64,000 nucleotides of DNA from positions 256,001 to 320,000 of the forward strand of contig CAWHAE010000018.1 of assembly GCA_963827235.1 (NCBI GenBank). Reading direction: 5' to 3'. Position numbers and translations under genes: made by a program. The notes under the pieces were generated by a model that worked only from the letters and a program-made list of their open reading frames with translations, was not told the origin of the DNA and searched no databases. Positions 1 through 64,000 of the stretch are shown here, piece by piece (positions within the stretch are counted from its first letter, which is position 1; every line of letters begins with the position of its first letter). The DNA comes from an uncultured bacterium. GTDB taxonomy: Bacteria > Chloroflexota > UBA5177 > JANWHV01.

Positions 1-325
1 ACAGACCGCAAGCCAGCGAGGCGAGAGTAAATATCGACAGTCCGGCGATTAGCACCGCGCGGCGGCCCAGCAGGTCGGCCATACGACCGCCGAGCAGCAA
101 GAACCCCGCGAAGAGCAGGGTATAGGCGTTGACTACCCATTGCAGGTCCTGCTCCGAGAAGCGCAGAGCGGTCTTGATCGAGGGAAGCGCCACGTTGACG
201 ATGGAGATGTCGATGATCACCATCAGCTGTGCCAGGCACACCAGCACGAGAGCAACCGTCTTGTGCGCCTGGTTTCCGGTATCCGGCACCGCCGCGGTGG
301 CGGCACGTGTGTCGGCCTGAGCCAT
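1..325 (-). CDS. DHA2/EmrB-QacA-type MFS efflux transporter, 5' part (continues beyond window start)
   Basis: Manual translation MAQADTRA...LVCLAQLMVIIDISIVNVALPSI...LQWVVNAYTLLFAGFLLLGGRMADLLGRR; GGAGGA RBS upstream of ATG at 325. Confidence 0.9.
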   Translation of the reverse strand, partial: MAQADTRAATAAVPDTGNQAHKTVALVLVCLAQLMVIIDISIVNVALPSIKTALRFSEQDLQWVVNAYTLLFAGFLLLGGRMADLLGRRAVLIAGLSIFTLASLACGL

Positions 326-504
326 GTTGGTCCTCCGGTTAAGCGCGTATCGGTTCGACGATAGTTTGAGGGTGCAGACCACCTGTGGCGGCCGCAGGAA
401 GCGGGAGAGATATCCGGCGGTGTCCGGAAAGCCGGCGCCACTCAGGATTCGCCGGCGATATCATGGGGTGAGGTGGGCAATCGATCATCCACAGCTCCTC
501 TACG

Positions 505-535
505 TTATGTGTACGGTACGGTAGCGTACACATAA
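505..535. promoter_or_regulatory. 31-bp imperfect palindrome, probable TetR-type operator for the MFS gene
   Basis: TTATGTGTACGGTAC-G-GTAGCGTACACATAA (one mismatched pair), directly downstream of a minus-strand -10 box. Confidence 0.7.
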
Positions 536-536
536 G

Positions 537-565
537 ACTATACGCCCCCCGTCGCTATGTAGCAA
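537..565 (-). promoter_or_regulatory. sigma70-type promoter for the MFS gene
   Basis: TTGCTA-17 nt-TATAGT on the minus strand. Confidence 0.6.
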
Positions 566-1147
566 CGCTTTCCCGCCTGTATCCCCCGCGGATGTGACCG
601 ATGTTACAGGCCCTCCCCGGACCTGTCTCCGCGCACGACCCGCGAGCGATCGCCGGCCCCGCGTCCCCACACCGAGCTGTCGAGCACGAACACCTGCCGC
701 CCGTCCGCAGCCGGCCCTGCTTTCCTGCCGGGGCAGGCAGCTCCGTGCCACCTGGGACCGCTGTCCCCCGCCGGCCGCCCTGCGACCTCAGCCGGAGGCA
801 CGCCGGCCGCACTCGACCACGACCGGCTGCCGCAGGTACCCTATCCACTGCCGTGCGACCTCGGCCGGAGGTACCGGGGTACCGCCGTGTCTGGGACCGG
901 CATGTCCTGTTTCGCGTGCAGGCGGCTGGATGCTTGCGGGCCATGACGTGCCGTATCGTGCTGCGAGTGATCAAGTTCGCGTAAGGAGATCCGGTGGCGG
1001 CTTCCTTGTGGTTGATGTGCGCCAGGGCTCGCAGCCGCGTGGTGGCTGGGGCTCGCCTCCCCAGCCCGACATATCCCGGCGCTGTTGCGCGCTAACCTCT
1101 GATCGGGCCGGTGTGCATGGCGCGATTGCCTTGAAGGATGGTCCTGA

Positions 1148-1333
1148 TCATGGCATCGGTGCCAGGCCCTCGGCTTGCACCACCCAGGTCCCGTCGTCAG
1201 GGAAGCCGGGCGCGGGCCCACCCGGCGCGCCATCCCAGCCGGCGACCATCAGGGCGACCGCCGCCAAGAGCCCGCCGTTACCCGGCAGGTACAAGGGCAG
1301 CCCTGGAGCCTGCGGGTTATGGCCGTTGGGCAG
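1148..1333 (-). pseudogene. C-terminal fragment of a six-hairpin glycosidase-like protein
   Basis: Manual translation LPNGHNPQAPGLPLYLPGNGGLLAAVALMVAGWDGAPGGPAPGFPDDGTWVVQAEGLAPMP*; no start, similarity ends abruptly at 1333. Confidence 0.7.
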
Positions 1334-2142
1334 ACGGCGAGGGCTCAGTCTCCTACCCGTACTACCCGTCCAGCGAGCACTTCTGCAAGCCGGCGCAGGG
1401 AGCGGAGGACCTCATAGACTGCCTGAACCTTGATGGCTGGACCGTCGAGTTGGTCGCCGCGCGCCTGGCCGGAGAGTACCGCAAGCATGGCGTGCGCTAC
1501 TGCTCACGCATGGGCGTGGGCCCGCTGGAGACCCTGCACACCTACGGCCTGGCGATCGGCCTGCGCGAGATGCAAGCGACCACCGTTGCCCACTTCTGCG
1601 ACAAGAACGTGGCGCGGAATCCATTCGGCTGGATCACCAACAACTACGAGATCTGCGAGGTCACCCCCTGGGTGGCGCGCGGCGCCCTGGACGCCTTTAG
1701 CGAGTGGATCGCCTGGATCCATCGCACCTGGCCTGACGTGGAGTGCCCGACCATGGCGGACTTCGGCGCCGCGGTGCGGGCGTCACACCCCGACAATGAG
1801 ACGCTGCGCTATGTGCTCCGGCAGCGCGGCAGCGGCATCGGCGCCTCTTTCGCCGGCCAGGATGTGACCTGGTTCATGAACCCGGACTTCCGCCTTGGTA
1901 TCGTCGTCGAAGCGGGTCGGGCCTCGGTCTTCGATTATACGGACTATCGCCGGCACTACGCCGAACCCCTGGAGGCCGGTCAGCGGGACTGGAGCATCTT
2001 CGGCGAGATCAACCAGAAGGGCCTGCGCCGGCAGGATCGTCCGGCGCCGCTAGTCCAGTTCCTGGAGGGCCGGCCCGAGGTCGCAGAGCGGCTGCAGATT
2101 CACCCCGCCGAGCGACGTGCACTCGCGCAGTTGATCGGCTAG
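1333..2142 (+). pseudogene. C-terminal part of a DUF3863/DUF3864-like protein, N-terminus missing
   Basis: DGEGSVSYPYYPSSEHFCKPAQGAEDLIDCLNLDGWT...SRMGVGPLET...GEINQKGLRRQD; the upstream part of ORF 1138..2142 is the antisense of another gene fragment. Confidence 0.7.
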
Positions 2143-2306
2143 ACCAGGCTCACAACCTGGGTACCGCCCAACCAACCCGCACCAAGCTGCAGCGCGGTCC
2201 CGTTGGCTATTGTGGCCTGGCACCAGACTATCAACCGCAATTGAGCCACGTCTAGGGCATGGAATGACGCTGTGCTATCCTCAAAGCGACGGGGGAGAGG
2301 AGCCGG

Positions 2307-2910
2307 ATGTCCGAACAAGCGACGTCGCCGCGCCCCACCAGACTACGACTGGACGCGGCGCGTGAACGAGTGCTGCTCGAGGTGGCGCTGGCACTGCTCG
2401 CCGAGGTCGGCTACGATCGCCTGTCGCTCGACGAGGTGGCTCGCCGCGCCCACACCAGCAAGGCAACCCTCTACAGGCGCTGGCCGGGCAAGGCCGATTC
2501 TGATCGCGGCCGCCCTCGTGGCGCACAAGGTCGACGTCGTGAACCGCCCGGCAGGAGCGTCCCTACGTGAGGACCTCATGGCCACGATCGGCGCGCTCTG
2601 TACGCAGGCCGGAACCGACGGCCCGCTCACCCAGGGCCTGCTCACTGCGATGTGCATCGACCCATACCTGAGCCGGCTCATCAAACTGCAGGGTGCCAGT
2701 GGCATGCAGCAGGACGTCGCCCTGATCATCGAACGGGCGGTGGCGCGAGGCGAGCTGACCCGGGACGCCGCGACCAGGGCCGGCACGGTCGCCGAGGTCG
2801 TCTATTCCGTGGTTGCCAGCCGATTCCTGCTCAGCCACGCCCCGCTCGACACCGCCTTCGCCGAATACCTGGTCGACTCGATCTTGCTGCCTATCCTGCG
2901 CGCCGACTGA
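2307..2910 (+). CDS. TetR/AcrR-family regulator with a +1 frameshift near 2498
   Basis: HTH LLAEVGYDRLSLDEVARRAHTSKATLYRRWPGKAD in ORF 2307..2570; C-terminal LIAAAL...ERAVARGEL...LVDSILLP in ORF 2272..2910. Confidence 0.85.
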
Positions 2911-2927
2911 CGTTCATCACCTCCGGT

Positions 2928-3638
2928 TCACGGTTCAATTACCAGGCGCAAGCGCTTGTTGACGCGCCCCTTGCTCTCATGCCCGACCACGCGGATATGC
3001 CCCACTTCACCCGTCCACGCCACGTGGGTGCCGCCATCTGCCTGCAGGTCGAGACCGGCTATCTCCACCACGCGTATCTCCGCGATCCCTTCCGGCAGCA
3101 AGTTCACCTTCGTGCGGATCAAGTCTGGAATGGCGAACGCCTCGGCGCGCGGGAGGACGCGCACGCGAATCTCGCGATCGGCGGCGATCTCGGCGTTGGC
3201 CCGTGCCTCTATCTCCTCCGCGAAGTCGGCGCTCATGCGCTCGAGCTCGAAGTCCATCCGTGCCTTGCCCGGTTCCATGGAGCCGCCGGTCACCGGAGCC
3301 TGGTAGTCGCGCCAGATCACGCCGCACAGTATGTGCAGCGCGGTATGCGCGCGCATCAGAGAGTGGCGCCTCTCCCAGTCCACCACGCCCTCCACGGTCG
3401 CGCCCTGTTCCGGCACCCGGCCGTCGAGGTGGTGCCAGACGGTCGCTCCCTCCCGGCGCACGTCGACCACGCGCGCCTCGCCGCCCAGCCAGGAGATCGT
3501 GCCTTGGTCCGCCGGCTGGCCGCCGCTCTGAGCGTAGAACACCGTTTGATCGAGCTCGACACGCGAGTCCAGGACCTGAGTGACCGTCGCCTGCATCTGC
3601 TTCAAGTAACTGTCGGCGTGGTACAGCAGGATCGTCAT
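2928..3638 (-). CDS. Free-standing alanyl-tRNA editing protein (AlaX-M type)
   Basis: LDQTVFYAQSGGQPADQG, MRAHTALHIL, DLQADGGTHV motifs; GGAG RBS before ATG 3638. Confidence 0.92.
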   Translation of the reverse strand: MTILLYHADSYLKQMQATVTQVLDSRVELDQTVFYAQSGGQPADQGTISWLGGEARVVDVRREGATVWHHLDGRVPEQGATVEGVVDWERRHSLMRAHTALHILCGVIWRDYQAPVTGGSMEPGKARMDFELERMSADFAEEIEARANAEIAADREIRVRVLPRAEAFAIPDLIRTKVNLLPEGIAEIRVVEIAGLDLQADGGTHVAWTGEVGHIRVVGHESKGRVNKRLRLVIEP

Positions 3639-3850
3639 GATGGCATGCTCCATTCAGATGGGCGCCGTTGAATATCGGTCCGGCCTGCCAGCTCCAGCAG
3701 CTTGCCTGCTATGCGCGCGCGCAGCGGCGCGTCCGCGTGCACGGTTGTGATGCCCTCCATGAGTAATTCAGGCGACGCAGCGGCGAGGGCGATCGCCAGC
3801 GCATCGTCCACGTCGGTGCCTACGTCGGTGTCGAGGATGATTCGCTTCAT
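3635..3850 (-). pseudogene. Truncated nucleoside hydrolase (N-terminal ~60 aa only)
   Basis: MKRIILDTDVGTDVDDALAIALA...LELAGRTDI then unrelated sequence; strong AGGAGGAG RBS. Confidence 0.8.
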
Positions 3851-3889
3851 CCCTCTCCTCCTGCTACATGTGGCCTATCGGGCTCTCGA

Positions 3890-4810
3890 TCACGATCCGG
3901 TGGCGCCCAGCTTCGCGAACATATCGGCAAAGATCGGGTCCCGATCGACAGAGCCGACTTCACGAATCAGGTGCCGGCGGGCGTCGTGACTCCAGGTGCG
4001 CTCGCTGGAAAGGACCGGACTGTGGACCAGCATGCTCTCCGCCCAGGCGGGATTCACCAGCCAGGCTACCGGCCCGACGTCCCAGATCGCCTTGGATCGC
4101 GCGAAATGATCGTCGTAGTAGGCCGAGTACTCTTCGGCCAGAAAATCGCCCAGCCTGCTTTTGCCGCGGACAAAGCGGTCGATCTCCGCCTCCGAAGTGC
4201 TCAGACGGTCGGTGACGGGCAGGCAGGGCACGTGAACCAGCGGCACGCCCGAATCAAACAGGATGCGCGACGCGTGCATGTCCTGCTTCAGGTTGAACTC
4301 CGACGCCGTGTGCCAGTAGCCGGCGTTGCCGCCCAGCCACACAACCACGATGCGCGACCGGATCTCCGGGGCCAGCACCAGCGCCGAGGCCACGTTGGTC
4401 GGTGCCGCGATCGCCACCACGTACAGCGGTTCGGCGCGATCCGCTGAAGCACGCGCGATCAGGTCGTCCACGGCCGGGCTGCGCACCGGCTGATCCGGCC
4501 CGGCCATCCACGACCGCGCCCCGCGAAACACGAACCCCTCGTGTGAGCGGCCGAGCAGATCCAGTAGCCGAAGGATCTCCTCGTAGCTCTTCTCCATACC
4601 GTCCGCGGGGCCGGAGGAGCGGTCGTTGTGGAAGGGAGCGGCATAGACCGCTTCCAGCTCGATACGCTCCGGCGACAGCATGGCGTATGCCAGCGCGAAC
4701 TGGTCGTCGATCTCGTTGTACGTGTCCGTGTCCATCACCATGGCGACCTTGCCGGCCGGCGGATCGAGCAGCGCCAGCCGCTCGCCCGCCCGCAACGCGA
4801 ATTCCGTCAT
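3890..4810 (-). CDS. Inosine-uridine-preferring nucleoside hydrolase family protein
   Basis: DTDTYNEIDDQFAL, IAAPTNVASAL, WLGG, EFNLKQD, IWD motifs. Confidence 0.92.
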   Translation of the reverse strand: MTEFALRAGERLALLDPPAGKVAMVMDTDTYNEIDDQFALAYAMLSPERIELEAVYAAPFHNDRSSGPADGMEKSYEEILRLLDLLGRSHEGFVFRGARSWMAGPDQPVRSPAVDDLIARASADRAEPLYVVAIAAPTNVASALVLAPEIRSRIVVVWLGGNAGYWHTASEFNLKQDMHASRILFDSGVPLVHVPCLPVTDRLSTSEAEIDRFVRGKSRLGDFLAEEYSAYYDDHFARSKAIWDVGPVAWLVNPAWAESMLVHSPVLSSERTWSHDARRHLIREVGSVDRDPIFADMFAKLGATGS

Positions 4811-5162
4811 CTCTCACGCCCTCCAGCTGTCCATCGATGGTGAACCTCGCGGTTCCGCCAACCCAGTGCGGAGCCGCCTCTCGCTGCAACGCCTGGTTGT
4901 TGGCATTTTACCGGGCGGGCCTGCGGCCACGTGAGCCTCTGCTCGAGTGCCGGCAAGGCCCGACAGCGCCATCCACAGGAGAGCGCCGCGGTGGCTGCGG
5001 CGCGCTCTCCGGCGCCCTCCGTTCGAAAGCGAGCTCAGGCATAATGGATGTGGACGGGCCGATCATTGCGTCGCCGCGCGCTCCGTGCAGTCCGGAAGCG
5101 TGTCGCGCTGTTGTCGTTGGCTCGACGCCGTAGTTGGTCGCACCGAGTTCGAGGAGGTTCTC

Positions 5163-5499
5163 GTGGCAAAGGTTGGATTTCTCTCGATAGCCGGTGCCTG
5201 CGCAGGAGGCCGCACGGCACATCGAGACGCTGCAGACCGAGCTGGTACCGCTTATCAGCAACGGCAGCATCTGGGCACGCCACGAATGGCATCTTGGCAG
5301 CCGGTTCGCGGCACAGCAGCCGCCCACGGTCATCGCCACCGCTGCAGACGACTACATGGATCACGACGTCACCTCCATGTGCACGTGCAGCGTGCTGGTA
5401 CAGGGTGCACCGGGCGCCTATCACGCCCTGATCATGGTGCGAGGCATACACCCCAGAGCCAGTTCCGTGCAAGTGCACGCCGTGGCAATCGGCGCCTGA
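5163..5499 (+). CDS. Small hypothetical protein, probably frameshifted near 5191
   Basis: GAGGAGG RBS plus GTG at 5163 (VAKVGFLSIA) joins ORF 5194..5499 if one base is removed. Confidence 0.45.
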
Positions 5500-5691
5500 C
5501 GGGCGCCTGCCGCGAAGTGCCGATTGCCATGCATCGACGAAGCAGATAGACGCGATTGACCCGGGCTGACCTGAAGACCAGACCCGCGCTGACCGGAGGC
5601 CGTGCTCAGATGGTGCCCGGCCTCCGGTATCTGCCTGCTGCCTCAGACGCCCGTAGCTGCCACGGCTCCGCGTAGCCAGGCAGAAGCACCG

Positions 5692-6771
5692 TCAGACGAC
5701 TGCGAGCAACGGCTGGTAGTCCAGGTCGTAGCCGAAGGCATGCGGTCCGACCAACGCCAGCCCGGCTTCGCTCCGCCAGGGAGCGGCGCAGGGCATCCCG
5801 ACCACGACCACGCGGAAGCCGTAGCGCAGCGTCTCCGTGGTGATCGGCTCTCCGCTGTCCTCGTTCAGCACGGTCACCAGGTCGGGCACCATGGCCACCG
5901 GCTTACCATCGCGCAGGGCGATCAGGTTCTCGTTCTGAAAGCGGATCTGCAGCTCGTGTCCCTCGTCCTCGCCCAATCCGCGGAATGTGGCCTCGCCGCG
6001 GGCAAAGCCCCGCTCGGTCCGCCGCTGCACATCCATGATCTTGCCGTGGAAGAGCCTGCGTCCGCCCGTTACGCTCAGCAGGGCGTCGATCGGGTTGCTC
6101 TTGTCACGGCGCGCGGCACGGATCGTGGCGCCCAGGCGAATAGCCAGGCTTACGCTGCCGGGAATCAGGGCCGCCTTGGCCTGTGCTCCGCTGAGCGCGT
6201 AGAGCGCCACAAAGGCAACGCCGCCCATTTGGATGGTCATAGTGCGTGCTATACGCTCCGCCCAGACGTTGTCGCACGTGTTGAGAATGGCGCTGTTTCC
6301 CTTTTCGTCGCCGATCGCCATGGGCGTGGCTGCGATGCCGTACATGGTCGGGCTCACCATCTGCAGCTCCGGGAATGCCCGGCCCATGCCGTCGGCATCG
6401 ACGATCGGCAATCCCAGCGAGGCGGCGACGATGAAGGGCGTGGTGGAATTGAGTCCACCGGCCTCGATCGGTGTCACCGCCGTGACCTTGCGGCCCAGAT
6501 ATGCCTCCAAACCCTGGAACGCGTGCACGATTTCGTCGCCGCGAGGCAGCTTCTCCACCATCACGGTCGGAGCGCCCATCATCGCCGCCGGCACGACCAG
6601 ATCGTCGTCGCCGAGGTCGGCCAGGTCTATCATGCTCACCCGGCCATGCTCCCGCATCGCAGCTATAGCAGTGAGCTTGCCGATATGCGGATCGCCGCCT
6701 CCGCCTGTGCCCAGCACCGCCGCACCCAGTGCCAGGTCATCCATGGCCTCCGGACCGACTTGTCGCCTCAT
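5692..6771 (-). CDS. DUF917 family protein (thiohydantoin desulfurase-like)
   Basis: GTGGGGDP, GAPTVMVEK, EAGGLNS, DADGMGRAFPELQM, FQNENL, PDL; ATGA overlap with upstream gene. Confidence 0.9.
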   Translation of the reverse strand: MRRQVGPEAMDDLALGAAVLGTGGGGDPHIGKLTAIAAMREHGRVSMIDLADLGDDDLVVPAAMMGAPTVMVEKLPRGDEIVHAFQGLEAYLGRKVTAVTPIEAGGLNSTTPFIVAASLGLPIVDADGMGRAFPELQMVSPTMYGIAATPMAIGDEKGNSAILNTCDNVWAERIARTMTIQMGGVAFVALYALSGAQAKAALIPGSVSLAIRLGATIRAARRDKSNPIDALLSVTGGRRLFHGKIMDVQRRTERGFARGEATFRGLGEDEGHELQIRFQNENLIALRDGKPVAMVPDLVTVLNEDSGEPITTETLRYGFRVVVVGMPCAAPWRSEAGLALVGPHAFGYDLDYQPLLAVV

Positions 6772-7865
6772 GCATCGCCTCCTCGCCGTAGCGGTTTGTA
6801 CTCCATGTCGTAGCCAAAGGCGCGCGGTCCAATGACCGCCAGCGCCTTCGGCGTGGCCATCAACGGGTGGCAGGGCAGTCCCAGCACCGCCACGCGCAGG
6901 CCATAGCGCAGCACTTCCGTCGTGATCGGCTGTCCCGACTCCAGATCCACCATGCAAATGAGGTCGGGTACGGTCGCCACCGGGCTGCCGTCGCGCCGGG
7001 CGACCAGATTCTCGTTTTGCAGGTCGATTTCCAGCATGGATCCGTTGTCAGCACCCAGCCCATGCAGCGTGGCGCGTCCCACGGCGAACCCGCGCGAGAG
7101 CCGCCGGTTGACGTCCACGACCTTGCCCTCGAACAGCAGCACGCCGTCGCAGGCGGCCAGGACCGCTTCCACCGGGTTGCTCTTCGCCCGGCGGGCGCGC
7201 TGCACAGCGTAGCCCAGATCTATCGCCTTGGTCACCGCGTTGGGCACGCTGTACTGCCGGATGAAGCTCCCGCGCATGGGAGGGAAGGCGTAGCCGGCGG
7301 CGGCACCCATGTCCACCGCCGTGGCACGCGAAAGCCGCTCCAGCCAGAACATGTCCTGCGTGCCCGTGAATACCACGTGGTTGCCCTTATCGTCCGCGAT
7401 AGCAGCCGGGGCAGGGGCATGGCCGTAGATGAAGAACGTGCACATCTGCAGCTCGGGAAACGCGCGGCCCATGCCGTCCCCGTCCACGACCGGGAGTCCG
7501 GCTTGGATGGCCGTGATCATCGGCTCCATGGAGTTTGCGCCGCCGATCTCGCCCGAGATGAGCGCGGTCACCCGCTCACCGGACGCGCGTTGCACGGCCC
7601 GCAAGGCCTGAAGGCATTCGTCGCCGCGCTCGATCTTCTCGATGCCTACGACCGGCGCGCCGATCCCGCCTACGCTGACCACTCGATCCTCGTCGCTCAG
7701 CTCCTCAAGCGGCAAGAGGGTCAGCTCGCCGCCGGTCGCCAGCAATTGTTGCGTGCGGAGCCGCCCGATATGCGGATTGCCGCCGCCCCCAGTACCGAGG
7801 ATGGCGGCGCCGATCTCGAGGGCCTTGACGTCGTCAAGCGTAAGAGTACGACCCTGCCTAGCCAA
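6768..7865 (-). CDS. DUF917 family protein
   Basis: GTGGGGNP, GAPVVGIEK, EIGGANS, DGDGMGRAFPELQM, LQNENL, PDLI; TTG start inferred. Confidence 0.9.
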   Translation of the reverse strand: MARQGRTLTLDDVKALEIGAAILGTGGGGNPHIGRLRTQQLLATGGELTLLPLEELSDEDRVVSVGGIGAPVVGIEKIERGDECLQALRAVQRASGERVTALISGEIGGANSMEPMITAIQAGLPVVDGDGMGRAFPELQMCTFFIYGHAPAPAAIADDKGNHVVFTGTQDMFWLERLSRATAVDMGAAAGYAFPPMRGSFIRQYSVPNAVTKAIDLGYAVQRARRAKSNPVEAVLAACDGVLLFEGKVVDVNRRLSRGFAVGRATLHGLGADNGSMLEIDLQNENLVARRDGSPVATVPDLICMVDLESGQPITTEVLRYGLRVAVLGLPCHPLMATPKALAVIGPRAFGYDMEYKPLRRGGDA

Positions 7866-9402
7866 CGGCCAGATCCCCGACCGCCTTGACGTGGATGCGC
7901 GTGGCATTGCTCGGCAGGTAGGCAAGCGGCACTTCCTCTACCTCCACGATCTGCACGCCGCCGGCCGCCGCGCCCGCTTCGATCGCCCGCTCTGTCGCCT
8001 GGCGCTTGGCATCTTCCAGCGCCTGCTCGCGCGGTACGTCGGAGAGCGCATAGACCCTGTCGATCTCACCGCTGACCTGGGCGATCGCCGCCCCGACGGC
8101 ATTTGCCACCTGGAAGTACGGCGGCCTGGTCGCCGTCAGCACGCCGATCTGCTCGCCCACCAGGATGCTGCCGCCGCCCACGACCAGCACAGGCACCGGC
8201 TCCGGTGTCAGCAGCATGCGGTCGCATGCCTCCGCGGCCATGCTCTCGATCGTGTCGACCGCTCGCCGCACCATCTTCTTCTCCAGGCCGCTCACGCGCC
8301 CGACTTCGCCGATCTCGGCCATTCCGGCCGCCACGGCCACGTCGGTAGCCGTGAGCGTGGCGCCGCCGAATACGAGGCCCTCCTCGACCAGCTTGTAGCC
8401 CACGCTCTGCGGCCCAACCGTGAGGCCCCCATTCTCAATCACCAGCGAGCCGCCGCCTAGGCCTATGCTCAGCACGTCGGGCATGCGGAAGTTGGTGCGC
8501 ACGCCGCCCACTTCGATCGCCACGCCCGCCTCGCGTGGGAATCCGCGGTGCAAAGCTCCAACGTCGGTGGTGGTACCGCCGATGTCGACTACCAGTGCCT
8601 CCTGCAGGCCGGAGAGGAAGGCAGCACCGCGCATGGAGTTGGTCGGGCCGGACGCGAAGGTCAGCACGGGGAAGCGCTTGGCGTACTCCGCGGTCATCAG
8701 CGTGCCGTCGTTCTGCGTGAGGTAAAGCGGCGCCGTGATGCCCGCATCGGCGAGCGCCTTGGCAAACGCCCCGAGCACACGTTCGCCCAGGGGCTGCAGA
8801 CAGGCGTTCAGAATCGCCGCGTTCTCGCGCTCGAGCAGACCGATCCGCCCGATCTCCTCCGAGATCGTGATGCGCGCGTCGGGCAGCTCCTCGGCGAGTA
8901 TCGCCGCCGCGCGCTTCTCCATCTCGGGGTTGATGGGCGAGAAGACGGCCGACACGGCGATGGCCTTGATACCGCGCTCCCGGATCTGCCCGGCGATACC
9001 GCGCAGCTCTGCCTCATCCAGAGCGGAAATCTCGCGCCCGTCGAACTCGTAGCCGCCGTGTGCGAGGAACCAGCAGTTGCCCACGGCGTCGCGCAGATCC
9101 TCCGGCCAGTCGACCATGGGGGGCAGAGACTGCGCGGCCGGCAGGCACAGCCTGACCGCCGCCACGCGGGCCAGATCGCGACGCTGTACCACGGCATTGG
9201 TGAACTGCGTGGTACCGATCATCAGGGCGCCTATTTGCCCAGGGCCGACCTTCGCCTGAGTGAGCAACACGTTCAGCGCGGCCGTGATGCCGGCTGTGAT
9301 GTCAGCTGAGTTATTCATCTTGACCCAATCGACAACCCGCGTGCCGTCCATGGCCACGGCGTCTGTATTGGTGCCGCCGACATCGATCCCTATTCTGAGC
9401 AC
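7858..9402 (-). CDS. Hydantoinase/oxoprolinase A-type ATPase (HyuA-like)
   Basis: IGIDVGGTNTDAV, IGTTQFTNA, ERENAAILNA, QNDGTL, SGPTNSMRGA, DIGGTTTD, GLGGGS, VANAVGAA. Confidence 0.93.
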   Translation of the reverse strand: MLRIGIDVGGTNTDAVAMDGTRVVDWVKMNNSADITAGITAALNVLLTQAKVGPGQIGALMIGTTQFTNAVVQRRDLARVAAVRLCLPAAQSLPPMVDWPEDLRDAVGNCWFLAHGGYEFDGREISALDEAELRGIAGQIRERGIKAIAVSAVFSPINPEMEKRAAAILAEELPDARITISEEIGRIGLLERENAAILNACLQPLGERVLGAFAKALADAGITAPLYLTQNDGTLMTAEYAKRFPVLTFASGPTNSMRGAAFLSGLQEALVVDIGGTTTDVGALHRGFPREAGVAIEVGGVRTNFRMPDVLSIGLGGGSLVIENGGLTVGPQSVGYKLVEEGLVFGGATLTATDVAVAAGMAEIGEVGRVSGLEKKMVRRAVDTIESMAAEACDRMLLTPEPVPVLVVGGGSILVGEQIGVLTATRPPYFQVANAVGAAIAQVSGEIDRVYALSDVPREQALEDAKRQATERAIEAGAAAGGVQIVEVEEVPLAYLPSNATRIHVKAVGDLAVG

Positions 9403-9496
9403 GTCCTTCCGATCCTTTCCATTCAACGAACGCGGTGCCATGACGGCCGGCACCATTGCCACGAGAAGCGACGAACTGCCTCGAACTTGAATGCTC

Positions 9497-10516
9497 CTAG
9501 CGACGCTCGTGCAAGAAGCATCGCACCTCCGATCCCTCCACCGGATAGAGCGGCGGCGGACTGTGCCAGCAGCGCTCGCTCGCGTGGGGGCAGCGCGGAG
9601 CAAAGGCACAGTATTCCCCCGGCTTTGCCGTGGCCGCGGCGTGGTGCGTGCCCTCCTGCACGGCAGGCGGCCGGATGAGCATCGCCTCCTCGGGCGTGAT
9701 CACGGGTACGGCGGAGATCAGAAGCTGGGTGTAGGGATGCTGCGGTGCCGCGAACACGCGCGCCGTGTCCCCGCTTTCCTGAACCTTCCCTTCGTAGAGC
9801 ACCAGGACCCGGCCGGCGATGGTGCGTACCAGGCTGATGTCGTGGGTGATGAACATGTAGGATAATCCTAGCCGCCGCTGCAGCTCGAGCAGTAGGTCAA
9901 TCACCTTCGCCTGTACCGAAACGTCGAGCGCCGACGTCGGCTCGTCGAGGATCAGCATCTCGGGACCGGCTGCAAGGGCCCGCGCGATGGCAACGCGCTG
10001 GCGCTGGCCACCGCTCAGACCGCCCGGGTGACGGGCGGCGAATTCCGGCGGTAGCTCGACCAGACCAAGCAGCCGCTCGATCTCGCGTCGCGCAACAGCG
10101 CCGCGCATGCCGCGGTGGATATGCAGGGGCAGCGCTAAGGCCTGTCCGACCGTCCGCCGCGGGTTTAGAGCCGAGGCAGGGTGCTGGAAGACCATCTGCA
10201 CGCGCCGCTTTTGATCGCGCGATCGCTGCCCGGACTCAGGCGGAAGAGCCTCGCCATCCAGCAGGATGGTGCCCGTGGTCGGACGGTAGAGGCCGACGAT
10301 GCTGCGAGCGATCGTTGACTTGCCCGATCCCGACTCGCCGACCACGCCCAGGATCTCGCCGCGGCGTACCACGAGCGAGACGCCGTCCACGGCCCGCTTG
10401 AGCTCCCGGCTTCCTCTCGTCTTGAAGTGCTGGCGCAGATCCTGCACCGACAGGATTGGTCCTTCCGGATCGCCGCGGCCGTCCGCGGTCGCGCGCGTCT
10501 GTGCGTCAGCGGCCAT
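9497..10516 (-). CDS. Oligo/dipeptide-type ABC ATPase (DppF/OppF-like)
   Basis: GESGSGKST, LSGGQRQR, DEPTSALD, C-terminal HPYT and C-x5-RC...C motif. Confidence 0.93.
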   Translation of the reverse strand: MAADAQTRATADGRGDPEGPILSVQDLRQHFKTRGSRELKRAVDGVSLVVRRGEILGVVGESGSGKSTIARSIVGLYRPTTGTILLDGEALPPESGQRSRDQKRRVQMVFQHPASALNPRRTVGQALALPLHIHRGMRGAVARREIERLLGLVELPPEFAARHPGGLSGGQRQRVAIARALAAGPEMLILDEPTSALDVSVQAKVIDLLLELQRRLGLSYMFITHDISLVRTIAGRVLVLYEGKVQESGDTARVFAAPQHPYTQLLISAVPVITPEEAMLIRPPAVQEGTHHAAATAKPGEYCAFAPRCPHASERCWHSPPPLYPVEGSEVRCFLHERR

Positions 10517-11540
10517 CGTACAACCAGCAGGCTACGCGATGGTCGTCCGCCCCGGCTGCAAACGACAGCGGGCGCTGTTCGGCGCAAATGGGCATGGCAT
10601 GCGGGCAGCGCGGATGGTAGCGGCAACCGCTTGGCGCCTCCGTATAGTTCGGCAGCGTGCCGGGGATACCCTTCGCGATCATCTGTCCCGTCAGTCGCGG
10701 CACGCATTCAAGCAGGGCGATCGTGTAGGGGTGGCGCGGGTTCGCAAACAGCTCGGCAGTTGCCGCTTCCTCCACCACGATCCCGGCATACATCACCGCC
10801 ACGCGGTCGGTCACCGTGCGCACGACGCCCATGCTATGCGTGATCAGCAGGGCGGAGCGGCCCTCCTCGCGTACCAGCCGTGTGAACAGTGAGAGAATCT
10901 CGGCCTGCACGGTGACGTCCAGCGCCGTGGTCGGCTCGTCCGCCACGATCAGCCAGGGATCGGTCGAGAGGGCCAGGGCAATGGAGACGCGCTGATTCAT
11001 GCCTCCCGAAAGCTGGAAGGGATAGGCACGCAACACGCGGCCCGGATCGTCGAGCTGCACGTGGCGCAGCAGGGCCTCCGCCCGCTCGTCAAGCTGGCTG
11101 CGCGAGAGGCGCTCGCCCCGCCGGCGACCGGCCTGGCGCAGTATCTCCCGCATCTGATTGCCGATCGTGAAGACCGGGTTGAGCGATCCGACCGGGTCCT
11201 GAAAGACCATGTTGAAGTGAGCCAGGATGACCGCGCGGCGATCGCGCCGCGACATGGTCCGCAGGTCAGCGCCGTCGAACTCGACCAGTCCCTCGATCTG
11301 CGCCGGCGGGCTGGCCAACAGGTCGAGCACCGCGCGCATGAGGACGGATTTGCCGCATCCGGTCTCGCCCACCACGCCGATCAGCTCGCTGGCGGCGATC
11401 TGCAGGTTGGCACGATCGATCACGCGCGCCCGGCCCTCGAAACTGCGGAAGGTCACGGACAGATCGACCAGGCGCAGGCTATGCGGCGTGTGCTTTGGCG
11501 ACGCGAAGGCGCCGGTACCGGGCTCCACTGAGTTACGCAT
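10506..11540 (-). CDS. Oligo/dipeptide-type ABC ATPase (DppD/OppD-like)
   Basis: GETGCGKS, LSGGMNQR, DEPTTALDV, GCRYHPRC. Confidence 0.93.
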   Translation of the reverse strand: MRNSVEPGTGAFASPKHTPHSLRLVDLSVTFRSFEGRARVIDRANLQIAASELIGVVGETGCGKSVLMRAVLDLLASPPAQIEGLVEFDGADLRTMSRRDRRAVILAHFNMVFQDPVGSLNPVFTIGNQMREILRQAGRRRGERLSRSQLDERAEALLRHVQLDDPGRVLRAYPFQLSGGMNQRVSIALALSTDPWLIVADEPTTALDVTVQAEILSLFTRLVREEGRSALLITHSMGVVRTVTDRVAVMYAGIVVEEAATAELFANPRHPYTIALLECVPRLTGQMIAKGIPGTLPNYTEAPSGCRYHPRCPHAMPICAEQRPLSFAAGADDHRVACWLYDGR

Positions 11541-11542
11541 GC

Positions 11543-12448
11543 TCAGACATCCACATCGAACAGATCTCGCAGCCCGTCGCCCAACAGATTGAAGCCGAGC
11601 ACCGCTACCACGATCGCCAGGCCGGGGAACACAGTCTCCCACCAGCCGCTGGGAAGGTCGCCGACTCCTGCCGACACCATGGTGCCAAGGTCCGCCTGCG
11701 GCGGCTGCACGCCCAGTCCCAGGAAGCTCAGCGCGGCGCCGATCAAGATCACGAAGCCGGCATCCAGCGTGACCTTGACCAGCACCGCGGAGGCCGCGTT
11801 GGGCAGAATCTCGCGGAACATGATGTGGATCGAGCCGGCCCCCATCAGGCGCGCCGCGTCTACGTAGTCCTCCTGCTTCAGCGACACGGTGATGCCGTGC
11901 ACCAGCCGGGCATGCCAGGTCCACCAGAGGGAGGTGACGGCGATCATCGCGTTAAACAGGTTAGGAGTGAGCACCGACGTGATGGCCATGGCCATGACCA
12001 GCGGCGGCACGGAGAGAAAGACGTCGGTCAGCCGCATCAGGACAGTCTCGATCCAGCCGCCGTAATAGCCGGCTACCAGGCCGATGATCACGCCCATGGG
12101 GACGCCGATGGCAAGCACGAAGAGCACCAGCACGAGCGAGGTCTGGTAGCCGAACAGAACCCGGCTGAAGAGGTCGCGGCCCGCGTTGTCGGTGCCGAAC
12201 ACGTGCTGCCACGTGGGTGGCTGCAGCATGTGCGTAAAGTCCACGAAGCTGCCCGCGGCGCTCGGGTACGGAGCGACCAGCGGAGCGAGCAGCGCGACCA
12301 GGATGACCGCCACGGTGAGGATGAGCCCGACCACCGCGGTGGAGTTGCGCGCGAATCTGTACCAGCCCCGCCGCCAGCTTTGCCTGCGCAGAGTGCCCAG
12401 GCTGGTCTGCGGCCCGCCCTCGGAGGTTGCGGACGCCGGCACTTCCAC
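11543..12448 (-). CDS. ABC permease (DppC/OppC-like)
   Basis: HVFGTDNAGRDLFSR, YVDAARLMGA (EAA loop), LSFLGLG, FNLLGDGLRD. Confidence 0.95.
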   Translation of the reverse strand: MEVPASATSEGGPQTSLGTLRRQSWRRGWYRFARNSTAVVGLILTVAVILVALLAPLVAPYPSAAGSFVDFTHMLQPPTWQHVFGTDNAGRDLFSRVLFGYQTSLVLVLFVLAIGVPMGVIIGLVAGYYGGWIETVLMRLTDVFLSVPPLVMAMAITSVLTPNLFNAMIAVTSLWWTWHARLVHGITVSLKQEDYVDAARLMGAGSIHIMFREILPNAASAVLVKVTLDAGFVILIGAALSFLGLGVQPPQADLGTMVSAGVGDLPSGWWETVFPGLAIVVAVLGFNLLGDGLRDLFDVDV

Positions 12449-12449
12449 G

Positions 12450-13472
12450 CTACACCGTCCCCTTCAGCCTGATGCGCGGGTCGAGGTAGCCACGCAGCAA
12501 GTCCATTGCCAGATTGGAGATCGAGAACATGACGCCGACGATCAGCACCACGCCCACGATCGCGTTGAGGTCCTTTTCCAGCATGGCGCGCACGCCGTAG
12601 CTGGCCATGCCCGGCCAGCCGAACACCTGCTCGATCAGGAAAGCCTCGCCGAATAGAGAGGCGAAGGTCAGACCGACCACCGTCAGGGCCGGGATCAGCG
12701 CGGGCTTGAGCGCGTACTTGAAGGCGATCCGGGCCCGCGGCACACCGCGCAATCCCATCGCCTGCACGTACTCGCGTCGCAGGATCTCCACCATGCTGGC
12801 GCGTACCAGCCGCACGACCTGCGAGAGTCCCGCTGCCGCAAGGGCAATGGAGGGCAGTATGAGATGCACGAGCGCGCTGCCGAACACCTGGAAATTGCCT
12901 ACCAGCAGCGAGTCGAGTGCCACCATGCCCGTAATCGTGTGGTGGAACTCCAGATTGGGACTGAGCTGGCCGCTCACCGGTAGCACCCCGAGCGCGTAGC
13001 CGAATACGAGCTGCAGGCAAATGCCCACCAGAAAATCCGGGGTGGCAACGCCGAACAGGGCCAGCAGGCGGGCTATCGCGTCGATCGGTCCATCGCGATT
13101 GAGGGCCGCGAGCACGCCGAGCGGAAGCCCCACCACGACCACGAGCAAAGTACTGGCCAATACCAGCTCCAGCGTGGCCGGGAACGTATCGCGAAGGTCG
13201 TCGAACACGTTGCGCCGCGTGAGAATGGCCGTGCCGAAGTCGCCGTGCACGGCGCCGCCCAAGTAACGTGCGTATTGCACCCAGACGGGCCTGTCGAGAC
13301 CGAAGTCATGATCCAGCGACTTGACCTGTGACAGCGTGGCGTTGGGACCCAGGGCGAGACGCCCTGGGTCCCCTGGCACCACACGGGCGAGGACGAACAT
13401 CAGTACCGACAGCCCCAGCAGCACGAGCACCGCCTGGGCGGTCCGGCGACCGAAAAAGGACAGCAGTTCCAC
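12450..13472 (-). CDS. ABC permease (DppB/OppB-like)
   Basis: PGDPG, GLDRPVWVQY, FPATLEL, EQVFGWPGM, YLDPRI. Confidence 0.95.
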   Translation of the reverse strand: MELLSFFGRRTAQAVLVLLGLSVLMFVLARVVPGDPGRLALGPNATLSQVKSLDHDFGLDRPVWVQYARYLGGAVHGDFGTAILTRRNVFDDLRDTFPATLELVLASTLLVVVVGLPLGVLAALNRDGPIDAIARLLALFGVATPDFLVGICLQLVFGYALGVLPVSGQLSPNLEFHHTITGMVALDSLLVGNFQVFGSALVHLILPSIALAAAGLSQVVRLVRASMVEILRREYVQAMGLRGVPRARIAFKYALKPALIPALTVVGLTFASLFGEAFLIEQVFGWPGMASYGVRAMLEKDLNAIVGVVLIVGVMFSISNLAMDLLRGYLDPRIRLKGTV

Positions 13473-13502
13473 CCGCTTGCCTGATTCAGACCACCGCTAC
13501 CC

Positions 13503-15158
13503 CTACGACTTCTTCAGATCGTAGAACTGGTACTGGCCCGCCGGGATCCATTGGAAGCCGGTCACGCTTGGTCGCACCGCCTGTCTCCAGAGGTCCGCGA
13601 GCATGAACACGTCGGGCTGCAGCGCCACGATGCGCGCCTGAAGCTGCTTGTAGATCGCATTCCGCTTGGCCGTGTCCACGGTCAGGCGCGACTGGTCGAT
13701 CAGCTTGTCGACCTGGGGGTCGTTGAGCCATTCCATGGACGACCAGCTACCGGACGACTTGGAGTCGTACTGCTGGAAGAACATGCTGTCCGGCGACGGA
13801 TAGAGCACGTCGTAGAACACTTCGGTTACGTTGGGCGTGTCGCTGATCTTCGTGGCAAGCTCGGTGATCCGGTTCCAGGGCTGCGGGCTGATGCTGACCT
13901 TGAAGCCCAGCGGGCTCATGATGCTGTTGAAGAGCAGGGCAATCTGCGACTCGAAGATGGCGCCGGTGACGTAGCTCAGGGTGATCGGAATGTCGCCCTT
14001 GCCGGCATACTTGCTCTTGGCAAGCTCCGCCTTCGCCGCGGCCAGATCCTGCTTCGGCACCGGCAGACCGGCGTCATAGGCATCCTTGAACACCGGCGAG
14101 AGCGGGCCGCCGATCGCCGCGCCCGGACGCAGGTCGTTGCGCGTCGTCGTATAGTCGAAGGCCAGGGCGATCGCCTTGCGCACGTGAATGTCGTCGGTAG
14201 GGGGGATGCGCGTGTTCAGCTTGAGGTAGAACACGCTCGTGGTGGGCGACGACCAGATGTTGAAGCCCAGGCTCTTGAGTGTCGTGTAGGTGGTGTTGCT
14301 CTGGTAGTTGCTGGTCATGTCCAGCACACCGGTCTTGGCCAGAGAGATCACGGTGGGATCCGAGGCTGCCGAGAAAACCAGCACGCGCACCTCGTCGATT
14401 GCTCCGGCCTGCCAGCCGCGGAAGTAGCTGGGGAAGCGCTTCATGCGGAGCTCACTGCCCTCGACGTCGCTTTCCAGCGTGTACGGACCGGAACCGGCCT
14501 CGTTGGAACCGAGCCACGCCTGGCCATAATCACCATCGGCGCCGAACTTGCCGGACTTCTGGTGCGCCTTCAGCGTGGCCTTTTCCATGATGAACAGAAC
14601 CGCCATGGTAGACGGGAACGGCGCGAAGGGCGTGTGCAGCGAAAACTGCACCGTATAGCGATCCAACGCCTTCACCCCATCGGCGGTCAGATAGCCCAGC
14701 CAGACGAAAGAGTAGCCCTGGTTGATGGCAAGGATTCGCTGCGTCGTGTAGACGACGTCGTCGGCCGTCACCTCGTTGCCGCTGTGGAACTTGACACCCT
14801 TCTTGAGGTAGAAGGTGAAGGTCTTGGCATCCGGCGAGGCGGTCCACCGCTCTGCCAAACGGCCCGTCATCGCTCCGCTGGCGGTAGGAGTCAAGAGGGT
14901 ATCGTAAAAGTTGATAGAGGCCATGTTCTGGGTATAGTCGGTGCCGATCGCCGGATCGATGTTGCCGAACACCTGCACGGTATTCAGGGTCAGGGTATTG
15001 GAGCCGGCTTCCACGCGTTCTGCGTGGACGTCGAGTGCGGTGGACAGTTGGGCGAGCGTGGTAGCGCCGATGCCTAGGGCGGCAGCACGTGCCACGAAGT
15101 CGCGACGCGACAGATCACCGGCTACCACAGACGCGAGGAGTTGATCCAGCTTGCTCAC
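13503..15158 (-). CDS. Family 5 ABC solute-binding protein with Tat-like leader
   Basis: LSRRDFVARAAALG leader; LAERW...FYLKKGVKFHSGNEVTADDV; GSGPY; VRKAIALAFD; AGGAGG RBS before GTG. Confidence 0.93.
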   Translation of the reverse strand: MSKLDQLLASVVAGDLSRRDFVARAAALGIGATTLAQLSTALDVHAERVEAGSNTLTLNTVQVFGNIDPAIGTDYTQNMASINFYDTLLTPTASGAMTGRLAERWTASPDAKTFTFYLKKGVKFHSGNEVTADDVVYTTQRILAINQGYSFVWLGYLTADGVKALDRYTVQFSLHTPFAPFPSTMAVLFIMEKATLKAHQKSGKFGADGDYGQAWLGSNEAGSGPYTLESDVEGSELRMKRFPSYFRGWQAGAIDEVRVLVFSAASDPTVISLAKTGVLDMTSNYQSNTTYTTLKSLGFNIWSSPTTSVFYLKLNTRIPPTDDIHVRKAIALAFDYTTTRNDLRPGAAIGGPLSPVFKDAYDAGLPVPKQDLAAAKAELAKSKYAGKGDIPITLSYVTGAIFESQIALLFNSIMSPLGFKVSISPQPWNRITELATKISDTPNVTEVFYDVLYPSPDSMFFQQYDSKSSGSWSSMEWLNDPQVDKLIDQSRLTVDTAKRNAIYKQLQARIVALQPDVFMLADLWRQAVRPSVTGFQWIPAGQYQFYDLKKS

Positions 15159-15244
15159 GATCGAAGCCCTCCTACAACTGGTAGTAGCACTACTCGACGC
15201 TGAGCAGCCGCATACACCTGCAACGCCGAACAGATACGGCGAGG

Positions 15245-15258
15245 AATCATATATGATT
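15245..15258. promoter_or_regulatory. Perfect palindrome, probable GntR-family operator 1
   Basis: AATCATATATGATT, downstream of a minus-strand TTGACA (15289-15294)-18 nt-TACGGT. Confidence 0.75.
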
Positions 15259-15360
15259 GCATGTACCGTAAGCGATGGCTGCAATGTCTGTCAAGCGCCG
15301 GCTCGCGGCCCCTATACGAAACCGCAACGGAACGGATGATGCCATAGCGCCATCGGTGAC

Positions 15361-15374
15361 AATCGTATATGATG
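15361..15374. promoter_or_regulatory. Probable GntR-family operator 2
   Basis: AATCGTATATGATG, 12/14 identical to operator 1, upstream of the GntR fusion gene. Confidence 0.7.
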
Positions 15375-15456
15375 TGGCGGTGAACGGCAGCATGCGACAC
15401 AAGGTATGGTCAAACGCGCCGTTGCGTTATGCGGAGCCTGCTGGATTGGGGAGTCT

Positions 15457-17244
15457 GTGATCAACGACGGTGATCACCAGAGCAAGCACGAGCGAGCCTA
15501 CCAGCTCATTCGCTCGCGCATTCTGGATGGCAGTTATGCGCCCGGCGAGCGTCTCGTCATCGACGCGCTGGCTGGCGAATTCGGTATCAGCCCGGTCCCG
15601 GTGCGCGAAGCGATTCGCCGCCTCGAAGCGGAGGGTCGGATCGTCTATAGATACAACTCCGGCGCCCGGGTCGCCCTGACCGACGCCCGCCGGCATCTGC
15701 GTATCGGCATTGACGCCGGGCGCACGAGTACGGACGCCGTGTTGATGGACGGCTCGTCCGTGCTTGCCGCGGTCAAGCACCCGACCACCACCGACGTGAG
15801 CGGCGGTATCGAGGCCGCACTCGACGCGCTTTTGAGGGAGGCGCGGGCCGCCCCGGGCAGTGTTGACGCCGTGCTGATCGGCACCACACAGTTTTCCCGC
15901 GCCTTTGAGGAGCGACGGTTCGCACCTACCGCCTGTATCCGCCTGGGACTGCCGGCGACCGAAGCTGTCCCGCCCATGATCGACTGGCCGGACGAGCTCC
16001 GCCGGGCGACGGGCTGCCACTGCTACCTTGCTCACGGAGGTCACGCCTACGATGGGCGCGTGGTGGCTGCCTTGCGCGAAGACGAGCTCCAGGCCATCGC
16101 CGTCGATCTGCGGCGCCGGGAGGTCAAGTCCGTTGCCATCTCCTCCGTGTTCTCGCCCGTGGCCTTCGGTGCCGAGCAGCAGGCGGCCACGCTGCTCCAG
16201 GCCATGCTTCCCGGCGTCGCCGTGACGATGTCGCACCAGATCGGTAGCCTCGGCTTGCTGGAGCGGGAAAATGCCGCGATCATCAATGCCTGCCTTCGCC
16301 CCCACTCTCAGCTCGTCATCGAGGCCCTTCAGCGAATGCTGCGAGCAGCCGGTTTCGCCGCCCCCCTGTATCTGACTCAGAACGACGGCACGCTCATGAC
16401 CGCGGACTACGCACAGCGGTTCCCCGTGCTGACCTTCTCCTCTGGCCAGTCCAACAGCATGCGCGGAGCCGGTTTCCTCGCCGGGCGGCGCGATGGCCTG
16501 GTGGTCGACGTCGGCGGGATGACCACGGTGATCGGTATGTTGGTCGACGGATACCCGCGCGTGGCGGCAACGCCCGGGCTCATGGAAGGCGTGCGCACCA
16601 ACTTCCGCAGGCCGGACGCGCAAACCATGGCCATGGGCGGCGGCAGCGTGATCGAAGGCAACCCGCCGGCTATCGGCCCTACCGCGCTTGGCCCGGCGCT
16701 CTTCAAGGATGCGCTGGTCTTCGGTGGCTCCACGCTCACCCTCACCGACCTGGCCGTAGCGGCCGGCCAGACCAGCCTCGGCGATCCGGCGAAGGTCTCA
16801 CACCTGCGCTCCCTGGCAGAGCCAGTGCTCGAGCGCTTCGGCGAGACGTTGCGTCGAGCAGTGCAACGCGCCGGCGCACAGGAAGGGGACGGCCCCGTGA
16901 TCCTGGTCGGCGGAAGCGCCTGGCTGGCCCAGTCCGCGCTGGCCGGCCTGGAGACCACAGTGCCGGAGTACTACGCGGTGGCCAACGCGGTGGGCGCGGC
17001 GACTGCCCCGATTTCCGGTGAGGTGGACCGCGTGGTATCCCTGGCCGGCGTCTCTCGCCAGGACGTGCTGTCGGGAGCCGTCTCCGAGGCGGTGGGCCGG
17101 GCCGTGTCCGCCGGCGCCGCGCCCGATACGGTTCGTGTCACCTGGGCGGAGGACATTCCGCTCGCCTACTTGCCCGGCAGCGTCACCCGTGTGCGGGTCA
17201 AGGCGACGGGATCTCTGGCAATTGGAGTACCTCTTGGCCGCTAG
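15457..17244 (+). CDS. GntR wHTH fused to a full hydantoinase/oxoprolinase A-like domain
   Basis: AYQLIRSRILDGSYAPGERL...LAGEFGISPVPVREAIRRLEAEG then, in the same frame, IGIDAGRTSTDAV...ERENAAIINA...QNDGTL...VANAVGAA. Confidence 0.92.
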   Translation: MINDGDHQSKHERAYQLIRSRILDGSYAPGERLVIDALAGEFGISPVPVREAIRRLEAEGRIVYRYNSGARVALTDARRHLRIGIDAGRTSTDAVLMDGSSVLAAVKHPTTTDVSGGIEAALDALLREARAAPGSVDAVLIGTTQFSRAFEERRFAPTACIRLGLPATEAVPPMIDWPDELRRATGCHCYLAHGGHAYDGRVVAALREDELQAIAVDLRRREVKSVAISSVFSPVAFGAEQQAATLLQAMLPGVAVTMSHQIGSLGLLERENAAIINACLRPHSQLVIEALQRMLRAAGFAAPLYLTQNDGTLMTADYAQRFPVLTFSSGQSNSMRGAGFLAGRRDGLVVDVGGMTTVIGMLVDGYPRVAATPGLMEGVRTNFRRPDAQTMAMGGGSVIEGNPPAIGPTALGPALFKDALVFGGSTLTLTDLAVAAGQTSLGDPAKVSHLRSLAEPVLERFGETLRRAVQRAGAQEGDGPVILVGGSAWLAQSALAGLETTVPEYYAVANAVGAATAPISGEVDRVVSLAGVSRQDVLSGAVSEAVGRAVSAGAAPDTVRVTWAEDIPLAYLPGSVTRVRVKATGSLAIGVPLGR

Positions 17245-18334
17245 GCCGGCGTTGCAGGAACGCCGCCGGCTCGATGCCGAGGACGTGGAGCTGATCGCGC
17301 AAGGCGCCGGCGTGCTCGGCTCCGGCGGCGGCGGGCACCCGTATCTCGGGAAGCTTCTGGTACAGAGTGCCCTGCAGCGGGACAGGCAGATCTCGCTGAT
17401 CCCAGTCGAAGAGGCCCCGCCGGGGTTGCTGCTGTGCGTGGCACAGGTCGGGGCACCGGTCGTGCTGGCCGAACGGCTGGCACAGGGTGCCGAAGCCCTG
17501 CAAGTCTGCGCGACGCTGGAAAGCCATCTGGGCGAACCGGCGGTGGGTGTGGTCTGCAACGAAATCGGCGGCATCAACAGCCTGATCCCGCTGTTGGTGA
17601 GCGCGTATCGCAACATACCGCTGCTGGACGCCGATGCCATGGGCCGCGCCTTTCCCGGGATGCATCAGGATACGCTCAGCATCTACGGCGGCACGCCGGT
17701 ACCGATCGCGCTGTGTGACGACGAAGGGAACGTGGCGATCGTTCACGCTGCCGACATGCGGGCAACCGAGCGGATGGGGCGCGCGCTTACCACGGCCATG
17801 GGAGGCCTGGCCTACCTGGCGAGACCGGTGCCGCGGGCCCGGGGGCTGGACCAGGTGCTGATCCCGGGCAGCTATAGCAGGGCGCACGAGATCGGCCGCG
17901 CTCTCAAACAGGCGACGCGGAGCGGCGATCCTCGCGCCATCGACCTCGAGTGCGTCGGTGGTCGCCGCCTGTTTGCCGGCACGATACACGCCGTCGAGCG
18001 CCGCGCGCCGGGAGAACGGATTGGCGGCATGGTGAGCATTGCCGGGCAAGGCGACGGGTATCGGGGCATGCTGCGCATCGGCTTCCAGACCGAGTACCTC
18101 GTGGCCTGGTACGGCAAGGATCTGCGCGCCGCCACGCCCGACGTGATCAGCGTGATCGACGAGGATACCGGCGAGCCAATCAGTACCGAGGCGCTGCAGG
18201 TCGGGCTGCGCGTGATCGTGCTCCACCTGGCCGCCGACCCGCGCCTGACGACACCGCAGGGCCTTGCCTGCGTGGGCCCGGCCGCGTTCGGCTACGGCGT
18301 CACGTACGGCTCGCCTGAATGGCACACGGACTGA
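17234..18334 (+). CDS. Divergent DUF917 family protein
   Basis: GSGGGGHP, GAPVVLAER, EIGGINS, DADAMGRAFPG, PDVI; GGAG plus TTG overlapping the fusion's stop. Confidence 0.88.
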   Translation: MAARPALQERRRLDAEDVELIAQGAGVLGSGGGGHPYLGKLLVQSALQRDRQISLIPVEEAPPGLLLCVAQVGAPVVLAERLAQGAEALQVCATLESHLGEPAVGVVCNEIGGINSLIPLLVSAYRNIPLLDADAMGRAFPGMHQDTLSIYGGTPVPIALCDDEGNVAIVHAADMRATERMGRALTTAMGGLAYLARPVPRARGLDQVLIPGSYSRAHEIGRALKQATRSGDPRAIDLECVGGRRLFAGTIHAVERRAPGERIGGMVSIAGQGDGYRGMLRIGFQTEYLVAWYGKDLRAATPDVISVIDEDTGEPISTEALQVGLRVIVLHLAADPRLTTPQGLACVGPAAFGYGVTYGSPEWHTD

Positions 18335-18370
18335 TAGACATCCTCTCGCACCCGCCCGCGGGTGGGCGGG

Positions 18371-18492
18371 CCTGAAGTCGGTGATCCAACGCTTCGGTAC
18401 GCCGATCCTGGGACCCCGGCCGTCTCGACCGCGGCCGGAGATGCCCGGCATGGCGTCCATCGCCGCGGGACAACAAGCCGCTGCGTCACAAT
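18371..18492 (+). repeat. ~122-bp dispersed intergenic repeat, copy A
   Basis: Hand alignment to 19886..20006, about 26 differences in 122 nt. Confidence 0.8.
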
Positions 18493-18587
18493 GCCTAGGT
18501 AGGCTCCCGCGCGCCGGCCGCCGACTGCTAACGATCTGCCAAGTATGCTGAAGTAGATCGAAGTGGATCGCAGGGAGGCAATGACCG

Positions 18588-19025
18588 ATGACCACTGTTG
18601 CACATCTGTTGAGCGCCAAGGGAAGCGACGTCTGGTCCGTTTCGCCGGACGCGTCGGTGTACAAGGCCATCGAGTACATGGCCGACAAGCAAGTGGGAGC
18701 CCTGCTCGTCGTCGACGCCGGGCGCGTGGTCGGGATCGTCTCCGAGCGCGACTACGCGCGCAAGGTGATCCTTCAAGGCAGAGCCTCGGAATCGACTTTG
18801 GTACGCGAGATCATGACCGACAAAGTTCTCTTCGTGCGGCCGGAGCAGACGATCGAGGATTGCATGGCCATGATGACCACGCGGCGCATCCGGCATCTCC
18901 CGGTAATGCAGGGCGAGCGCCTGCTGGGCATGATCTCGGTCGGCGACGTGATCAAAGGTCTCCTCACCGAGCGCGACGTGCGCATCGAGCAGCTCGAGCA
19001 ATACATCTCCGGCCGGCGAGCCTGA
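18588..19025 (+). CDS. Tandem CBS-domain protein
   Basis: VGALLVV...VGIVSERDYARK, IRHLPV...GMISVGDV; GGGAGG RBS. Confidence 0.93.
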   Translation: MTTVAHLLSAKGSDVWSVSPDASVYKAIEYMADKQVGALLVVDAGRVVGIVSERDYARKVILQGRASESTLVREIMTDKVLFVRPEQTIEDCMAMMTTRRIRHLPVMQGERLLGMISVGDVIKGLLTERDVRIEQLEQYISGRRA

Positions 19026-19108
19026 GACCGGCGCGACGGCGCCCGGTTGAGCCACGCGCTACGCCGCGTTCTCGCCTCGCGGCACCGGCTGCGTAGCTTG
19101 ACCGCGGC

Positions 19109-19801
19109 CTAACAGGACCGGGCTGCCGGCCGGCTCTGCAAGAGACGGGCGATATCGGCGGCCGCGCCGACCAGTGACGATCGAATGACGTTGGCGTGCG
19201 CGAACGATTGCGTGGCCGTACTGGCATTTGGCACCGCGATCACGTGCATGCCGGCTGCTCTCGCGGCTGCCGTGCCTGCCTGGGAGTCTTCCACTGCGAC
19301 GCACCGAGACGGCGACACATGGAGACGATCGGCGGCCAGCAGGTAGATCTCGGGGGCGGGCTTTCCCAGCCGCACCTCCTCGCCGGACGCCACGGCATCG
19401 AGCAGGGGCACGAGACCAAGCCTGTCGACCACGATATCGACCTGCCAGCGCGGGCTCGACGAGGCGATCGCCACCGCGTAGCCCATCGCGGCTACCTGGG
19501 CGACGAGCTCGGGCGCGCCCTCCATGATCTCGGCCTCGTCTCGCAGCAGTGGCTCGTAAAACCGGGACTGTGCCTCGGAAAGCTCCTGGGCAGTGCCGGG
19601 CAAGGAGTACAGCTGTCGTAAGCTCTCCCAGGCTTCGATGTTGCGCACGCCGACGAACGGCAGCATCTCCTCCTGCGTGATGGTCAGGCCGATTTGCTCT
19701 CGGAACACGCGCTCGGCAGCCCGAAACTGCAGCGGCTCGGTGTCGACCAATATGCCGTCCATGTCAAAGATCACCGCGTCGCGGCTCAGTCCATCATTCA
19801 T
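19109..19801 (-). CDS. HAD-family phosphatase (beta-PGM/CbbY-like)
   Basis: IFDMDGILVD, ASSS, GKPAPEIY, VEDS. Confidence 0.9.
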   Translation of the reverse strand: MNDGLSRDAVIFDMDGILVDTEPLQFRAAERVFREQIGLTITQEEMLPFVGVRNIEAWESLRQLYSLPGTAQELSEAQSRFYEPLLRDEAEIMEGAPELVAQVAAMGYAVAIASSSPRWQVDIVVDRLGLVPLLDAVASGEEVRLGKPAPEIYLLAADRLHVSPSRCVAVEDSQAGTAAARAAGMHVIAVPNASTATQSFAHANVIRSSLVGAAADIARLLQSRPAARSC

Positions 19802-19885
19802 CAGCGCGTTCCAGCTCCCTGCTGTGCTCCCTGCAGTACACCTGAGGCTCATCAGCAGTGTAGCGTGCCGGCTCGGACCGGCGCA

Positions 19886-20006
19886 CCCGAAATCGGTGAT
19901 CCACCGCTTCGCTCCGCTGGTCCCGGGAGCGCCGCCGTCTCGGCCGCCTCCGGACGTACCCGGCTTGCGGCCGTCGTCGCGAGGCACCAAGCCGATGCGT
20001 CACAAT
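19886..20006 (+). repeat. ~121-bp dispersed intergenic repeat, copy B
   Basis: Shares tcggtgatcca, gccgtctcg, caagccg, tgcgtcacaat blocks with copy A. Confidence 0.8.
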
Positions 20007-20116
20007 CTCCGGGTGGGCCCGGCCGGGACACGTTCTCCGTCGCTGCGCTCGAGGCCGGCGAGCGGTGCGCGGGAGATCGGCCGCTCGCACATCCAACGCC
20101 GCCGCACGGATCGCGC

Positions 20117-21865
20117 TCAGAAGGGGAGCGTGGGCTGGCCCTTGGCCCGCGCCAGCAGCTCCCCGGCCGCGCGCAGCGTGCTGTCGCTGATCGGCATGCC
20201 GCCCAGCATGGCCGCCACCTCGCGCACGCGCTCGTTACCGTGCAGCGCGGTGAGGACGGCGCAGGTGCGGCCGTCCACGATCTTCTTTTCCACCCGCAGA
20301 TGCTCGTCGCCCAGCGCGGCTACCTGCGGCAGGTGGGTGATACAGAGCACCTGGTGGCTGCGTGCCAGGTCGCGCAGCTTCTCTCCCACAACCTGACCGC
20401 TCCGGCCGCCCACTCCCGTGTCGACCTCGTCGAAGATCAGGGTAGGCGTGCGGTCCGCGTTCGAGAGAATGGTCTTCAGGGCGAGCATCAAGCGCGAGGC
20501 CTCGCCGCCGGAGGCGATGCGAGCCAGGGGCTTCAGGTCCTCGCCCGGATTCGGCGACACGAGAAACTCCACCCGGTCGAGCCCCGTTTCGTCGCAGGCA
20601 AAGCGACTCTCGTCGCCCGGAACCGGCACGCCGTCGGCGCTCGCTCGCCTCTCGAGCGCCACATCAAAGCGCGCCCGCTGCATGTTCAGGTCGTTTAGCT
20701 GCTCCTCTACCCGCCTCGCCAGGGTCTGCGCGGCCTCACGTCGGGCCGCGGACAGCGCGGCCGCCTCGCGGCCAATCTCCATGCGCACCTGCTCTGCTTC
20801 GGCGGAAAGCTCTTCCAGCCGATCTCCGGCGCCGAGCAGCTCCTCCTGCTCCGCCGCGGCGCGCCGGCCAAACTCGATCACGTCGGCCACCGAGGCGCCG
20901 TACTTGCGCTTCAGGGACTGCAGCAGGAGCGCCCGCTCTTCCAGCGCGGCGAGCCGAGCCGGATCTGCCTCTATGGAGGCACGGTAGTGCGCAAGGTCGT
21001 GGGCGACCTCGTCCACCACGATCATCGCGCCTTGCAACGCCTCGACGAGCGGCGTCTGGCTGCCGTCGACACGGGCAAGATCGCCCAGCATCTGCAGCGC
21101 GCGGGTTAGCAGGTCCACGGCACTGTCGCCGTCCCTCGCGCCCTCGCTCAAGAGCGCCTGGGCGCCGGCGCCCAGGCTCGCCAGGCGGTCGGCATTGGCG
21201 AGCACCACCAGCTCGGCCTCCAGCGTCGTTTCCTCGCTCGCGCTGAGGTGCGCTGCCTCGATCTCCTCGAGCTGGTAGCGCAAGGTGTCGAGTCGCCTGG
21301 CGGCATCCTGCCGGGAGGCGCGTAGCCGCGCCGCCTCGGCCTCTACGGCGCGCAGGCGGTGGACCAGCGCGGCGACTGCTCGTCGCTGCTCGAGCGTGCC
21401 GGCATAGCGATCCAGCAAGTCGATGTGGCCGGCCACCCGGAACAGCGAGAGATGCTCGCCCTGGCCGTGTATGTCGACCAGCACCTCGCCGACCGCCGCC
21501 AGCACCCCGACGGGGACCGCCCGCCCGTTGACGCGCGCCGTGCTTCGGCCTGCTGCGTTAATCTCGCGCGCCAGGATCACCATACCCTCGTCCCGGTCGA
21601 GCAGATCGTAGCCCTCGAGGGCGAGGGCGACCGCATCGGCCACCTCTGGCGCGTCGAGCGAGAATATCGCCTCCACACGTGCCGCGCGGGCACCGCTGCG
21701 CACCGTCTCGCCGCTGATTCTGCCGCCCAGGACGGCGTCGACTGCGTCGATGATGATCGACTTGCCGGCGCCCGTCTCGCCTGTCAGCACACAGAAGCCC
21801 GGCTGGAAGGGCACGACGAGGTTGTCGATGATTGCGAAATCGGTGATCGCCAGTTCCTGGAGCAT
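20117..21865 (-). CDS. recN: DNA repair protein RecN
   Basis: LTGETGAGKSII, IHGQGEH, ASGGEASRLMLALK, FDEVDTGVGG, ITHLPQVAA. Confidence 0.97.
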   Translation of the reverse strand: MLQELAITDFAIIDNLVVPFQPGFCVLTGETGAGKSIIIDAVDAVLGGRISGETVRSGARAARVEAIFSLDAPEVADAVALALEGYDLLDRDEGMVILAREINAAGRSTARVNGRAVPVGVLAAVGEVLVDIHGQGEHLSLFRVAGHIDLLDRYAGTLEQRRAVAALVHRLRAVEAEAARLRASRQDAARRLDTLRYQLEEIEAAHLSASEETTLEAELVVLANADRLASLGAGAQALLSEGARDGDSAVDLLTRALQMLGDLARVDGSQTPLVEALQGAMIVVDEVAHDLAHYRASIEADPARLAALEERALLLQSLKRKYGASVADVIEFGRRAAAEQEELLGAGDRLEELSAEAEQVRMEIGREAAALSAARREAAQTLARRVEEQLNDLNMQRARFDVALERRASADGVPVPGDESRFACDETGLDRVEFLVSPNPGEDLKPLARIASGGEASRLMLALKTILSNADRTPTLIFDEVDTGVGGRSGQVVGEKLRDLARSHQVLCITHLPQVAALGDEHLRVEKKIVDGRTCAVLTALHGNERVREVAAMLGGMPISDSTLRAAGELLARAKGQPTLPF

Positions 21866-22294
21866 GCATTCATTCTACCGGGCGCCGTGCACGGTCAACG
21901 CGATATCTTCTGAACGCAGCCAGGCAGCCGGTGAAGCCAGCCAAGCAGTGGCAGTGCGGCTCGTTCCGGTGAAGCGGCCTGCTGTACGAGGAGCTCTCGA
22001 CGGGCGGGACCACCCATCGATACCGCAACTCCACGGCGCCACATGGCTGCCCATCACATCAATCGGGAGATCGCGCTGCTCGAATGCCGCGCGGACGGCG
22101 CGCTGGTGCATCGGCGGCGCAAGAACGAAGACGCAAGCTATCCACGCCGTGCAAGCCCGCAGTGCGGTCGCTCGGGGCCAGCAGGCGACAACCAGCCGGC
22201 AGAGCGCTCCCGCTCTGCCGGCTGGTTGTCGTGGTACCGTGTGATGTCAGCCGCGATACACGCGGCCGCGGCCACAGGTGCAACACGCCGGCCG

Positions 22295-23707
22295 CTAGGC
22301 CACGAAGGTTGCCGCCCGGCGGCCCGACTCCTCGGCCGCCGGCACGGCGGAGGCGATGCGCGGCAGGCCGGGCAGGAGCACGCTGATCGCGACGCAGAAC
22401 AGCAGCACCCCCGACCCGGTCAGCAGTACGGCGTGGAATCCTGCCACGAAATCGGTCGGTCGCACCACGATGTGCTGGAATATGGCACCCAGGATGGCGA
22501 CGCCGAAAACACCGCCGAGCTCGCGGATGGTGCTATTGGTGCCCGACGCCTGGCCCTGCATGCTCTCCGACACGCTGGCCATGACCGTGCTCGAGAGAGG
22601 CGCGAAGCTCAGGCCCTGACCGAAGCCGCCGAGCACGAAGCACGGCAGGAGCGTCGTGTAGCCGACCGACGTGCTGACAAGGCTTGCCATCCAGGCAAGC
22701 GCGATCGCCTGGCAACTCAGGCCCAGGAGCACGATCGGCCGTGGCCCGATGCGACCGGTGAGTAGTCCGGCGAAAGGAGCGACCAACATGATGGTGCCGG
22801 TCCATGGCATGGTGCCCAGTCCGGCCCGCAGGGCAGAGAAGTGGAGCACGTTCTGCACGAACAGGGTGACGAAGAAGATCGAGCCGAACATGCCGAAGCT
22901 CATCAGGAAGGATGCCGCGTTGGCCACCGAGAAGCCGCGCGAGCGGAACAGCGACAGGTCGAGCATCGGCTCGTGAGCCGTCGATTGGCGGACCATGAAG
23001 ACCAGCAGGACCACGCTGCCGCCGATCAGTGAGCCGAGGATCTCGTAGCTGCTCCAGCCCACTCCATTGCCGCGGATCAGGCCATAGACGATGCCGAGCA
23101 GTCCGGCGCCCACCAGGGCGATGCCGGGCAGGTCGAGCTCGCGGGTGTCGCCGTACGACTCCGAGAGCTGGCGGCTTCCAAGCACGAAGAGCAGGATGCC
23201 CACCGGCACGTTCACCCAGAAGACCGCGTTCCAGCTCCAGCCGCTGACGATCGCCCCGCCTACCAGCGGTCCGGCCGCCAGTCCCAGTCCGGAGACGCCC
23301 GACCAGAGGCCGATGGCAGCCGGTCGCTTCTCGGGTGGGAAGACGCCGATCAGGATGGTGAGCGTGAGCGGCATGATCAAGGCTGCCCCCATCCCCTGCA
23401 CGGCGCGCGAGAAGGCAAGGGCCGTGGCCGAGCCGGCGAGTGCCGAGGCCGCCGAGCCGCCGGTGAAGAGTGCCACGCCGGCGAGCAGGACGCGGCGGCG
23501 GCCGATGCGGTCGCCGAGCGCCGCCGCCGGCAGCATGAGCACGGCAAAGGCCAGCGTGTAGGCGTTGACCGTCCACTCCAGGTCGGCAACTCCCGAGTGC
23601 AGGGCGCGGCCGATGGAAGGCAGCGCCGTGGTCACGACGAGGTTGTCGAGCATGCCCATGAAGAGCGCGATCGAGACTATCGCGAAGGTCCACCAGCGAT
23701 GTGTCAT
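22295..23707 (-). CDS. DHA2-family MFS efflux transporter (14 TM)
   Basis: LDNLVVTTALPSI, WTVNAYTL, LGDRIGRRR, GPLVGG, FWVNVPVG; AGGAGG RBS. Confidence 0.93.
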   Translation of the reverse strand: MTHRWWTFAIVSIALFMGMLDNLVVTTALPSIGRALHSGVADLEWTVNAYTLAFAVLMLPAAALGDRIGRRRVLLAGVALFTGGSAASALAGSATALAFSRAVQGMGAALIMPLTLTILIGVFPPEKRPAAIGLWSGVSGLGLAAGPLVGGAIVSGWSWNAVFWVNVPVGILLFVLGSRQLSESYGDTRELDLPGIALVGAGLLGIVYGLIRGNGVGWSSYEILGSLIGGSVVLLVFMVRQSTAHEPMLDLSLFRSRGFSVANAASFLMSFGMFGSIFFVTLFVQNVLHFSALRAGLGTMPWTGTIMLVAPFAGLLTGRIGPRPIVLLGLSCQAIALAWMASLVSTSVGYTTLLPCFVLGGFGQGLSFAPLSSTVMASVSESMQGQASGTNSTIRELGGVFGVAILGAIFQHIVVRPTDFVAGFHAVLLTGSGVLLFCVAISVLLPGLPRIASAVPAAEESGRRAATFVA

Positions 23708-23755
23708 CTCACTGTTCCTCCTGTCAGTCACTGTGCGGCTTCATCTCTTGGTATG

Positions 23756-23771
23756 TAGTGAGTACTCACTA
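23756..23771. promoter_or_regulatory. Perfect 16-bp palindrome, probable TetR-type operator
   Basis: TAGTGAGTACTCACTA between a minus-strand TTGACA(23807-23812)-17-TATCGT promoter and the MFS start. Confidence 0.75.
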
Positions 23772-23939
23772 ACTACTGACACCACGATAGAGCATTCGCG
23801 GCAGCCTGTCAACGGGGGAGACTGTCACATGCGGCACAGTCCCCGGAATGCTAGCCAGTTGGAATTTCGCGATGTACGCTGGAAATGCATCGGTACGCCC
23901 TTTGGGCCGGTGTGGCATTCGCAAAGAGGAAAAACCCCG

Positions 23940-24824
23940 ATGAGCACTACGTCGTCATCCGCCAGCCAATGTGCCATCTGTGGCGAGCCCCGCATTCCGG
24001 GCGCAAAGTTCTGCAGCCGCTGCGGAGCCACGTTCCAGGCCGCGCCGCGCACGCCATCGCGTCTGGGCGCCACGAGTCGCACGGGCCGGCCCGCGGATCT
24101 CGTGTATGTGGTCATCGCCGCCGCGCTGGCCGTGACACTCTCCCATCTCCCGATCGTGGACACGGCGATCTACCCATTCAAGCTCTTCGGTACCTTCGTC
24201 CACGAGTGGTGCCATGCTATCGTGGCGATCGCCACCGGCGGCCAGGTGAAGCAGCTGCAGATCAATGCCGACCTCAGCGGCGAGACCTTCACCACCGGAG
24301 GCTGGCTGCTGCCCATCTTCAGCGCCGGCTACGTGGGCGCCGCGTGCGTTGGGGCTCTCCTGCTCGTGCTGCCCACGCGCTGGGCCAACAAGGTCTTGAT
24401 CTGCGTCGGGGCCCTCTCCATTCTCATGCCCCTGGCGGGTGAGCTGGCGTTCGGCACCAGCTTCACCGGCACGACGTGGCTGTGGACCGCGGTGTTCGGC
24501 TGCGTCACACTGGTAATCGGCTCCCGCGCGCCGGCGCGTGCCGCGGGTCTGTTCCAACAGTTCCTGGCCGTGGAGTTGTGCCTTACCGCGATCGACTCGT
24601 TACGAAACCTGGCCTGGATCACCGAAAACTCCAGCGGCGCCCAGATCAACACCGCGAGGGGCATCTGCTACTACACGCAGCCTCTCAGGACAGGGACCGA
24701 CGCTTTGAACGCCCAGTGCTACTTCTCCGCTCCGGCACTGTTCTGGACCGTCCTCTGGTTCGCTCTGGCTATCGCCGTCATCGGATTCGCGGCGTACCGC
24801 GTAGTACGCCGCTCGATTGCCTGA
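23940..24824 (+). CDS. M50B-like membrane metallopeptidase with N-terminal zinc ribbon
   Basis: CAICG...FCSRCG; HEWCH; SAGY; TDA; several TM helices. Confidence 0.85.
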   Translation: MSTTSSSASQCAICGEPRIPGAKFCSRCGATFQAAPRTPSRLGATSRTGRPADLVYVVIAAALAVTLSHLPIVDTAIYPFKLFGTFVHEWCHAIVAIATGGQVKQLQINADLSGETFTTGGWLLPIFSAGYVGAACVGALLLVLPTRWANKVLICVGALSILMPLAGELAFGTSFTGTTWLWTAVFGCVTLVIGSRAPARAAGLFQQFLAVELCLTAIDSLRNLAWITENSSGAQINTARGICYYTQPLRTGTDALNAQCYFSAPALFWTVLWFALAIAVIGFAAYRVVRRSIA

Positions 24825-24842
24825 GCGCCACGTGTTCGTGCC

Positions 24843-25295
24843 ATGATCGACGATGATCTGCTGGCGCCCGGGCCGTCCCTGCGCGATCCCGAGTACCAGA
24901 GCCTCTGCGCATTCTTTGCTACGTTCCCGCCTGCACTGGACCGGGCGCTTCGATTCGGCGACTGGATCGCCTTGCCGCCGTCGCATGAGCCGCTGCTCGT
25001 GCTGTCCGCGACGTCCGGAGCGAGCACTGTCGTGACGGCCAATCCGGGCGGAGGCGTGCAGCGTGAAGTGGAGCGGTCGCAGTGCGTGTGGCTGCCGACG
25101 CTCGAACAGCTCCGTGTGCTCGTGCGCGAGGAGTTCGGCACCACCGGCTTCTTCAGCTCCGCCTTCAACGACGATACCTATTGGTTTACAGGCCAGCTCC
25201 TGGGCATGGCCGTCACGAACCTGCAGCCCCTTGCGGAGGGCGGCAGTCCCGCGGAGGCCGCGGTCAAAGCACTGTTGATGCGGCATCAACGGTAG
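24843..25295 (+). CDS. Hypothetical protein
   Basis: 150-aa ORF tightly packed in a + operon; WLPTLEQLR motif. Confidence 0.7.
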   Translation: MIDDDLLAPGPSLRDPEYQSLCAFFATFPPALDRALRFGDWIALPPSHEPLLVLSATSGASTVVTANPGGGVQREVERSQCVWLPTLEQLRVLVREEFGTTGFFSSAFNDDTYWFTGQLLGMAVTNLQPLAEGGSPAEAAVKALLMRHQR

Positions 25296-25309
25296 AAAGG
25301 GGCGCGGAC

Positions 25310-26122
25310 ATGCGCCGTGGCCCCGTCAAGCCGTTTCCCTATCTCCGCCCCGGAACGAGTGGCCCGCCGATCAACGTCCTGCCGCCGCGCATCGACACTA
25401 TTCCGGTGGCCAGGATCAAGGGAAGCGTGGACAAGGCGCGACAGCTCACGCCGACCTTCTTGCCCAAGCGCGAGCAGAAGCGGTCGTCCCGGTTCCGCTC
25501 CATTGCCCAGGCCATGGCTCGCGGCGTGGTGCTGCCGCCGATTGATGTCTATTATGTCAATCGCGAATACTACGTCATCGACGGGCACCACCGCGTGGCC
25601 GCGGCCATTGCCAACGACGTGAAGTACATCGACGCCATCGTCCAGGAATGTATCTTGCCCGAGCGGAAGCCCAAAGATCACCTGGCCAACGTCCGTATCC
25701 GCTTCGAGCGGCGTACTGGACTGAACCGCATCGATTTCAGGTCCCCGGAGTCATACGACCGCCTGCTGGAGGAGATCACCGCGTACAGGGACCGCCTGCG
25801 CGAGACCGATCCTTCGATCACCCTGCGCCTGGCAGCAGGTCGGTGGTATCGCGAAGAGTTTGTCCCCGTCGCCGAGCCGATCGACATGAGCGCACTCACT
25901 CTGGCCTTTCCCGGCCGCACGGTCAGCGACCTGTACTTCGCCGCCAAAGAGCATCAAGCCTACCTCGAGCAGACGACAGGCCACCCGGTCACTCCCGTGG
26001 AAGCCGTCGCGGATCTGCAGCGCATGCACCCGCGACCGCTCACCGCGCGCGTCCTGCGCCCGCTTCACCGTCACGCTCGCCGGGCGTTATGGCGCATGAC
26101 CGGAGGCCCGCCTGCTCTATGA
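25310..26122 (+). CDS. ParB/Srx-domain protein (DUF4032-like C-terminus)
   Basis: IKGSV...FLP...LPPIDVY...YYVIDGHHRVAAA; C-terminal WYREEFVPV, DLY. Confidence 0.85.
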   Translation: MRRGPVKPFPYLRPGTSGPPINVLPPRIDTIPVARIKGSVDKARQLTPTFLPKREQKRSSRFRSIAQAMARGVVLPPIDVYYVNREYYVIDGHHRVAAAIANDVKYIDAIVQECILPERKPKDHLANVRIRFERRTGLNRIDFRSPESYDRLLEEITAYRDRLRETDPSITLRLAAGRWYREEFVPVAEPIDMSALTLAFPGRTVSDLYFAAKEHQAYLEQTTGHPVTPVEAVADLQRMHPRPLTARVLRPLHRHARRALWRMTGGPPAL

Positions 26123-26847
26123 AGGTCTTGTTCGTCTCCGATCACGAGGAACGCCAGCTGTACGAGCACTTCGATCCCGAGCGATGGGTCGGCAGCATCG
26201 ACCTGGCGATATCGTGCGGCGACCTGCGGGCCGACTACCTGTCCTACCTGGTCACAGTGCTGCGCGTGCGCCTGCTCTACGTGGCAGGCAATCACGACGC
26301 CCGCTTCCATCGGCAGCCGCCGGACGGCTGCGACAACATCGACGGCAAGCTGGTGCGTGTCGGCAACCTCAGAATCGGCGGCCTGGCCGGCTCGCTGCGC
26401 TACAACGGCGGGCCCGAACAGTTCCAGTACACGAGCTGGGAGATGCGCAAGAAGGTATGGCGCCTCTCGCGAGCGATCATGCGCCGCGGCGGCGTCGACC
26501 TGGTCGTCTCACACGCCGCCCCTCATCGATGCCCGCTGGTCACGCATCAGTGCCTGGCTCCAGCCGGCGCGGGCTTTCCCTGCAGCAAGCCGGACCTGGA
26601 AGGGCATCCTCCCGTTTGTCCCGAGTCGACCGATCCCTGCCACCTCGGCGTGGCTGCTTACGATGCCGCCATCCGGCGATGGCATCCGCGCTGGTGGGTG
26701 CACGGGCACAACCACCTCGAATACGGCCAGGTTCCCCGCCTGTGGTGGGTCGGCCAGAGCCAGATCATCAATGCCGACGGCCACATCGTTCTTGACACGG
26801 ACATGCCCGTCGACCCGGAGCGCGGCTCGATGGTACGCGGCCGCTAG
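26119..26847 (+). CDS. Calcineurin-like metallophosphoesterase
   Basis: VSDHE, SCGDL, VAGNHD, SHAAP, VHGHNH; ATGA-coupled to the upstream gene. Confidence 0.9.
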   Translation: MKVLFVSDHEERQLYEHFDPERWVGSIDLAISCGDLRADYLSYLVTVLRVRLLYVAGNHDARFHRQPPDGCDNIDGKLVRVGNLRIGGLAGSLRYNGGPEQFQYTSWEMRKKVWRLSRAIMRRGGVDLVVSHAAPHRCPLVTHQCLAPAGAGFPCSKPDLEGHPPVCPESTDPCHLGVAAYDAAIRRWHPRWWVHGHNHLEYGQVPRLWWVGQSQIINADGHIVLDTDMPVDPERGSMVRGR

Positions 26848-27545
26848 GTCTCCAGGCGGTAGCCGATACCGCGCACGGTCTTGATGTGTTGCGGGATCGC
26901 TGGCTCCGCTTCCACCTTCTCGCGCAGCCAGCGTATGTGCACGTCCACCGTCCGGCTGTCACCCGCGTACTCGTAGCCCCAGACCTTGTCCAGGAGCACT
27001 TCGCGCGACATGACCTTGCCGGCATTGGCCAGCAGGTAATCGAGAAGGTCGTACTCCTTCAGGGTGAGCACGACCTCGCGGCCATCACGGAATACCTTGC
27101 GGCTGTCTCGCTCGACCACGATGCACCCGAACTGCACGCGATCGAGAGACACTGCGGGCCGCGACTGGGGCATCTCGGCACGCCGCAGATGTGCCTTGAC
27201 GCGGGCAAGCAGCTCGCGCAGCCGGAACGGCTTCACCAGGTAGTCGTCGGCACCCAACTCCAGTCCGAGCACCGTGTCCACTTCCGAATCCTTCGCCGTC
27301 AGAATGATGATCGGCACCGTTGAGTCCCGCCGCACCGCCCGGCAAACCTCCAGCCCATCCATCCGCGGCAGCATGAGGTCGAGGATGACCAGGTCCGGGT
27401 TGCACACGTTGGCCTGTTCCAGTGCTTCCACGCCGTCGACCGCGGCTACCACCCGATAGCCTTCCTTGGTGAGGTTGTATCCGAGCGCTTCGATCAGTGT
27501 CGGCTCGTCGTCCACCAGCAGGATCGTCTTGGACGGCGGCGTCAT
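26844..27545 (-). CDS. OmpR/PhoB-family response regulator
   Basis: LVDDE, LDLMLP, GADDYLVKPF, RTVDVHIRWLREK, TVRGIGY. Confidence 0.95.
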   Translation of the reverse strand: MTPPSKTILLVDDEPTLIEALGYNLTKEGYRVVAAVDGVEALEQANVCNPDLVILDLMLPRMDGLEVCRAVRRDSTVPIIILTAKDSEVDTVLGLELGADDYLVKPFRLRELLARVKAHLRRAEMPQSRPAVSLDRVQFGCIVVERDSRKVFRDGREVVLTLKEYDLLDYLLANAGKVMSREVLLDKVWGYEYAGDSRTVDVHIRWLREKVEAEPAIPQHIKTVRGIGYRLET

Positions 27546-27874
27546 GTTCGCGACCGCGTTCATATGTCTCAGCCATATCCTTCGAGATGCGTCTCCGACC
27601 TGTGTCGCTGGCAGTGTACCAGAGCCCGGCGCAGTGAATCGGCCATGGTGAGCAGGTGAGCAGTGCACCCGCCTGGACAGCGCGAGGCAACGGCTGTCCA
27701 TCTCACGGCGATGGAAGCCATACCGAGCACGTCCGGAAGAGGCCGAGAAGGCCGCGGTGCCGGGATGGCCGGGCCGACGATCCGGACTACGCCACGCAGC
27801 CCCGCCCGCTAGCAGGCGGGACCAGCCGAAGGCGCGTTTCTGGTAGCATAGCCACACAGGGAGTATCACACCGG

Positions 27875-28120
27875 ATGCAGGAACCGCCGAAGCGGCGCTA
27901 CAGCCAGAGCACCTACGACTTCCTCATGGTGCTGCTCTGCAGTCAGGCTAGCTACTGGGTGCTGGCCAGTCCCCTTGTCCCCTACGCGTTCAACGAAGCG
28001 CAGTTCCTGGTTGCCTACACCGTGCTCACCATCGTGCTCGCGGCCACCGGGGTGAAGCTCAATCACCTGGCCGCCCGCAACGTGCGTGTCTCGTTCGGCA
28101 TCGGGCGTCGACGGCGGTGA
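27875..28120 (+). CDS. Small membrane protein
   Basis: GGGAG RBS, 81 aa, two hydrophobic segments. Confidence 0.6.
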   Translation: MQEPPKRRYSQSTYDFLMVLLCSQASYWVLASPLVPYAFNEAQFLVAYTVLTIVLAATGVKLNHLAARNVRVSFGIGRRRR

Positions 28121-28441
28121 ACGACAGGCGGAATCGGAAGACCGTCCGTCGCCGCGAGACAAGCTGCCGTTCGACCATGAACGTCTGCGGGTTCGAGCGA
28201 TACCTTCGGAGTCCTCGTCCCCAGCTTGCGGCGCTCGCAAGCAGCTTGTGATCTGAACCATGTCATGTCGTGCGCGAATTGGCTCCGCCTGTGCACTGTG
28301 ACACGCGCGGCGGTATTCTCTCTTTGACGACCCCAGAAAGGCAACAGCGGCAGTGACTGAAGCGACCGTGGCGCCGGTTGTGCAAGCAATGCGCGCCCGT
28401 TGCTGCGAGCGCGTGCCCGTGCCGGGAACGGACCGTTCCTC

Positions 28442-29479
28442 GTGAGCACGGCGACGATCAAGTATGGCCCGATCAGCATTCACTGGTACGGTATTGTCGT
28501 CGCGCTGGCCATCGTAGTTGCCTTTGCCGTCTCCGCTATCGTTGCCCGCGTGCGCGGGCAGCGCGCTGAGCCCCTCGCCGGCATCGTTTTCCTGGTCGTG
28601 CTCGCCGGCCTGATCGGGGCCCGCGTCTGGTACTACATGTTCAGGCGGTCCTGGTACAGTCCCGATCCCGGCCGCATATTCGCCGTCTGGCAAGGCGGCA
28701 TGGCCCTGCACGGCGCACTGATCGGCGGCATCCTCGCTCTCCTGATCATCACCTGGAACCGCCGGCTCAGCTTTTGGGATTGGGCCGACATCTGCGCCCC
28801 GGGAGCGATCTTGGGGCAGGCCATCGGCCGTATCGGCGACCTGCTCAACCGCCAGGCATTTGGGCCGCCGACCTCCGGATCCCTCTTCGTCACCATCCCA
28901 CCGGAGAACCGTCCACCGCAGTACCTTGCCTTCGCTCATTTCACGCCTACGGCCGCGTACGAATGCGCCTGGGATCTGGTGGTCTTTGCCGTGGTGATAG
29001 GTCTCCTCTTCCTGCAGCGCTGGCGTCCGCGGCTGCTGCCAAGCGGCTCCCTCTTTCTGGCCTACCTCGTGCTCTATTCGGTGGGCCGCATCCCGCTCGA
29101 AGGTCTGCGTGTCGACAGCCTTTGGCTGGGCGACTTCCGGGTTGCCCAGGTGGCCAGCGGCCTGATTATCGCGGCGGGCTGTGCGCTGTACGCCGTGCTG
29201 CAGCTCACGCAGCGGATCGAGACGGCGGTAACGACTGCGCCTGTCAGGCCGGGCCTGGTCAGCGATGCCTACCTCCTGGCGGCAACGCGCAGCAGCCAGC
29301 TGCGCTTGGGACACGACCCGCTGGAATGGGACGATCTGGATAACGACGACGACGACGACGACATCGGTCGGGAGGCGCGGAACGGCAGCCGCTTGACAGC
29401 TCCCACGAAGCTTCAGCCGTCCGCGGCCGAGCCGGAGGAGACCGTGTTGACGTCGTCACAGGCGGAGGACGTATCGTGA
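28442..29479 (+). CDS. lgt: Prolipoprotein diacylglyceryl transferase
   Basis: IHWYG, IGARVWY, WQGGMALHG, GQAIGRIG, YE, GRIPLEGLR; start uncertain. Confidence 0.9.
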   Translation: MSTATIKYGPISIHWYGIVVALAIVVAFAVSAIVARVRGQRAEPLAGIVFLVVLAGLIGARVWYYMFRRSWYSPDPGRIFAVWQGGMALHGALIGGILALLIITWNRRLSFWDWADICAPGAILGQAIGRIGDLLNRQAFGPPTSGSLFVTIPPENRPPQYLAFAHFTPTAAYECAWDLVVFAVVIGLLFLQRWRPRLLPSGSLFLAYLVLYSVGRIPLEGLRVDSLWLGDFRVAQVASGLIIAAGCALYAVLQLTQRIETAVTTAPVRPGLVSDAYLLAATRSSQLRLGHDPLEWDDLDNDDDDDDIGREARNGSRLTAPTKLQPSAAEPEETVLTSSQAEDVS

Positions 29480-30255
29480 TGAGACTCACCATTCTGGGTG
29501 CCAGTCCGGCATGCCAGAACCCTGGAGGCGCCTGCTCGGGATATCTCGTAGAGCAGGACGACACGGCCATTGTGTTGGAGTGCGGCAGTGGCGTCTTTTC
29601 CCGGTTGCAGCACTACGTGAAGCCGGAGGGCGTGCGCGCTATAGTGATCTCTCACATGCATGCGGATCACTCGCTCGACCTGATGCAGTACCGCTACTAT
29701 CTCAGCTTCTTGGCCGCCCGTCGGGCCGGTGTTGCCCATCCCATGCTTTTCTTCCCCCCCGAGGGTCACGCCAAAATGCTTGGCGTGAGCAGCATGCAGG
29801 ACTCCTCGCCCACCTTCTTCAGCGACTTCTTCGACACCCGAGAATACGAGCCCGCCCGCGAGCTGCAGATCGGTCCGCTGACCATCGAGTTCATACCCGT
29901 CATGCACATCGCGCACAGCTACGGCTTGCGCATCCACGGTGACGGCCTGCTGGCGTTTTCCGGTGATACGGGGCTCTGCGAGAACCTCTCCGCACTGGCG
30001 CACGGCAGCGACCTCTTTCTCTGCGAGTGCTCGAACACCGAGCTCTCGGACTATGCATTCCACCTCACCCCCCATCAGGCAGGCGCGGTGGCGCAAGAGG
30101 CAGGCGCCAAGCAGCTCGTGCTCACGCATCGTTGGATCGTCGACGGCCAGGATAGTGCTGCCGGCGAGGCCCGCCGATCCTTCCGCGGGCCGGTGGCAAT
30201 CGCCCGCGAGGACATGCGGTTTTCTATCGGCCCGGATCCTGCTGCCGCACGGTGA
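29476..30255 (+). CDS. MBL-fold metallohydrolase (YhfI/RNase BN-like)
   Basis: CSGYLV, ISHMHADH, FSGDTG, HLTP, LVLTH. Confidence 0.9.
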   Translation: MMRLTILGASPACQNPGGACSGYLVEQDDTAIVLECGSGVFSRLQHYVKPEGVRAIVISHMHADHSLDLMQYRYYLSFLAARRAGVAHPMLFFPPEGHAKMLGVSSMQDSSPTFFSDFFDTREYEPARELQIGPLTIEFIPVMHIAHSYGLRIHGDGLLAFSGDTGLCENLSALAHGSDLFLCECSNTELSDYAFHLTPHQAGAVAQEAGAKQLVLTHRWIVDGQDSAAGEARRSFRGPVAIAREDMRFSIGPDPAAAR

Positions 30256-31153
30256 GCCAGATCCCGACCAGGATGATCGCGCCCCCGGTGACCGTGGAGA
30301 GCGGCGGCTGCTGGCCGAGCAGCGGCCAGGCCAGCAGGGAGGCACCGATCGGCTCGCCCAGGAAGCTCACCGAGACGACGGTGGCCGCGACGTATTTCAG
30401 CGCCCAGTTGTACAGCAGATGGCCGCCCAGGGTCGGCACGATGGCCAGCCCCAAGAAGATCAGCAGGTCCCGGCCACCTACCGCCGTGAGCGGCTGGCCG
30501 AAGGCCAGAGAGCACGGCGCAAGAAACAGCGCGCAGACCGCGTACACGGGTACGCTATAGTCCATCGTCTCCAGGCTGCGGCGAGCGCCGCGTCCAATCA
30601 GCAGGTAGCCGGCGAATACTACGGCGCCCGCGAAGGCCAGCAGGTCTCCGCGCACCGCGGCGCCGCCCAAGCGAACATCGCCGCCGGCCACGACGGCGCT
30701 GCCCAGTAGCGTCAGGGCTATGCCCAGCATCGCCAGCCGGTTGGTGCGCTCGCCGAATATGGTGTAGGCCGCAATCGCCACCAGAACGGGATGCACGGTG
30801 ACGAACAGCACCGAGCTGGCAACCGACGTGTATTGCAGCGAAACCGTCCAGGTGGCAAAGTGCAGCCCGAGCAGCACGCCGGAGGCGGCTATCCAGCCGA
30901 GGGTAGCCCGGTCCAGTCCGCGGAAGCGCGCCAAGCCGCCGCTGCGCACGAACGGCGTCAGCAGGAGAGCAACCGTTATCACCAGTCTGTAAGTGGCAAT
31001 GACCAACGGAGGCGACGTGCTCTCCTTGATCATATTGGCGGAGCACGACACCGCCAGTGTCGCAACGAGGAGGCCCAGGTAGGGGTTGATGATCGGTCGC
31101 AGTGAATCTGCCTCTGTGGTCCGATCCGTAGTATCTGTAGCGGAGATCGACAT
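30224..31153 (-). CDS. EamA/DMT-family transporter
   Basis: HFATWTVSLQYTSVASS, GDLLA, PTLGGH, LGEPIGA; ~10 TM. Confidence 0.9.
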   Translation of the reverse strand: MSISATDTTDRTTEADSLRPIINPYLGLLVATLAVSCSANMIKESTSPPLVIATYRLVITVALLLTPFVRSGGLARFRGLDRATLGWIAASGVLLGLHFATWTVSLQYTSVASSVLFVTVHPVLVAIAAYTIFGERTNRLAMLGIALTLLGSAVVAGGDVRLGGAAVRGDLLAFAGAVVFAGYLLIGRGARRSLETMDYSVPVYAVCALFLAPCSLAFGQPLTAVGGRDLLIFLGLAIVPTLGGHLLYNWALKYVAATVVSVSFLGEPIGASLLAWPLLGQQPPLSTVTGGAIILVGIWLTVRQQDPGR

Positions 31154-31275
31154 CAGCCGTTCGTGCTCCGCCCGTACCGCCGGAGGGTCGGGTACGCGCG
31201 CGCTGCTGGAGCCGCCGCGCCGTGGTGCGGCGAAGCCGGCCGAGTGCGCGCATTCAACGCTGTTTGGGAGCACCG

Positions 31276-31974
31276 ATGTCTGAGCCAAGGATCCAGCGCT
31301 TCAACCGCACGCAGCGCGCCCTGCACTGGAGTCATTCGATCACCTTCTTTATCCTGCTGGCCACTGGCGTCATTCTGCTCGTCAGGCAGATCGGCGAGCG
31401 GGTCGGCTATCACCTACTGATTCTACGAATTCACGAGTACACGGCGCTGTTCTACATCTTCGGCCCCCTGTTGTGGGTACTGGTAGGCGACCGGCGCTCG
31501 TTGTTTCGCGATCTGAAGGAGTTCGACGAGTGGGATGAGGACGACGTGGAGTGGCTGAAGCGAGCCGTGCTCCACGGCCCGGCGGCGAGCAGTCTACCGC
31601 CTCAAGGCCGATACAATGCGGGTCAGAAACTGAACGGAGTCCTCACCCTTGCCGCCACTGCAGGCTTTATCGTCACCGGTATCATTCTCTGGCGTCCTCC
31701 GGGCCTGGCCGAGGTTCTGCCATCCTGGGTGTTCAGCGACGCCATCAGCAATAACGCGATCTTCCTGCACCAGCTCCTGCTCTACGTGAGCGTACCGCTG
31801 GTACTAGGCCACATCTACCTTGCGGCGGTCTCTCGCGCCACGCGCCCCTCGCTCAGCGCGCTGGTGAACGGCACGGTACCTCTATCCTACGCCCGCGAGC
31901 ACCACCCGAAGTGGGCAGCAGAAGTTGTGGCGCCGGCCGCTGTGCCGAGGGAGGGAGCCGCCAGTCCCGAATAG
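31276..31974 (+). CDS. Di-heme cytochrome b (formate dehydrogenase gamma/FdnI-like)
   Basis: RFNRTQRALHW, IHE, GRYNAGQK, LH...GHIYLA, AREHHPKW. Confidence 0.88.
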   Translation: MSEPRIQRFNRTQRALHWSHSITFFILLATGVILLVRQIGERVGYHLLILRIHEYTALFYIFGPLLWVLVGDRRSLFRDLKEFDEWDEDDVEWLKRAVLHGPAASSLPPQGRYNAGQKLNGVLTLAATAGFIVTGIILWRPPGLAEVLPSWVFSDAISNNAIFLHQLLLYVSVPLVLGHIYLAAVSRATRPSLSALVNGTVPLSYAREHHPKWAAEVVAPAAVPREGAASPE

Positions 31975-32003
31975 TGGTTGATCGGCCGGTGTGCCGGTCG
32001 GGC

Positions 32004-32198
32004 TTACGCCTCGGCGCTTATCGGCACTTCCTCGCGTTCGCGCCGCTCCTCGAAATGCGGGCAAATGAGCGCGAGATCGCCGGTCCAGATCGTCTGCGCC
32101 GTGCCGAAGCCGAGACCGCAGACATAGCCGTCGTCGGATGCGCTGAGATTCTCGCAGCGAAAGCAATTTCGTGGCTTCTTCTCGTCAAGGTACGGCAT
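32004..32198 (-). CDS. Small Cys-rich protein
   Basis: MPYLDEKKPRNCFRCENL...VCGL...ICPHF; GGAGAGAGG RBS. Confidence 0.65.
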   Translation of the reverse strand: MPYLDEKKPRNCFRCENLSASDDGYVCGLGFGTAQTIWTGDLALICPHFEERREREEVPISAEA

Positions 32199-32752
32199 GG
32201 GCCTCTCTCCAATCATCGCATGCATGCAGCATTGTAGTGTAGCCGCGGCGCCCGGGACCCGCAAGCCGGGGAGTGCACCGGCGGTCCTGCCGTCCAGGGC
32301 TCCGTCCCATCGGTCCAGGGACCGCAGCCACCTCCGGCTGTGCCGGACACTACTCCTTCCCCAGCCGCTGGACAGTGATGCCACTGCGCCGCGATTCCAG
32401 GTAAGCACCACGCGCCGCGGCCGGCCTGCAGTGTGCGATCCAGGGCTTCGGCCCGGCGATACCGGGACCCGTGGCCACTCGGCCGCCTCGGCACGTGCCC
32501 GGCATGGCTTCCATCTTCGGCCGACAACGTTCCGGTGCGTCGCGCGCCAGGTCCGCGCTATACCCCGGTCCGCGCGCCAAACCCGGCCACCAGCATGGTA
32601 TAATCGCTGGCGAGTGGCGGCAGCAGTTAGGGCGTTCGCAGCCGTAGGGGTATCTTTATTCTTAGCTGGATCGAGTTCAAGCTATGTGCTTCCCGCGCAG
32701 TCGCGTCGATGCAGCATGTAGGATTCCATAGCGAAGGGCCCCGACAAAAGTA

Positions 32753-34078
32753 ATGGCCGCAGCACGTTGCCCGAACTGCACGCGCAAGATTCACATCTGG
32801 AACAACCACTCAGGTTTCTGCAGCAAACGGTGTCGTGACGAATCGAAGAGCGCGTGCCTCAATTGCGGGAAGGCTGGCCTGTTCAAGCACGAGCGGCTTG
32901 GCTGCTGTAGTGACGAGTGCCGCTTCTGGTACGTCACGACCCTGCTCGGCTACGACCGCGAGTTTCTGCTGACTCCCGCCTGGGACAAGGTGGTCTATCA
33001 CGTGCGCTTGCCCTCGGCAAACGCCGAGATATCGTCGCTGCAGCTCGACGAGCTGGAGTTCGAGCGTGCGCGTGATACGATTCTGGTGGTCGCCGCGCCG
33101 GCCTGGATCTCGCGACAGAAAGTGCTCGCCGAGCTTCCTTACGTGCGCTTTGACAATGCCGCCTGGCAACATCTGCGCGTCGACGGCACCCTCTCTTCAG
33201 ATGAGGTAGAGCGATTCCGCGGCATGTGCTACGACGACCCCCTGCTCTACCACAAGCTGGGGGTTCACGTGTTCGAGAAGATTCGCGGGCAGGGCGGCAC
33301 GAGCCCGATCACACCCCCCTCCACGGTCCAGCTCGCGCCCGGTACGATCGGCTTGACGCAGCCGATGCTGCCGATCGGCGCCTACGGCGCCGACACCACG
33401 GCGCAGACCGTCATGCCCTTGCAGTTGGCGCAGGTGAGCCAGGCCGGCACGGCGCTGGCAGAGCCCGAGCACTTCGGTTCGCAGGTGCGCACGCTGTTTG
33501 CGTTGAGAGGCTACCAGGTCACGAGTGCCGATTCGACTACCGACTCCGCGCTCTTGCTCACCAAGGGCAGCAAGCGCGCCGTGGCCGTCTACCATTGGCA
33601 GCATGGCATGGTCTCCGACGAGCCGGTACGGCTCGTGCTCGACCTGATGACTACGTGGGAGGCCTCGAACGGCTACGTGGTGACAAACGGCCATTTCACG
33701 TTGCAGGTGGAGGATTCGGTGGCCGGACGAGCCGTGCAGTTGATCGACGGCGACCAGCTTGCTGCGCTGGTTGACGGTATGCGCAGCGGCGGCCAGCCGG
33801 CCGAGTCCCCGGAGCAAACCGTGGTGACCGGCCCTGCGCCCTCGACAAGCGCCGACGCCGAGCTAAACGGGCACGATAACCACCTGAATGGGCATTCCTC
33901 GCACGAGGACGACCTCGGTGCGACGCGGGTGCTCGCCGCGCCGGCAGAGAGACCGGAGGAGGTAACGCGGAGGCTCTCCAACGCGGAGCCGGTCGGCGCC
34001 GCCCTCCAAGGACCTGCCGCCCCCGACCGCCCGCCGCTTGACGTCGAGCCCGGCGAGACAGAGTTGCTGCAGCCCTGA
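32753..34078 (+). CDS. Zn-finger protein with a C-terminal degenerate Mrr-like restriction-endonuclease domain
   Basis: CPNC...FCSKRC and CLNC...CCSDEC; F..QVRTLFALRGYQV...GYVVTNGHFT...VQLIDGDQLAALV. Confidence 0.75.
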   Translation: MAAARCPNCTRKIHIWNNHSGFCSKRCRDESKSACLNCGKAGLFKHERLGCCSDECRFWYVTTLLGYDREFLLTPAWDKVVYHVRLPSANAEISSLQLDELEFERARDTILVVAAPAWISRQKVLAELPYVRFDNAAWQHLRVDGTLSSDEVERFRGMCYDDPLLYHKLGVHVFEKIRGQGGTSPITPPSTVQLAPGTIGLTQPMLPIGAYGADTTAQTVMPLQLAQVSQAGTALAEPEHFGSQVRTLFALRGYQVTSADSTTDSALLLTKGSKRAVAVYHWQHGMVSDEPVRLVLDLMTTWEASNGYVVTNGHFTLQVEDSVAGRAVQLIDGDQLAALVDGMRSGGQPAESPEQTVVTGPAPSTSADAELNGHDNHLNGHSSHEDDLGATRVLAAPAERPEEVTRRLSNAEPVGAALQGPAAPDRPPLDVEPGETELLQP

Positions 34079-34411
34079 TCCTGCCCCCCCCCGCCCGGGC
34101 ACGCCCTTGCGCGGGCACGGCGAGGCTAACACGACTCATCCACGGGCACCAGATCGTGCGATTGACGGTGCAAGGCCGCCATACGAGGATAGAGGGGCCG
34201 GTCTTGTGAGCGTTATCGATGCATCATGCTACGCTGGACGGACGCATCCCACGGCGGCTGTTCCAGAGTCACACCGATCGGCCCTGTCTTCGCCGGGTAT
34301 GGCTAAAGAAGTGGTAGTACGTGCCGATAACGTAAGACGAGCAGGTTGATCTGGGGTACCTGTGGCAGCGGCGCCGAGGACGAGTGGTGCCCTGGGTGGA
34401 GGCTAATACTT

Positions 34412-34774
34412 ATGGCAACGTTTCTGGTAGCAGACGACGCCGCGTTCATGCGCATGCGCTGTGTGAAGCTCCTGAAGGAGGGCGGGCACGAGACGGTCGA
34501 GGTCGAGAACGGCAAGCAGGCCGTCGAGACATACCAGCGCATCAAACCCGACGCAGTGCTCCTGGACATTACCATGCCTGAGATGGATGGACTGGAGGCG
34601 CTGCGCCAGATCTTGGCGGCCGACCCAAAGGCGCGAGTGGCCATGGTGACCGCGGTCGGCCAGCAGTCGGTGGTCATCGAAGCGCTTAAGGCCGGTGCGT
34701 GCGACTTCGTCGTGAAGCCGTTCCAGCCATCGCGGTTTCTCCAAGCAGTGCATCGGCTGCTTGAACCGAGGTGA
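34412..34774 (+). CDS. cheY: CheY-like single-domain response regulator
   Basis: VADDAAFMR, LLDITMPEMDG, MVTAVGQQ, GACDFVVKPF. Confidence 0.88.
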   Translation: MATFLVADDAAFMRMRCVKLLKEGGHETVEVENGKQAVETYQRIKPDAVLLDITMPEMDGLEALRQILAADPKARVAMVTAVGQQSVVIEALKAGACDFVVKPFQPSRFLQAVHRLLEPR

Positions 34775-34895
34775 GCATCCTCTCTTCGCCGCATTCGAGA
34801 GAGCGGCGCACCTTATGCAGATGGTGTCATCGTCACGCATCTGTGTCGACGTGGACCGTTTCTTCACGGCCCCGGAAGGATAGAGGAGTCGAAGC

Positions 34896-35363
34896 ATGAA
34901 TGCGGAAGTGATCAAAGCCTTTACCAGCGCGGCGCGCGATGTTCTCTCACAGGAGCTCGGTGAGCCGATCGAGCTGCAGGATGCGCGACTGCAAGGCGGA
35001 CCATATCGCGTGGGCGACGTAACCGTGGTAGTCGGTATCGCGCAGGACATAGAGGGTGCGGTCCTGATGTGCCTGTCGAAGCCCACCGCGCGGCAGTACC
35101 TTTCGAACGTTCTGGGCGAAGAGGTGGAAGAGCTCGACGAGATAGCGCTCAGCGGCATCGGCGAGCTTGGCAACATGATTGCCGGCGCTGCCGGCGCGCG
35201 GTTGGCCGAGCTGGGCTACACGACGGTCATCGCGCCGCCCACGGTGTTCGTCGACGGCGGCACGATCTCAACGCTCACCCTGCCGCGCCTCGTCGTTCCA
35301 GTCCACTCGCCGATCGGTTCGCTCGATCTGCAGCTCGCCGCGCGAATTCACGCCAATCCGTAG
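34896..35363 (+). CDS. cheX: CheX-family CheY-P phosphatase
   Basis: VTVVVGIAQDIEG, SGIGELGNMIAG (ExxN), IAPPTV. Confidence 0.9.
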   Translation: MNAEVIKAFTSAARDVLSQELGEPIELQDARLQGGPYRVGDVTVVVGIAQDIEGAVLMCLSKPTARQYLSNVLGEEVEELDEIALSGIGELGNMIAGAAGARLAELGYTTVIAPPTVFVDGGTISTLTLPRLVVPVHSPIGSLDLQLAARIHANP

Positions 35364-35408
35364 GTGATTGACGCCCGATGATGAACTGGGCAGCCCGATA
35401 GTCGCGTG

Positions 35409-36311
35409 TCACGGCAAGGCTACGGTGCCGTCTGCGCGACGTGCCACGAGACCGTCGCGCTCCAGGTCGCGCAATAGGCCGTCGAGCCACGGGGCATCCG
35501 TGCCCGAGTAATCCGCTTTGATGTCCGCGCCGAGGTCGAGCGCGGAGAGCGCCTCGCCATCGGCCAATCGGCGCAGGCGCTCGACGATGCGGCCGCGATA
35601 ATAGCGCGTCGAGCCGCTAAACTGAGCCGGTCCCGGCACCTTGTAACCGCCTTTGCGCTCGCGTACCACGGGCGAGATGCGTCCTGCCGCACTGCACCAT
35701 GGACGCGCAGGGCAAAGCAGGCACTTGGGACTGCGCTCAGTGCAGAGGGAGGCCCCCAAATCCATGAGCGCCTGGTTCCACTCGTACGCGTTGCTTTCCG
35801 GCAAAGCCTCCGCCGCCAAGCGCCACTGGGCGCTCGCCGCGCCCAGCCGGGGGCCATCCGGTCCGTGCGCGATCCGGCCCAGCACGCGCCGCACGTTGGT
35901 GTCCAGCACCGGTTCCCGCCGGCCGAATGCGAAACAGGCGACCGCCGACGCCGTGTAGCGGCCCACGCCTTCCAGCGCCGTCATGCCCTCAACGGTATCC
36001 GGCAGCGCACACCCGTGGTGCGTGCAGAGCGCCTGGGCCACGCGCTGCAGGCGCACGGCACGCCGATTGTAACCTAGCCCTTGCCAGGCACGGATCACCT
36101 CCGCGGTCGCTGCGACAGACAGGGCGTCGAAGCTCGGGAACTGCGCCAGAAAGGAACGATACTTGGCCACGACGCGATCAACCTGTGTCTGCTGGAGCAT
36201 GAACTCCGCGACAAGGATGGCATACGGATCTCGCGTTCGCCGCCAGGGCAGATCGCGCGCCGCGCCGGCATACCAGCCGAGCACGGCGTTGTGAAGGGGT
36301 TCCCAGTTCAA
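35409..36311 (-). CDS. mutY: A/G-specific adenine glycosylase, short form without NUDIX domain
   Basis: RDLPWR, EFMLQQTQV, WQGLGYNRRA, GVGRYTA, DTNVRRV, C-x6-C-x2-C-x5-C. Confidence 0.93.
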   Translation of the reverse strand: MNWEPLHNAVLGWYAGAARDLPWRRTRDPYAILVAEFMLQQTQVDRVVAKYRSFLAQFPSFDALSVAATAEVIRAWQGLGYNRRAVRLQRVAQALCTHHGCALPDTVEGMTALEGVGRYTASAVACFAFGRREPVLDTNVRRVLGRIAHGPDGPRLGAASAQWRLAAEALPESNAYEWNQALMDLGASLCTERSPKCLLCPARPWCSAAGRISPVVRERKGGYKVPGPAQFSGSTRYYRGRIVERLRRLADGEALSALDLGADIKADYSGTDAPWLDGLLRDLERDGLVARRADGTVALP

Positions 36312-36748
36312 GCCTTCTTGTTGAGCTCCTCCGCCAACCGGTCGGCGCGCGCCTCCGCCGTGCGAAGGCGGCGCGATAGCATGGGCAGAAGCGGTAAGGC
36401 CATCTCGGGGTGCGATTCCAGCTCGCCTAGGAACTCCCACTTGGCGAGCGTCGCGCAGACGGTAGGCTGCGTCGTCTTCACGTCGGCAGTTCTGGGCAGG
36501 TCGTCGAGCAGCGCGGTCTCGCCGAAGAAATCGCCGGGTCCAAGTTTCTGCAGGAGCCGTCCGCCGCGCAGCACGTCGCAGGCGCCCTCGATCACGATGT
36601 AGAGGCCGAGACCGAGCTGGCCCTCAGCCACGATAGCCTGTCCCGCCGGGTATTCCTGCGTCTTCATCAGCCTGGACAGAGACTTGACCGCGCGGGAGTC
36701 CAACCGCTCGAACAGCGTTACGTGCGCCAGCAGCTCGTCCACTTTCAT
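36308..36748 (-). CDS. Stand-alone cyclic nucleotide-binding domain protein
   Basis: LYIVIEG, GPGDFFGETALL, PRTADV. Confidence 0.9.
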   Translation of the reverse strand: MKVDELLAHVTLFERLDSRAVKSLSRLMKTQEYPAGQAIVAEGQLGLGLYIVIEGACDVLRGGRLLQKLGPGDFFGETALLDDLPRTADVKTTQPTVCATLAKWEFLGELESHPEMALPLLPMLSRRLRTAEARADRLAEELNKKA

Positions 36749-37027
36749 GTTGTGTGCCTCCAGAGGCTACGCGTCGCTTCACGTGTCCCTGTGATTCCAG
36801 GCCTCCCATACCGATGGGGCGATCGGGGCGCCGCCAACTGACGCGGCGCTCCGGGCCACCGCGACAGCAACCTGCCCGGCACCGCACTGCCGCCAACGAG
36901 CCGCTACCCCAGGCGGACGACGGCTGTTACGGCCGATCAACCGCGTCGGCTGGCGGAAGTTACCGACGGGAGTCACGCCTCCCATACCAGGAGCCGCTAC
37001 TACCAGTATAGAGGAATGTAGGACTCT

Positions 37028-37657
37028 CTATGCCGAGGCAGACGCGCCGCAGACGGTCACGAGCCGCCCAGCCACGGCCTCCGGTACGCCCTCGCCCTTC
37101 AACCGGGAGAGAATGCCGCGAAGCAACCTTTCGGCGGCCGGTCGTGCCTCGTTGCTTCCCGAGACGTGAGACTGGATGATCACTCGCGCCAGTGCCTGCC
37201 GCTCGTTCGGCTGCAGCGTAGACAGCGAAGTCAGGCGGTCGCGGACGAAGGAAGGTGCATCGGAAGCGGTCTCCACGTCCACGAGCACCCTCAGCTGGCC
37301 GCCGTCCCAACCGAGCGTGCGCTGCCGGAGCATGGTATCAAAGGTATCGCGCAGGATGAGCGACTCGGGCGCGGCGCACTCCTGCGTTAGCGCCAGACTG
37401 AAGCAAAACGGCGTGTTCTGCAGCAAGCCGAGCTCGCCCGCCAAAAAGGCCAGGCACTGTAGATCTGATTCGTCACGCAGGTTCTTCACCGCTCGCACAA
37501 GCGCGAGCAGGGTATGTTGCGGTCGATTTGCCGAGGGACGGGCCGGTGGAATGTCGCTTGGCGCCGTCGACTGATTTCCAGGAGCATACCCTAACGCCAC
37601 GGATCTCGTCTCCCTTCCCCGCATGGGTATCGACACAATGTCGGGACGAGCGTTCAC
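37028..37657 (-). CDS. Hypothetical protein, possible divergent YwgA/Panacea-like wHTH fold
   Basis: GGGGGAG RBS plus GTG; LQCLAFLAGE...PFCF...APES pattern. Confidence 0.55.
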   Translation of the reverse strand: MNARPDIVSIPMRGRETRSVALGYAPGNQSTAPSDIPPARPSANRPQHTLLALVRAVKNLRDESDLQCLAFLAGELGLLQNTPFCFSLALTQECAAPESLILRDTFDTMLRQRTLGWDGGQLRVLVDVETASDAPSFVRDRLTSLSTLQPNERQALARVIIQSHVSGSNEARPAAERLLRGILSRLKGEGVPEAVAGRLVTVCGASASA

Positions 37658-37860
37658 TCCCCCAAAGTGAACACGGAGACGTGCTGCTGCTGCCGCAGTT
37701 GGGCAGTCCCTAGCACCGGCTACCTAGGTAAATACTACAACAAAACGGCCCTGTGTGGCGAGGCCTTCAACACAACATGTTGGGGCAATCGCGCGCCTAT
37801 GCCCGACGTGTCGAAACGGCACCGGTCGGAAAGCCGAAAACTGCGGGCGCGGACCCGGCT

Positions 37861-37905
37861 GCAGGGCCGGGGAAACCCGCCGAAAAATCGGTTCCCCGGC
37901 CCTGC
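37861..37905. repeat. Inverted repeat with 14-bp perfect arms
   Basis: GCAGGGCCGGGGAA...TTCCCCGGCCCTGC. Confidence 0.75.
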
Positions 37906-38017
37906 CAAAGTCTTTCCTATTAACAACGCGAGAGTATCGGCGCTGCCTTGTGCGACCCGCCGCGGCGAGCACACGGCAACCGGCCGCCCCTCACAGCGAC
38001 CAATGCCGTTCGGTAGT

Positions 38018-38281
38018 CTAATGTTGAAGCGCGGGATGGTTTCGCCAGGCCGGCATGGTACGCATGTAGTCGCGCGTGGCCGTTTCGGCGGCCGGGCGCT
38101 CCATGCCTTCCCTGCGCATCATCCATTGCGTCATGCGCTCGAACCGCTCGTCAAACGCCTGCAGGTCGCCCTCCGGCGTCGAGCAGTAGCGGCACCAAGC
38201 ACTATCGGACCGACCCTGAGCGTGATCCTCGAGCGTCTCCATGGGCATGCCGCAGCTCACACAGGCAGTTGCGTTGGCCAT
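38018..38281 (-). CDS. Zinc-ribbon protein (Zn_ribbon_2-like)
   Basis: CVSCGMPM...WCRYC...MPAW. Confidence 0.85.
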   Translation of the reverse strand: MANATACVSCGMPMETLEDHAQGRSDSAWCRYCSTPEGDLQAFDERFERMTQWMMRREGMERPAAETATRDYMRTMPAWRNHPALQH

Positions 38282-38286
38282 TTGCT

Positions 38287-38775
38287 TCACTCCTCTCCGG
38301 GCTCCTGCCCGGCTTTGAGCAACGCACGCAATCCTTCCAGTAGGCGCGTGCGATCTGCAGGGCGCATGTTCATGATCGCCTGTACCAGCAGATCGTTCTC
38401 GAGCACTTCTGGGTACGCGGCCAGGCGCTCGCGGCCGGCTTCCGTGAGCCAGACGAAGACACGCCGGCGATCGCGATCGTCTCGCAGGCGCGCCACCAGG
38501 CCTTTGGCTTCCAGCCGGTTGACCATCTCGGTGGTGGCCGCCTTGCTCAGTCCCAGGTGATCTGCCTGCTCGCCCACGGTCAGCGGCCCGCCCGCCGCCA
38601 GATGGCGCAGCACGCGCAGCATGTGCGCCGTGACGTCGGACCCGGGCAGCGTCTGCCGCGAAGCGTGGAAGCGGTGATAGACGGCGGGGTACAAGCGCGC
38701 AACCTCCATGGCCACTGCCCGAACCTCCGGGGGCGCCTCCCAATGGTTCGTGACGAACAGTTCGTCACGAACCAT
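38287..38775 (-). CDS. MarR-family regulator (start may be GTG at 38715)
   Basis: LTVGEQADHLGLSKAATTEMVNRLEAKGLVARLRDDRDRRRVFVWLTEAG. Confidence 0.92.
   Translation of the reverse strand: MVRDELFVTNHWEAPPEVRAVAMEVARLYPAVYHRFHASRQTLPGSDVTAHMLRVLRHLAAGGPLTVGEQADHLGLSKAATTEMVNRLEAKGLVARLRDDRDRRRVFVWLTEAGRERLAAYPEVLENDLLVQAIMNMRPADRTRLLEGLRALLKAGQEPGEE
38743..38775. promoter_or_regulatory. Nested 33-bp palindrome, probable tandem MarR operators
   Basis: ATGGTTCGTGACGAAC-A-GTTCGTCACGAACCAT; each arm contains GTTCGT-n-ACGAAC. Confidence 0.8.
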
Positions 38776-39295
38776 ATTCTCAGAATTGTCTCCGTTCGTC
38801 AAGGCCCTTCTCCTCGCCGGCCCTGCTCCGGGCATTCTCCCGCTGCCTCACAGTATACGTGCGCCGCGCCCCGGCCGCGCCACAAACTGCCGGGAGCATG
38901 GCTCCCGCATCGCCGGCATCTCCGGCCTCGCGCAGGTGCCGTCCCTATCGTACGCTCCATCAGACACCGCCCGCTGCATCCAATGCAGGTGCGCCGCGAG
39001 CCTCCAGCGCACAGGAAACTCAACCCGGCGCCGGCGCATCCAGTCTGACACGGCCGTGCGACAATCCGAGCCCACGCGCCGCTCCGGCAGCTCCGGCCTC
39101 ACCGTCCCCGGGATCGCGTCGGCACGCGCCTTCTTCGCCAAAGAGTCGTGCCGGATGCGTGAACTCTTGCTGAGGAGCTGCCCGATCTAGCTATTGTGGT
39201 GGGGTTGAGATAAGTAGCCATGCACTGGAACGGCACTCCAAGGAGCCTCTACGTGCAAGTGCTGATACCGGCTCGGCGTGATCGCTTCGCCGATT

Positions 39296-41275
39296 TCATG
39301 CCTGAGTTTGCCTCGTACTGATGACATGAGGCGTCGCTTCGTTGGAACCTGCGGCCGAGTCCTTCACGGACTGCGCGCTGGCCTGCACTGGCTGCTCATC
39401 CAAGGCGAGACGTAGCCGCACGCAGAAGGTGCTCCCCTGCGGGCCAGTTTCCGCCAGCTCCAGCGTGCCGTCCATTGCCTGGGCAAGCTGGCGCCCAAGG
39501 AACAAGCCTAGCCCCGTTCCCATCCGGCCTTGCCTGATCGGGCTACCTGCCAGCCGGCCGAACCGTGTGAACAGCCGCGCTTGGCTCTCGGCCGGAATGC
39601 CCGGCCCGTGGTCGCGCACCAGAACCTTCACGTCCGTTGCTTCTACCTCCCAACTGACGTCGATCAGGCTGCCCTCCGGCGAGTACTTGGCGGCATTGTC
39701 CAGCAGGTTAACCAGGATTTGCGTGAACCGCGCTGGGTCCGCGTGCACAAGGACTCCACGTGGCCCGGACGTCTGCACCTGCTGGCCGGAATAGCTGCCC
39801 TGCACCTCCGTCACTGCCAGGTCTACCTGGGAGGCCATGTTCGTCGCGCTGCAGTCCAGGCTCAGGGCATCCAGGTCCAGCCTGCTCACCAGCAAGAGAT
39901 CCTGTACCAGGCGAACCTGTCGGTTGGCCGACCACACGATTCGGCGCAAATGTTCGCGCCGCGAAACCTCATCCATTGAGGTCCATCGCGCCTCCAGCAA
40001 CTCCGCGTATCCCACAATCGCCGTCAACGGGGTGCGAAGCTCGTGGCTGACCGACGCCACAAAGTCGCCGCGCATGCGAGCCAGGTCTTCCGCTGCTTGC
40101 GCGCGTGCCTGCTCCTCCACGTACAGCCTGGCCCGGTCCAATGCCTGCGCGATCAGGCCTGCCACCGCCGTCAGAAACTCTCGGTCATCGTGGCTGAACT
40201 GCCGCGGCTCCCTGAATAACAGTCCCATGGCACCGATCGTCTTGCCCTCGATGCAGAGCGGCAGCCCGGCACTGGCCCGGTAGCCGCGCGGCGCCACGTC
40301 CCGTGCGAACCCAGGAAACTTGGAGGCCACCTGCGCCGCCGATTCCAGCCAGACTGGTCGCCCGGTCCGCACCGCCTCGCATGATGGCGCCGCGTCGGTG
40401 ATCGGTCTGCGAAGCGCGAAGCCCAGTTCCTTGTTCTGCCTGCTGGAAGCAACCTGTTCAAGCCAGGCGCCGTCGGCGCTCACGGTCCGTATGCTGCTCA
40501 CGGGAGCGTTCAGAACGAGCGCGCCAATGCTCATCACGCGCTCGCCGATCTCGGCCGGCGTGCAGGTCGAGGCCAGTGCAGCAGCAACTGTCTGCAGCGC
40601 GGATAAGCGCTCTTCGCGCCCCAACAGGGTCTCCGCCAGCACTTCCGCCTCGTGCCGCAAAATCTGCTCCCGTAGTACCGCTTGCTCGTAGTTGGAGAGT
40701 GCTGCGTGCGTCAACGCGAGACTCAATCCTATGAACACGAAGCCTGGTATCGGCATGAGTGTTGCAGGTGTGACCAAAGCGGTGCCGGAGATGATCGCTG
40801 CGCCGACGTATGCTAGCAAGTAAGTGAGGATTCGCACGGCCGCACGAATGTATGTGCCGTAGAGCGATGTGAACAACAGGCCTGGGAAGAAGACGCCGAG
40901 GCTAACTTCTGGCGACTGCACCCCCGCGATCAGCAGGAGCAGACTCCCGTCCACCAGGTCCGAGTACCACGAGCTGTCGCCCTGCACATATTGGTGCCAC
41001 CAGCGCCACACCAACGTCAGCACTGCAAGGAGCGTTGCCAGGCGCAAGGCCACGGGAGTACCTGCCCTCGCGAGAACGGTTGGCAGGAACATCGGGAAGA
41101 TTGAGAGTGTCAGGAGCAGGAACGCCCAGCGGACACGTGCAAGTAGCGTCGGAGGAGGTGGCCAGATGCCCAGTCGTCCGCCGAGGGTCAGTGCCCCGGA
41201 GCTATCAAGTCCCGGTGCGGGAACTGAAATGCGCCTCTTGCGATCGGAATACTGATTGCCCAGATTCTCAGCCAA
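39296..41275 (-). CDS. Membrane sensor histidine kinase (TM-GAF-HisKA-HATPase)
   Basis: SHELRTPL, NLLDNAAKYS, DHGPGI, GTGLGL; GAF LPL...IGAMGL...FSHDD. Confidence 0.93.
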   Translation of the reverse strand: MAENLGNQYSDRKRRISVPAPGLDSSGALTLGGRLGIWPPPPTLLARVRWAFLLLTLSIFPMFLPTVLARAGTPVALRLATLLAVLTLVWRWWHQYVQGDSSWYSDLVDGSLLLLIAGVQSPEVSLGVFFPGLLFTSLYGTYIRAAVRILTYLLAYVGAAIISGTALVTPATLMPIPGFVFIGLSLALTHAALSNYEQAVLREQILRHEAEVLAETLLGREERLSALQTVAAALASTCTPAEIGERVMSIGALVLNAPVSSIRTVSADGAWLEQVASSRQNKELGFALRRPITDAAPSCEAVRTGRPVWLESAAQVASKFPGFARDVAPRGYRASAGLPLCIEGKTIGAMGLLFREPRQFSHDDREFLTAVAGLIAQALDRARLYVEEQARAQAAEDLARMRGDFVASVSHELRTPLTAIVGYAELLEARWTSMDEVSRREHLRRIVWSANRQVRLVQDLLLVSRLDLDALSLDCSATNMASQVDLAVTEVQGSYSGQQVQTSGPRGVLVHADPARFTQILVNLLDNAAKYSPEGSLIDVSWEVEATDVKVLVRDHGPGIPAESQARLFTRFGRLAGSPIRQGRMGTGLGLFLGRQLAQAMDGTLELAETGPQGSTFCVRLRLALDEQPVQASAQSVKDSAAGSNEATPHVISTRQTQA

Positions 41276-41656
41276 GGCTCCTCACGCAGCCAACGAAGGG
41301 TAGCGCAAGCGTCCCTTGTTGCCCACCGCAGGGTAACACCTGGCGGCAGGGCCCGCAATGACCTGCTTTGCCGCGGAGTGAAGCGCGTCAATCCTCTTGT
41401 CGGAGCCATCTGCAGCGCGATCCACGTCCGCTGGAGACGTGTTGAACAGCCATTCCTGAGTGCGAAGGTTACGTCATGACTGAGCTCGGCGCGGTGCCGA
41501 CGACGCGAGCAGTGCCATGAGTCGCCGCGCCGGCGCCGAGACGTGAACTCGTACGTTGTCCAATGGCTGTACTATGGTCGCAGGCGGCTGTGGAGGCCAG
41601 CCGCACGCACGGCGGGCCTACCGCCATCGCCCCGTGTGGAAGGGAGTCGGGACCCG

Positions 41657-42157
41657 ATGCACGTCCCTACCATAGTCGCTTTCGTGCGCTCGCTCTTGCA
41701 ACGTCGCGTCGTGCGCTACGCGATTGTCGGCGCCATCGGCGTGCCGATCAACCTGGGGTTCCTGTTCGTGTTTGGCGCGCTGCTGCACGGCCGGTTGGAT
41801 GGCGCGTGGGCAGACAGGCTGGCGTCAGCGCTCGCCTTCGAAGCCAGCGCGGTGATCAACCTCGTCGGCAACCAGCTCTTCACCTATCACGAGCAGAAGC
41901 ACGTGAGTGGCAGGGAATGGCTGCGACGAGGTATCAAGCTGCAGATGGCGAACATAACGCTTGCCTGGCTGATCACGCAGCTCGTACGGGAGATAGGAGG
42001 GGTCAACAAGTACCTCGCGCAGGCGCTTGGCATCGGCGGCAAATTCATCTTCAGCTTCCTCTTTGCCAACCGTTTCGTCTATCGGCCGACGACTGGCAAT
42101 GACCAGCCGGCGAAGCACAACGCGGGCAGTCGTGGCGTGAATATCGAATCGCAATAG
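41657..42157 (+). CDS. GtrA-family membrane protein
   Basis: RYAIVGAIGVPINL, NQLFTY, FLFANRFVY. Confidence 0.85.
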   Translation: MHVPTIVAFVRSLLQRRVVRYAIVGAIGVPINLGFLFVFGALLHGRLDGAWADRLASALAFEASAVINLVGNQLFTYHEQKHVSGREWLRRGIKLQMANITLAWLITQLVREIGGVNKYLAQALGIGGKFIFSFLFANRFVYRPTTGNDQPAKHNAGSRGVNIESQ

Positions 42158-42175
42158 CACGACGCCTGTTTGGCC

Positions 42176-42958
42176 CTACCCGCCTGCGCCCTCCGCTGTC
42201 CCGGACACCAGGCTGTAACGCCCGCCCCTCGCGCATGCGGCGCCGGCCTGGCAGAGCGCCTCCACGGTAAGGCGCAGCCGCCTGCGCGACACCGGGGAGC
42301 TCATGCCCGTAATCGCTCCCAGCTGCTGTAGACTGAGCTCACCCTGCCGTCCAAGGGCCTCCAGGGTCACATGCACGTAGCGCGCGCTGCCGATCTCGGG
42401 CTGAGCCTCCAGGAGCTGCTGCACCAGCGCGGCCGTGCGCCGCCGGTCGAACCCGGGAGCGCTCGCCTTCTCCCCTGCCGTCGCTTCATCCTGAGCGGAG
42501 TCGACCTCAAACCCGTAAGCGGCGAGTGCCGAGACGACGACGCGCCTCAGCTCGTCCCGATCCGCGGACCGCAGCCCTGCCAGGTCCGAGATCAGGTGCT
42601 CGATGAGCGTCGCCGGCCGATGGTACGCCGCCTGCAGGCGCTCCATGGCCAGGCGCTGCTGCTGCAGGGCGAACCGGAGCCTGGCATTGCGGCGTTCCGC
42701 CACGGCGAGTCTGCTGCGAAGCGCCCTCAGCTCAGCGTACGGCGGCGGCGCGGACACCTGCGCCGGCGGCTCGGACCGGGCCTCCTCGCTCGCGGAATCG
42801 TCCGCTGATGCCTCCGGCTCTTGCCGGTGGGGGTGCAGGGCAATCGGCAGATGCAGAGCGCCGATCTTGGCGCGGCGGCCGGTGGTGCGCAGAAGTGCAA
42901 AGGCCGTGCGCCCTGCCGCGCCCACCAGGCTCTTGCGCTCGCCGTCCTGCCTAGACAC
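42176..42958 (-). CDS. Hypothetical protein with a coiled coil and possible C-terminal wHTH
   Basis: GTG overlapping the glpK stop; [18 protein letters not shown] heptads. Confidence 0.6.
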
Positions 42959-44435
42959 GGGCGCGCTCCACGGCCTTGACCCACTGGGCATAGCGGCCGG
43001 CCCTCTCGTCCTCGCCAATCCGCGGCTCGAACACCCGGTCGATGGCGCGGTGCGCTCCTAGCTCGTCCAGGCTCGTCCACACACCGGAGGCCAGGCCTGC
43101 CAGGTAGGCCGCGCCCAGAGCGGTCGTCTCGCTGATGCTCGGCCGCTCCACCGGAATGCCCAGCATGTCCGCCTGGAGCTGCATCAACAGATCGTTCGCC
43201 ACCGCGCCGCCGTCCACCCGTAGGACCTCGAGCCGCCGGCCGGTGTCGCGCTCCATACACCGCACCACGTCCACGGTCTGGAAGCAGATCGCTTCCAGAG
43301 CGGCCCGCGCCACGTGCCCCGCCGTGCTGTCCTGCGTCAGGCCGGCAATGATGCCGCGCGCCCCCGGATCCCAGTAGGGTGCTCCCAGCCCTACGAAGGC
43401 CGGCACGAATGAGACGCCGCCGCAGTCCGGCACGGTCGCGGCCAGCGTCTCCACCTCCGCAGCGCTGCCAATCACGCGCAAGCCGTCGCGCAGCCACTTG
43501 ACCACCGACCCGCCGATGAACACGCTCCCTTCCAGGGCGTAGGTGGTCACGCCGTCACGCCGCCAGCCGATGGTGGTGATCAGGTCATGGCGCGACGGCG
43601 CCGGCGTGGTCCCCGTGTTGAGCAGCAGGAAACACCCGGTGCCGTACGTGTTCTTGGCCATACCCGGTGACCAGCACGCCTGGCCGAAGGTCGCCGCCTG
43701 CTGGTCGCCGGCGATCCCCGCCAGCGGAATGCTCGCGCCGAACAGCCCGGATTCCGTCTCGCCATAGACTTCGCTGGAGGAGACGACGCGCGGCAGGATG
43801 GCGCGGGGAATGCACAGCCGCTCGAGCAGCACCGGATCCCACTCCTGTGCGTGGATATCGAAAAGCATGGTCCGCGACGCGTTGGAGACGTCCGTGACGT
43901 GCAGTCGCCCGCCCGTCAGGCGCCAGAGCAGGAATGCGTCGACCGTTCCGAAGGCCAGCTCACCGCGCTCGGCTTTCTGCCGCGCCCCGGGCACGTGCTC
44001 CAACAGCCAGTGCAGCTTGGTGGCGGAGAAATAGGGATCGATCACCAGCCCGGTCTTCTCGCGCACGTGCGCGGCAAGGCCCTCCTCGCGCAGCCGGGCG
44101 CACAGCGGGGCCGTGCGCCGGTCCTGCCAGACGATCGCGTTGTGGATGGGATAGCCGTTGGCCCGATCCCAGACGATCGTGGTCTCGCGCTGGTTCGTGA
44201 CGCCGATCGCCGCGATGGTCCCCGCATCGATCTCCTGGTCGCGAACGAGCTGCTGCGCCACGCCGAGCTGGCTCAGCCAGATGTCGTCCGGGTTGTGCTC
44301 CACCCAGCCGGGACTTGGGTAGGCCTGCGGAAACTCGCGCGCCACACCGGCCACCGGCCGCCCATGCTCGTCGAACAGGATTGCGCGCGAGCTTGTCGTC
44401 CCTTGATCGAGTGCCAGCACGTACTTCCCCGCCAC
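42951..44435 (-). CDS. glpK: Glycerol kinase
   Basis: [42 protein letters not shown]. Confidence 0.97.
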
Positions 44436-44635
44436 CTCGTGCCTCCTTCGTGGCGACACTGCCACTGGCCATCACGGTCCGCGCCGCCCACGGCACCAGT
44501 GCTCCTCCGGGCAGTCATCCCCGACCCGCCGTTCCTCGCGGCCCATCACACAGGACTGCCCGCTGTCCGGACACAGTCCGCGACCATCTTCGCTTGCACG
44601 GTGAATCCGGCGGAGACTGTCGCCTTCCCGCGTCT

Positions 44636-45211
44636 TCAGCTGCCGAAGTCCTGATACACGGGCTGGCCGCGCCCATTGTAGGTAAGAATCGCGCGCACCT
44701 GGCCGGAATAGGTCACGTTGATCGTCACCTTGGAAGCGCTGGGATATCGAGCCTGGATCCTGGCAAACACGCTGTCGATAAAGGCCTCGCGGGTGGGCGC
44801 GTAGCCCCACACCCATTGCGAGTCAATCTCGTTCATGTTCAGGGTCACCTGGCCCACCTGCGTCACGAAGGTGTGATACGCGGACGTTCCCGGCGACGCG
44901 CTGCAGCCCGAAGTCGGCGCGACCTGAAGCTGCATGTCGAAGGTGTAGTTCTGCGACTCGGCGTAGGTGATCAGGTCCATATCGGCGTTGGCGGCATCGA
45001 GACAGTTACCGGCAAACTTGTCGAAGCCGGTCGACACGATCTGCGGTTGCTCGGTCGGGGCGACGGTCGGCGTCACCACCGGTGTGGTAACGGGTGGGGC
45101 GATCAACGAGATGGTCGACGACGAGCAGCCGCCCAGGGCAAGCACCATCGGCAGACACAGGGCACCGACAAGCGTTCTTCGCGGAAGTGCGCTTAGCGCG
45201 GAGCGTTTCAT
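44636..45211 (-). CDS. Lipoprotein of unknown function
   Basis: Basic N-terminus, hydrophobic core, lipobox LGG-C, Pro/Thr-rich linker. Confidence 0.75.
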   Translation of the reverse strand: MKRSALSALPRRTLVGALCLPMVLALGGCSSSTISLIAPPVTTPVVTPTVAPTEQPQIVSTGFDKFAGNCLDAANADMDLITYAESQNYTFDMQLQVAPTSGCSASPGTSAYHTFVTQVGQVTLNMNEIDSQWVWGYAPTREAFIDSVFARIQARYPSASKVTINVTYSGQVRAILTYNGRGQPVYQDFGS

Positions 45212-45238
45212 AGGGAAGAGTGTCGCATATGATCGGCC

Positions 45239-46468
45239 TCATGGCCATGGTTGTTCGGGCCAATCCAGGAGGATTGCCTGCACCTTGCTACCGATCGCCA
45301 GATCCGGGCTACCCTCCGGCACCACGATCAAGGCGTTCACCGCCACCGCGGACTGCAGTAGGTGCGACTCCTGCTTGCCGGCGACGGCCGCGTGCCAGCC
45401 GTCATCCTTCCACGCGGCCAATGCGCGTACATAGTGCCGCCGGTCACTCGTGCCGGGAACGGGACTGTCCGCCTGCATGGCGATTGGGCGTCGCAGCAGC
45501 GCCACGTGGCCCGCCATCTTGCGCAGCATCGGCCGCGCGAACAGCTCGAAGGTCACGAACGCCGACAAAGGATTGCCCGGCAGTCCTAGAAAGGGCGTCC
45601 GGCCGGCGCTCCCAAAGGCGATCGGCTTGCCGGGACGCATGCGCACGCGCCAGAAGTCGACCCCGCCAAGCTCCTGGATGACGTCGCGCACCACGTCGTG
45701 GTCGCCTACGGACACACCGCCGGAGCTCACGATCATGTCGGCCGTCCTCCCCTCCTGCAGGGCCGCCAGCACCTCCTCGCGGCTGTCTCTCGCCACCGGC
45801 AACACGCGGGCCACGGCGCCTGCTTCCTGGATCTGGGCCGCCAGCATGGGCGCGTTGCTGTTCCGGATCTGCCCGGGCCCCGGTTTCTGGTCGACGCTCA
45901 CGAGCTCGTTCCCGGTGGAGAGCACCGCGACAACCGGTCGCCTGTGCACCGGCACACGGGCGTACCCGCACGAGGCCAGCAGGCCCACCTCGCCGGGTCG
46001 CAGCGACGTGCCGCGAGCTAGCACGATGGCGCCCCGTCGGTAGTCGTCGCCGGCGTGGCGAACGTACGCTCCGGGCGCCACCTGTGCGAGAATGTGTACC
46101 GTCCGCCGGTCGCCTGCCGTCTGCTCTATCGGCACTATCGCGTCGGCACCGGCAGGCATTGGAGCGCCGGTCATGATACGCGCGGCCGAGTCCGGCGTCA
46201 GTTGCAGCGACGGAGCATCGCCGGCGGCGATCTCGCCGATCACGGGCAGGATGCGCGGCCGGTCGGGCGAGGCGCCGCTCGTGCCCGCGGCCTGGACGGC
46301 AAAGCCATCCATCGCCGAGTTGGCAAACGGCGGCAGGTCGACGTCCGCGACCGCGTCGGCGGCGAGAACGCTGCCGAGTGCCTCGACGAGCGGCCTCTCC
46401 TCCGCATCCAGTCTCGTGACCGCTGCCAGCACTCTCTCCTGGGCTTCTTCGACTGAGAGCATTGCCAC
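45239..46468 (-). CDS. moeA: Molybdopterin molybdotransferase
   Basis: PPFANSAMDGFAV, IMTGAPMP, STGNEL, SGGVSVG, GLPGNP. Confidence 0.96.
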   Translation of the reverse strand: MAMLSVEEAQERVLAAVTRLDAEERPLVEALGSVLAADAVADVDLPPFANSAMDGFAVQAAGTSGASPDRPRILPVIGEIAAGDAPSLQLTPDSAARIMTGAPMPAGADAIVPIEQTAGDRRTVHILAQVAPGAYVRHAGDDYRRGAIVLARGTSLRPGEVGLLASCGYARVPVHRRPVVAVLSTGNELVSVDQKPGPGQIRNSNAPMLAAQIQEAGAVARVLPVARDSREEVLAALQEGRTADMIVSSGGVSVGDHDVVRDVIQELGGVDFWRVRMRPGKPIAFGSAGRTPFLGLPGNPLSAFVTFELFARPMLRKMAGHVALLRRPIAMQADSPVPGTSDRRHYVRALAAWKDDGWHAAVAGKQESHLLQSAVAVNALIVVPEGSPDLAIGSKVQAILLDWPEQPWP

Positions 46469-46565
46469 CTCCTACCGTTCGATTGTACCTGCCGGTATCG
46501 CAAAACCGCCTGCAATCTTCACTTGACACGCGGCCCGGAGATTTGTCTTGGGGTACAATTTGCTC

Positions 46566-48395
46566 GTGAGCATCGCGACTTTCCCCATCGAACACGCTTT
46601 TGACATTCTCCAACGGCCGGTCATCGAGGCGGCAGCTTACGCTCCTCTGGAGAGCGAGGCACTGCTCGCCTTGCTGGGCGAGGTCACCGCGCGCGGCCAC
46701 CCCTCCACGTGCGCGATTCTGGCCGCCATGGCCTCAATCCGCTCACGCCTGATCGAGGTGCATTCGCCGGAAGCCGCCCGTCTCTGGGATGATCTGCGCG
46801 ACGTAAGCCTGGCCCTGCGCGGCCCTCTTGTGGATTCTCTCAAGACGGCGTCCAGGGAGCAGCTCGACCAAGCCATCGCCTCCGTTCGGGCTCTCTCGGC
46901 CCCGGCGGCCGACGGCGACCTGCGGCCGCTCCTGGACGACTCGTCCCTGGTCCTGGCCGTAGCAGGAGATTTCAAGCGGGGCAAGTCCACGCTGATCAAC
47001 GCCCTGCTGGGCAGGCGCGTCTTGCCGACGCGCGTGGCGCCGGCGACCGCCGTGCCCTGCCTGCTGCGCGCCGGGCCGTCCACGGGTGCGCGCGTCTTCT
47101 ACAGCGACGACCGCGAGCCTCTGGCCGTGCCGATCGAAGATCTCGAGCGGTATGCCTGCATCGTGCTCCCGAACGACGACGAAGACCGGCTTGCCTTCCG
47201 CGAAGGCGTCGAGCGGATCGAGATCGAGCTGGAATCGGGTTTGCCGGCGGCCACGGTGCTGGTCGACCTTCCCGGTCTCAACGAGGAGCTGGACCGCGCG
47301 GAAACGGCTCGCGAAGTGGTGCGCCGGTCCGACGCAATCATCGTCGTCCTGTCCGCCACCCAACTGCTGGCCGAGAACGAGCTGCAGTTCGTCGAGACGC
47401 TCTGGTCGCAAGGGCACCGCGCCTTGACGTTCGCGGTGAATTTCGTCGACGGTCTGGAAGACTACGAGATCCGCACGGTGCGCGAGCGCTGCGCCGCAAT
47501 CTTGCGGCCGTTTGGCGGCGTGCTGGGAGGGAATATCCTTCTGCTCAGCGCCCGCCACGCTCTGCGGGCACAACTGGCAGGTGAGGCCGCGCCGCAATCC
47601 TCTGGACTGCCGGATCTCAAGGACCACATCCGGACGCACGTGCTGAGCCAGGCAGACACGATCTGGCGGGTGTCGCGCCTGCGCCAGGTCGTAGATCACC
47701 TCGATCAGGCCGAGGAAGAAGCCGGCGTCGAGGCGCTCAGGCAACAGGTCGAAGTGCAGCAGGCGCAGACAGAATACGATAGCATTGCGCAGAGGCTGCA
47801 GAAGGCGCATCGCATCTATGCTGACGGCGATCTGGCCACGGCGCACGACATCGCCTTGCGCCGGAAGCGCATAGCGGACTATGATGCGCAATTCGATAGT
47901 CGCTGGGCGCTGCTCTCCGCCGAGCTTCAGGACCGCTTCAAGCACGAGAGCCTGCCCTGGATCTGGCAGAAGGCCCGCGGCTGGTTGCGCGACGCCCTGA
48001 TCCAGGCGATTCGTGAAGTGCACCCGCAGGTCACGCCGAGGCCTGAGGGATATCTGCGCATCAGCGTTGCACCAGGGCTGCGTGTCGGGCGCGACGCCCT
48101 GATGGCCTTCTACATGCAGGAAGCCTGGCGCGAATGGCGGCGGTTCACCGGGCCTGCGTGGCAGGCGCGCCGCCGTGAGCTGGAGGAAGCGCTCGCCGAG
48201 GCGGAACGGGAACAAAAGCGGCTGGCAGAGAACCGCGAGGCAAGCTGGGCGCCGCTGGCCGCGAGACGAGCGGCGCTGCACACCGAGATCGAAGCGGGAA
48301 CCGAGGCAACCACCGCCTCGGTGCAACGGGCGTCCGCGGCCGCCGCTGCCCTGCAGTCCGCGCTGCAAGCCATGGACCGGCATCTGGGCCGCTGA
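46566..48395 (+). CDS. Bacterial dynamin-like GTPase
   Basis: GDFKRGKSTLINALLG, PATA, DLPG, NFVD, LSAR; long helical C-terminus; TACAAT 6 nt before GTG. Confidence 0.88.
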   Translation: MSIATFPIEHAFDILQRPVIEAAAYAPLESEALLALLGEVTARGHPSTCAILAAMASIRSRLIEVHSPEAARLWDDLRDVSLALRGPLVDSLKTASREQLDQAIASVRALSAPAADGDLRPLLDDSSLVLAVAGDFKRGKSTLINALLGRRVLPTRVAPATAVPCLLRAGPSTGARVFYSDDREPLAVPIEDLERYACIVLPNDDEDRLAFREGVERIEIELESGLPAATVLVDLPGLNEELDRAETAREVVRRSDAIIVVLSATQLLAENELQFVETLWSQGHRALTFAVNFVDGLEDYEIRTVRERCAAILRPFGGVLGGNILLLSARHALRAQLAGEAAPQSSGLPDLKDHIRTHVLSQADTIWRVSRLRQVVDHLDQAEEEAGVEALRQQVEVQQAQTEYDSIAQRLQKAHRIYADGDLATAHDIALRRKRIADYDAQFDSRWALLSAELQDRFKHESLPWIWQKARGWLRDALIQAIREVHPQVTPRPEGYLRISVAPGLRVGRDALMAFYMQEAWREWRRFTGPAWQARRRELEEALAEAEREQKRLAENREASWAPLAARRAALHTEIEAGTEATTASVQRASAAAAALQSALQAMDRHLGR

Positions 48396-48410
48396 TCCGC
48401 CGCGACCGGC

Positions 48411-49073
48411 TCAGGCTCCCACGCCCACCCACGCCTCGCCGTCCAGGAAGACTTCCTTCTTCCAGATCGGGACCGTCTCCTTGACGCGGTCGATGGCCCA
48501 GCGGCACGCTTCGAATGCGGCGGCGCGGTGAGCGCTCGCCACGGCAATGGCCACGCTGGACTCGCCGATCTCCAGCCTGCCGATGCGGTGCTCCATCGCC
48601 ACGCTGCAGCCGGGCCACTGCTCCTCGATCCGGCGCGCAATCGCCTCCATCTCGCGCACGGCCAGGTCGTCGTAGGCTTCATACTCCAGGTAGCACACCG
48701 GCTTGCCGGAATCTGATCTCTCGCGCACCACGCCCACGAACGTCACCACGGCACCGTGACGTGCAGCCACCACCTCTGCCTCGAGGGCACGCACGTCGAT
48801 CGGAACGCGCACCAACCGGCAGCGGGCTGAGCCGCCGCTGACCGGGGGCAGGAACGTCACCTCGTCGCCCTCGCGCAGCACGGCGTCACGATCCGCGTAG
48901 TCACCGTTGACGGCCACCAGCAGCGAGCCCCAGAGCAAGGGCAATCTCTCGTGTCCCTCCGTGCAGCGGAGCCAAACATCTCGTACCGTGCAGCCATCAG
49001 GCATGTTGAGCCGGTCGCCGGAGCGACCAAGCTGCTCGCGGAAGTAGGCGAAGTAGCGAACGCGGATGTCCAT
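48411..49073 (-). CDS. moaE: Fused molybdopterin synthase MoaD-MoaE (MoaX-like)
   Basis: VRYFAYFRE...AVNG...FLPPVSGG then GAVVTFVGVVR, YEAY, HRIG, VPIWKKE. Confidence 0.95.
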   Translation of the reverse strand: MDIRVRYFAYFREQLGRSGDRLNMPDGCTVRDVWLRCTEGHERLPLLWGSLLVAVNGDYADRDAVLREGDEVTFLPPVSGGSARCRLVRVPIDVRALEAEVVAARHGAVVTFVGVVRERSDSGKPVCYLEYEAYDDLAVREMEAIARRIEEQWPGCSVAMEHRIGRLEIGESSVAIAVASAHRAAAFEACRWAIDRVKETVPIWKKEVFLDGEAWVGVGA

Positions 49074-49094
49074 GGTGTTAGTATGACATGCGAT

Positions 49095-49901
49095 TCAGCG
49101 ATGCAGAAGCCCGACCAGGGCCAGCACCAGTCCGAGCGGGCCACACACGCAGGCGCCGTACAGCGAATAGGTGGCAATCTGCCTCGCCGATCTGACCAGA
49201 TCCTCGCGGCTCTTGAGGGTGATCAAGAACGGTGCGTTCGGGTCGCGGCTTGCCGCCATGCCCAGGCTGCCGTTGCCGTCACTTGCCGATCCGAGAACGT
49301 ACACCACCCGATCCACGGCCAGCACATCCTCCCGGTAGTGGTAGCCCAGGGTGCGCCGTCGACCGGGCACTGCGCCGGGCAGCATAAGCTGAAAGCGTCC
49401 CGCGTGAAGGTGGCCGGCCGCGTCTCCCGGCTCGAAACGGTCGACGACCTTCTCCATGTCGATTCTGGCACCCTCGGGCGCGACAGGTATGCGGTCGCTC
49501 CCATCGTTCAGCCGGAACGGCACCCGCCGCTCGTTACCGGCCACGGTGTCGCTGCCGCTGCGGGTCTGGCGGCGGACCTTACCATCCGGGTCTCGCACGT
49601 CCACGTCTTCTTCCCAGCGACGCTGCACGCGAAAGCGGTAAGCCACGCAGGCGGCACCGGCGATCTCCGACCGTAGTGGCTGTTCGCACTCGACGGTGCC
49701 CCGCAGGCCGACCTGCTGGCTGAACACGCCCGTGCCGACCACATCTGATACTCGCTGGTACAGAGCTCGCAGATCACCGATCGTCGATGCCTCCGTGGAT
49801 CCCGCCGCGAGCGCCAGGCGAGCGTTCCACCGCGAGACAAAGTAGAGTGACGCAGCGACGACGATCAGCGTCGCTCCTGCGATGATCAGGTTCATCGGCA
49901 T
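49095..49901 (-). CDS. GIDE (BAM)-domain membrane protein
   Basis: N- and C-terminal TM helices; PLRSEIAGAACVAY, VPFRLNDGSDRI, GYHYREDVL...VYVLG. Confidence 0.75.
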   Translation of the reverse strand: MPMNLIIAGATLIVVAASLYFVSRWNARLALAAGSTEASTIGDLRALYQRVSDVVGTGVFSQQVGLRGTVECEQPLRSEIAGAACVAYRFRVQRRWEEDVDVRDPDGKVRRQTRSGSDTVAGNERRVPFRLNDGSDRIPVAPEGARIDMEKVVDRFEPGDAAGHLHAGRFQLMLPGAVPGRRRTLGYHYREDVLAVDRVVYVLGSASDGNGSLGMAASRDPNAPFLITLKSREDLVRSARQIATYSLYGACVCGPLGLVLALVGLLHR

Positions 49902-50320
49902 GGTCTCCCGAACGGCGATGCCTAACGAGCGCCGGCGAGGCCGGCGATCGCGAAGCCGCGCCTCAGCGGCTTGCCGATTCTAGGCACCTATCCTGAATGC
50001 TGTCAAGCACCGCGCCGCCCAAGCGCGGACCGCCGAACCGATGCCGTTGGCAGCCCGCGAACAGAGCGACGATGCGCCTGGTCCTGGGAGACAGGGCATC
50101 GTGCCCAATACTCCGCAGGCAAGAAGGACATGCGGCCGATCGCGCGTAGCCGTAGCCGAGATGCCCCGGGCTTCAGCGCCAAGTCTGCTTCCCGCGTGTC
50201 TGAACCGTCCTGGGCATCGTGCCCGCCCGGTCCGCTGCCACGAGGCGAACGCCACGCGCGCCGCGTACCCCGGCACCCCCTTGTGAATACGCCGACAGAA
50301 CGCAGGCTGCGCGGCAGGTG

Positions 50321-50509
50321 CTACCGCTCTACCGACCTGCTCCGCAGGTCTTCGAGCGCCTCGTTTACCAGCGCGTTCATGCTACGGCGCTCGTAAAAGG
50401 CGGTGGTGCGAAGCCATTCGTACAGGTCAGAAGACAGTCGTACCTGGAGAATTGACTGGTGCTTATCACTACGCTGCTCGTCTGCGGGCGGCTTCGACTG
50501 TGCGCTCAT
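50321..50509 (-). CDS. Arc/ribbon-helix-helix DNA-binding protein
   Basis: LQVRLSSDLYEWLRTTAFYERRSMNALVNEAL. Confidence 0.8.
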   Translation of the reverse strand: MSAQSKPPADEQRSDKHQSILQVRLSSDLYEWLRTTAFYERRSMNALVNEALEDLRSRSVER

Positions 50510-50631
50510 TTCCGGCCCTCTGCTAGCTCGCTCGTCGACCACGGCGTGTCGTGCGTGGTAATCGCGGCCGCCCTGCCGGCCGGCACCCTACGGCGCCGGC
50601 ATCAAGCAACGCCACTGGCCCCCATGCACGC

Positions 50632-50672
50632 TATCATGCTAGCATCATACTAAGTGCGGTCGTTCGTGTCAA
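50632..50672 (-). promoter_or_regulatory. Near-consensus sigma70 promoter with overlapping palindromic operator
   Basis: TTGACA-17-TATGAT; TATCATGCTAGCATCATA (core ATGCTAGCAT) covers -10/+1. Confidence 0.75.
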
Positions 50673-50920
50673 AGCGCCTCGCCGTGTGAAGCACGCCTCA
50701 TTCTCACGGTCCAGCGCTTGGGCCGCCGATCCCGGAAGTGCGGCCGCGCTTCCTCCAGGCGTGACGAGCATCATCCCGTCGGACGAATTCCCGACCTCAC
50801 GCGCCAGTCTTCCCGGGCTGGAGGCTACCGTCCCTCGCCCACCCGGCCGCGGCCCGCGGAGCTCACCGCAGTGGGTCGCTCCTTACATACTGCCGCGGCC
50901 GGAGGCCCCGTTCCTCGTGC

Positions 50921-52042
50921 TCAGCGCTCCTCGATCGGGGTGTATGGGCGCAGACTGGGCCCAACGTAGTCGGCACGCGGGCGCATGAGCCGGTTGTTCG
51001 CATACTGCTCCAGGATGTGCGCCGTCCATCCCGCGATGCGGCTGCAAGCAAACACCGGTGTGAAGAGGTCGGTATGGATGCCGAGGGCACGGTAGGTCGA
51101 TGCCGAGTAGAAATCCACATTCGCGTAGAGGCCCTTGGCCTCGCGCACGACCTGCTCTACAAGCTCCGACATCTGGAACCAGTAGGGATTGCCCGAGCGC
51201 TCACCCACGTCTCGCGCCATACCGCGCAAGGCCGTGGCGCGCGGGTCCTCGGTGCGGTAGACGGCGTGCCCAAAGCCCATGATGCGCTCGCCGCGCGCCA
51301 GGGCCGCGTGTACCCACTCGCGTGCCGATCCGGGGGAGTCAATCGCTTCGAGCATGCGCATCACGCGCTCGTTGGCGCCGCCGTGCGACGGTCCCGCCAG
51401 GGCCGCGATCGCGGCGGTAACCGCGCCGTAGATGTCGGCAAGCGTCGACGCCACTTCGCGAGCAGCGAACGTGGACGCATTCAGCTCGTGGTCCGCGTGA
51501 AGGATGAGTGCCACGTCGAACACGTGCGCATCCTGCCTATCGGGTTCCTTGCCGCGCAGCATATAGAGGAAGTTGGCGGCCAGCGGCAGGTCGGGCCGGG
51601 GCGTGATAGGCGAATGCCCGTAGCGCAGCTTGTCGAACGCGGCGACGATGGTTGGGATGCGCGCGGTCAGTCGTACCGCCTTGCGCACCATGGCGGGACG
51701 TGAGCTGTCGAAGAGCTCACGGTCGTACATGGCCATGGCGGAAACGGCGGTCCGCAGAGCCGACATCGGAGAGCCGCTGCTCGGCAGCGAGCCCAGCATG
51801 TCGATGATCTCCGCCGGCAGCTCGGCCTCGGACTTGATCACCTCGGCGAGCTGTTCGAGCTGCAGCAGTGTCGGCAGCTCGCCGTGCCATAGCAGATAAA
51901 TCACTTCCTCGAAGGTGGAGTAGCGGGCTAGGTCGGCTATATCGTAACCGCGATAGGACAGCTTTCCCCGTGCACCGTCGACGTTGCATATGGCAGACGA
52001 AGCAGCGATTACATCGCGCAGACCGGCGGTCGGACTAGCCAT
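50921..52042 (-). CDS. Citrate synthase / 2-methylcitrate synthase family
   Basis: LSYRGY, LHADHELNASTF, GPSHGGANE, MGFGHAVY, DPR, NVDFYS. Confidence 0.95.
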   Translation of the reverse strand: MASPTAGLRDVIAASSAICNVDGARGKLSYRGYDIADLARYSTFEEVIYLLWHGELPTLLQLEQLAEVIKSEAELPAEIIDMLGSLPSSGSPMSALRTAVSAMAMYDRELFDSSRPAMVRKAVRLTARIPTIVAAFDKLRYGHSPITPRPDLPLAANFLYMLRGKEPDRQDAHVFDVALILHADHELNASTFAAREVASTLADIYGAVTAAIAALAGPSHGGANERVMRMLEAIDSPGSAREWVHAALARGERIMGFGHAVYRTEDPRATALRGMARDVGERSGNPYWFQMSELVEQVVREAKGLYANVDFYSASTYRALGIHTDLFTPVFACSRIAGWTAHILEQYANNRLMRPRADYVGPSLRPYTPIEER

Positions 52043-52183
52043 ACCATTCCCTCTCTCCGCCCGCCAAACGGCGGGCTGACCGTCGAAAACTGAAAGTTGC
52101 CCCGCCGGCGCGGAACGGAATCCACCCCGGATTGCTCTGAGTAGTTACAGTATCGCTGGACTTAGGGCCAGGGTCAACAGAAT

Positions 52184-53854
52184 TCACGCCCCCGCGCGGC
52201 GTGCCGGTGCGACCGCCGGCGCGTCGGAGACGTCCGTACGCGCCTTGCCCCCGTCGCCGGGTTGAGCCTGCAAACCGGCCAGACCCGGCAGAATGACGAC
52301 GAAGCGGGTCCAGCCGTCCTCGCCGCTACGCGCTTCCACGTTGCCGCCGTGTGCAACCACGATCTCACGGACGATGGCCAGGCCCAGTCCTGTGCCGCCG
52401 GTCCTCGTCGCCCGCGAATGGTCGGTGCGATAGAAGCGCTGAAACACGCGCGTGAGATCCTCGGCCGCAATGCCGGCGCCGGTGTTCGACACGGTCATGG
52501 AGACGCCGGCTGCAACCGCGGCCGTGCTCAGGGCGACGGTTCCCGCCGCGTCGCAGAACTTCACCGCGTTGTCCATCAGGTTCACCAGGACCTGAGTCAG
52601 CCGATCGGCATCGCCGAACACCATGAGGGCTCCGACCGATCGCTCGTCGAGGAAGCGCAGCCCGGCGTGGGCCGGCAGCGTGGCGTACCGCTCCAGGATG
52701 CTGCCGGCCAGATGATTGAGATCGACGGCTTGCTGGCGAAGCTGGAGCTGCCCGGCCTCCAGCTTGGAGAGGTCGAGCAGATCCTGGGTGAGGCGCTGAA
52801 GCCGTCGCGCCTCCTCGTTGATCACCTGCACCGCGCGGCGTTGCGTAGCATCGGCCGCCATCTCGTCGCTATCCGCCAGAATCTGGCTGAAGCCGACCAG
52901 CGAGGTCAGGGGAGTCTTCAGGTCGTGCGAGACGTTGGCGATGAATTGCCGTTGCATCTCGCGCGCTGTGCTGACCTCACTCGCCATCTTGTTGAAGCTG
53001 CGCGCCAGATCTCCGATCTCGTCGTTGCGTGCTTCCTGCACCCGCTGGTTGTAGTCGCCGCGCGCCATCTTCTCCGAGGCTTGAGCGATGGATTGGATGG
53101 GCCGCGTGATGGCGCGCACGATCAGCAGGACGACGAGCATAGTCACCACGAGCGCGAAGGCGCCCGCCCTGGCCAGCTCGGGAACCAGGCTGCCGAAGGC
53201 GCGCTGATCCACTCCGCCGGGCGACTTGGCCACGATGATGGCACGCACGAGCAGCGGCGGCGTGTAGCTCTGCCAGGCAGCCGTGCCCATCAATGCGGCG
53301 TACGAGGCGGAGAACGAGGCCGAGCAGGCGGCATAGTAGTAGGTGCTGCCGCCCGGCAGGCCGGTCGTCTGCTGTACCTGCTTGCAGCTGTTGGGAGACT
53401 GGAGACTGAGCACGACAGGTTGGGGCGAGCGGCCGGACACGTCGTCCAGCGTGCGGCAGTCTGTCTGTGGGTACAGGCTAACCGGCGGTGACGTCGAATC
53501 CGTATCCATCGCCACCTGATCGCAGTAGTCGGTAAGCAAGATGCGGAATCCGCTGGCGCGGGCCAGTGAGGTGAGCTGGCCGCGCAGAGCCGTGACGGCT
53601 GCCAGGTCTCGCTGACCGGCGTCCTGGGCCTCCTCCGACTGCGAAAAACGGATAAGGTCCTTCTTGACCTGGGTGAACACCGAGGGAGCCGACGTCAACA
53701 AGTCGGACTGCACCTGTCTGGCGTCGGAGGCGCTGATCTGGCGCCAGAAGGCGGCACCGGTAAGCGCCGAGCTGAAGAGAAGCACGCCGACGAAGGCGAC
53801 GAAGAGTCTGCTACGCAGGCTGACAAAGCGCGGGTGGGGAAAGCGGCCGCTCAT
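52184..53854 (-). CDS. HAMP-domain sensor histidine kinase
   Basis: Two TM helices, DEIGDLARSFNKM, SHDLKTPL, NLMDNAVKF, GTGLGL. Confidence 0.95.
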   Translation of the reverse strand: MSGRFPHPRFVSLRSRLFVAFVGVLLFSSALTGAAFWRQISASDARQVQSDLLTSAPSVFTQVKKDLIRFSQSEEAQDAGQRDLAAVTALRGQLTSLARASGFRILLTDYCDQVAMDTDSTSPPVSLYPQTDCRTLDDVSGRSPQPVVLSLQSPNSCKQVQQTTGLPGGSTYYYAACSASFSASYAALMGTAAWQSYTPPLLVRAIIVAKSPGGVDQRAFGSLVPELARAGAFALVVTMLVVLLIVRAITRPIQSIAQASEKMARGDYNQRVQEARNDEIGDLARSFNKMASEVSTAREMQRQFIANVSHDLKTPLTSLVGFSQILADSDEMAADATQRRAVQVINEEARRLQRLTQDLLDLSKLEAGQLQLRQQAVDLNHLAGSILERYATLPAHAGLRFLDERSVGALMVFGDADRLTQVLVNLMDNAVKFCDAAGTVALSTAAVAAGVSMTVSNTGAGIAAEDLTRVFQRFYRTDHSRATRTGGTGLGLAIVREIVVAHGGNVEARSGEDGWTRFVVILPGLAGLQAQPGDGGKARTDVSDAPAVAPARRAGA

Positions 53855-53858
53855 GGCA

Positions 53859-54554
53859 TCAGCCGGTCTGCGGCGCCTCGAACTTATAGCCTACGCCCCA
53901 CACGGTGCTGATCCATCCCGGGCCGCCCCCTGCCGCCTGCAGCTTGTCCCGCACGTGCTGAACGTGCACGTCCACGGTGCGGCTGAAGCCCTCGAAGTCG
54001 TAGCCCCAGACCGTGTTCAGCAGCTGCTCGCGGCTGAACACCTGGCCGGGATGCCTGGCCAGGGCCAGCAGCAGGTCGAACTCCTTCGGTCGCAGCTCCA
54101 CCTGCTGGCTGCCGACACGCACTTCCCTGCGGTCGGGATCCAGGCGCAGGCTGCCGAACTCCAGTGCGCCCGACGGCCTCTCGGCGGTAGCCTGAACGCG
54201 CCGCAACAGAGCCTTGACCCGCGCCACCATTTCCTTGGGCTCGAAGGGCTTGGTGAGGTAGTCATCCGCGCCAAGCTCGAATCCCACGACCTTGTCTACG
54301 ATGTCATCGCGAGCCGTGAGCATGAGAATCGGCACCATGCTCTGCTTGCGGATCTCGCGGCACACGTCCGTCCCGGACATACCGGGAAGCATGATGTCGA
54401 GCACGACGAGCGCCGGCTTCACCCGGCCGCACATCTCCAGCGCCTGAGGGCCGCTGGCGGCGTGCTCCACCGAGAAGCCCTCTCGTCCCAGGTAGTGGGC
54501 GACGAGCTCTCGAATGTGGTCTTCGTCGTCGACGATCAATATCGGACCGGCCAT
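53859..54554 (-). CDS. OmpR/PhoB-family response regulator, partner of the adjacent kinase
   Basis: VDDE, LDIMLP, GADDYLTKPF, RTVDVHV, TVWGVGY. Confidence 0.95.
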   Translation of the reverse strand: MAGPILIVDDEDHIRELVAHYLGREGFSVEHAASGPQALEMCGRVKPALVVLDIMLPGMSGTDVCREIRKQSMVPILMLTARDDIVDKVVGFELGADDYLTKPFEPKEMVARVKALLRRVQATAERPSGALEFGSLRLDPDRREVRVGSQQVELRPKEFDLLLALARHPGQVFSREQLLNTVWGYDFEGFSRTVDVHVQHVRDKLQAAGGGPGWISTVWGVGYKFEAPQTG

Positions 54555-54852
54555 GGCCGTATCTTACCATGCTCCGGCACACTTCGAAACGAGATCATGT
54601 GCGTGTCCGCCAAGTGCCCCGTCCGCAGCCGAATACCGGCCCGATCTGCACCAATGTGCAGCCGCTCCCGGGACTTTGCGGCATGGTCGGAACCCGCACA
54701 CATAGTGTTCTCTGCCCGGTCTCCGGTACGATGGTGACGTCAAAACGGCACTGATTGCATTATGCGGCGTCACCGGCCGATAATGGACATGTGTGGTGCT
54801 TGCGAGATAAGCGGAGGAAGCGGAGATGGCTAAGCAGGAAGGCGAGGCTGCA

Positions 54853-55131
54853 GTGGGCAAGAACGAGATGGTGAACGTTGGCGCGCAGAACTACGTGGTT
54901 GCACATCGCGTCGTGGCTATCCTTGCAAGTAACACCGCCCCCATTCGACGCGTGATCCGCGAAGGCAAGGATTCCGGCAAACTGCTTGATGTGAGCCAGC
55001 ATAGGGAGCTGCGGTCCGTCGTCGTACTCGACGATGGACACATGGTGGCAAGCTTCTTGCCGACCACTACCGTCGTCCGCCGCTTCGGCGACCCAACTGC
55101 CACGCTGGAGGAAAGCGATCCCGATGAGTGA
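54853..55131 (+). CDS. remA: RemA/DUF370 family protein
   Basis: VNVG..NYVVAHRVVAI...APIRR...LLDVS..RELRSVVVLDDGH; immediately upstream of gmk. Confidence 0.85.
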   Translation: MGKNEMVNVGAQNYVVAHRVVAILASNTAPIRRVIREGKDSGKLLDVSQHRELRSVVVLDDGHMVASFLPTTTVVRRFGDPTATLEESDPDE

Positions 55132-55729
55132 ACCCGCGGTGGGCGGGTCGCTTTTCGTCTTGTCCGGCCCATCCGGCGTCGGCAAAGACGCCGCGATAGA
55201 GCGCCTCAAGGCGCGCGATATAGACATCTACCACGTGATCACGGCGACCACGCGGCAGCGGCGGCCGAACGAGCAGCACGGGGTGGACTACTTCTTCTAT
55301 TCGCCGGACGAGTTCGTGGACTTGCTGAAGCGCAACGAGCTGCTTGAGTCCGCGGTCGTGGCGGGTAACCGCTACGGCACACCGCGCACTCAGGTGCGTG
55401 AGCAGCTGGTACAGGGCTCCGACGTCTTGCTCAAGATCGACGTCCAGGGAGCGCGGCAGGTGAAGATCCGGGTACCTGACGCGGTGTTCATCTTTCTTGC
55501 GCCCCCCTCTATCGACGACCTGGTCGAGCGTCTCAAACAGCGAAACACGGAGACCGAGCAGCAGATCGCCGAGCGGATGCTCACCGCCTACGTGGAGATG
55601 GAAGCGGTGGACAGCTACGACTATGTTGTGGTCAACCGGCACGACAAGCTGGATCTGGCGGTGGACCAGATAAGCTGCATCATCTGCGCCGAGCGCTGCC
55701 GTGTTCATCGCCGCACCGTCGTCGTCTAG
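55124..55729 (+). CDS. gmk: Guanylate kinase
   Basis: SGPSGVGKD, TTRQRRPNEQHGVDYFF, YGTP, IDVQGA. Confidence 0.97.
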   Translation: MSEPAVGGSLFVLSGPSGVGKDAAIERLKARDIDIYHVITATTRQRRPNEQHGVDYFFYSPDEFVDLLKRNELLESAVVAGNRYGTPRTQVREQLVQGSDVLLKIDVQGARQVKIRVPDAVFIFLAPPSIDDLVERLKQRNTETEQQIAERMLTAYVEMEAVDSYDYVVVNRHDKLDLAVDQISCIICAERCRVHRRTVVV

Positions 55730-55760
55730 ACCGGCAATCCGAAGATCTGGCGCGGTTTCG

Positions 55761-55811
55761 GCACGGAGTCCACGCTGGGGGTGCACTGCACTCCCGACGC
55801 GGGCTCCGTGC
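55761..55811. terminator. Long GC-rich hairpin between convergent genes
   Basis: GCACGGAG...GGGGGTGCA/TGCACTCCC...CTCCGTGC; no U-tract. Confidence 0.35.
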
Positions 55812-56183
55812 ATACCGCCGGTGCCACGCGTGGCGCGGGACGCAACGGACACGACGTGATCGGCGCCCGCCGGCGCCGGTCGTTGACTCGTATCCCGGCC
55901 CTTCTCCGGCCGGGCTTCAATAAACCAGGCAAGCGAAGCGCCCGCGCCGGCCGGCGTCGCGCCGAGGCAAGTGCCAGCTCTGAGCGCGCGGCCTGAACGA
56001 TGCCCACCGGCTGAGCGACTACGCAGGCCCAGGGCGACCGGTCGGCATCACGCCGTCCGCACCACGGGCCCCGGCGGGCTTCCTCCGTCGAGCTCGGGAA
56101 CGGGCACCCCCGGTCGCTGGCGACCTCACGGAGCACCAACCGACCATTACATGCGGCCGGTTGGTGCCTCGCGAAGACGCCCG

Positions 56184-59100
56184 CTAGCGTGCCGTGATGG
56201 AATAGATCTTCCCGCTGCCGTGCCCGTACACGTCGGGGAAGTACAGCATCTTCGCCTGCGTAGGCAGGTCGTGGTATTCTCCTGCCGTCGTCAGATGCAG
56301 CTGATAGCTGTACTCATAGGTGCCGGCCGGCAGGTAGTCCGCAAACAGAGCAACCCGATCGTCGCGCTGCTCGGCATGCGAGATGTACCAGCTCAGATCC
56401 GATGTCCCGCTGGGAATCGTGGTGCGCGACGTCAAGCTGCTCAATATGCTGGTGGTGCGCAGCGACGGATCGACGGCCTCGGCGCCGGCCGGTAACGGGT
56501 CTTCGATCTGTACGTAGTAGAGATCCTCCGGCGCCGTCAGCGTGAGCACGACACGCACGTCGGAACCGGCCTGGCTGTGGCTTCCCGCTATGGGCTGGTA
56601 CTGCCTGCTCACCACGATACCGTGCTCGACCGGCCCCACTCTCGTCACCACCTGGTAGGTCACGAGCGAGACCGCGTAGGCGAGCTGCCCGCCGCCGCCG
56701 CGTTGCTGCAGGGTAACGGTGCTGCCGCCGGGGCGCAGATCGGAAAGCGGAACCGTAAACGTGCGTGGAGTGCCCCGGGTGGCGTCGGTAATCGTGCCGG
56801 AGCCGATCGTCTTGCCGTCGACCTGCACGCTGTAGTCGCTGGTTCCGCTCGACGACTGATTCCGCACCGCGTAGTCCACCAGGGCGCGCACAGCCAGCGA
56901 CGTGCTGAGGGTCGAGTCCCACCAACCCTGCTGTTGCTGCTGCACGATCAGCCAGCGCGTGGCGCCAACTACCAATGGACTGGCCGGATCGAGGCGGATC
57001 AGCGCATCCAGAATGGCGGACGTCGCCGAGACGCTGTCCTCCATCATCAGCCAGTCCGGCGAGCTGTCCGACCAGTGTGCCTGGTTGTCGAACTGCTGCG
57101 CCGCGCCGCCAATGTCGTTGATCAGCGCCTTCACACGCGGGTCGCCGGCGCCCGACGTCTGGGCGATAGCCAGGGCAAGGTACGCTCGCGCAAACGGCAG
57201 GATGTTCTGCTTGTTGCTGTACAGCGTCGATGCCAGCCCTGGATTAGGCGAGCCGGCCCGGCCCAGAAGATAGACGACGTACGACTGCAGATCATAGGCA
57301 TATGTAGACGTGTCCACGTAGCTAAACGTAGGCGACGAGCTGGGCTTCACCGCCCAGCCGCTGAGAAAGCCGGTGGCGCGCTTCAAGACCTTGGCGTCCA
57401 CGGGATAGCCCAGACTGTTGAGTGTCACCATGCCGTCCACTACCCACGCACTGACGAAGGGGTCGCTCAAGCCCTCGGGCCACCAGCCCCAGCCGCCATC
57501 GGCATTCTGACTGTTGTAGAGCGTCTGCAGCGTCACCCGAGCACTGGAGGGAAGGCTCAGCGCCAATGACGTGCCCATGCCGCTCACCGATCGCGGTAGC
57601 CGGTTGGCCTCCACCAACCCGTAGATTACGCTCGTGATCTGCTCGTTGCAGGTGTAGCCGTAGTTGGCCAGGAAGCTGGCGGCCGGCCCGAGGCTCGACA
57701 CCAGAGTGGGATAGAGTCTGATCGTGAGCGCGCCTTCGCCGGGAATCGCCCCGGCCGGCACGCTCACCCGCTGCGTGGCTACGGTCCGGAAGAGACCGCT
57801 GGTTGCCGACGTCACCGGAATGCTGTTGGCCTGTACTGGAATTGTGACCTGGAGCTTATCCCCCAGGCTCGCGTTGGTTTCCGCGAGGGCGGAGATCAGG
57901 AAGGTCCTGGAGCCGATCGCGGGAGCGGAGATCGGCCACTGCACGAGCTGCGATCCACCCGCCGCAACCTGGACCGTCGCGTGAAGGTCCGATTCGGCGC
58001 CGGAACCGGCGGCATGCAGGCTGACGGCCACTTTCTGCGCCGACTCAGTAAGGTTGTCCACCACGGCGCCGCCCATGGTCGTGTCGCCGACCGTCAGGAA
58101 TCGCGGCAAAGCCGCCTCCAGCAGGAGGCTCTTCGTGCTGATCAGGTCCAGTGCTCGATTCGCCGACCAGGGTCGACTGCGTCCCGCCGGCCGCGCTGAA
58201 TGTCCAGGTGGTCAGATTGTCCGGCAGTACCACGGAAATCGACGCGTTGCCGGCCGCATTGGTGACCACCGAAGGGTTCCAGTACGCTGTGTCCGGGAAC
58301 ACGGCGCGCGTCGGGCCGCCAGGGCCACCGCCGCCGCCGCTTCCGCCTTTGGAGCCGACCGCCTGGCTCAGGTTCAGGCGATCGATATACAGGTTGAGCG
58401 TGGCCGCGCTCTCCACGCCCAGGTCCCTCTGCGCGTAGAAGGTGTCCATCAGACTGACGCTCTGGCTGGCCGCCAGGGCAAGCACGGACTTGTCGACCAA
58501 GCTCACCGCGAGCTGCGCCTGTACCGGGTGTCCCTGGGCGTCCGCGGCATGGATAGTGAACGTCACGCGCTGACCGCGGCGATGCCTTGGTCGTCGAGGC
58601 GTGGAGGGACAGATGGAGAGCTTCGAGACGTCACACCGATCGGTAGCGAGATGTAGCCCATTCTCCAGACGGGAATGCTGGTGTCTTTCCCGGGGCCCTT
58701 GACCAGCGTGACCGAGACGTAGACATTGGGCGCAAACAGTCCGCTGATCGGCAGGCTGATCGTCGAGCTGTTGCTCGGAAGGGTGAGCAGCATGTGTGAC
58801 AACACCGTGCCACGCTCCACCGTGACCATCGCCGTCATGCCGGCAAGCGGCGCGGTGACCAGGATGTGCGCCGTGTCACCCGGCTGATAGCTCTTCTTGT
58901 CCGCCACGAGGCGAATACGATCGTTGTTCTGGGGCTGCCACGGCACGTAGGTCTCGCCTTTGCCGAGCACCCACAGCGGCATCTTGCTGCTGGACGACCT
59001 GCCGGCGCGGTCGGTCGCGACCGCGTCCACGACGTATTCGCCGCCGTCCGCCGGCGCGACGAAGGCGTCCGCCTTGCCCTGTGCGTCGGTGTGCAGGGAG

Positions 59101-61854
59101 TACACGTGGACCAGTGTGTCCTTGTGCTTGTCCTGCCAGTAGTAGTTGCCGTTGCTGTCGCGCACGAAGCTGCTCAGCCAGACGCGCTTGTACAGCCTGA
59201 GCGCCACGGGCGTGCCAGGAGCCACGCGCGTGCCGTCGTCTCCAACGGTGACCAGGCGAATCAGGTTGGGCTTGCCCGCCGTCTGCAGGTAGTCGGCCGG
59301 CGCCAGTCCGACGTACACGGAGGACTTGTGAACCACGACCTGCGTGTCCTGCGCCACCTGCTGGTTGTCTGGACCGGTCAGGATTGCTTCCAGCGTAAAC
59401 TGCTGGCTCACCGGATTCGCTTTCACGTTGGCAGGCACGGTGAAGTGGAAGTCGCCGTGACTGTCGGTCCTGCCGCTGCCCTGGGTAACCTCCTGGCCGT
59501 TCGATCCCTGGTAGTTCATGAGGTCGACGTAGTCGTTGTCGCCGAAGCTGTAGTCGGGGAACAGCGCGCTGGAGAACACGAAGTCGTTCTCCGTGAGATC
59601 CCAGGTCACCGGGGCGTTGGTGAGCGGAGCACCGAAGTAGTAATTCGCGCGCACCTGCACGCCGACGGTTTCGCCCTGCGTGTAGTTGGCGTTGGCTCCG
59701 CGATCGCTGATCACCGTCACGGCATAGGTAGGCTTGGCATACTCGGCCACCTGGAAGGCGACGTCCGACGTGCTTACTCCGATCTGCGCGTGCAGGTCGA
59801 AGTAGCCCGTGGAGGCGGCCGGACTGAGCACCAGCTTGCCGCTGAACCCGCCGAAGCGGTCCAGGGACAGGCGCTCCTTGTAGATCGTGCCCTGGCGCGG
59901 ATCCTGGATGGTCACCGTGGCCGATGTGCCGGCCGGCGGCGTGGTGTAGCGGCCGTCGTTGTCGCCGCGGGCGACGCCCTTGAAGTAGACGGCCTGGCCC
60001 GGCCGGTAGATCGGCCGCTCGGTGCGTGAGCCGCATGCGTACAGGCTGCAGATAGCTGGTGTACGGCAGATTGTAGTCCCACGGGCCGATGCCGCTATTC
60101 CAGTCGAGCGAACAGGCCGACACGTCCGTTCCCTTGTTGAGCCGGGCCATCAAGGAATGCTGGAGCAGACTGTCCGTGGCTGCCAGGCCTCGAGGCGTTT
60201 GCTGAAAGACTCCGTCCCGGTTGGTGACGCCGGCGGCCCAGATGCGCCCGCTGTTTGAATCGACCACGCGTACGGACTCGCCCGCCACGGGTCGCCCCGA
60301 CTGCAGATCGGTCGCCCACACGAAGACCTGGTTCTGACCGACCTTGAGGGTCACCGACGTGCGCGTGACCAGCACCAGCAGGTGATCCGCCGGGGAAGCG
60401 CCGTTGAGCGGCAGCCAGGCGTTAACCAGATAGTATCCGGGCGGCACTGGGGCACCGCCCGCGGTCAGTGCTTGCGACACCAGGATCGACCGGTTCAGCT
60501 TGGACTGGGCGTTGACCTGCCATGTGGCCAGCAGCGGTGTCCTGTCGGGCGCGGATCCGTCCCAATGCGAGGGAGGATTGGCGAGCAGCTGTTGGAACGT
60601 CGAAGGCGCCAGCTTGTAGAGATTGAGAGTGAAGTCCGACACGTTGAGGGCTCGGGCGTAGATATTGGCCCCCAGGTAGGCGTTGTACATAGCGCCCGGG
60701 CCCTGGTTGACCAGGGAGACGCTCGGGGCAGCCGGTTGCGTGGTGAACACCAGGTTGAACGCGCTGGGAAGCGACTGCCGTGCCGTACCGATCGCGCCCT
60801 GCGAAACGCTGACCGTGTACTCGGTTGAGGGCAGGAAGTCGCCGTCGATGGTGAGCTTGGTGCCGGAATCGTCCAGGTAGGCGTCGGAGTAGTCGACCTT
60901 CGGGCTGATGTGCACGGCGCGCTGCACGCGGCTTTGGTCCGCGGGCGCGGAAAGCTGGATGGAAATGCCGGAAGACGCGTCCACGCCGGTCTCGCCGCCG
61001 GCAGGCGAGCTTCCCGTTACCCGCATGGAGCCGGTGACGTCGAAGTGCCACCGGACAGCCGACGCCATGGGAAGCGGGCCGCCGATAGCCAGCACTCCCG
61101 CGCCCACGGAGGCATCCACCGAGGATCCGAGCGGAAACGCCGCGGAGGGATAGAACGTCATGACGGTATTCCTGGCCTGTGCAGGCGCGCCCGTTCCCGA
61201 TCCGGTGCTGCCGGTAGGCACGACAGCGGTGCTACCGTTCGACTGCGTGGCCAGCCGGGGACCGTTCCATGAGAAGTGGCCCGATACATGACGGCCGTCG
61301 ACGCGCACCGAGAACGCCGCCTCCGCCGTTGCTGGATGCACGGGCTCGTTGAACACTACCTGAAGGCTGTCACCCGGCCGCACGTACCGCGTGCCGCTCA
61401 CCGGCACCACGGTCTGCACGTTCGGGCGTAACGTGTCGAAGGAGAAAGCGTAGGCCGCGGCAAGGCGCGAGCCGTTGACCGCGCTGAGGTTGGGCACGGT
61501 CGTCACGCGATATCGCGTCGCGGGCGCCAGCCCGGCCGGCAACTGGTAGGCCCAGACACTGGTGGTTACCCAGCGGCCTTTCCCCGGTGCCGCCGGAGCG
61601 ATCGTAACCGGTTGGTGCGCTCCTGCTACGCCGACGTCGCCGAGCGAGACCATCGACTGGTCGAAGGTCAGCGACACGAAGCTAGTCGTCGGTACGTCAG
61701 TCGCGCCCGCGCTCGGGGTGCTCTTCGTCACGTGAACCGGATGGCCGGCCGCAGCCGTAGTGCCGGCCTGCCCCAGCGTTCCCGCGAGCAGCACGAGTGC
61801 GATGGTGATCCGAACCGCCGTGAGCGAGCATCGAGCAACGAGCGCCTTGCGCAT
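56184..61854 (-). CDS. Bacterial alpha-2-macroglobulin with N-terminal Ig-like (Big) domains, split by four +1 frameshifts
   Basis: Sec signal; TERPIYRPGQ, FQVAEY, YQPGDTA, PNVYVSV, FPDTAYWNP, PDNLTTW, PRFL, thioester YTCNEQ, QNADGGWGWW, EDPLPAG. Confidence 0.92.
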
Positions 61855-61911
61855 TGGCTAATCCAATCCTTTCACTGCATTTCCTATCATGACACGTGAC
61901 ACCCACCTCGG

Positions 61912-64000
61912 CTAGAGGGGCGGTTGTGGTGTCTCCACCTGCACCGTCGCCACGCCGCTTCGCACGAGGCGGCCGGCTGCATCACGCCCGGTGGCCTGGA
62001 AGCGATGCGTACCGGCCCGCAGCTGCCAGAACCACTCCCCACTCACTCCCGTCAGGTGCGTCGCAGGTCTGCCATCCACGAGTACTTGCAGACTGCCCGC
62101 CACGATGGCGGTCGACTGCACGTCGACAGGAATGGCCTGGTACTGTGCCGGAATCGACAGACTGATCTGATACTGGGCGTTGTTTGGCGGAGCCGCCAGG
62201 GACACGACCGCCTTGACGATCGGCGCGTGTGGCCCACCTCTCGGTTGGGTCCCGGCGATGAACACTTCGTCGCGTCGGTCCGTGCAGGAGGCGTCGGGCG
62301 GCAGGCCGGTAGTCGGGCAGATCGTCTCATGCACGATACCCTGCGGCACTGTGAAGGCGCGTGACGGCAAGTTCTGGAGCGCGGCCTCCATGAAATCGTG
62401 CCAGATCGGCGCCGCGCCGCTGATGCCCGAGACGTCGCGCATGGCGCTGTTGTCTGCGTTGCCCACCCAGACGCCCGCGGTGAGGTCGGGCGAATAGCCC
62501 ACCGTCCAGTTGTCGTGGAAGTCGGTCGTCGTGCCGGTCTTGGCGGCCGCCGGGCGGTCGAGCAGGAGCGGGCTGTCGTCGCCAAACTCAGGCATCCGGG
62601 CAAGGTTGTCCGAGAGTATGCTCGTGATCAGGTAAGAGACTTGCGGGCTGATCGCTCTTCTCCCTCCTGTTGGTCGCCATTGGTAGAGCACTTTCGCAGT
62701 GCCGTCGGTGATGCGCAGAATGGAAACCGGATCGTGGTGCACCCCGCCGGTCGCGAATGTAGCGTACCCATCGGTGAGATCCAGAAGTCTCACTTCACCG
62801 CCGCCCAGCGTCAAGGACAGGCCGTAGCGGTGCGTGTCGTTCATCGTGGTGATGCCGGCGGCGTGTGCCACGTTCAGCATGGCTGCCAGGCCTACGTGTG
62901 CAAGCACGTCGACGGCCGGCACGTTATAGGAATTGGCAAGCGCGGTTCGCAGCGTAACCGGACCGTGGAACTGCAGATCGTAGTTCTGCGGCTCGTATGG
63001 CTGCTTCTCCTTGGTCTGGAATACGGTCGGCACGTCGTCGACCACCGTCGCGGGCGTGTAGTCGCGCGCGAACGCCGCCGCGTAGGTGAAGGGCTTGATC
63101 GCGGATCCCGGCTGCCGAGACGCCAGGGCCACATTTACCGCGCCGTCAATGCTCTGGTCGCCATAGCTTGCGCTGCCGACCATGGCCAGGATCTGCCCGG
63201 TGCCCGGGTCGAGCGCTACCAGGGCACCGTCGTGCACGTCGTTATCGGCCAGAGCGGCCACGTGCTGGCGCACGATCGCCTCCGCCCGCCGTTGCAGATC
63301 GAGGTCTAAGCTGGTAGTTACCTGCAGACCGCCCTGCTCGATGGCCTTCGTGCCGTAGCGCTGCTCGAGCTGCGCGATCACGTAGTAGACAAAGTGCGGC
63401 GCCTGCAGGCCGGACCCGCCTGCCGCCAGGGCAAGCGGCTCAGCGTTCGCCTCTCGCTCCTGCTGCACGCTGATGTAGCCATCCTTGCGCATCAGACCGA
63501 GCACCTCGCGGCGACGCGCCGTCGCTGCCTCAGGCGAGGTGAGAGGATCGTAGTAGGTTGGTGAACGGGGAATACCCGCCAGCAGAGCGCACTGCGCCAG
63601 GTCCAGCGCCGAGACCGGCCGAGCAAAGTACCCCTCCGCGGCTGCTTCTACGCCGTAGGCAAGATTCCCGTAGTACACGTTGTTCAGATAGAGGGCAAGC
63701 ACGTCGTCCTTCGACATGCGCAGCGATAGCTGCAGTGCCAGCGATGCCTCGTGCAGCTTGCGCGTCAGAGTACGCCGGTCGCGCTCCGCGGGACTGAGCA
63801 GGATCGTGCGCACGAGCTGCTGCGTGATCGTGCTTCCTCCGTAGGCGGGAGTCTGCAGGCGCACGTCCAGCAGGACTGACCGCACGATACCGCCTACGTC
63901 GATACCGGGGTTGTGATAGAACGACGCATCCTCGGCGGCAATGGTCGCCTGCCGCAAGGCCATTGGCATGCCGCGCAGCGGTACCGTCGCCCGCCTGCCG
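61912..64000 (-). CDS. pbpC: Bifunctional transglycosylase/transpeptidase, PBP1C-like (5' end outside window)
   Basis: AEDASFY, GGSTITQQL, RKLHE, SAIK, SYN, KTG; adjacent to alpha-2-macroglobulin. Confidence 0.85.
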   Translation of the reverse strand, partial: GRRATVPLRGMPMALRQATIAAEDASFYHNPGIDVGGIVRSVLLDVRLQTPAYGGSTITQQLVRTILLSPAERDRRTLTRKLHEASLALQLSLRMSKDDVLALYLNNVYYGNLAYGVEAAAEGYFARPVSALDLAQCALLAGIPRSPTYYDPLTSPEAATARRREVLGLMRKDGYISVQQEREANAEPLALAAGGSGLQAPHFVYYVIAQLEQRYGTKAIEQGGLQVTTSLDLDLQRRAEAIVRQHVAALADNDVHDGALVALDPGTGQILAMVGSASYGDQSIDGAVNVALASRQPGSAIKPFTYAAAFARDYTPATVVDDVPTVFQTKEKQPYEPQNYDLQFHGPVTLRTALANSYNVPAVDVLAHVGLAAMLNVAHAAGITTMNDTHRYGLSLTLGGGEVRLLDLTDGYATFATGGVHHDPVSILRITDGTAKVLYQWRPTGGRRAISPQVSYLITSILSDNLARMPEFGDDSPLLLDRPAAAKTGTTTDFHDNWTVGYSPDLTAGVWVGNADNSAMRDVSGISGAAPIWHDFMEAALQNLPSRAFTVPQGIVHETICPTTGLPPDASCTDRRDEVFIAGTQPRGGPHAPIVKAVVSLAAPPNNAQYQISLSIPAQYQAIPVDVQSTAIVAGSLQVLVDGRPATHLTGVSGEWFWQLRAGTHRFQATGRDAAGRLVRSGVATVQVETPQPPL

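Follow-up and report, generated by a model that had tools for sequence, protein, structure and literature searches.

A GntR regulator whose sensor domain is an altered HyuA-like paralogue with a probable DUF917 partner

What does a transcriptional regulator sense when its effector domain resembles the enzyme encoded in the operon facing it? This question is raised by a gene in a 64,000-nucleotide stretch of DNA (the window) from an uncultured Chloroflexota bacterium. The regulator gene (15457..17244, + strand) encodes a 595-aa protein, identical to called protein P0002, in which a GntR winged helix-turn-helix (wHTH; residues 12-72, 15490..15672, +) is followed, after a linker of about 8 residues, by a HyuA-like sensor domain with altered ASKHA loops (residues 80-595, 15694..17241, +). 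Three Pfam families were matched in one open frame: GntR (PF00392; 60 bits, cut-off 27; residues 29-89 of the 612-aa frame), Hydant_A_N (PF05378; 98.9 bits, cut-off 25.2) and Hydantoinase_A (PF01968; 83.6 bits, cut-off 22.9). We placed the start at GTG 15457, which agrees with P0002 and with the N-termini of homologues; a longer frame from ATG 15406 was without homologue support. The protein is thus a member of the GntR family that carries the HyuA domain pair. The C-terminal domains that define the FadR, MocR and HutC subfamilies are missing, with no FCD, UTRA or aminotransferase match at E<=0.01 in Pfam, and the PdxR (residues 32-96) and HutC equivalog matches in NCBIfam covered the wHTH alone. 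The original prediction, which had an enzyme-derived domain replacing the usual effector of a GntR regulator, was borne out on this point.

That prediction had also described the sensor domain as a paralogue of the HyuA-like enzyme of the divergent operon (7858..9402, - strand; about 515 aa, ASKHA motifs intact by Pfam and alignment). BLASTP aligned 518 residues of it, at 49% identity and an E value of 3e-163, with the translation of the frame 7858..9609 (-), within which GTG 9402 is the likely start, as proposed. The AlphaFold2 model of the regulator was confident (pLDDT 90.3, pTM 0.83), also across the junction of the wHTH and the HyuA-like domain except for a dip to pLDDT 67 at residues 71-80. 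The best Foldseek matches of the sensor domain were N-methylhydantoinase (9h03), acetone carboxylase, Apc and caprolactamase (6yra), HyuA-type chains matching the regulator with E values of 1.6e-28 to 4.4e-20. The fold and Pfam families are those of the HyuA/HyuB lactamases and carboxylases (CapAB, 6yra; N-methylhydantoinase, 7hk5/9h03; acetone and acetophenone carboxylases). Those HyuA chains, however, have about 690 residues as against about 515 here, DUF917 proteins appear to stand in the place of HyuB, which was not seen among the ORFs scanned at the locus, and key residues described for the phosphate and substrate sites in the accessible part of the literature are replaced in the window regulator. 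For the wHTH, sequence matches in the PDB were the GntR regulators 6ep3, 3c7j and 3ihu. Ordinary GntR proteins of about 220-240 aa have a wHTH that shares 60-70% identity with it, and all five such relatives that were scanned carry the FCD domain that the window regulator lacks; the donor of the wHTH was likely a FadR/FCD-type regulator.

Sensors built on an enzyme fold are already known. In MocR/GabR regulators such as GabR of Bacillus subtilis (PDB 4n0b/4tv7), a GntR wHTH is likewise joined to a whole enzyme-fold module that serves in sensing and dimerisation, and the regulator adjoins the pathway under its control. The module there is a fold-type-I aminotransferase with PLP, whereas here it is of the ASKHA HyuA fold without PLP, the linker is about 8 residues and a second, separate pseudo-subunit appears to be part of the sensor (see below). 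Foldseek matched GabR weakly (E 1.6e-5, TMq 0.13). The precedent drawn from MocR/GabR holds as far as an enzyme-fold sensor on a GntR wHTH goes, but it missed a closer structural one, the ROK repressors (Mlc and NagC; Lmo0178, 5f7q; Mlc, 1z05/1z6r), in which an N-terminal winged helix precedes a kinase-like domain of the ASKHA fold whose role is sensing, not catalysis. These were the best non-HyuA Foldseek matches spanning both parts of the regulator (E 4e-6 to 1e-5). They differ in that their ASKHA domain is of the sugar-kinase type, while the window regulator combines a GntR-type wHTH with the large HyuA type and its inserted domains; no ROK domain matched at E<=0.01 in Pfam, so that the likeness is structural only.

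Is the sensor domain still an enzyme? The four loop substitutions first noticed in the window were all present in the BLASTP alignment of regulator and enzyme (GIDVGGTNTDAV to GIDAGRTSTDAV, VVDIGGTTTDVG to VVDVGGMTTVIG, SGPTNS to SGQSNS and QFTNA to QFSRA). The regulator lacks intact ASKHA motifs, reading DAGRTSTD, DVGGMTTV and VGGSA, and the substitutions proved to be family-wide among 20 fused proteins. The enzyme residue was kept at G89 in 15% of them (R or H in 15 of 20), at T90 in 70%, at N91 in 10%, at T355 in 35%, at D358 in 30%, and at S488 and P331 in none, the latter being replaced by Q, H or K. T90, T355, P331 and D358 align, through the PDB, with T15, T299, P272 and D302 of CapA, which the accessible text of the caprolactamase paper describes as phosphate- or substrate-site residues (PMC8453981). 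Other replacements are fixed in the clade (T147A, 95%; F291L, 100%; T332A, 90%; S488A, 90%; Q518P, 85%) and point to new constraint rather than decay. The same text names two aspartates as ATP-binding, mutated there to alanine (PMC8453981), and their equivalents D86 and D351 are kept in 95% and 90% of the fused proteins, as is the conserved lysine K107 in 85%; the sequences would thus be compatible with binding of a nucleotide and even with turnover at a low rate. Against 99 enzymes, chosen as the best matches to the regulator rather than as a random family sample, 82 of 203 conserved columns were relaxed in the fused clade and spread over the whole domain. Within the three canonical ASKHA motifs, 8 of 19 columns were kept in at least 90% of members, compared with 113 of 184 outside, a concentration that was not significant among these 203 columns (Fisher p=0.14). 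The proposal of a pseudo-enzyme thus gains from the family-wide loop changes and loses from the retained Mg/ATP aspartates and from a relaxation not confined to the nucleotide loops. We infer from the alignment that the sensor domain has probably lost catalysis.

A further gene, absent from the original prediction, lies directly downstream of the regulator. It encodes DUF917c (17234..18334, +; 366 aa, called protein P0125), the third DUF917/S-Me-THD-like paralogue of the locus, with S-Me-THD_N and S-Me-THD_C matches of 160.6 and 165.1 bits (Pfam cut-offs 27). It begins at a TTG codon with GGAG 6 nt upstream and overlaps the regulator stop codon by 11 nt, an overlap also found in a related locus (L011). 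DUF917c directly followed the regulator in all six loci with that DNA (the window, L011, L012, L094, L095 and L096), L093 being left out of the count since its contig ends there. Among 123 DUF917 sequences, the 31 of DUF917c type (the window, L011 and 29 database proteins) formed exactly one split with support 99. Of the 73 columns with at least 90% conservation across a further 90 DUF917 proteins, a set of 30 such proteins kept 50, including GGGG, E80, E110, GGxN and DxDxMGRAFP. Four polar residues invariant in the family were mostly lost (P0125 numbering): E142 was kept in 10 of 30, K250 in 3, D253 in 4 and Y323 in 2, and the window protein reads G, T, A and V there. The sole solved DUF917 structure found by sequence search was 2o3i (E 1.6e-11). 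DUF917 proteins are said, in the accessible portion of one source, to be without experimental characterisation, and our literature searches on thiohydantoin desulfurase and S-Me-THD returned no match.

Selection was estimated from dN/dS between related loci. Between L011 and L093, dN/dS was 0.12 for the regulator and 0.028 for the enzyme, about a fourfold difference within the same pair. Regulator and DUF917c had values of 0.13 and 0.14 between L011 and L012, and of 0.26 and 0.25 between L095 and L096. Pairs in which the frame began in a neighbouring gene were left out (the L095 enzyme, the L094 DUF917c and part of the L012 DUF917c). These ratios indicate that the regulator is under purifying but relaxed selection. 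They bear on the possibility that regulator and DUF917c make up an active ATP-dependent isoenzyme that also binds DNA, its turnover setting repression in the manner of the trigger enzymes PutA and BirA. Such an enzyme would be in keeping with purifying selection on both proteins (0.12-0.26) and with the columns still conserved in DUF917c; 85-95% of fused proteins, moreover, retain D86, D351, K107 and the phosphate-2 GG. We nevertheless consider it unlikely: beside the fourfold higher ratio of the regulator, R or H has displaced G89 in most fused proteins, K250, D253 and Y323 are gone from most DUF917c proteins, and the equivalents of T299, P272 and D302, as far as the available CapA description goes, are replaced in most fused proteins and differently by lineage, which fits loss of constraint rather than changed chemistry.

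If the sensor is not an active enzyme, does DUF917c nevertheless belong to it? A predicted complex of the sensor domain with DUF917c reached an ipSAE of 0.81, compared with 0.01 for the best of three controls; the runs agreed in at least 84% of contacts, with a partner pLDDT of at least 86. Of 80 solved complexes 58 attain the mark applied, as do 2 of 110 mismatched pairs. This score, which is the model's own confidence, supports the putative binding of DUF917c by the sensor domain. Proteins closely related to a genuine partner can score as well, so that it may reflect a general fit of HyuA to DUF917 proteins. At the predicted interface, 18 of 23 enzyme-conserved columns were kept in the fused clade as against 103 of 180 elsewhere, an excess that was not significant (p=0.07). 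Together with the overlapping genes, these predictions suggest that the sensor is probably the HyuA copy plus a co-translated degenerate DUF917 paralogue, not the HyuA copy alone.

The HyuA-like domain might otherwise act as a dimerisation or scaffold module, the signal being the amount or state of DUF917c, competition by DUF917a or DUF917b, or the ATP/ADP ratio, and not the pathway substrate. The interface motifs are common to enzyme and regulator, so that DUF917a or DUF917b could in principle compete, and the nucleotide-binding aspartates are kept. This reading seems to us improbable enough to be set behind a substrate sensor: DUF917c always accompanies the regulator gene, with codons that overlap, and so looks more like a constant 1:1 partner than like a signal that varies, and the clade-fixed T147A and T332A and the replacements of P331 line the presumed substrate site, which suggests that the pocket is under its own selection. 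A composite pseudo-enzyme sensor remains the reading that we prefer.

How widespread is the fusion, and did it arise once? All three Pfam domains occurred together in 20 of the 120 database clusters listed, and one more cluster came from a separate search, so that at least 21 protein clusters carry the fusion. The frame was uninterrupted, with the same short linker, in two genomes of the same genus (G003 and G004) and in four metagenome contigs (L093-L096). An assembly error or frameshift that misjoined separate GntR and hyuA genes can be dismissed, as no support for it was found beyond an assembly of 21 contigs with 9% estimated contamination, and the recurring frame and linker, the database clusters and the confident model across the junction stand against it. 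In a FastTree phylogeny of 75 sequences, 20 fused sensor domains made up one side of a branch with support 100, and the enzyme of the window grouped with the G003 enzyme and not with the regulator; the fused proteins placed on the tree have a single origin. A metagenome scan found fusions at 4 of 80 loci. In a scan of the genome collection with an N-terminal alignment, 0 of the 80 loci retained were fused, all being GntR genes of about 220-270 aa or cut ORFs.

The regulator faces an operon on the - strand that encodes an importer and the intact enzyme. Its first gene encodes a solute-binding protein (SBP_bac_5, 13503..15158, -), whose start we read as GTG 15158 behind AGGAGG; in the long frame, the match to homologues begins at residue 43. 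Two ABC permeases follow (12450..13472, -, BPD_transp_1; 11543..12448, -, BPD_transp_1 and OppC_N), then two ABC ATPases (10506..11540, -, ABC_tran and oligo_HPY; 9497..10516, -), all identified by Pfam. The start of the first ATPase is approximate: the match is split in L095, and in the long frame 10506..11924 roughly the first 125 residues come from reading the permease gene in another frame. After the HyuA-like enzyme come DUF917a (6768..7862, -; S-Me-THD_N and S-Me-THD_C) and DUF917b (5692..6790, -), both with approximate starts, Pfam support and orthologues in G003 that are 75.5% and 80% identical. Neither reached the cut-offs (450/440) of the NCBIfam equivalogs for thiohydantoin and S-methyl thiohydantoin desulfurases, NF058529/NF058532, with scores of 133.5/113.4 bits for DUF917a and 107.7/93.9 for DUF917b. 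Homologues of the regulator were expected to sit beside intact hyuA/DUF917 operons, and the divergent operon was indeed conserved in related loci. The whole genome holds exactly three DUF917 genes and two short HyuA genes, all at this locus, and no Hydantoinase_B (HyuB) was detected by Pfam among 20 ORFs scanned at and around it. Regulator and DUF917c represent a second version, made by duplication, of the short HyuA-like/DUF917 pair whose intact copy lies in the divergent operon; they differ from it in the fusion to a DNA-binding domain and in the loss of family-invariant residues from both subunits. Within the fetched flanks, none of 156 loci of non-fused, FCD-type GntR relatives had a hyuA-like or DUF917 gene nearby, and we set aside an in-place exchange of FCD for the HyuA-like domain.

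The palindrome ATCNTATANGAT occurred at two sites in the window, where 0.18 were expected. We regard these as candidate operators. O1 (15246..15257, ATCATATATGAT) is perfectly palindromic and precedes the start of the binding-protein gene by 88 nt, and O2 (15362..15373, ATCGTATATGAT) lies 84 nt before that of the regulator. Throughout the 7.98-Mb genome, the palindrome occurred at these two sites alone, both in the 298-bp divergent intergenic region, with about 0.6-1.2 sites expected from base composition and none for the reversed control. With at most one mismatch, the motif was found twice in each corresponding intergenic region of L011, L012, L093, L095 and L096, once in that of L094, where the contig is cut, and nowhere else in these six loci. 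Relatives are not locus-exclusive for it: G003 has two further single sites and G001, in which we found no fusion, three single sites. The paired sites are 116, 64, 98, 494, 352 and 340 nt apart across loci, a variable spacing that does not support cooperative looping. A scan of 15100..15520 returned no promoter or terminator, including no sigma-70-like promoter, so that repression and activation cannot be told apart from operator position. In 15000..15600, Rfam (E<=1) gave no riboswitch and one chance-level lncRNA match (13.7 bits, gathering score 80). Control of the divergent operon, as originally proposed, thus has a conserved operon and a locus-specific palindrome pair in its favour, the control itself being a matter of interpretation.

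We think it fairly probable that the protein is a locus-specific GntR regulator with a two-part pseudo-enzyme sensor, HyuA* (the HyuA copy) and DUF917c, which likely represses both divergent operons until ligand binds. In such a scheme, the short HyuA-like ATPase subunit, copied at full length, would have taken the place of the FCD effector of a FadR-type ancestor and then evolved as a non-catalytic or weakly catalytic sensor. Translation of the gene would have become coupled to that of DUF917c, itself a degenerate version of the partner subunit of the enzyme. The two proteins would assemble into a pseudo-enzyme mirroring the HyuA/DUF917 enzyme of the divergent operon, and a regulator dimer would bind the two palindromes, one before the ABC-importer/HyuA/DUF917a/DUF917b operon and the other before the regulator-DUF917c operon. 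Both operons would stay repressed, rather than await activation, until the imported substrate, probably a small cyclic amide, or an early intermediate filled the remodelled pocket between HyuA* and DUF917c; this presumed ligand would move the ASKHA lobes and release the wHTH pair from DNA.

More tentatively, at a little under even chances, a heteromeric enzyme of HyuA-like ATPase and DUF917 subunits may have been duplicated as a whole into a two-subunit sensor, one subunit welded to the FadR-type wHTH and the other an obligate pseudo-subunit coupled to it in translation, with a vestigial composite active site at their interface as the pocket, defining a new GntR subfamily. Should DUF917c truly be in the sensor, this would be one of the rare instances in which an entire enzyme of two subunits has become a signalling device. 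The regulator should bind the same substrate as the enzyme, or an early intermediate, so that a ligand screen or an operator reporter could identify the HyuA/DUF917 substrate. If the duplicated-enzyme sensor is real, it would be a natural biosensor through which one might identify the substrate of a widespread family, the short HyuA/DUF917 pair having 7958 scored relatives.

As to a distinct GntR subfamily, which the original prediction had raised, a regulator combining GntR with a HyuA-type domain was not found in our literature searches or among large ESM Atlas clusters, but the reuse of an enzyme fold as a sensor is not itself new, as MocR/GabR and ROK attest. The nearest large Atlas clusters among those listed were plain hydantoinases, with a score of 0.80 against a trust level of 0.9, and serve as a lead only. 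The public sequencing runs listed were three DNA runs, each with 5-7% of the sampled words, with no RNA run among them. In the public records that were found, the fused proteins are named as hydantoinase or N-methylhydantoinase family members, or as hypothetical.

The regulator gene, 15457..17244 (+), encodes an uninterrupted protein of 595 residues, in which Pfam placed three domains, each over its curated cut-off: a GntR winged helix (wHTH), Hydant_A_N and Hydantoinase_A. This confirmed the original prediction that a GntR wHTH is joined in frame to a HyuA-like domain and that the usual effector is missing, since no FCD, UTRA or aminotransferase domain was found by Pfam in the regulator. By the sequence of its wHTH the protein belongs to the GntR family, and it carries none of the Pfam effector domains that define the FadR, MocR or HutC subfamilies. 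The proposed paralogy to the facing enzyme was also recovered, the enzyme-like part sharing 49% identity across 518 residues with the 7858..9609 (-) product (BLASTP), and the four substitutions claimed for its nucleotide loops could be read directly in the alignment to the enzyme. The regulator starts at GTG 15457, in agreement with the called protein (P0002) and with the N-termini of homologues. In the AlphaFold2 model (mean pLDDT 90.3, pTM 0.83, 63 aligned sequences), the wHTH wing strands (62-72) are followed by about 8 residues and then by the first ASKHA strand (81-87).

The fusion is genuine and rare, and the examples placed on the tree arose once. Among the best 120 of 7958 scored relatives, 20 clusters carried all three domains, the remaining ones being stand-alone enzymes of about 515 aa. 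Searching with regulator residues 1-130 returned 21 proteins, 20 of them three-domain, including one new partial sequence. Pooling both searches gave 21 fused clusters in a collection of 5.8 billion proteins. Their source names are [quoted passage not shown], [quoted passage not shown] or "hypothetical protein", and the organism, where named, is Chloroflexota bacterium. Across 41 genomes of the phylum, full-length matches were found in the source genome (G000) and, at 63% identity, in G003 and G004, two of the four further genomes from its genus; the same query gave none in the other two, G001 (87% complete) and G002 (83% complete), or in 36 other phylum genomes, among them G018, which enters only this count of non-holders. 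Scans with the N-terminal alignment found fusions at 4/80 metagenome loci and 0/80 genome-collection loci fetched. In a FastTree phylogeny of 75 rows, the 20 fused sensor domains were set apart from all other rows by a branch with support 100, which argues for the single origin; since the window enzyme branches with the G003 enzyme, the duplication must also be old. P0023, an unfused database protein of 515 aa with intact ASKHA motifs, adjoins the fused clade at an unresolved fork and could mark the enzyme lineage that gave rise to the sensor. The G000 assembly (21 contigs, estimated contamination 9.06%) totals 7.98 Mb, far above the 4.4-5.4 Mb of its same-genus relatives.

The wHTH shares 60-70% identity with that of ordinary GntR proteins of about 220-240 aa, and all five such relatives scanned contain an FCD domain. 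No hyuA-like or DUF917 gene was present in the fetched flanks of any of 156 non-fused loci encoding wHTH relatives. Taken together, these sequence comparisons suggest that a FadR-type regulator serving a different pathway was the donor of the wHTH. Enzyme-fold sensors on regulators are already known. MocR/GabR proteins likewise combine a GntR wHTH with an enzyme-fold sensor and work in a similar mode, whereas ROK repressors, a wHTH with an ASKHA pseudo-kinase, are structurally nearer and, outside the HyuA proteins, gave the best Foldseek matches that extend over both parts of the regulator, which is not itself a ROK member. No report of a GntR fusion to a HyuA-type (hydantoinase/ASKHA) domain was found in the open-access literature.

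To describe the sensor, we compared 20 fused proteins (mean pairwise identity 60%) with 99 stand-alone enzymes (69%), the latter being the best matches to the regulator and not a random family sample. The enzymes have 203 columns with conservation of 95% or more; in 121 of these, 90% or more of the fused proteins share the enzyme residue, and in the other 82 fewer do. The phosphate- and substrate-site residues described by the authors of caprolactamase CapA (PMC8453981) were mapped through sequence alignment, and the enzyme residue was found in the following shares of the fused clade (CapA/regulator numbering): D11/D86, 95%; G14/R89, 15%; T15/T90, 70%; D18/D93, 90%; K32/K107, 85%; P272/Q331, 0/20; D295/D351, 90%; T299/M355, 35%; D302/V358, 30%. 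The aspartates aligned with metal/ATP ligands are thus mostly retained, and residues aligned around the gamma-phosphate and substrate are lost, with replacements that differ between lineages of the clade. The proposed pseudo-enzyme sensor is partly supported: phosphate- and substrate-site residues are replaced in most members of the clade, but the aspartates are kept, and the deficit in the three canonical ASKHA motifs was not significant (8/19 columns kept vs 113/184 outside, p=0.14). Relaxed columns are spread through the whole sensor domain rather than confined to the nucleotide loops. Five positions carry one new residue clade-wide (T147A, F291L, T332A, S488A and Q518P), which points to a new constraint on the sensor.

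The regulator has a probable companion, absent from the original prediction. Directly downstream on the same strand lies the third DUF917 (S-Me-THD-like, Pfam) gene of the window, DUF917c (17234..18334, +; called protein P0125), whose TTG start at 17234 is preceded six bases upstream by GGAG and which overlaps the regulator stop codon by 11 nt, as also at locus L011. At all related loci whose contigs extend past the regulator (L011, L012, L094, L095 and L096), a DUF917 paralogue comes next; the L093 contig is cut. Ten regulator/DUF917c cluster pairs were inferred to share a contig, their longest contigs being equally long. In a tree of 123 DUF917 rows, those of DUF917c type, 31 in number (one from the window, one from L011 and 29 from the database), formed exactly one split, with support 99. 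Ninety other DUF917 proteins have 73 columns with conservation of 90% or more, of which a set of 30 DUF917c proteins retained 50; the family residue was kept at E142 in 10/30, K250 in 3/30, D253 in 4/30 and Y323 in 2/30. As sensor domain and DUF917c are both paralogues of the enzyme pair, both halves were duplicated, and both copies, by alignment, lack some family-invariant polar residues. The unusual feature here is the apparent conversion of an entire two-subunit enzyme into a sensor. The regulator and DUF917c genes are both under purifying selection, weaker than that on the enzyme: dN/dS was 0.12 for the regulator and 0.028 for the enzyme (L011 vs L093), 0.13 for the regulator and 0.14 for DUF917c (L011 vs L012), and 0.26 and 0.25, respectively (L095 vs L096). 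Antisense to DUF917c, a 496-aa frame (17198-18688, -) with no Pfam match is in all likelihood a shadow frame produced by the GC-rich DNA.

Modelling supports binding of the sensor domain (78-595) to DUF917c: the predicted complex scored 0.81 (ipSAE) against 0.01 for the best of three controls, the runs sharing at least 84% of contacts with a partner pLDDT of at least 86. The mark for this score is reached by 58/80 solved complexes and 2/110 mismatched pairs; close cousins of true partners also pass, so the score may reflect a general HyuA/DUF917 fit. On the regulator side, the predicted interface comprises LPAT, DW, DGR, VFSP, GLLE and PLAYLP, motifs common to the fused clade and the enzymes, and its excess of retained columns was not significant (18/23 conserved columns vs 103/180 elsewhere, p=0.07). 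The DUF917c side includes several positions where the family residue is gone (250, 286, 319, 323 and 326). A composite site between the two proteins, altered on either side, would be consistent with this model. Only one PDB entry, 2o3i, matches DUF917 by sequence.

The operon facing the regulator reads, by Pfam, SBP_bac_5, two permeases, two ATPases, hyuA-like, DUF917a and DUF917b. The expectation that homologues adjoin such an operon was upheld, with identical order in L011 and, as far as the contigs reach, in L093 and L095. This locus accounts for all DUF917 genes (exactly three) and all short hyuA-like genes (two) of the genome. In the long ATPase frame (10506-11924, -; 472 aa), the first ~125 residues come from reading the permease gene out of frame, and L095 gives separate matches to the two parts.

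Between the regulator and the binding-protein gene, whose start was read as GTG 15158 with AGGAGG upstream, lie 298 bp that contain two copies of ATCNTATANGAT, at 15246-15257 and 15362-15373, with 0.18 expected in the window. They are the only ones in the 7.98-Mb genome (about 0.6-1.2 expected from base composition; reversed control, 0). Allowing one mismatch, the same intergenic region carries two in each of L011, L012, L093, L095 and L096 and one in L094, whose contig is cut, and none occurred elsewhere in these loci. The two locus sites are likewise the only copies in G004. G003 has two further single copies (C28:5178-5189 and C63:8976-8987), three are present in G001 (C7:495970, C8:512366 and C11:228017), a genome in which the fusion was not detected, and a genome search of G002 gave none. 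The pair is thus locus-specific, although the 12-mer alone is not exclusive. The gap between the candidate operators ranges from 64 to 494 nt across loci because of inserted repeats, and each operator probably serves its own promoter. In L093, an insert (7460-7880) rich in short direct and inverted repeats (GATCGGTCGGATCAGTCCGATC-like runs and repeated GAGCAAGATGCTCGC... palindromes) sets the sites 494 nt apart; it looks like a small repeat element that landed there. In L095, a long near-perfect inverted repeat (9650-9745, ~35 nt per arm) lies between the sites.

We propose that the regulator, probably dimeric and carrying DUF917c, would sit on both palindromes and silence the importer/enzyme operon and its own. 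The imported compound or first intermediate would enter the vestigial pocket and shift the ASKHA lobes, so that the closely tethered wHTH pair would no longer fit the DNA. Repression is preferred because it is the mode of most GntR-family proteins; a promoter scan located none in 15100..15520, so activation by the regulator is a possible alternative. Kinship to lactamases and hydantoinases, together with a binding protein of the peptide type, suggests a small cyclic amide as substrate. A preprint (bioRxiv 10.1101/2023.09.25.559410) describes DUF917 as uncharacterised and as perhaps a hydantoinase. An inosine-uridine nucleoside hydrolase gene (3890-4810, -) lies on the same strand ~880 nt past the end of DUF917b and was not seen after DUF917b in L011. 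The flanking genes for a DUF3863/DUF3864 protein (1138-2142, +), a HAD-family hydrolase (19109-19990, -) and an SMC_N (RecN/RecF-like) ATPase (20117-21865, -) look unrelated to the regulator module.

Follow-up and report, generated by a model that had tools for sequence, protein, structure and literature searches.

The stretch of DNA analyzed here (the window; 64 kb) carries a plus-strand gene pair next to a divergently transcribed uptake and breakdown operon. The upstream member of the pair (15,406–17,244) encodes a GntR–HyuA fusion, to which Pfam assigns a GntR wHTH (residues 29–89; 60 bits) and, from residue ~98, a HyuA-like ASKHA domain. Its real start is probably the GTG at 15,457; the database protein of the fusion (P0003) begins at MINDGD, and residues 1–23 of the fusion model have a pLDDT below 50. 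The downstream member, D3 (17,234–18,334), was delineated from its open reading frame, translation, Pfam matches and AF2 model as the third DUF917 / S-Me-THD-like gene and encodes 366 amino acids, with scores of 161.2 bits for PF06032 and 165.7 bits for PF20906 (Pfam gathering cut-off, 27). An identical product is present in the protein database (P0273), so that the same start was picked by an independent gene call. The genome contains only three DUF917 genes, namely D1, D2 and D3.

The two genes of the pair are interlocked. As described in an earlier note on this DNA, D3 overlaps the stop codon of the fusion: its TTG start (17,234–17,236) lies ahead of the TAG (17,242–17,244), giving an 11-nt overlap (17,234–17,244) that probably couples their translation. 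A GGAG tetramer 6 nt upstream of the D3 start (17,224–17,227, plus strand) may act as a Shine-Dalgarno-like element. The identical 11-nt arrangement recurs in all three other loci compared (ATG in L006 and L007, GTG in L089, each over TGA).

On the minus strand, the divergent operon opens with a family-5 solute-binding protein (13,503–15,284), whose real start probably lies near 15,158, just before a twin-arginine-like SRRDFV; the orthologue alignment of this protein begins at residue 43. It is followed by a Dpp/Opp-type ABC importer (9,497–13,472) with two permeases and two ATPases (12,450–13,472, 11,543–12,448, 10,506–11,924 and 9,497–10,516), by a short catabolic HyuA whose ATP motifs are canonical (7,858–9,609), and by the catabolic DUF917 genes D1 (6,768–7,925) and D2 (5,692–6,957), all assigned by Pfam and, for the HyuA motifs, by a motif table. 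The fusion and D3 mirror the hyuA–DUF917 order of this operon, as the earlier note had it.

Two candidate operators were recognized by their sequence pattern: the palindrome ATCATATATGAT on the side of the solute-binding protein (15,246–15,257) and ATCGTATATGAT on the side of the fusion (15,362–15,373), 84 nt before the GTG at 15,457. The 64-kb window contains two occurrences of the common pattern, ATCRTATAYGAT, as compared to 0.09 expected, and none of 100 shuffles contained two or more. The same 12-bp palindrome is found at the fusion loci of G003, G004 and L088, and at none of 87 other loci. A fusion-locus-specific palindrome within a divergent promoter region would fit a regulator. A scan of 15,000–19,200 for promoters and terminators returned neither promoter-like nor terminator-like sites.

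D3 had been proposed to be degenerate and catalytically decayed, given residues that differ from those shared by D1 and D2. The differences themselves are real in the alignment (RAFPELQM vs RAFPGMHQ, QNENL vs QTEYL, EK vs ER); their interpretation as a mark of decay did not hold up. Across the family, the columns of six of the seven flagged positions are variable (K81, E142, L143, Q144, M145, N288), and the sole flagged change at a highly conserved one, N286T, is restricted to a nine-member subclade. Among 44 columns with a conservation of 80% or more across 152 other DUF917 rows, D3 retains 42 (the exceptions being G261E and N286T), including E80, E110, N115, D132, D134, R138, E179, R183 and E287; D1 and D2 each retain all 44, and the 26-row D3 clade 41, in addition to 16 conserved columns of its own. 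Since deeper fusion-linked D3 relatives still contain RAFPE and QNE, the flagged changes postdate the recruitment of the pair and do not define it. The D3 clade does lack a G-F/Y motif that is present in 16/16 single-chain HyuA–DUF917 proteins, all of which also have the asparagine at position 286 that was lost in the window's subclade. N286T and the missing G-F motif are no more than suggestive of catalytic death.

The predicted structure of D3 is likewise that of an intact protein (AF2 pLDDT 92.8, pTM 0.92) and matches 2o3i, the sole solved DUF917 member (Foldseek E 5e-22, TM 0.76; profile match E 3.7e-33). Two desulfurase equivalogs share their Pfam domains with D3, yet D3 scored far below the cut-off of both (63.5 vs 440 bits for NF058529, thiohydantoin desulfurase; 89.2 vs 450 bits for NF058532, S-methyl thiohydantoin desulfurase), as did D1 and D2. 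A search of 401 genomes of one class with the NF058529 profile gave no match.

Estimates of selection, which the earlier note had asked for, revealed D3 orthologues to be under purifying selection: among the G003, G004 and L089 copies, dN/dS was 0.135–0.156 for D3 and 0.134–0.162 for the fusion, with 0.09–0.15 for the GntR-plus-linker part of the latter. None of the four loci has an interrupted D3 frame. Between the window and G003, D3 is the fastest gene of the locus (48–50% amino-acid identity), with a dN/dS of 0.37 as compared to 0.17 for D1 (computed after trimming an extended G003 frame that has an in-frame stop), 0.12 for D2 and 0.15 for the catabolic HyuA.

It is the partner of D3 that, judging by its sequence, is the decayed half. 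A set of 97 standalone HyuA proteins has 207 columns conserved to 95% or more, of which the fusion of the window retains 165. Among its losses are G106R (phosphate motif 1), T372M and D375V (both phosphate motif 2), and G504S with S505A. Accordingly altered motifs read DAGRTSTD for the canonical DVGGTNTD, DVGGMTTV for DIGGTTTD, and GGSA for GGGS. The same positions vary among the fusions: 17/20 carry another residue in place of the second glycine in phosphate motif 1, and 14/20 in place of the closing aspartate in phosphate motif 2; motif 1 of the basal fusion P0015 is near-canonical. Different fusion lineages show different replacements, a pattern that suggests a relaxation of constraint more than a novel way of achieving catalysis. 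The claim that both parts had decayed is supported for the fusion, whose clade has lost or varied its ATP-binding motifs, and not for D3 (42/44 columns; dN/dS about 0.14). The best fold matches of the fusion model are an N-methylhydantoinase (9h03), an acetone carboxylase (5svc) and a caprolactamase (6yra); it also matches the ROK regulators 1z05 and 5f7q at E values of about 1e-6 and, weakly, GabR chains.

Fusion and D3 are co-inherited, as predicted. D3 follows the fusion in all four loci with room for it (the window, G003, G004 and L089), which all stem from one genus-level group, and a D3-clade protein is encoded on a contig of equal size for 8/19 other fusion clusters plus one fragment; the remaining 11 clusters, with no D3 partner linked, were not counted as absence. 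The 20 fusions were recovered as a single clade (SH-aLRT 99) and the 26 D3-type proteins as another (SH-aLRT 100), and the branching order of linked pairs agrees between the two trees. Their co-divergence is tight (Mantel r 0.95 over 11 loci; none of 5,000 permutations as high). In a class sample of 21 genomes and a phylum sample of 401 genomes, the fusion was found only in G000, G003 and G004; two of the four loci returned by a metagenome scan (L088 and L089) contained it, and a scan of genome contigs yielded 80 standalone HyuA loci and no fusion. A chain joining GntR, HyuA and DUF917 was not seen among six longer matches, which is weak evidence against the reading preferred below.

Beyond the fusion, HyuA and DUF917 behave as a unit, in line with the earlier proposal. 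A DUF917 gene directly follows HyuA in 75 of 80 loci, across many phyla, and loci with two to six DUF917 paralogues per HyuA are common. All 12 long representatives scanned were single-chain HyuA–DUF917 proteins, and eukaryotes, too, contain single-chain forms. A 956-aa open frame in G087, considered as a bacterial single-chain fusion, turned out to be a HyuA gene with a permease frame overlapping its upstream end.

The notion that the fusion–D3 pair was copied from the pair of the adjacent operon had to be abandoned. AU tests rejected both a clade of D3 with D1 and D2 (p 8.6e-47) and a joint clade of the fusion with the catabolic HyuA (p 2.8e-69), and a recent duplication of the adjacent operon is thereby rejected as the source of the pair. 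These tests were run after the free trees had been seen, and the tested groups were those of the earlier note's hypothesis.

Structure prediction supports physical contact between fusion and D3. The modeled complex of the fusion's HyuA domain with D3 scored 0.80 (runs of 0.78, 0.81 and 0.80), as opposed to 0.01 for the best of three controls, with at least 81% of contacts in common between runs and a partner pLDDT of at least 86. The score mark was reached by 58/80 solved complexes and 2/110 mismatched pairs, counts that apply only approximately here, given that the alignments were our own. What the score expresses is the confidence of the model itself; close cousins of a true partner may pass as well, so it is no proof that D3 would choose the fusion rather than the catabolic HyuA. 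Searches of solved structures for D3 relatives returned a sole entry, the DUF917-only 2o3i. At the predicted interface, the fusion carries the standalone-HyuA consensus residue at 29/35 positions vs 296/474 elsewhere and is slightly more conserved than in its remainder (0.77 vs 0.70; one-sided p 0.04). Family-conserved motifs of D3 sit on the other side of this modeled interface, where E80/R81, P141 and T286 of D3 share a predicted pocket with residues 214–216, 248–249 and 282–285 of the fusion.

Given that D3 is intact, conserved and co-inherited with the fusion, they are likely to act together as a two-protein sensor for the neighboring uptake and breakdown genes. Our preferred reading, to which we assign a probability of roughly 0.5, is that an old HyuA–DUF917 enzyme pair evolved into a heteromeric sensor of the GntR type, in which D3 binds the ligand; this joint figure includes the part that D3 is a DUF917 protein that functions and is maintained by selection. 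The HyuA chain of the old pair would have acquired an N-terminal GntR DNA-binding domain, after which its HyuA domain would have lost the ATP-binding motifs and retained the surface that holds DUF917. The 11-nt overlap would keep D3 synthesis in step with that of the fusion, and D3 would dock onto the HyuA domain and supply most of the ligand pocket. The complex may then occupy the ATCRTATAYGAT palindromes between the divergent genes until the imported compound, or its product, binds and alters the grip on DNA, thereby switching the ABC importer–HyuA–D1–D2 operon as well as the pair's own operon. The contact within this scheme is modeled; that the complex binds DNA and senses a ligand, which way control runs, and that turnover has been lost are what we infer. 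Of the original co-sensor proposal, the recruitment of a HyuA–DUF917 pair survives, backed by co-inheritance, modeled contact, ATP-motif decay and the palindrome, whereas the decay of D3 and the copying of the adjacent operon do not. A more far-reaching version, in which the whole two-subunit enzyme turned into a heteromeric transcription factor, the fusion being devoid of ATP chemistry and D3 providing, at the former composite active site, a pocket that binds the ligand without turning it over, is tentative and, to our minds, somewhat short of even odds; the substitutions of the window's subclade, G142 (adjoining the interface residue P141) and T286 in D3 and A214 in the fusion, would then represent the last silencing steps, and the ligand of such a sensor would name the substrate class of the widespread HyuA–DUF917 enzymes.

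Because D3 keeps almost all conserved residues, it may still be an enzyme. It could be an active DUF917 enzyme merely co-transcribed with a regulator, possibly an isozyme present at a low level and responsible for making or removing the true inducer, alone or together with the catabolic HyuA. The 42/44 conserved columns and strong purifying selection would suit such a role, as would the frequency of loci with several DUF917 paralogues per HyuA and the enzyme names carried by the two DUF917 equivalogs in NCBIfam. We nevertheless consider it doubtful, as the overlap with the fusion is conserved and the two genes strictly co-diverge, the modeled contact is with a HyuA domain whose ATP site is degenerate, the D3 clade has lost the G-F/Y motif and the window's subclade N286, and D3 evolves faster than the catabolic genes (0.37 vs 0.17, 0.12 and 0.15). 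Less probable still, fusion and D3 together could combine a working enzyme activity with DNA binding, as a trigger enzyme such as PutA does, with catalysis itself as the signal. Interface residues largely as in the standalone enzyme and the near-canonical phosphate motif 1 of P0015 speak for this idea; the lineage-specific replacements of the motif 1 glycine and the motif 2 aspartate in most fusions make it unlikely.

Finally, D3 might be a functionless, decaying leftover of a duplication, as its standing as the fastest gene of the locus (dN/dS of 0.37 and 48–50% identity between the window and G003) could suggest. We regard this as very improbable in view of an open frame in all four loci, a dN/dS of 0.135–0.156 between close relatives, the 41/44 family-conserved columns and 16 additional ones of the D3 clade, and a confident model; the same observations contradict D3 being a pseudogene.

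The proposed heteromeric sensor resembles several known systems. With short HyuA/DUF917 enzyme pairs, it shares gene order and both folds, and single-chain versions of these pairs exist; here, however, the HyuA chain has a GntR wHTH and degenerate ATP motifs, and D3 belongs to a separate clade without the G-F motif, with a recent origin from the neighboring pair rejected by AU tests. MocR proteins sense through a PLP-enzyme fold, and MocR/GabR-type regulators likewise join a GntR wHTH to an enzyme-derived domain. In our case, the effector domain is an ASKHA HyuA domain and a separately encoded second subunit appears to be needed, whereas we know of no such separate partner for MocR. The ROK repressors Mlc and NagC also place a DNA-binding domain ahead of an ASKHA-fold sensing domain; the fusion differs in deriving from another ASKHA branch, in its GntR-type HTH and in the apparently heteromeric sensor. 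In CymR–CysK, AmiR–AmiC and TnrA–glutamine synthetase, a transcription factor reads a metabolite via a partner protein that derives from an enzyme or a binding protein, this partner being an active housekeeping enzyme or having a periplasmic-binding-protein fold. D3 would similarly be a second protein acting as co-sensor, except that here a single two-subunit enzyme would have given rise to both halves, which are passed on together as a dedicated pair.

In the portions of the literature available to us, DUF917 proteins are stated to be experimentally uncharacterized, and those portions neither state the substrate of short HyuA/DUF917 pairs nor describe DUF917 as a regulator partner. A search on GntR–hydantoinase fusions returned nothing on such fusions, judged by title, and the main texts searched yielded no paper on thiohydantoin desulfurase enzymes. 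If the preferred reading is true, an entire enzyme complex, beyond a single domain, would have been reused as a sensor, and the GntR family would gain a new effector architecture, consisting of an ASKHA pseudo-ATPase and a detachable partner. A fusion–D3 regulator beside a catabolic copy would provide an experimental handle on HyuA/DUF917 pairs: the ligand freeing it from the palindrome would likely be a substrate or product of the pathway of these widespread pairs. The catabolic HyuA–DUF917 copy of the window is located 6 kb from the fusion–D3 pair.

The third DUF917 gene of the window, D3 (17234–18334, plus strand), encodes a 366-aa protein with both DUF917 domains and directly follows a 612-aa ORF (15406–17244, plus strand) that joins a GntR wHTH (residues 29–89) to Hydant_A_N and Hydantoinase_A domains, referred to here as the fusion. 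Just as the earlier note had described, D3 overlaps the stop of the fusion, the window sequence having 11 nt common to the D3 TTG start and the fusion TAG stop and a GGAG 6 nt 5′ of the former; the motif differences it had listed were likewise all present in the alignment. An identical 366-aa product, from an independent gene call, was found in the protein database. Divergent from this pair runs a minus-strand operon comprising a family-5 solute-binding protein (SBP; 13503–15284), a Dpp/Opp-type importer with two permease and two ATPase genes (9497–13472), a short, catabolic HyuA (7858–9609), and the DUF917 genes D1 (6768–7925) and D2 (5692–6957). D1, D2 and D3 are the only DUF917 genes of the 8-Mb assembly, whose bin may be mixed (8.0 Mb with 9% contamination; four same-genus genomes measure 4.4–5.4 Mb). 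The operon may extend past D2 to a co-oriented downstream gene resembling inosine-uridine nucleoside hydrolases (3890–4810; PF01156, 77 bits; weak NCBIfam equivalog scores), which would hint at a nucleoside-derived substrate. At the left window edge, genes for a DUF3863/DUF3864 protein (1138–2142, plus strand) and an AlaX-like protein with a tRNA_SAD editing domain (2928–3653, minus strand) look unrelated to the D3 finding.

D3 had been proposed to be degenerate. Its alignment to 152 rows (150 representatives from a whole protein library search, plus D1 and D2) argued otherwise: 42 of the 44 columns of at least 80% conservation were kept, the exceptions being G261E and N286T. Most residues flagged by the earlier note vary across the family. 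Among the 152 rows, position 81 is K in 108 and R in 27, 142 is E in 87 (otherwise R, Q, K or G), 143 is L in 80 (otherwise I, V, M etc.), 144 is Q in 74, 145 is M in 113 and Q in 26, and 288 is N in 53, Y in 43 and F in 33; the sole highly conserved flagged position is 286 (N in 137). Within 16 representatives of at least 700 aa (12 were scanned, all single-chain HyuA-DUF917 proteins), E occupies 142 in just nine, and N286, G261 and an F or Y at 262 occur in all 16. The structure model of D3 was confident (pLDDT 92.8, pTM 0.92), with the DUF917-only entry 2o3i as the sole solved-structure relative found. Selection estimates, a check proposed earlier, likewise spoke against decay, with pairwise dN/dS of 0.135–0.156 among the D3 copies of two same-genus genomes (G003, G004) and a metagenome locus (L089); the fusion copies gave 0.134–0.162. 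Between the window and G003, at a dS of ~1 and thus near saturation, values were 0.37 for D3, 0.29 for the fusion, 0.21 for the SBP, 0.17 for D1, 0.15 for HyuA and 0.12 for D2, D3 evolving faster than the catabolic genes.

Phylogenetic analysis placed D3 in one clade of 26 proteins (SH-aLRT 100, stem length 0.33), sister to three proteins with canonical motifs, and put D1 and D2 in two further clades. Across the D3 clade, 41 of the 44 conserved columns are retained, and 16 further columns (including Q71, C108, C161, Y214 and T339) show conservation particular to it; GTGGGG is changed to GSGGGG and the G-F of GGFARG lost clade-wide. QTE is limited to a nine-member subclade containing the window D3, across which T286 is uniform, suggesting a newly fixed state and not drift. 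Since fusion-linked relatives (such as the database proteins P0275, P0284 and P0293 and the G003 and G004 copies) retain QNE, and several of them RAFPE, the changes listed earlier postdate recruitment rather than being its cause.

Judged from sequence, the decayed partner is the fusion, not D3. Of 207 columns at least 95% conserved among 97 close standalone HyuA sequences, 165 are retained in the window fusion, and the losses affect its ASKHA nucleotide motifs (DVGGTNTD to DAGRTSTD, DIGGTTTD to DVGGMTTV, GGGS to GGSA). Of 20 fusions, 17 lack the second glycine of motif 1 and 14 the final aspartate of motif 2; because the replacements differ among lineages, constraint on these motifs looks relaxed. 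The basal fusion P0015 is near-canonical and the catabolic HyuA canonical. The fusion still gave a good structure model (pLDDT 85.1), which best matched N-methylhydantoinase, acetone and acetophenone carboxylases and caprolactamase, then ROK repressors; disorder of fusion residues 1–23 fits a start at GTG 15457.

Regarding origin, AU tests, run once the free trees had been seen, rejected a single clade of D3, D1 and D2 (lnL difference 274.6, p 8.6e-47) and one of the fusion and the catabolic HyuA (233.6, p 2.8e-69), ruling out the adjacent operon as the source of the fusion–D3 pair. Given one old sister lineage in each tree, the suggested joint duplication of HyuA and DUF917 would still be the simplest history, albeit an ancient one from elsewhere than this operon.

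Inspecting co-occurrence, as the earlier note had advised, revealed D3 directly after the fusion in the window, G003, G004 and L089, with the 11-nt overlap found again in all three other loci; the metagenome locus L088 is uninformative, its sequence stopping before the expected place of the gene. At least eight of 19 other fusion clusters, and one fragment, have a D3-clade protein on a contig of identical length. The 20 fusions group as one clade (SH-aLRT 99), linked pairs branch in the same order in both trees, and pairwise distances correlate across 11 loci (Mantel r 0.95; 0 of 5000 permutations equally high), which shows co-inheritance, not contact. The fusion was seen in just three of five genus genomes and nowhere else among 401 sampled genomes of the phylum. 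G001 (87% complete) showed no match to the fusion or to DUF917, and G002 (83% complete) showed no fusion and one DUF917 gene; the locus may be accessory within the genus. D3 is a maintained, specialised DUF917 protein, tied by inheritance to the GntR-HyuA regulator.

More broadly, in 75 of 80 loci spanning many phyla a DUF917 gene starts −200 to +400 nt from the end of HyuA (in three of the other five, the contig leaves no room for it), and single-chain HyuA-DUF917 forms exist in eukaryotes. Multi-copy DUF917 arrays are common, as Phototrophicaceae and Anaerolineae loci (L016–L018, L026, L028, L045 and others) hold four to six paralogues around one short HyuA. In one Clostridioides difficile transcriptome table, neighbouring DUF917 and hydantoinase genes (CDR20291_1616, 1617) have an equal fold change of 1.18 (PMC12915319).

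Structure prediction, also proposed earlier, was applied to fusion residues 95–612 with D3 and to three controls. The complex scored 0.80 (runs 0.78, 0.81, 0.80) versus 0.01 for the best control; of solved complexes, 58 of 80 reach the mark for such scores, as do 2 of 110 mismatched pairs, counts that are approximate here, with own alignments used. Runs had at least 81% of contacts in common and partner pLDDT of at least 86. This lends support to binding of D3 by the fusion HyuA domain, not to any preference of D3 for it over the catabolic HyuA. The modelled interface comprises G32, G73–V77, A79–G85 (including E80 and R81), P141 and T286 of D3, and 183–188, 214–216, 248–249, 282–285 and 583–590 of the fusion. 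The standalone consensus is kept at 29 of 35 fusion interface positions versus 296 of 474 elsewhere, and conservation is only slightly higher at the interface (0.77 versus 0.70, p 0.04). Conserved DUF917 motifs at this predicted interface suggest a composite site. E214, invariant in the 97 standalone HyuA proteins, is replaced by A in the window fusion and retained in just 10 of 20 fusions.

Our best reading, with a probability of about 0.5, is that fusion and D3 form a heteromer that acts as sensor for the divergent operon of import and catabolism. D3 is probably also bound physically to the regulator, whose ATP site looks dead. The main rival, to which the family columns kept by D3 lend themselves, takes D3 for a still active enzyme that merely shares a transcript with the regulator; we consider it the less likely of the two.

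For such a sensor, a candidate operator lies between the divergent genes: the palindrome ATCRTATAYGAT starts at 15246 and 15362, two copies in 64 kb versus 0.09 expected (0 of 100 shuffles had at least two), each ~85–90 nt before one gene when the SBP start is taken near 15158 and the fusion start at 15457. The intergenic regions of G003, G004 and L088 also contain the pattern, which was absent from all 87 other loci searched; L089 offers just 325 nt 5′ of the fusion. The L088 fusion–SBP intergenic region spans ~620 nt and carries, at 5527–5579, 22-nt inverted or tandem GATC-rich repeats not present in the window. At 15457–15477, where the window fusion probably begins with GTG, sits a 10-nt inverted repeat (GTGATCAACG / CGGTGATCAC).
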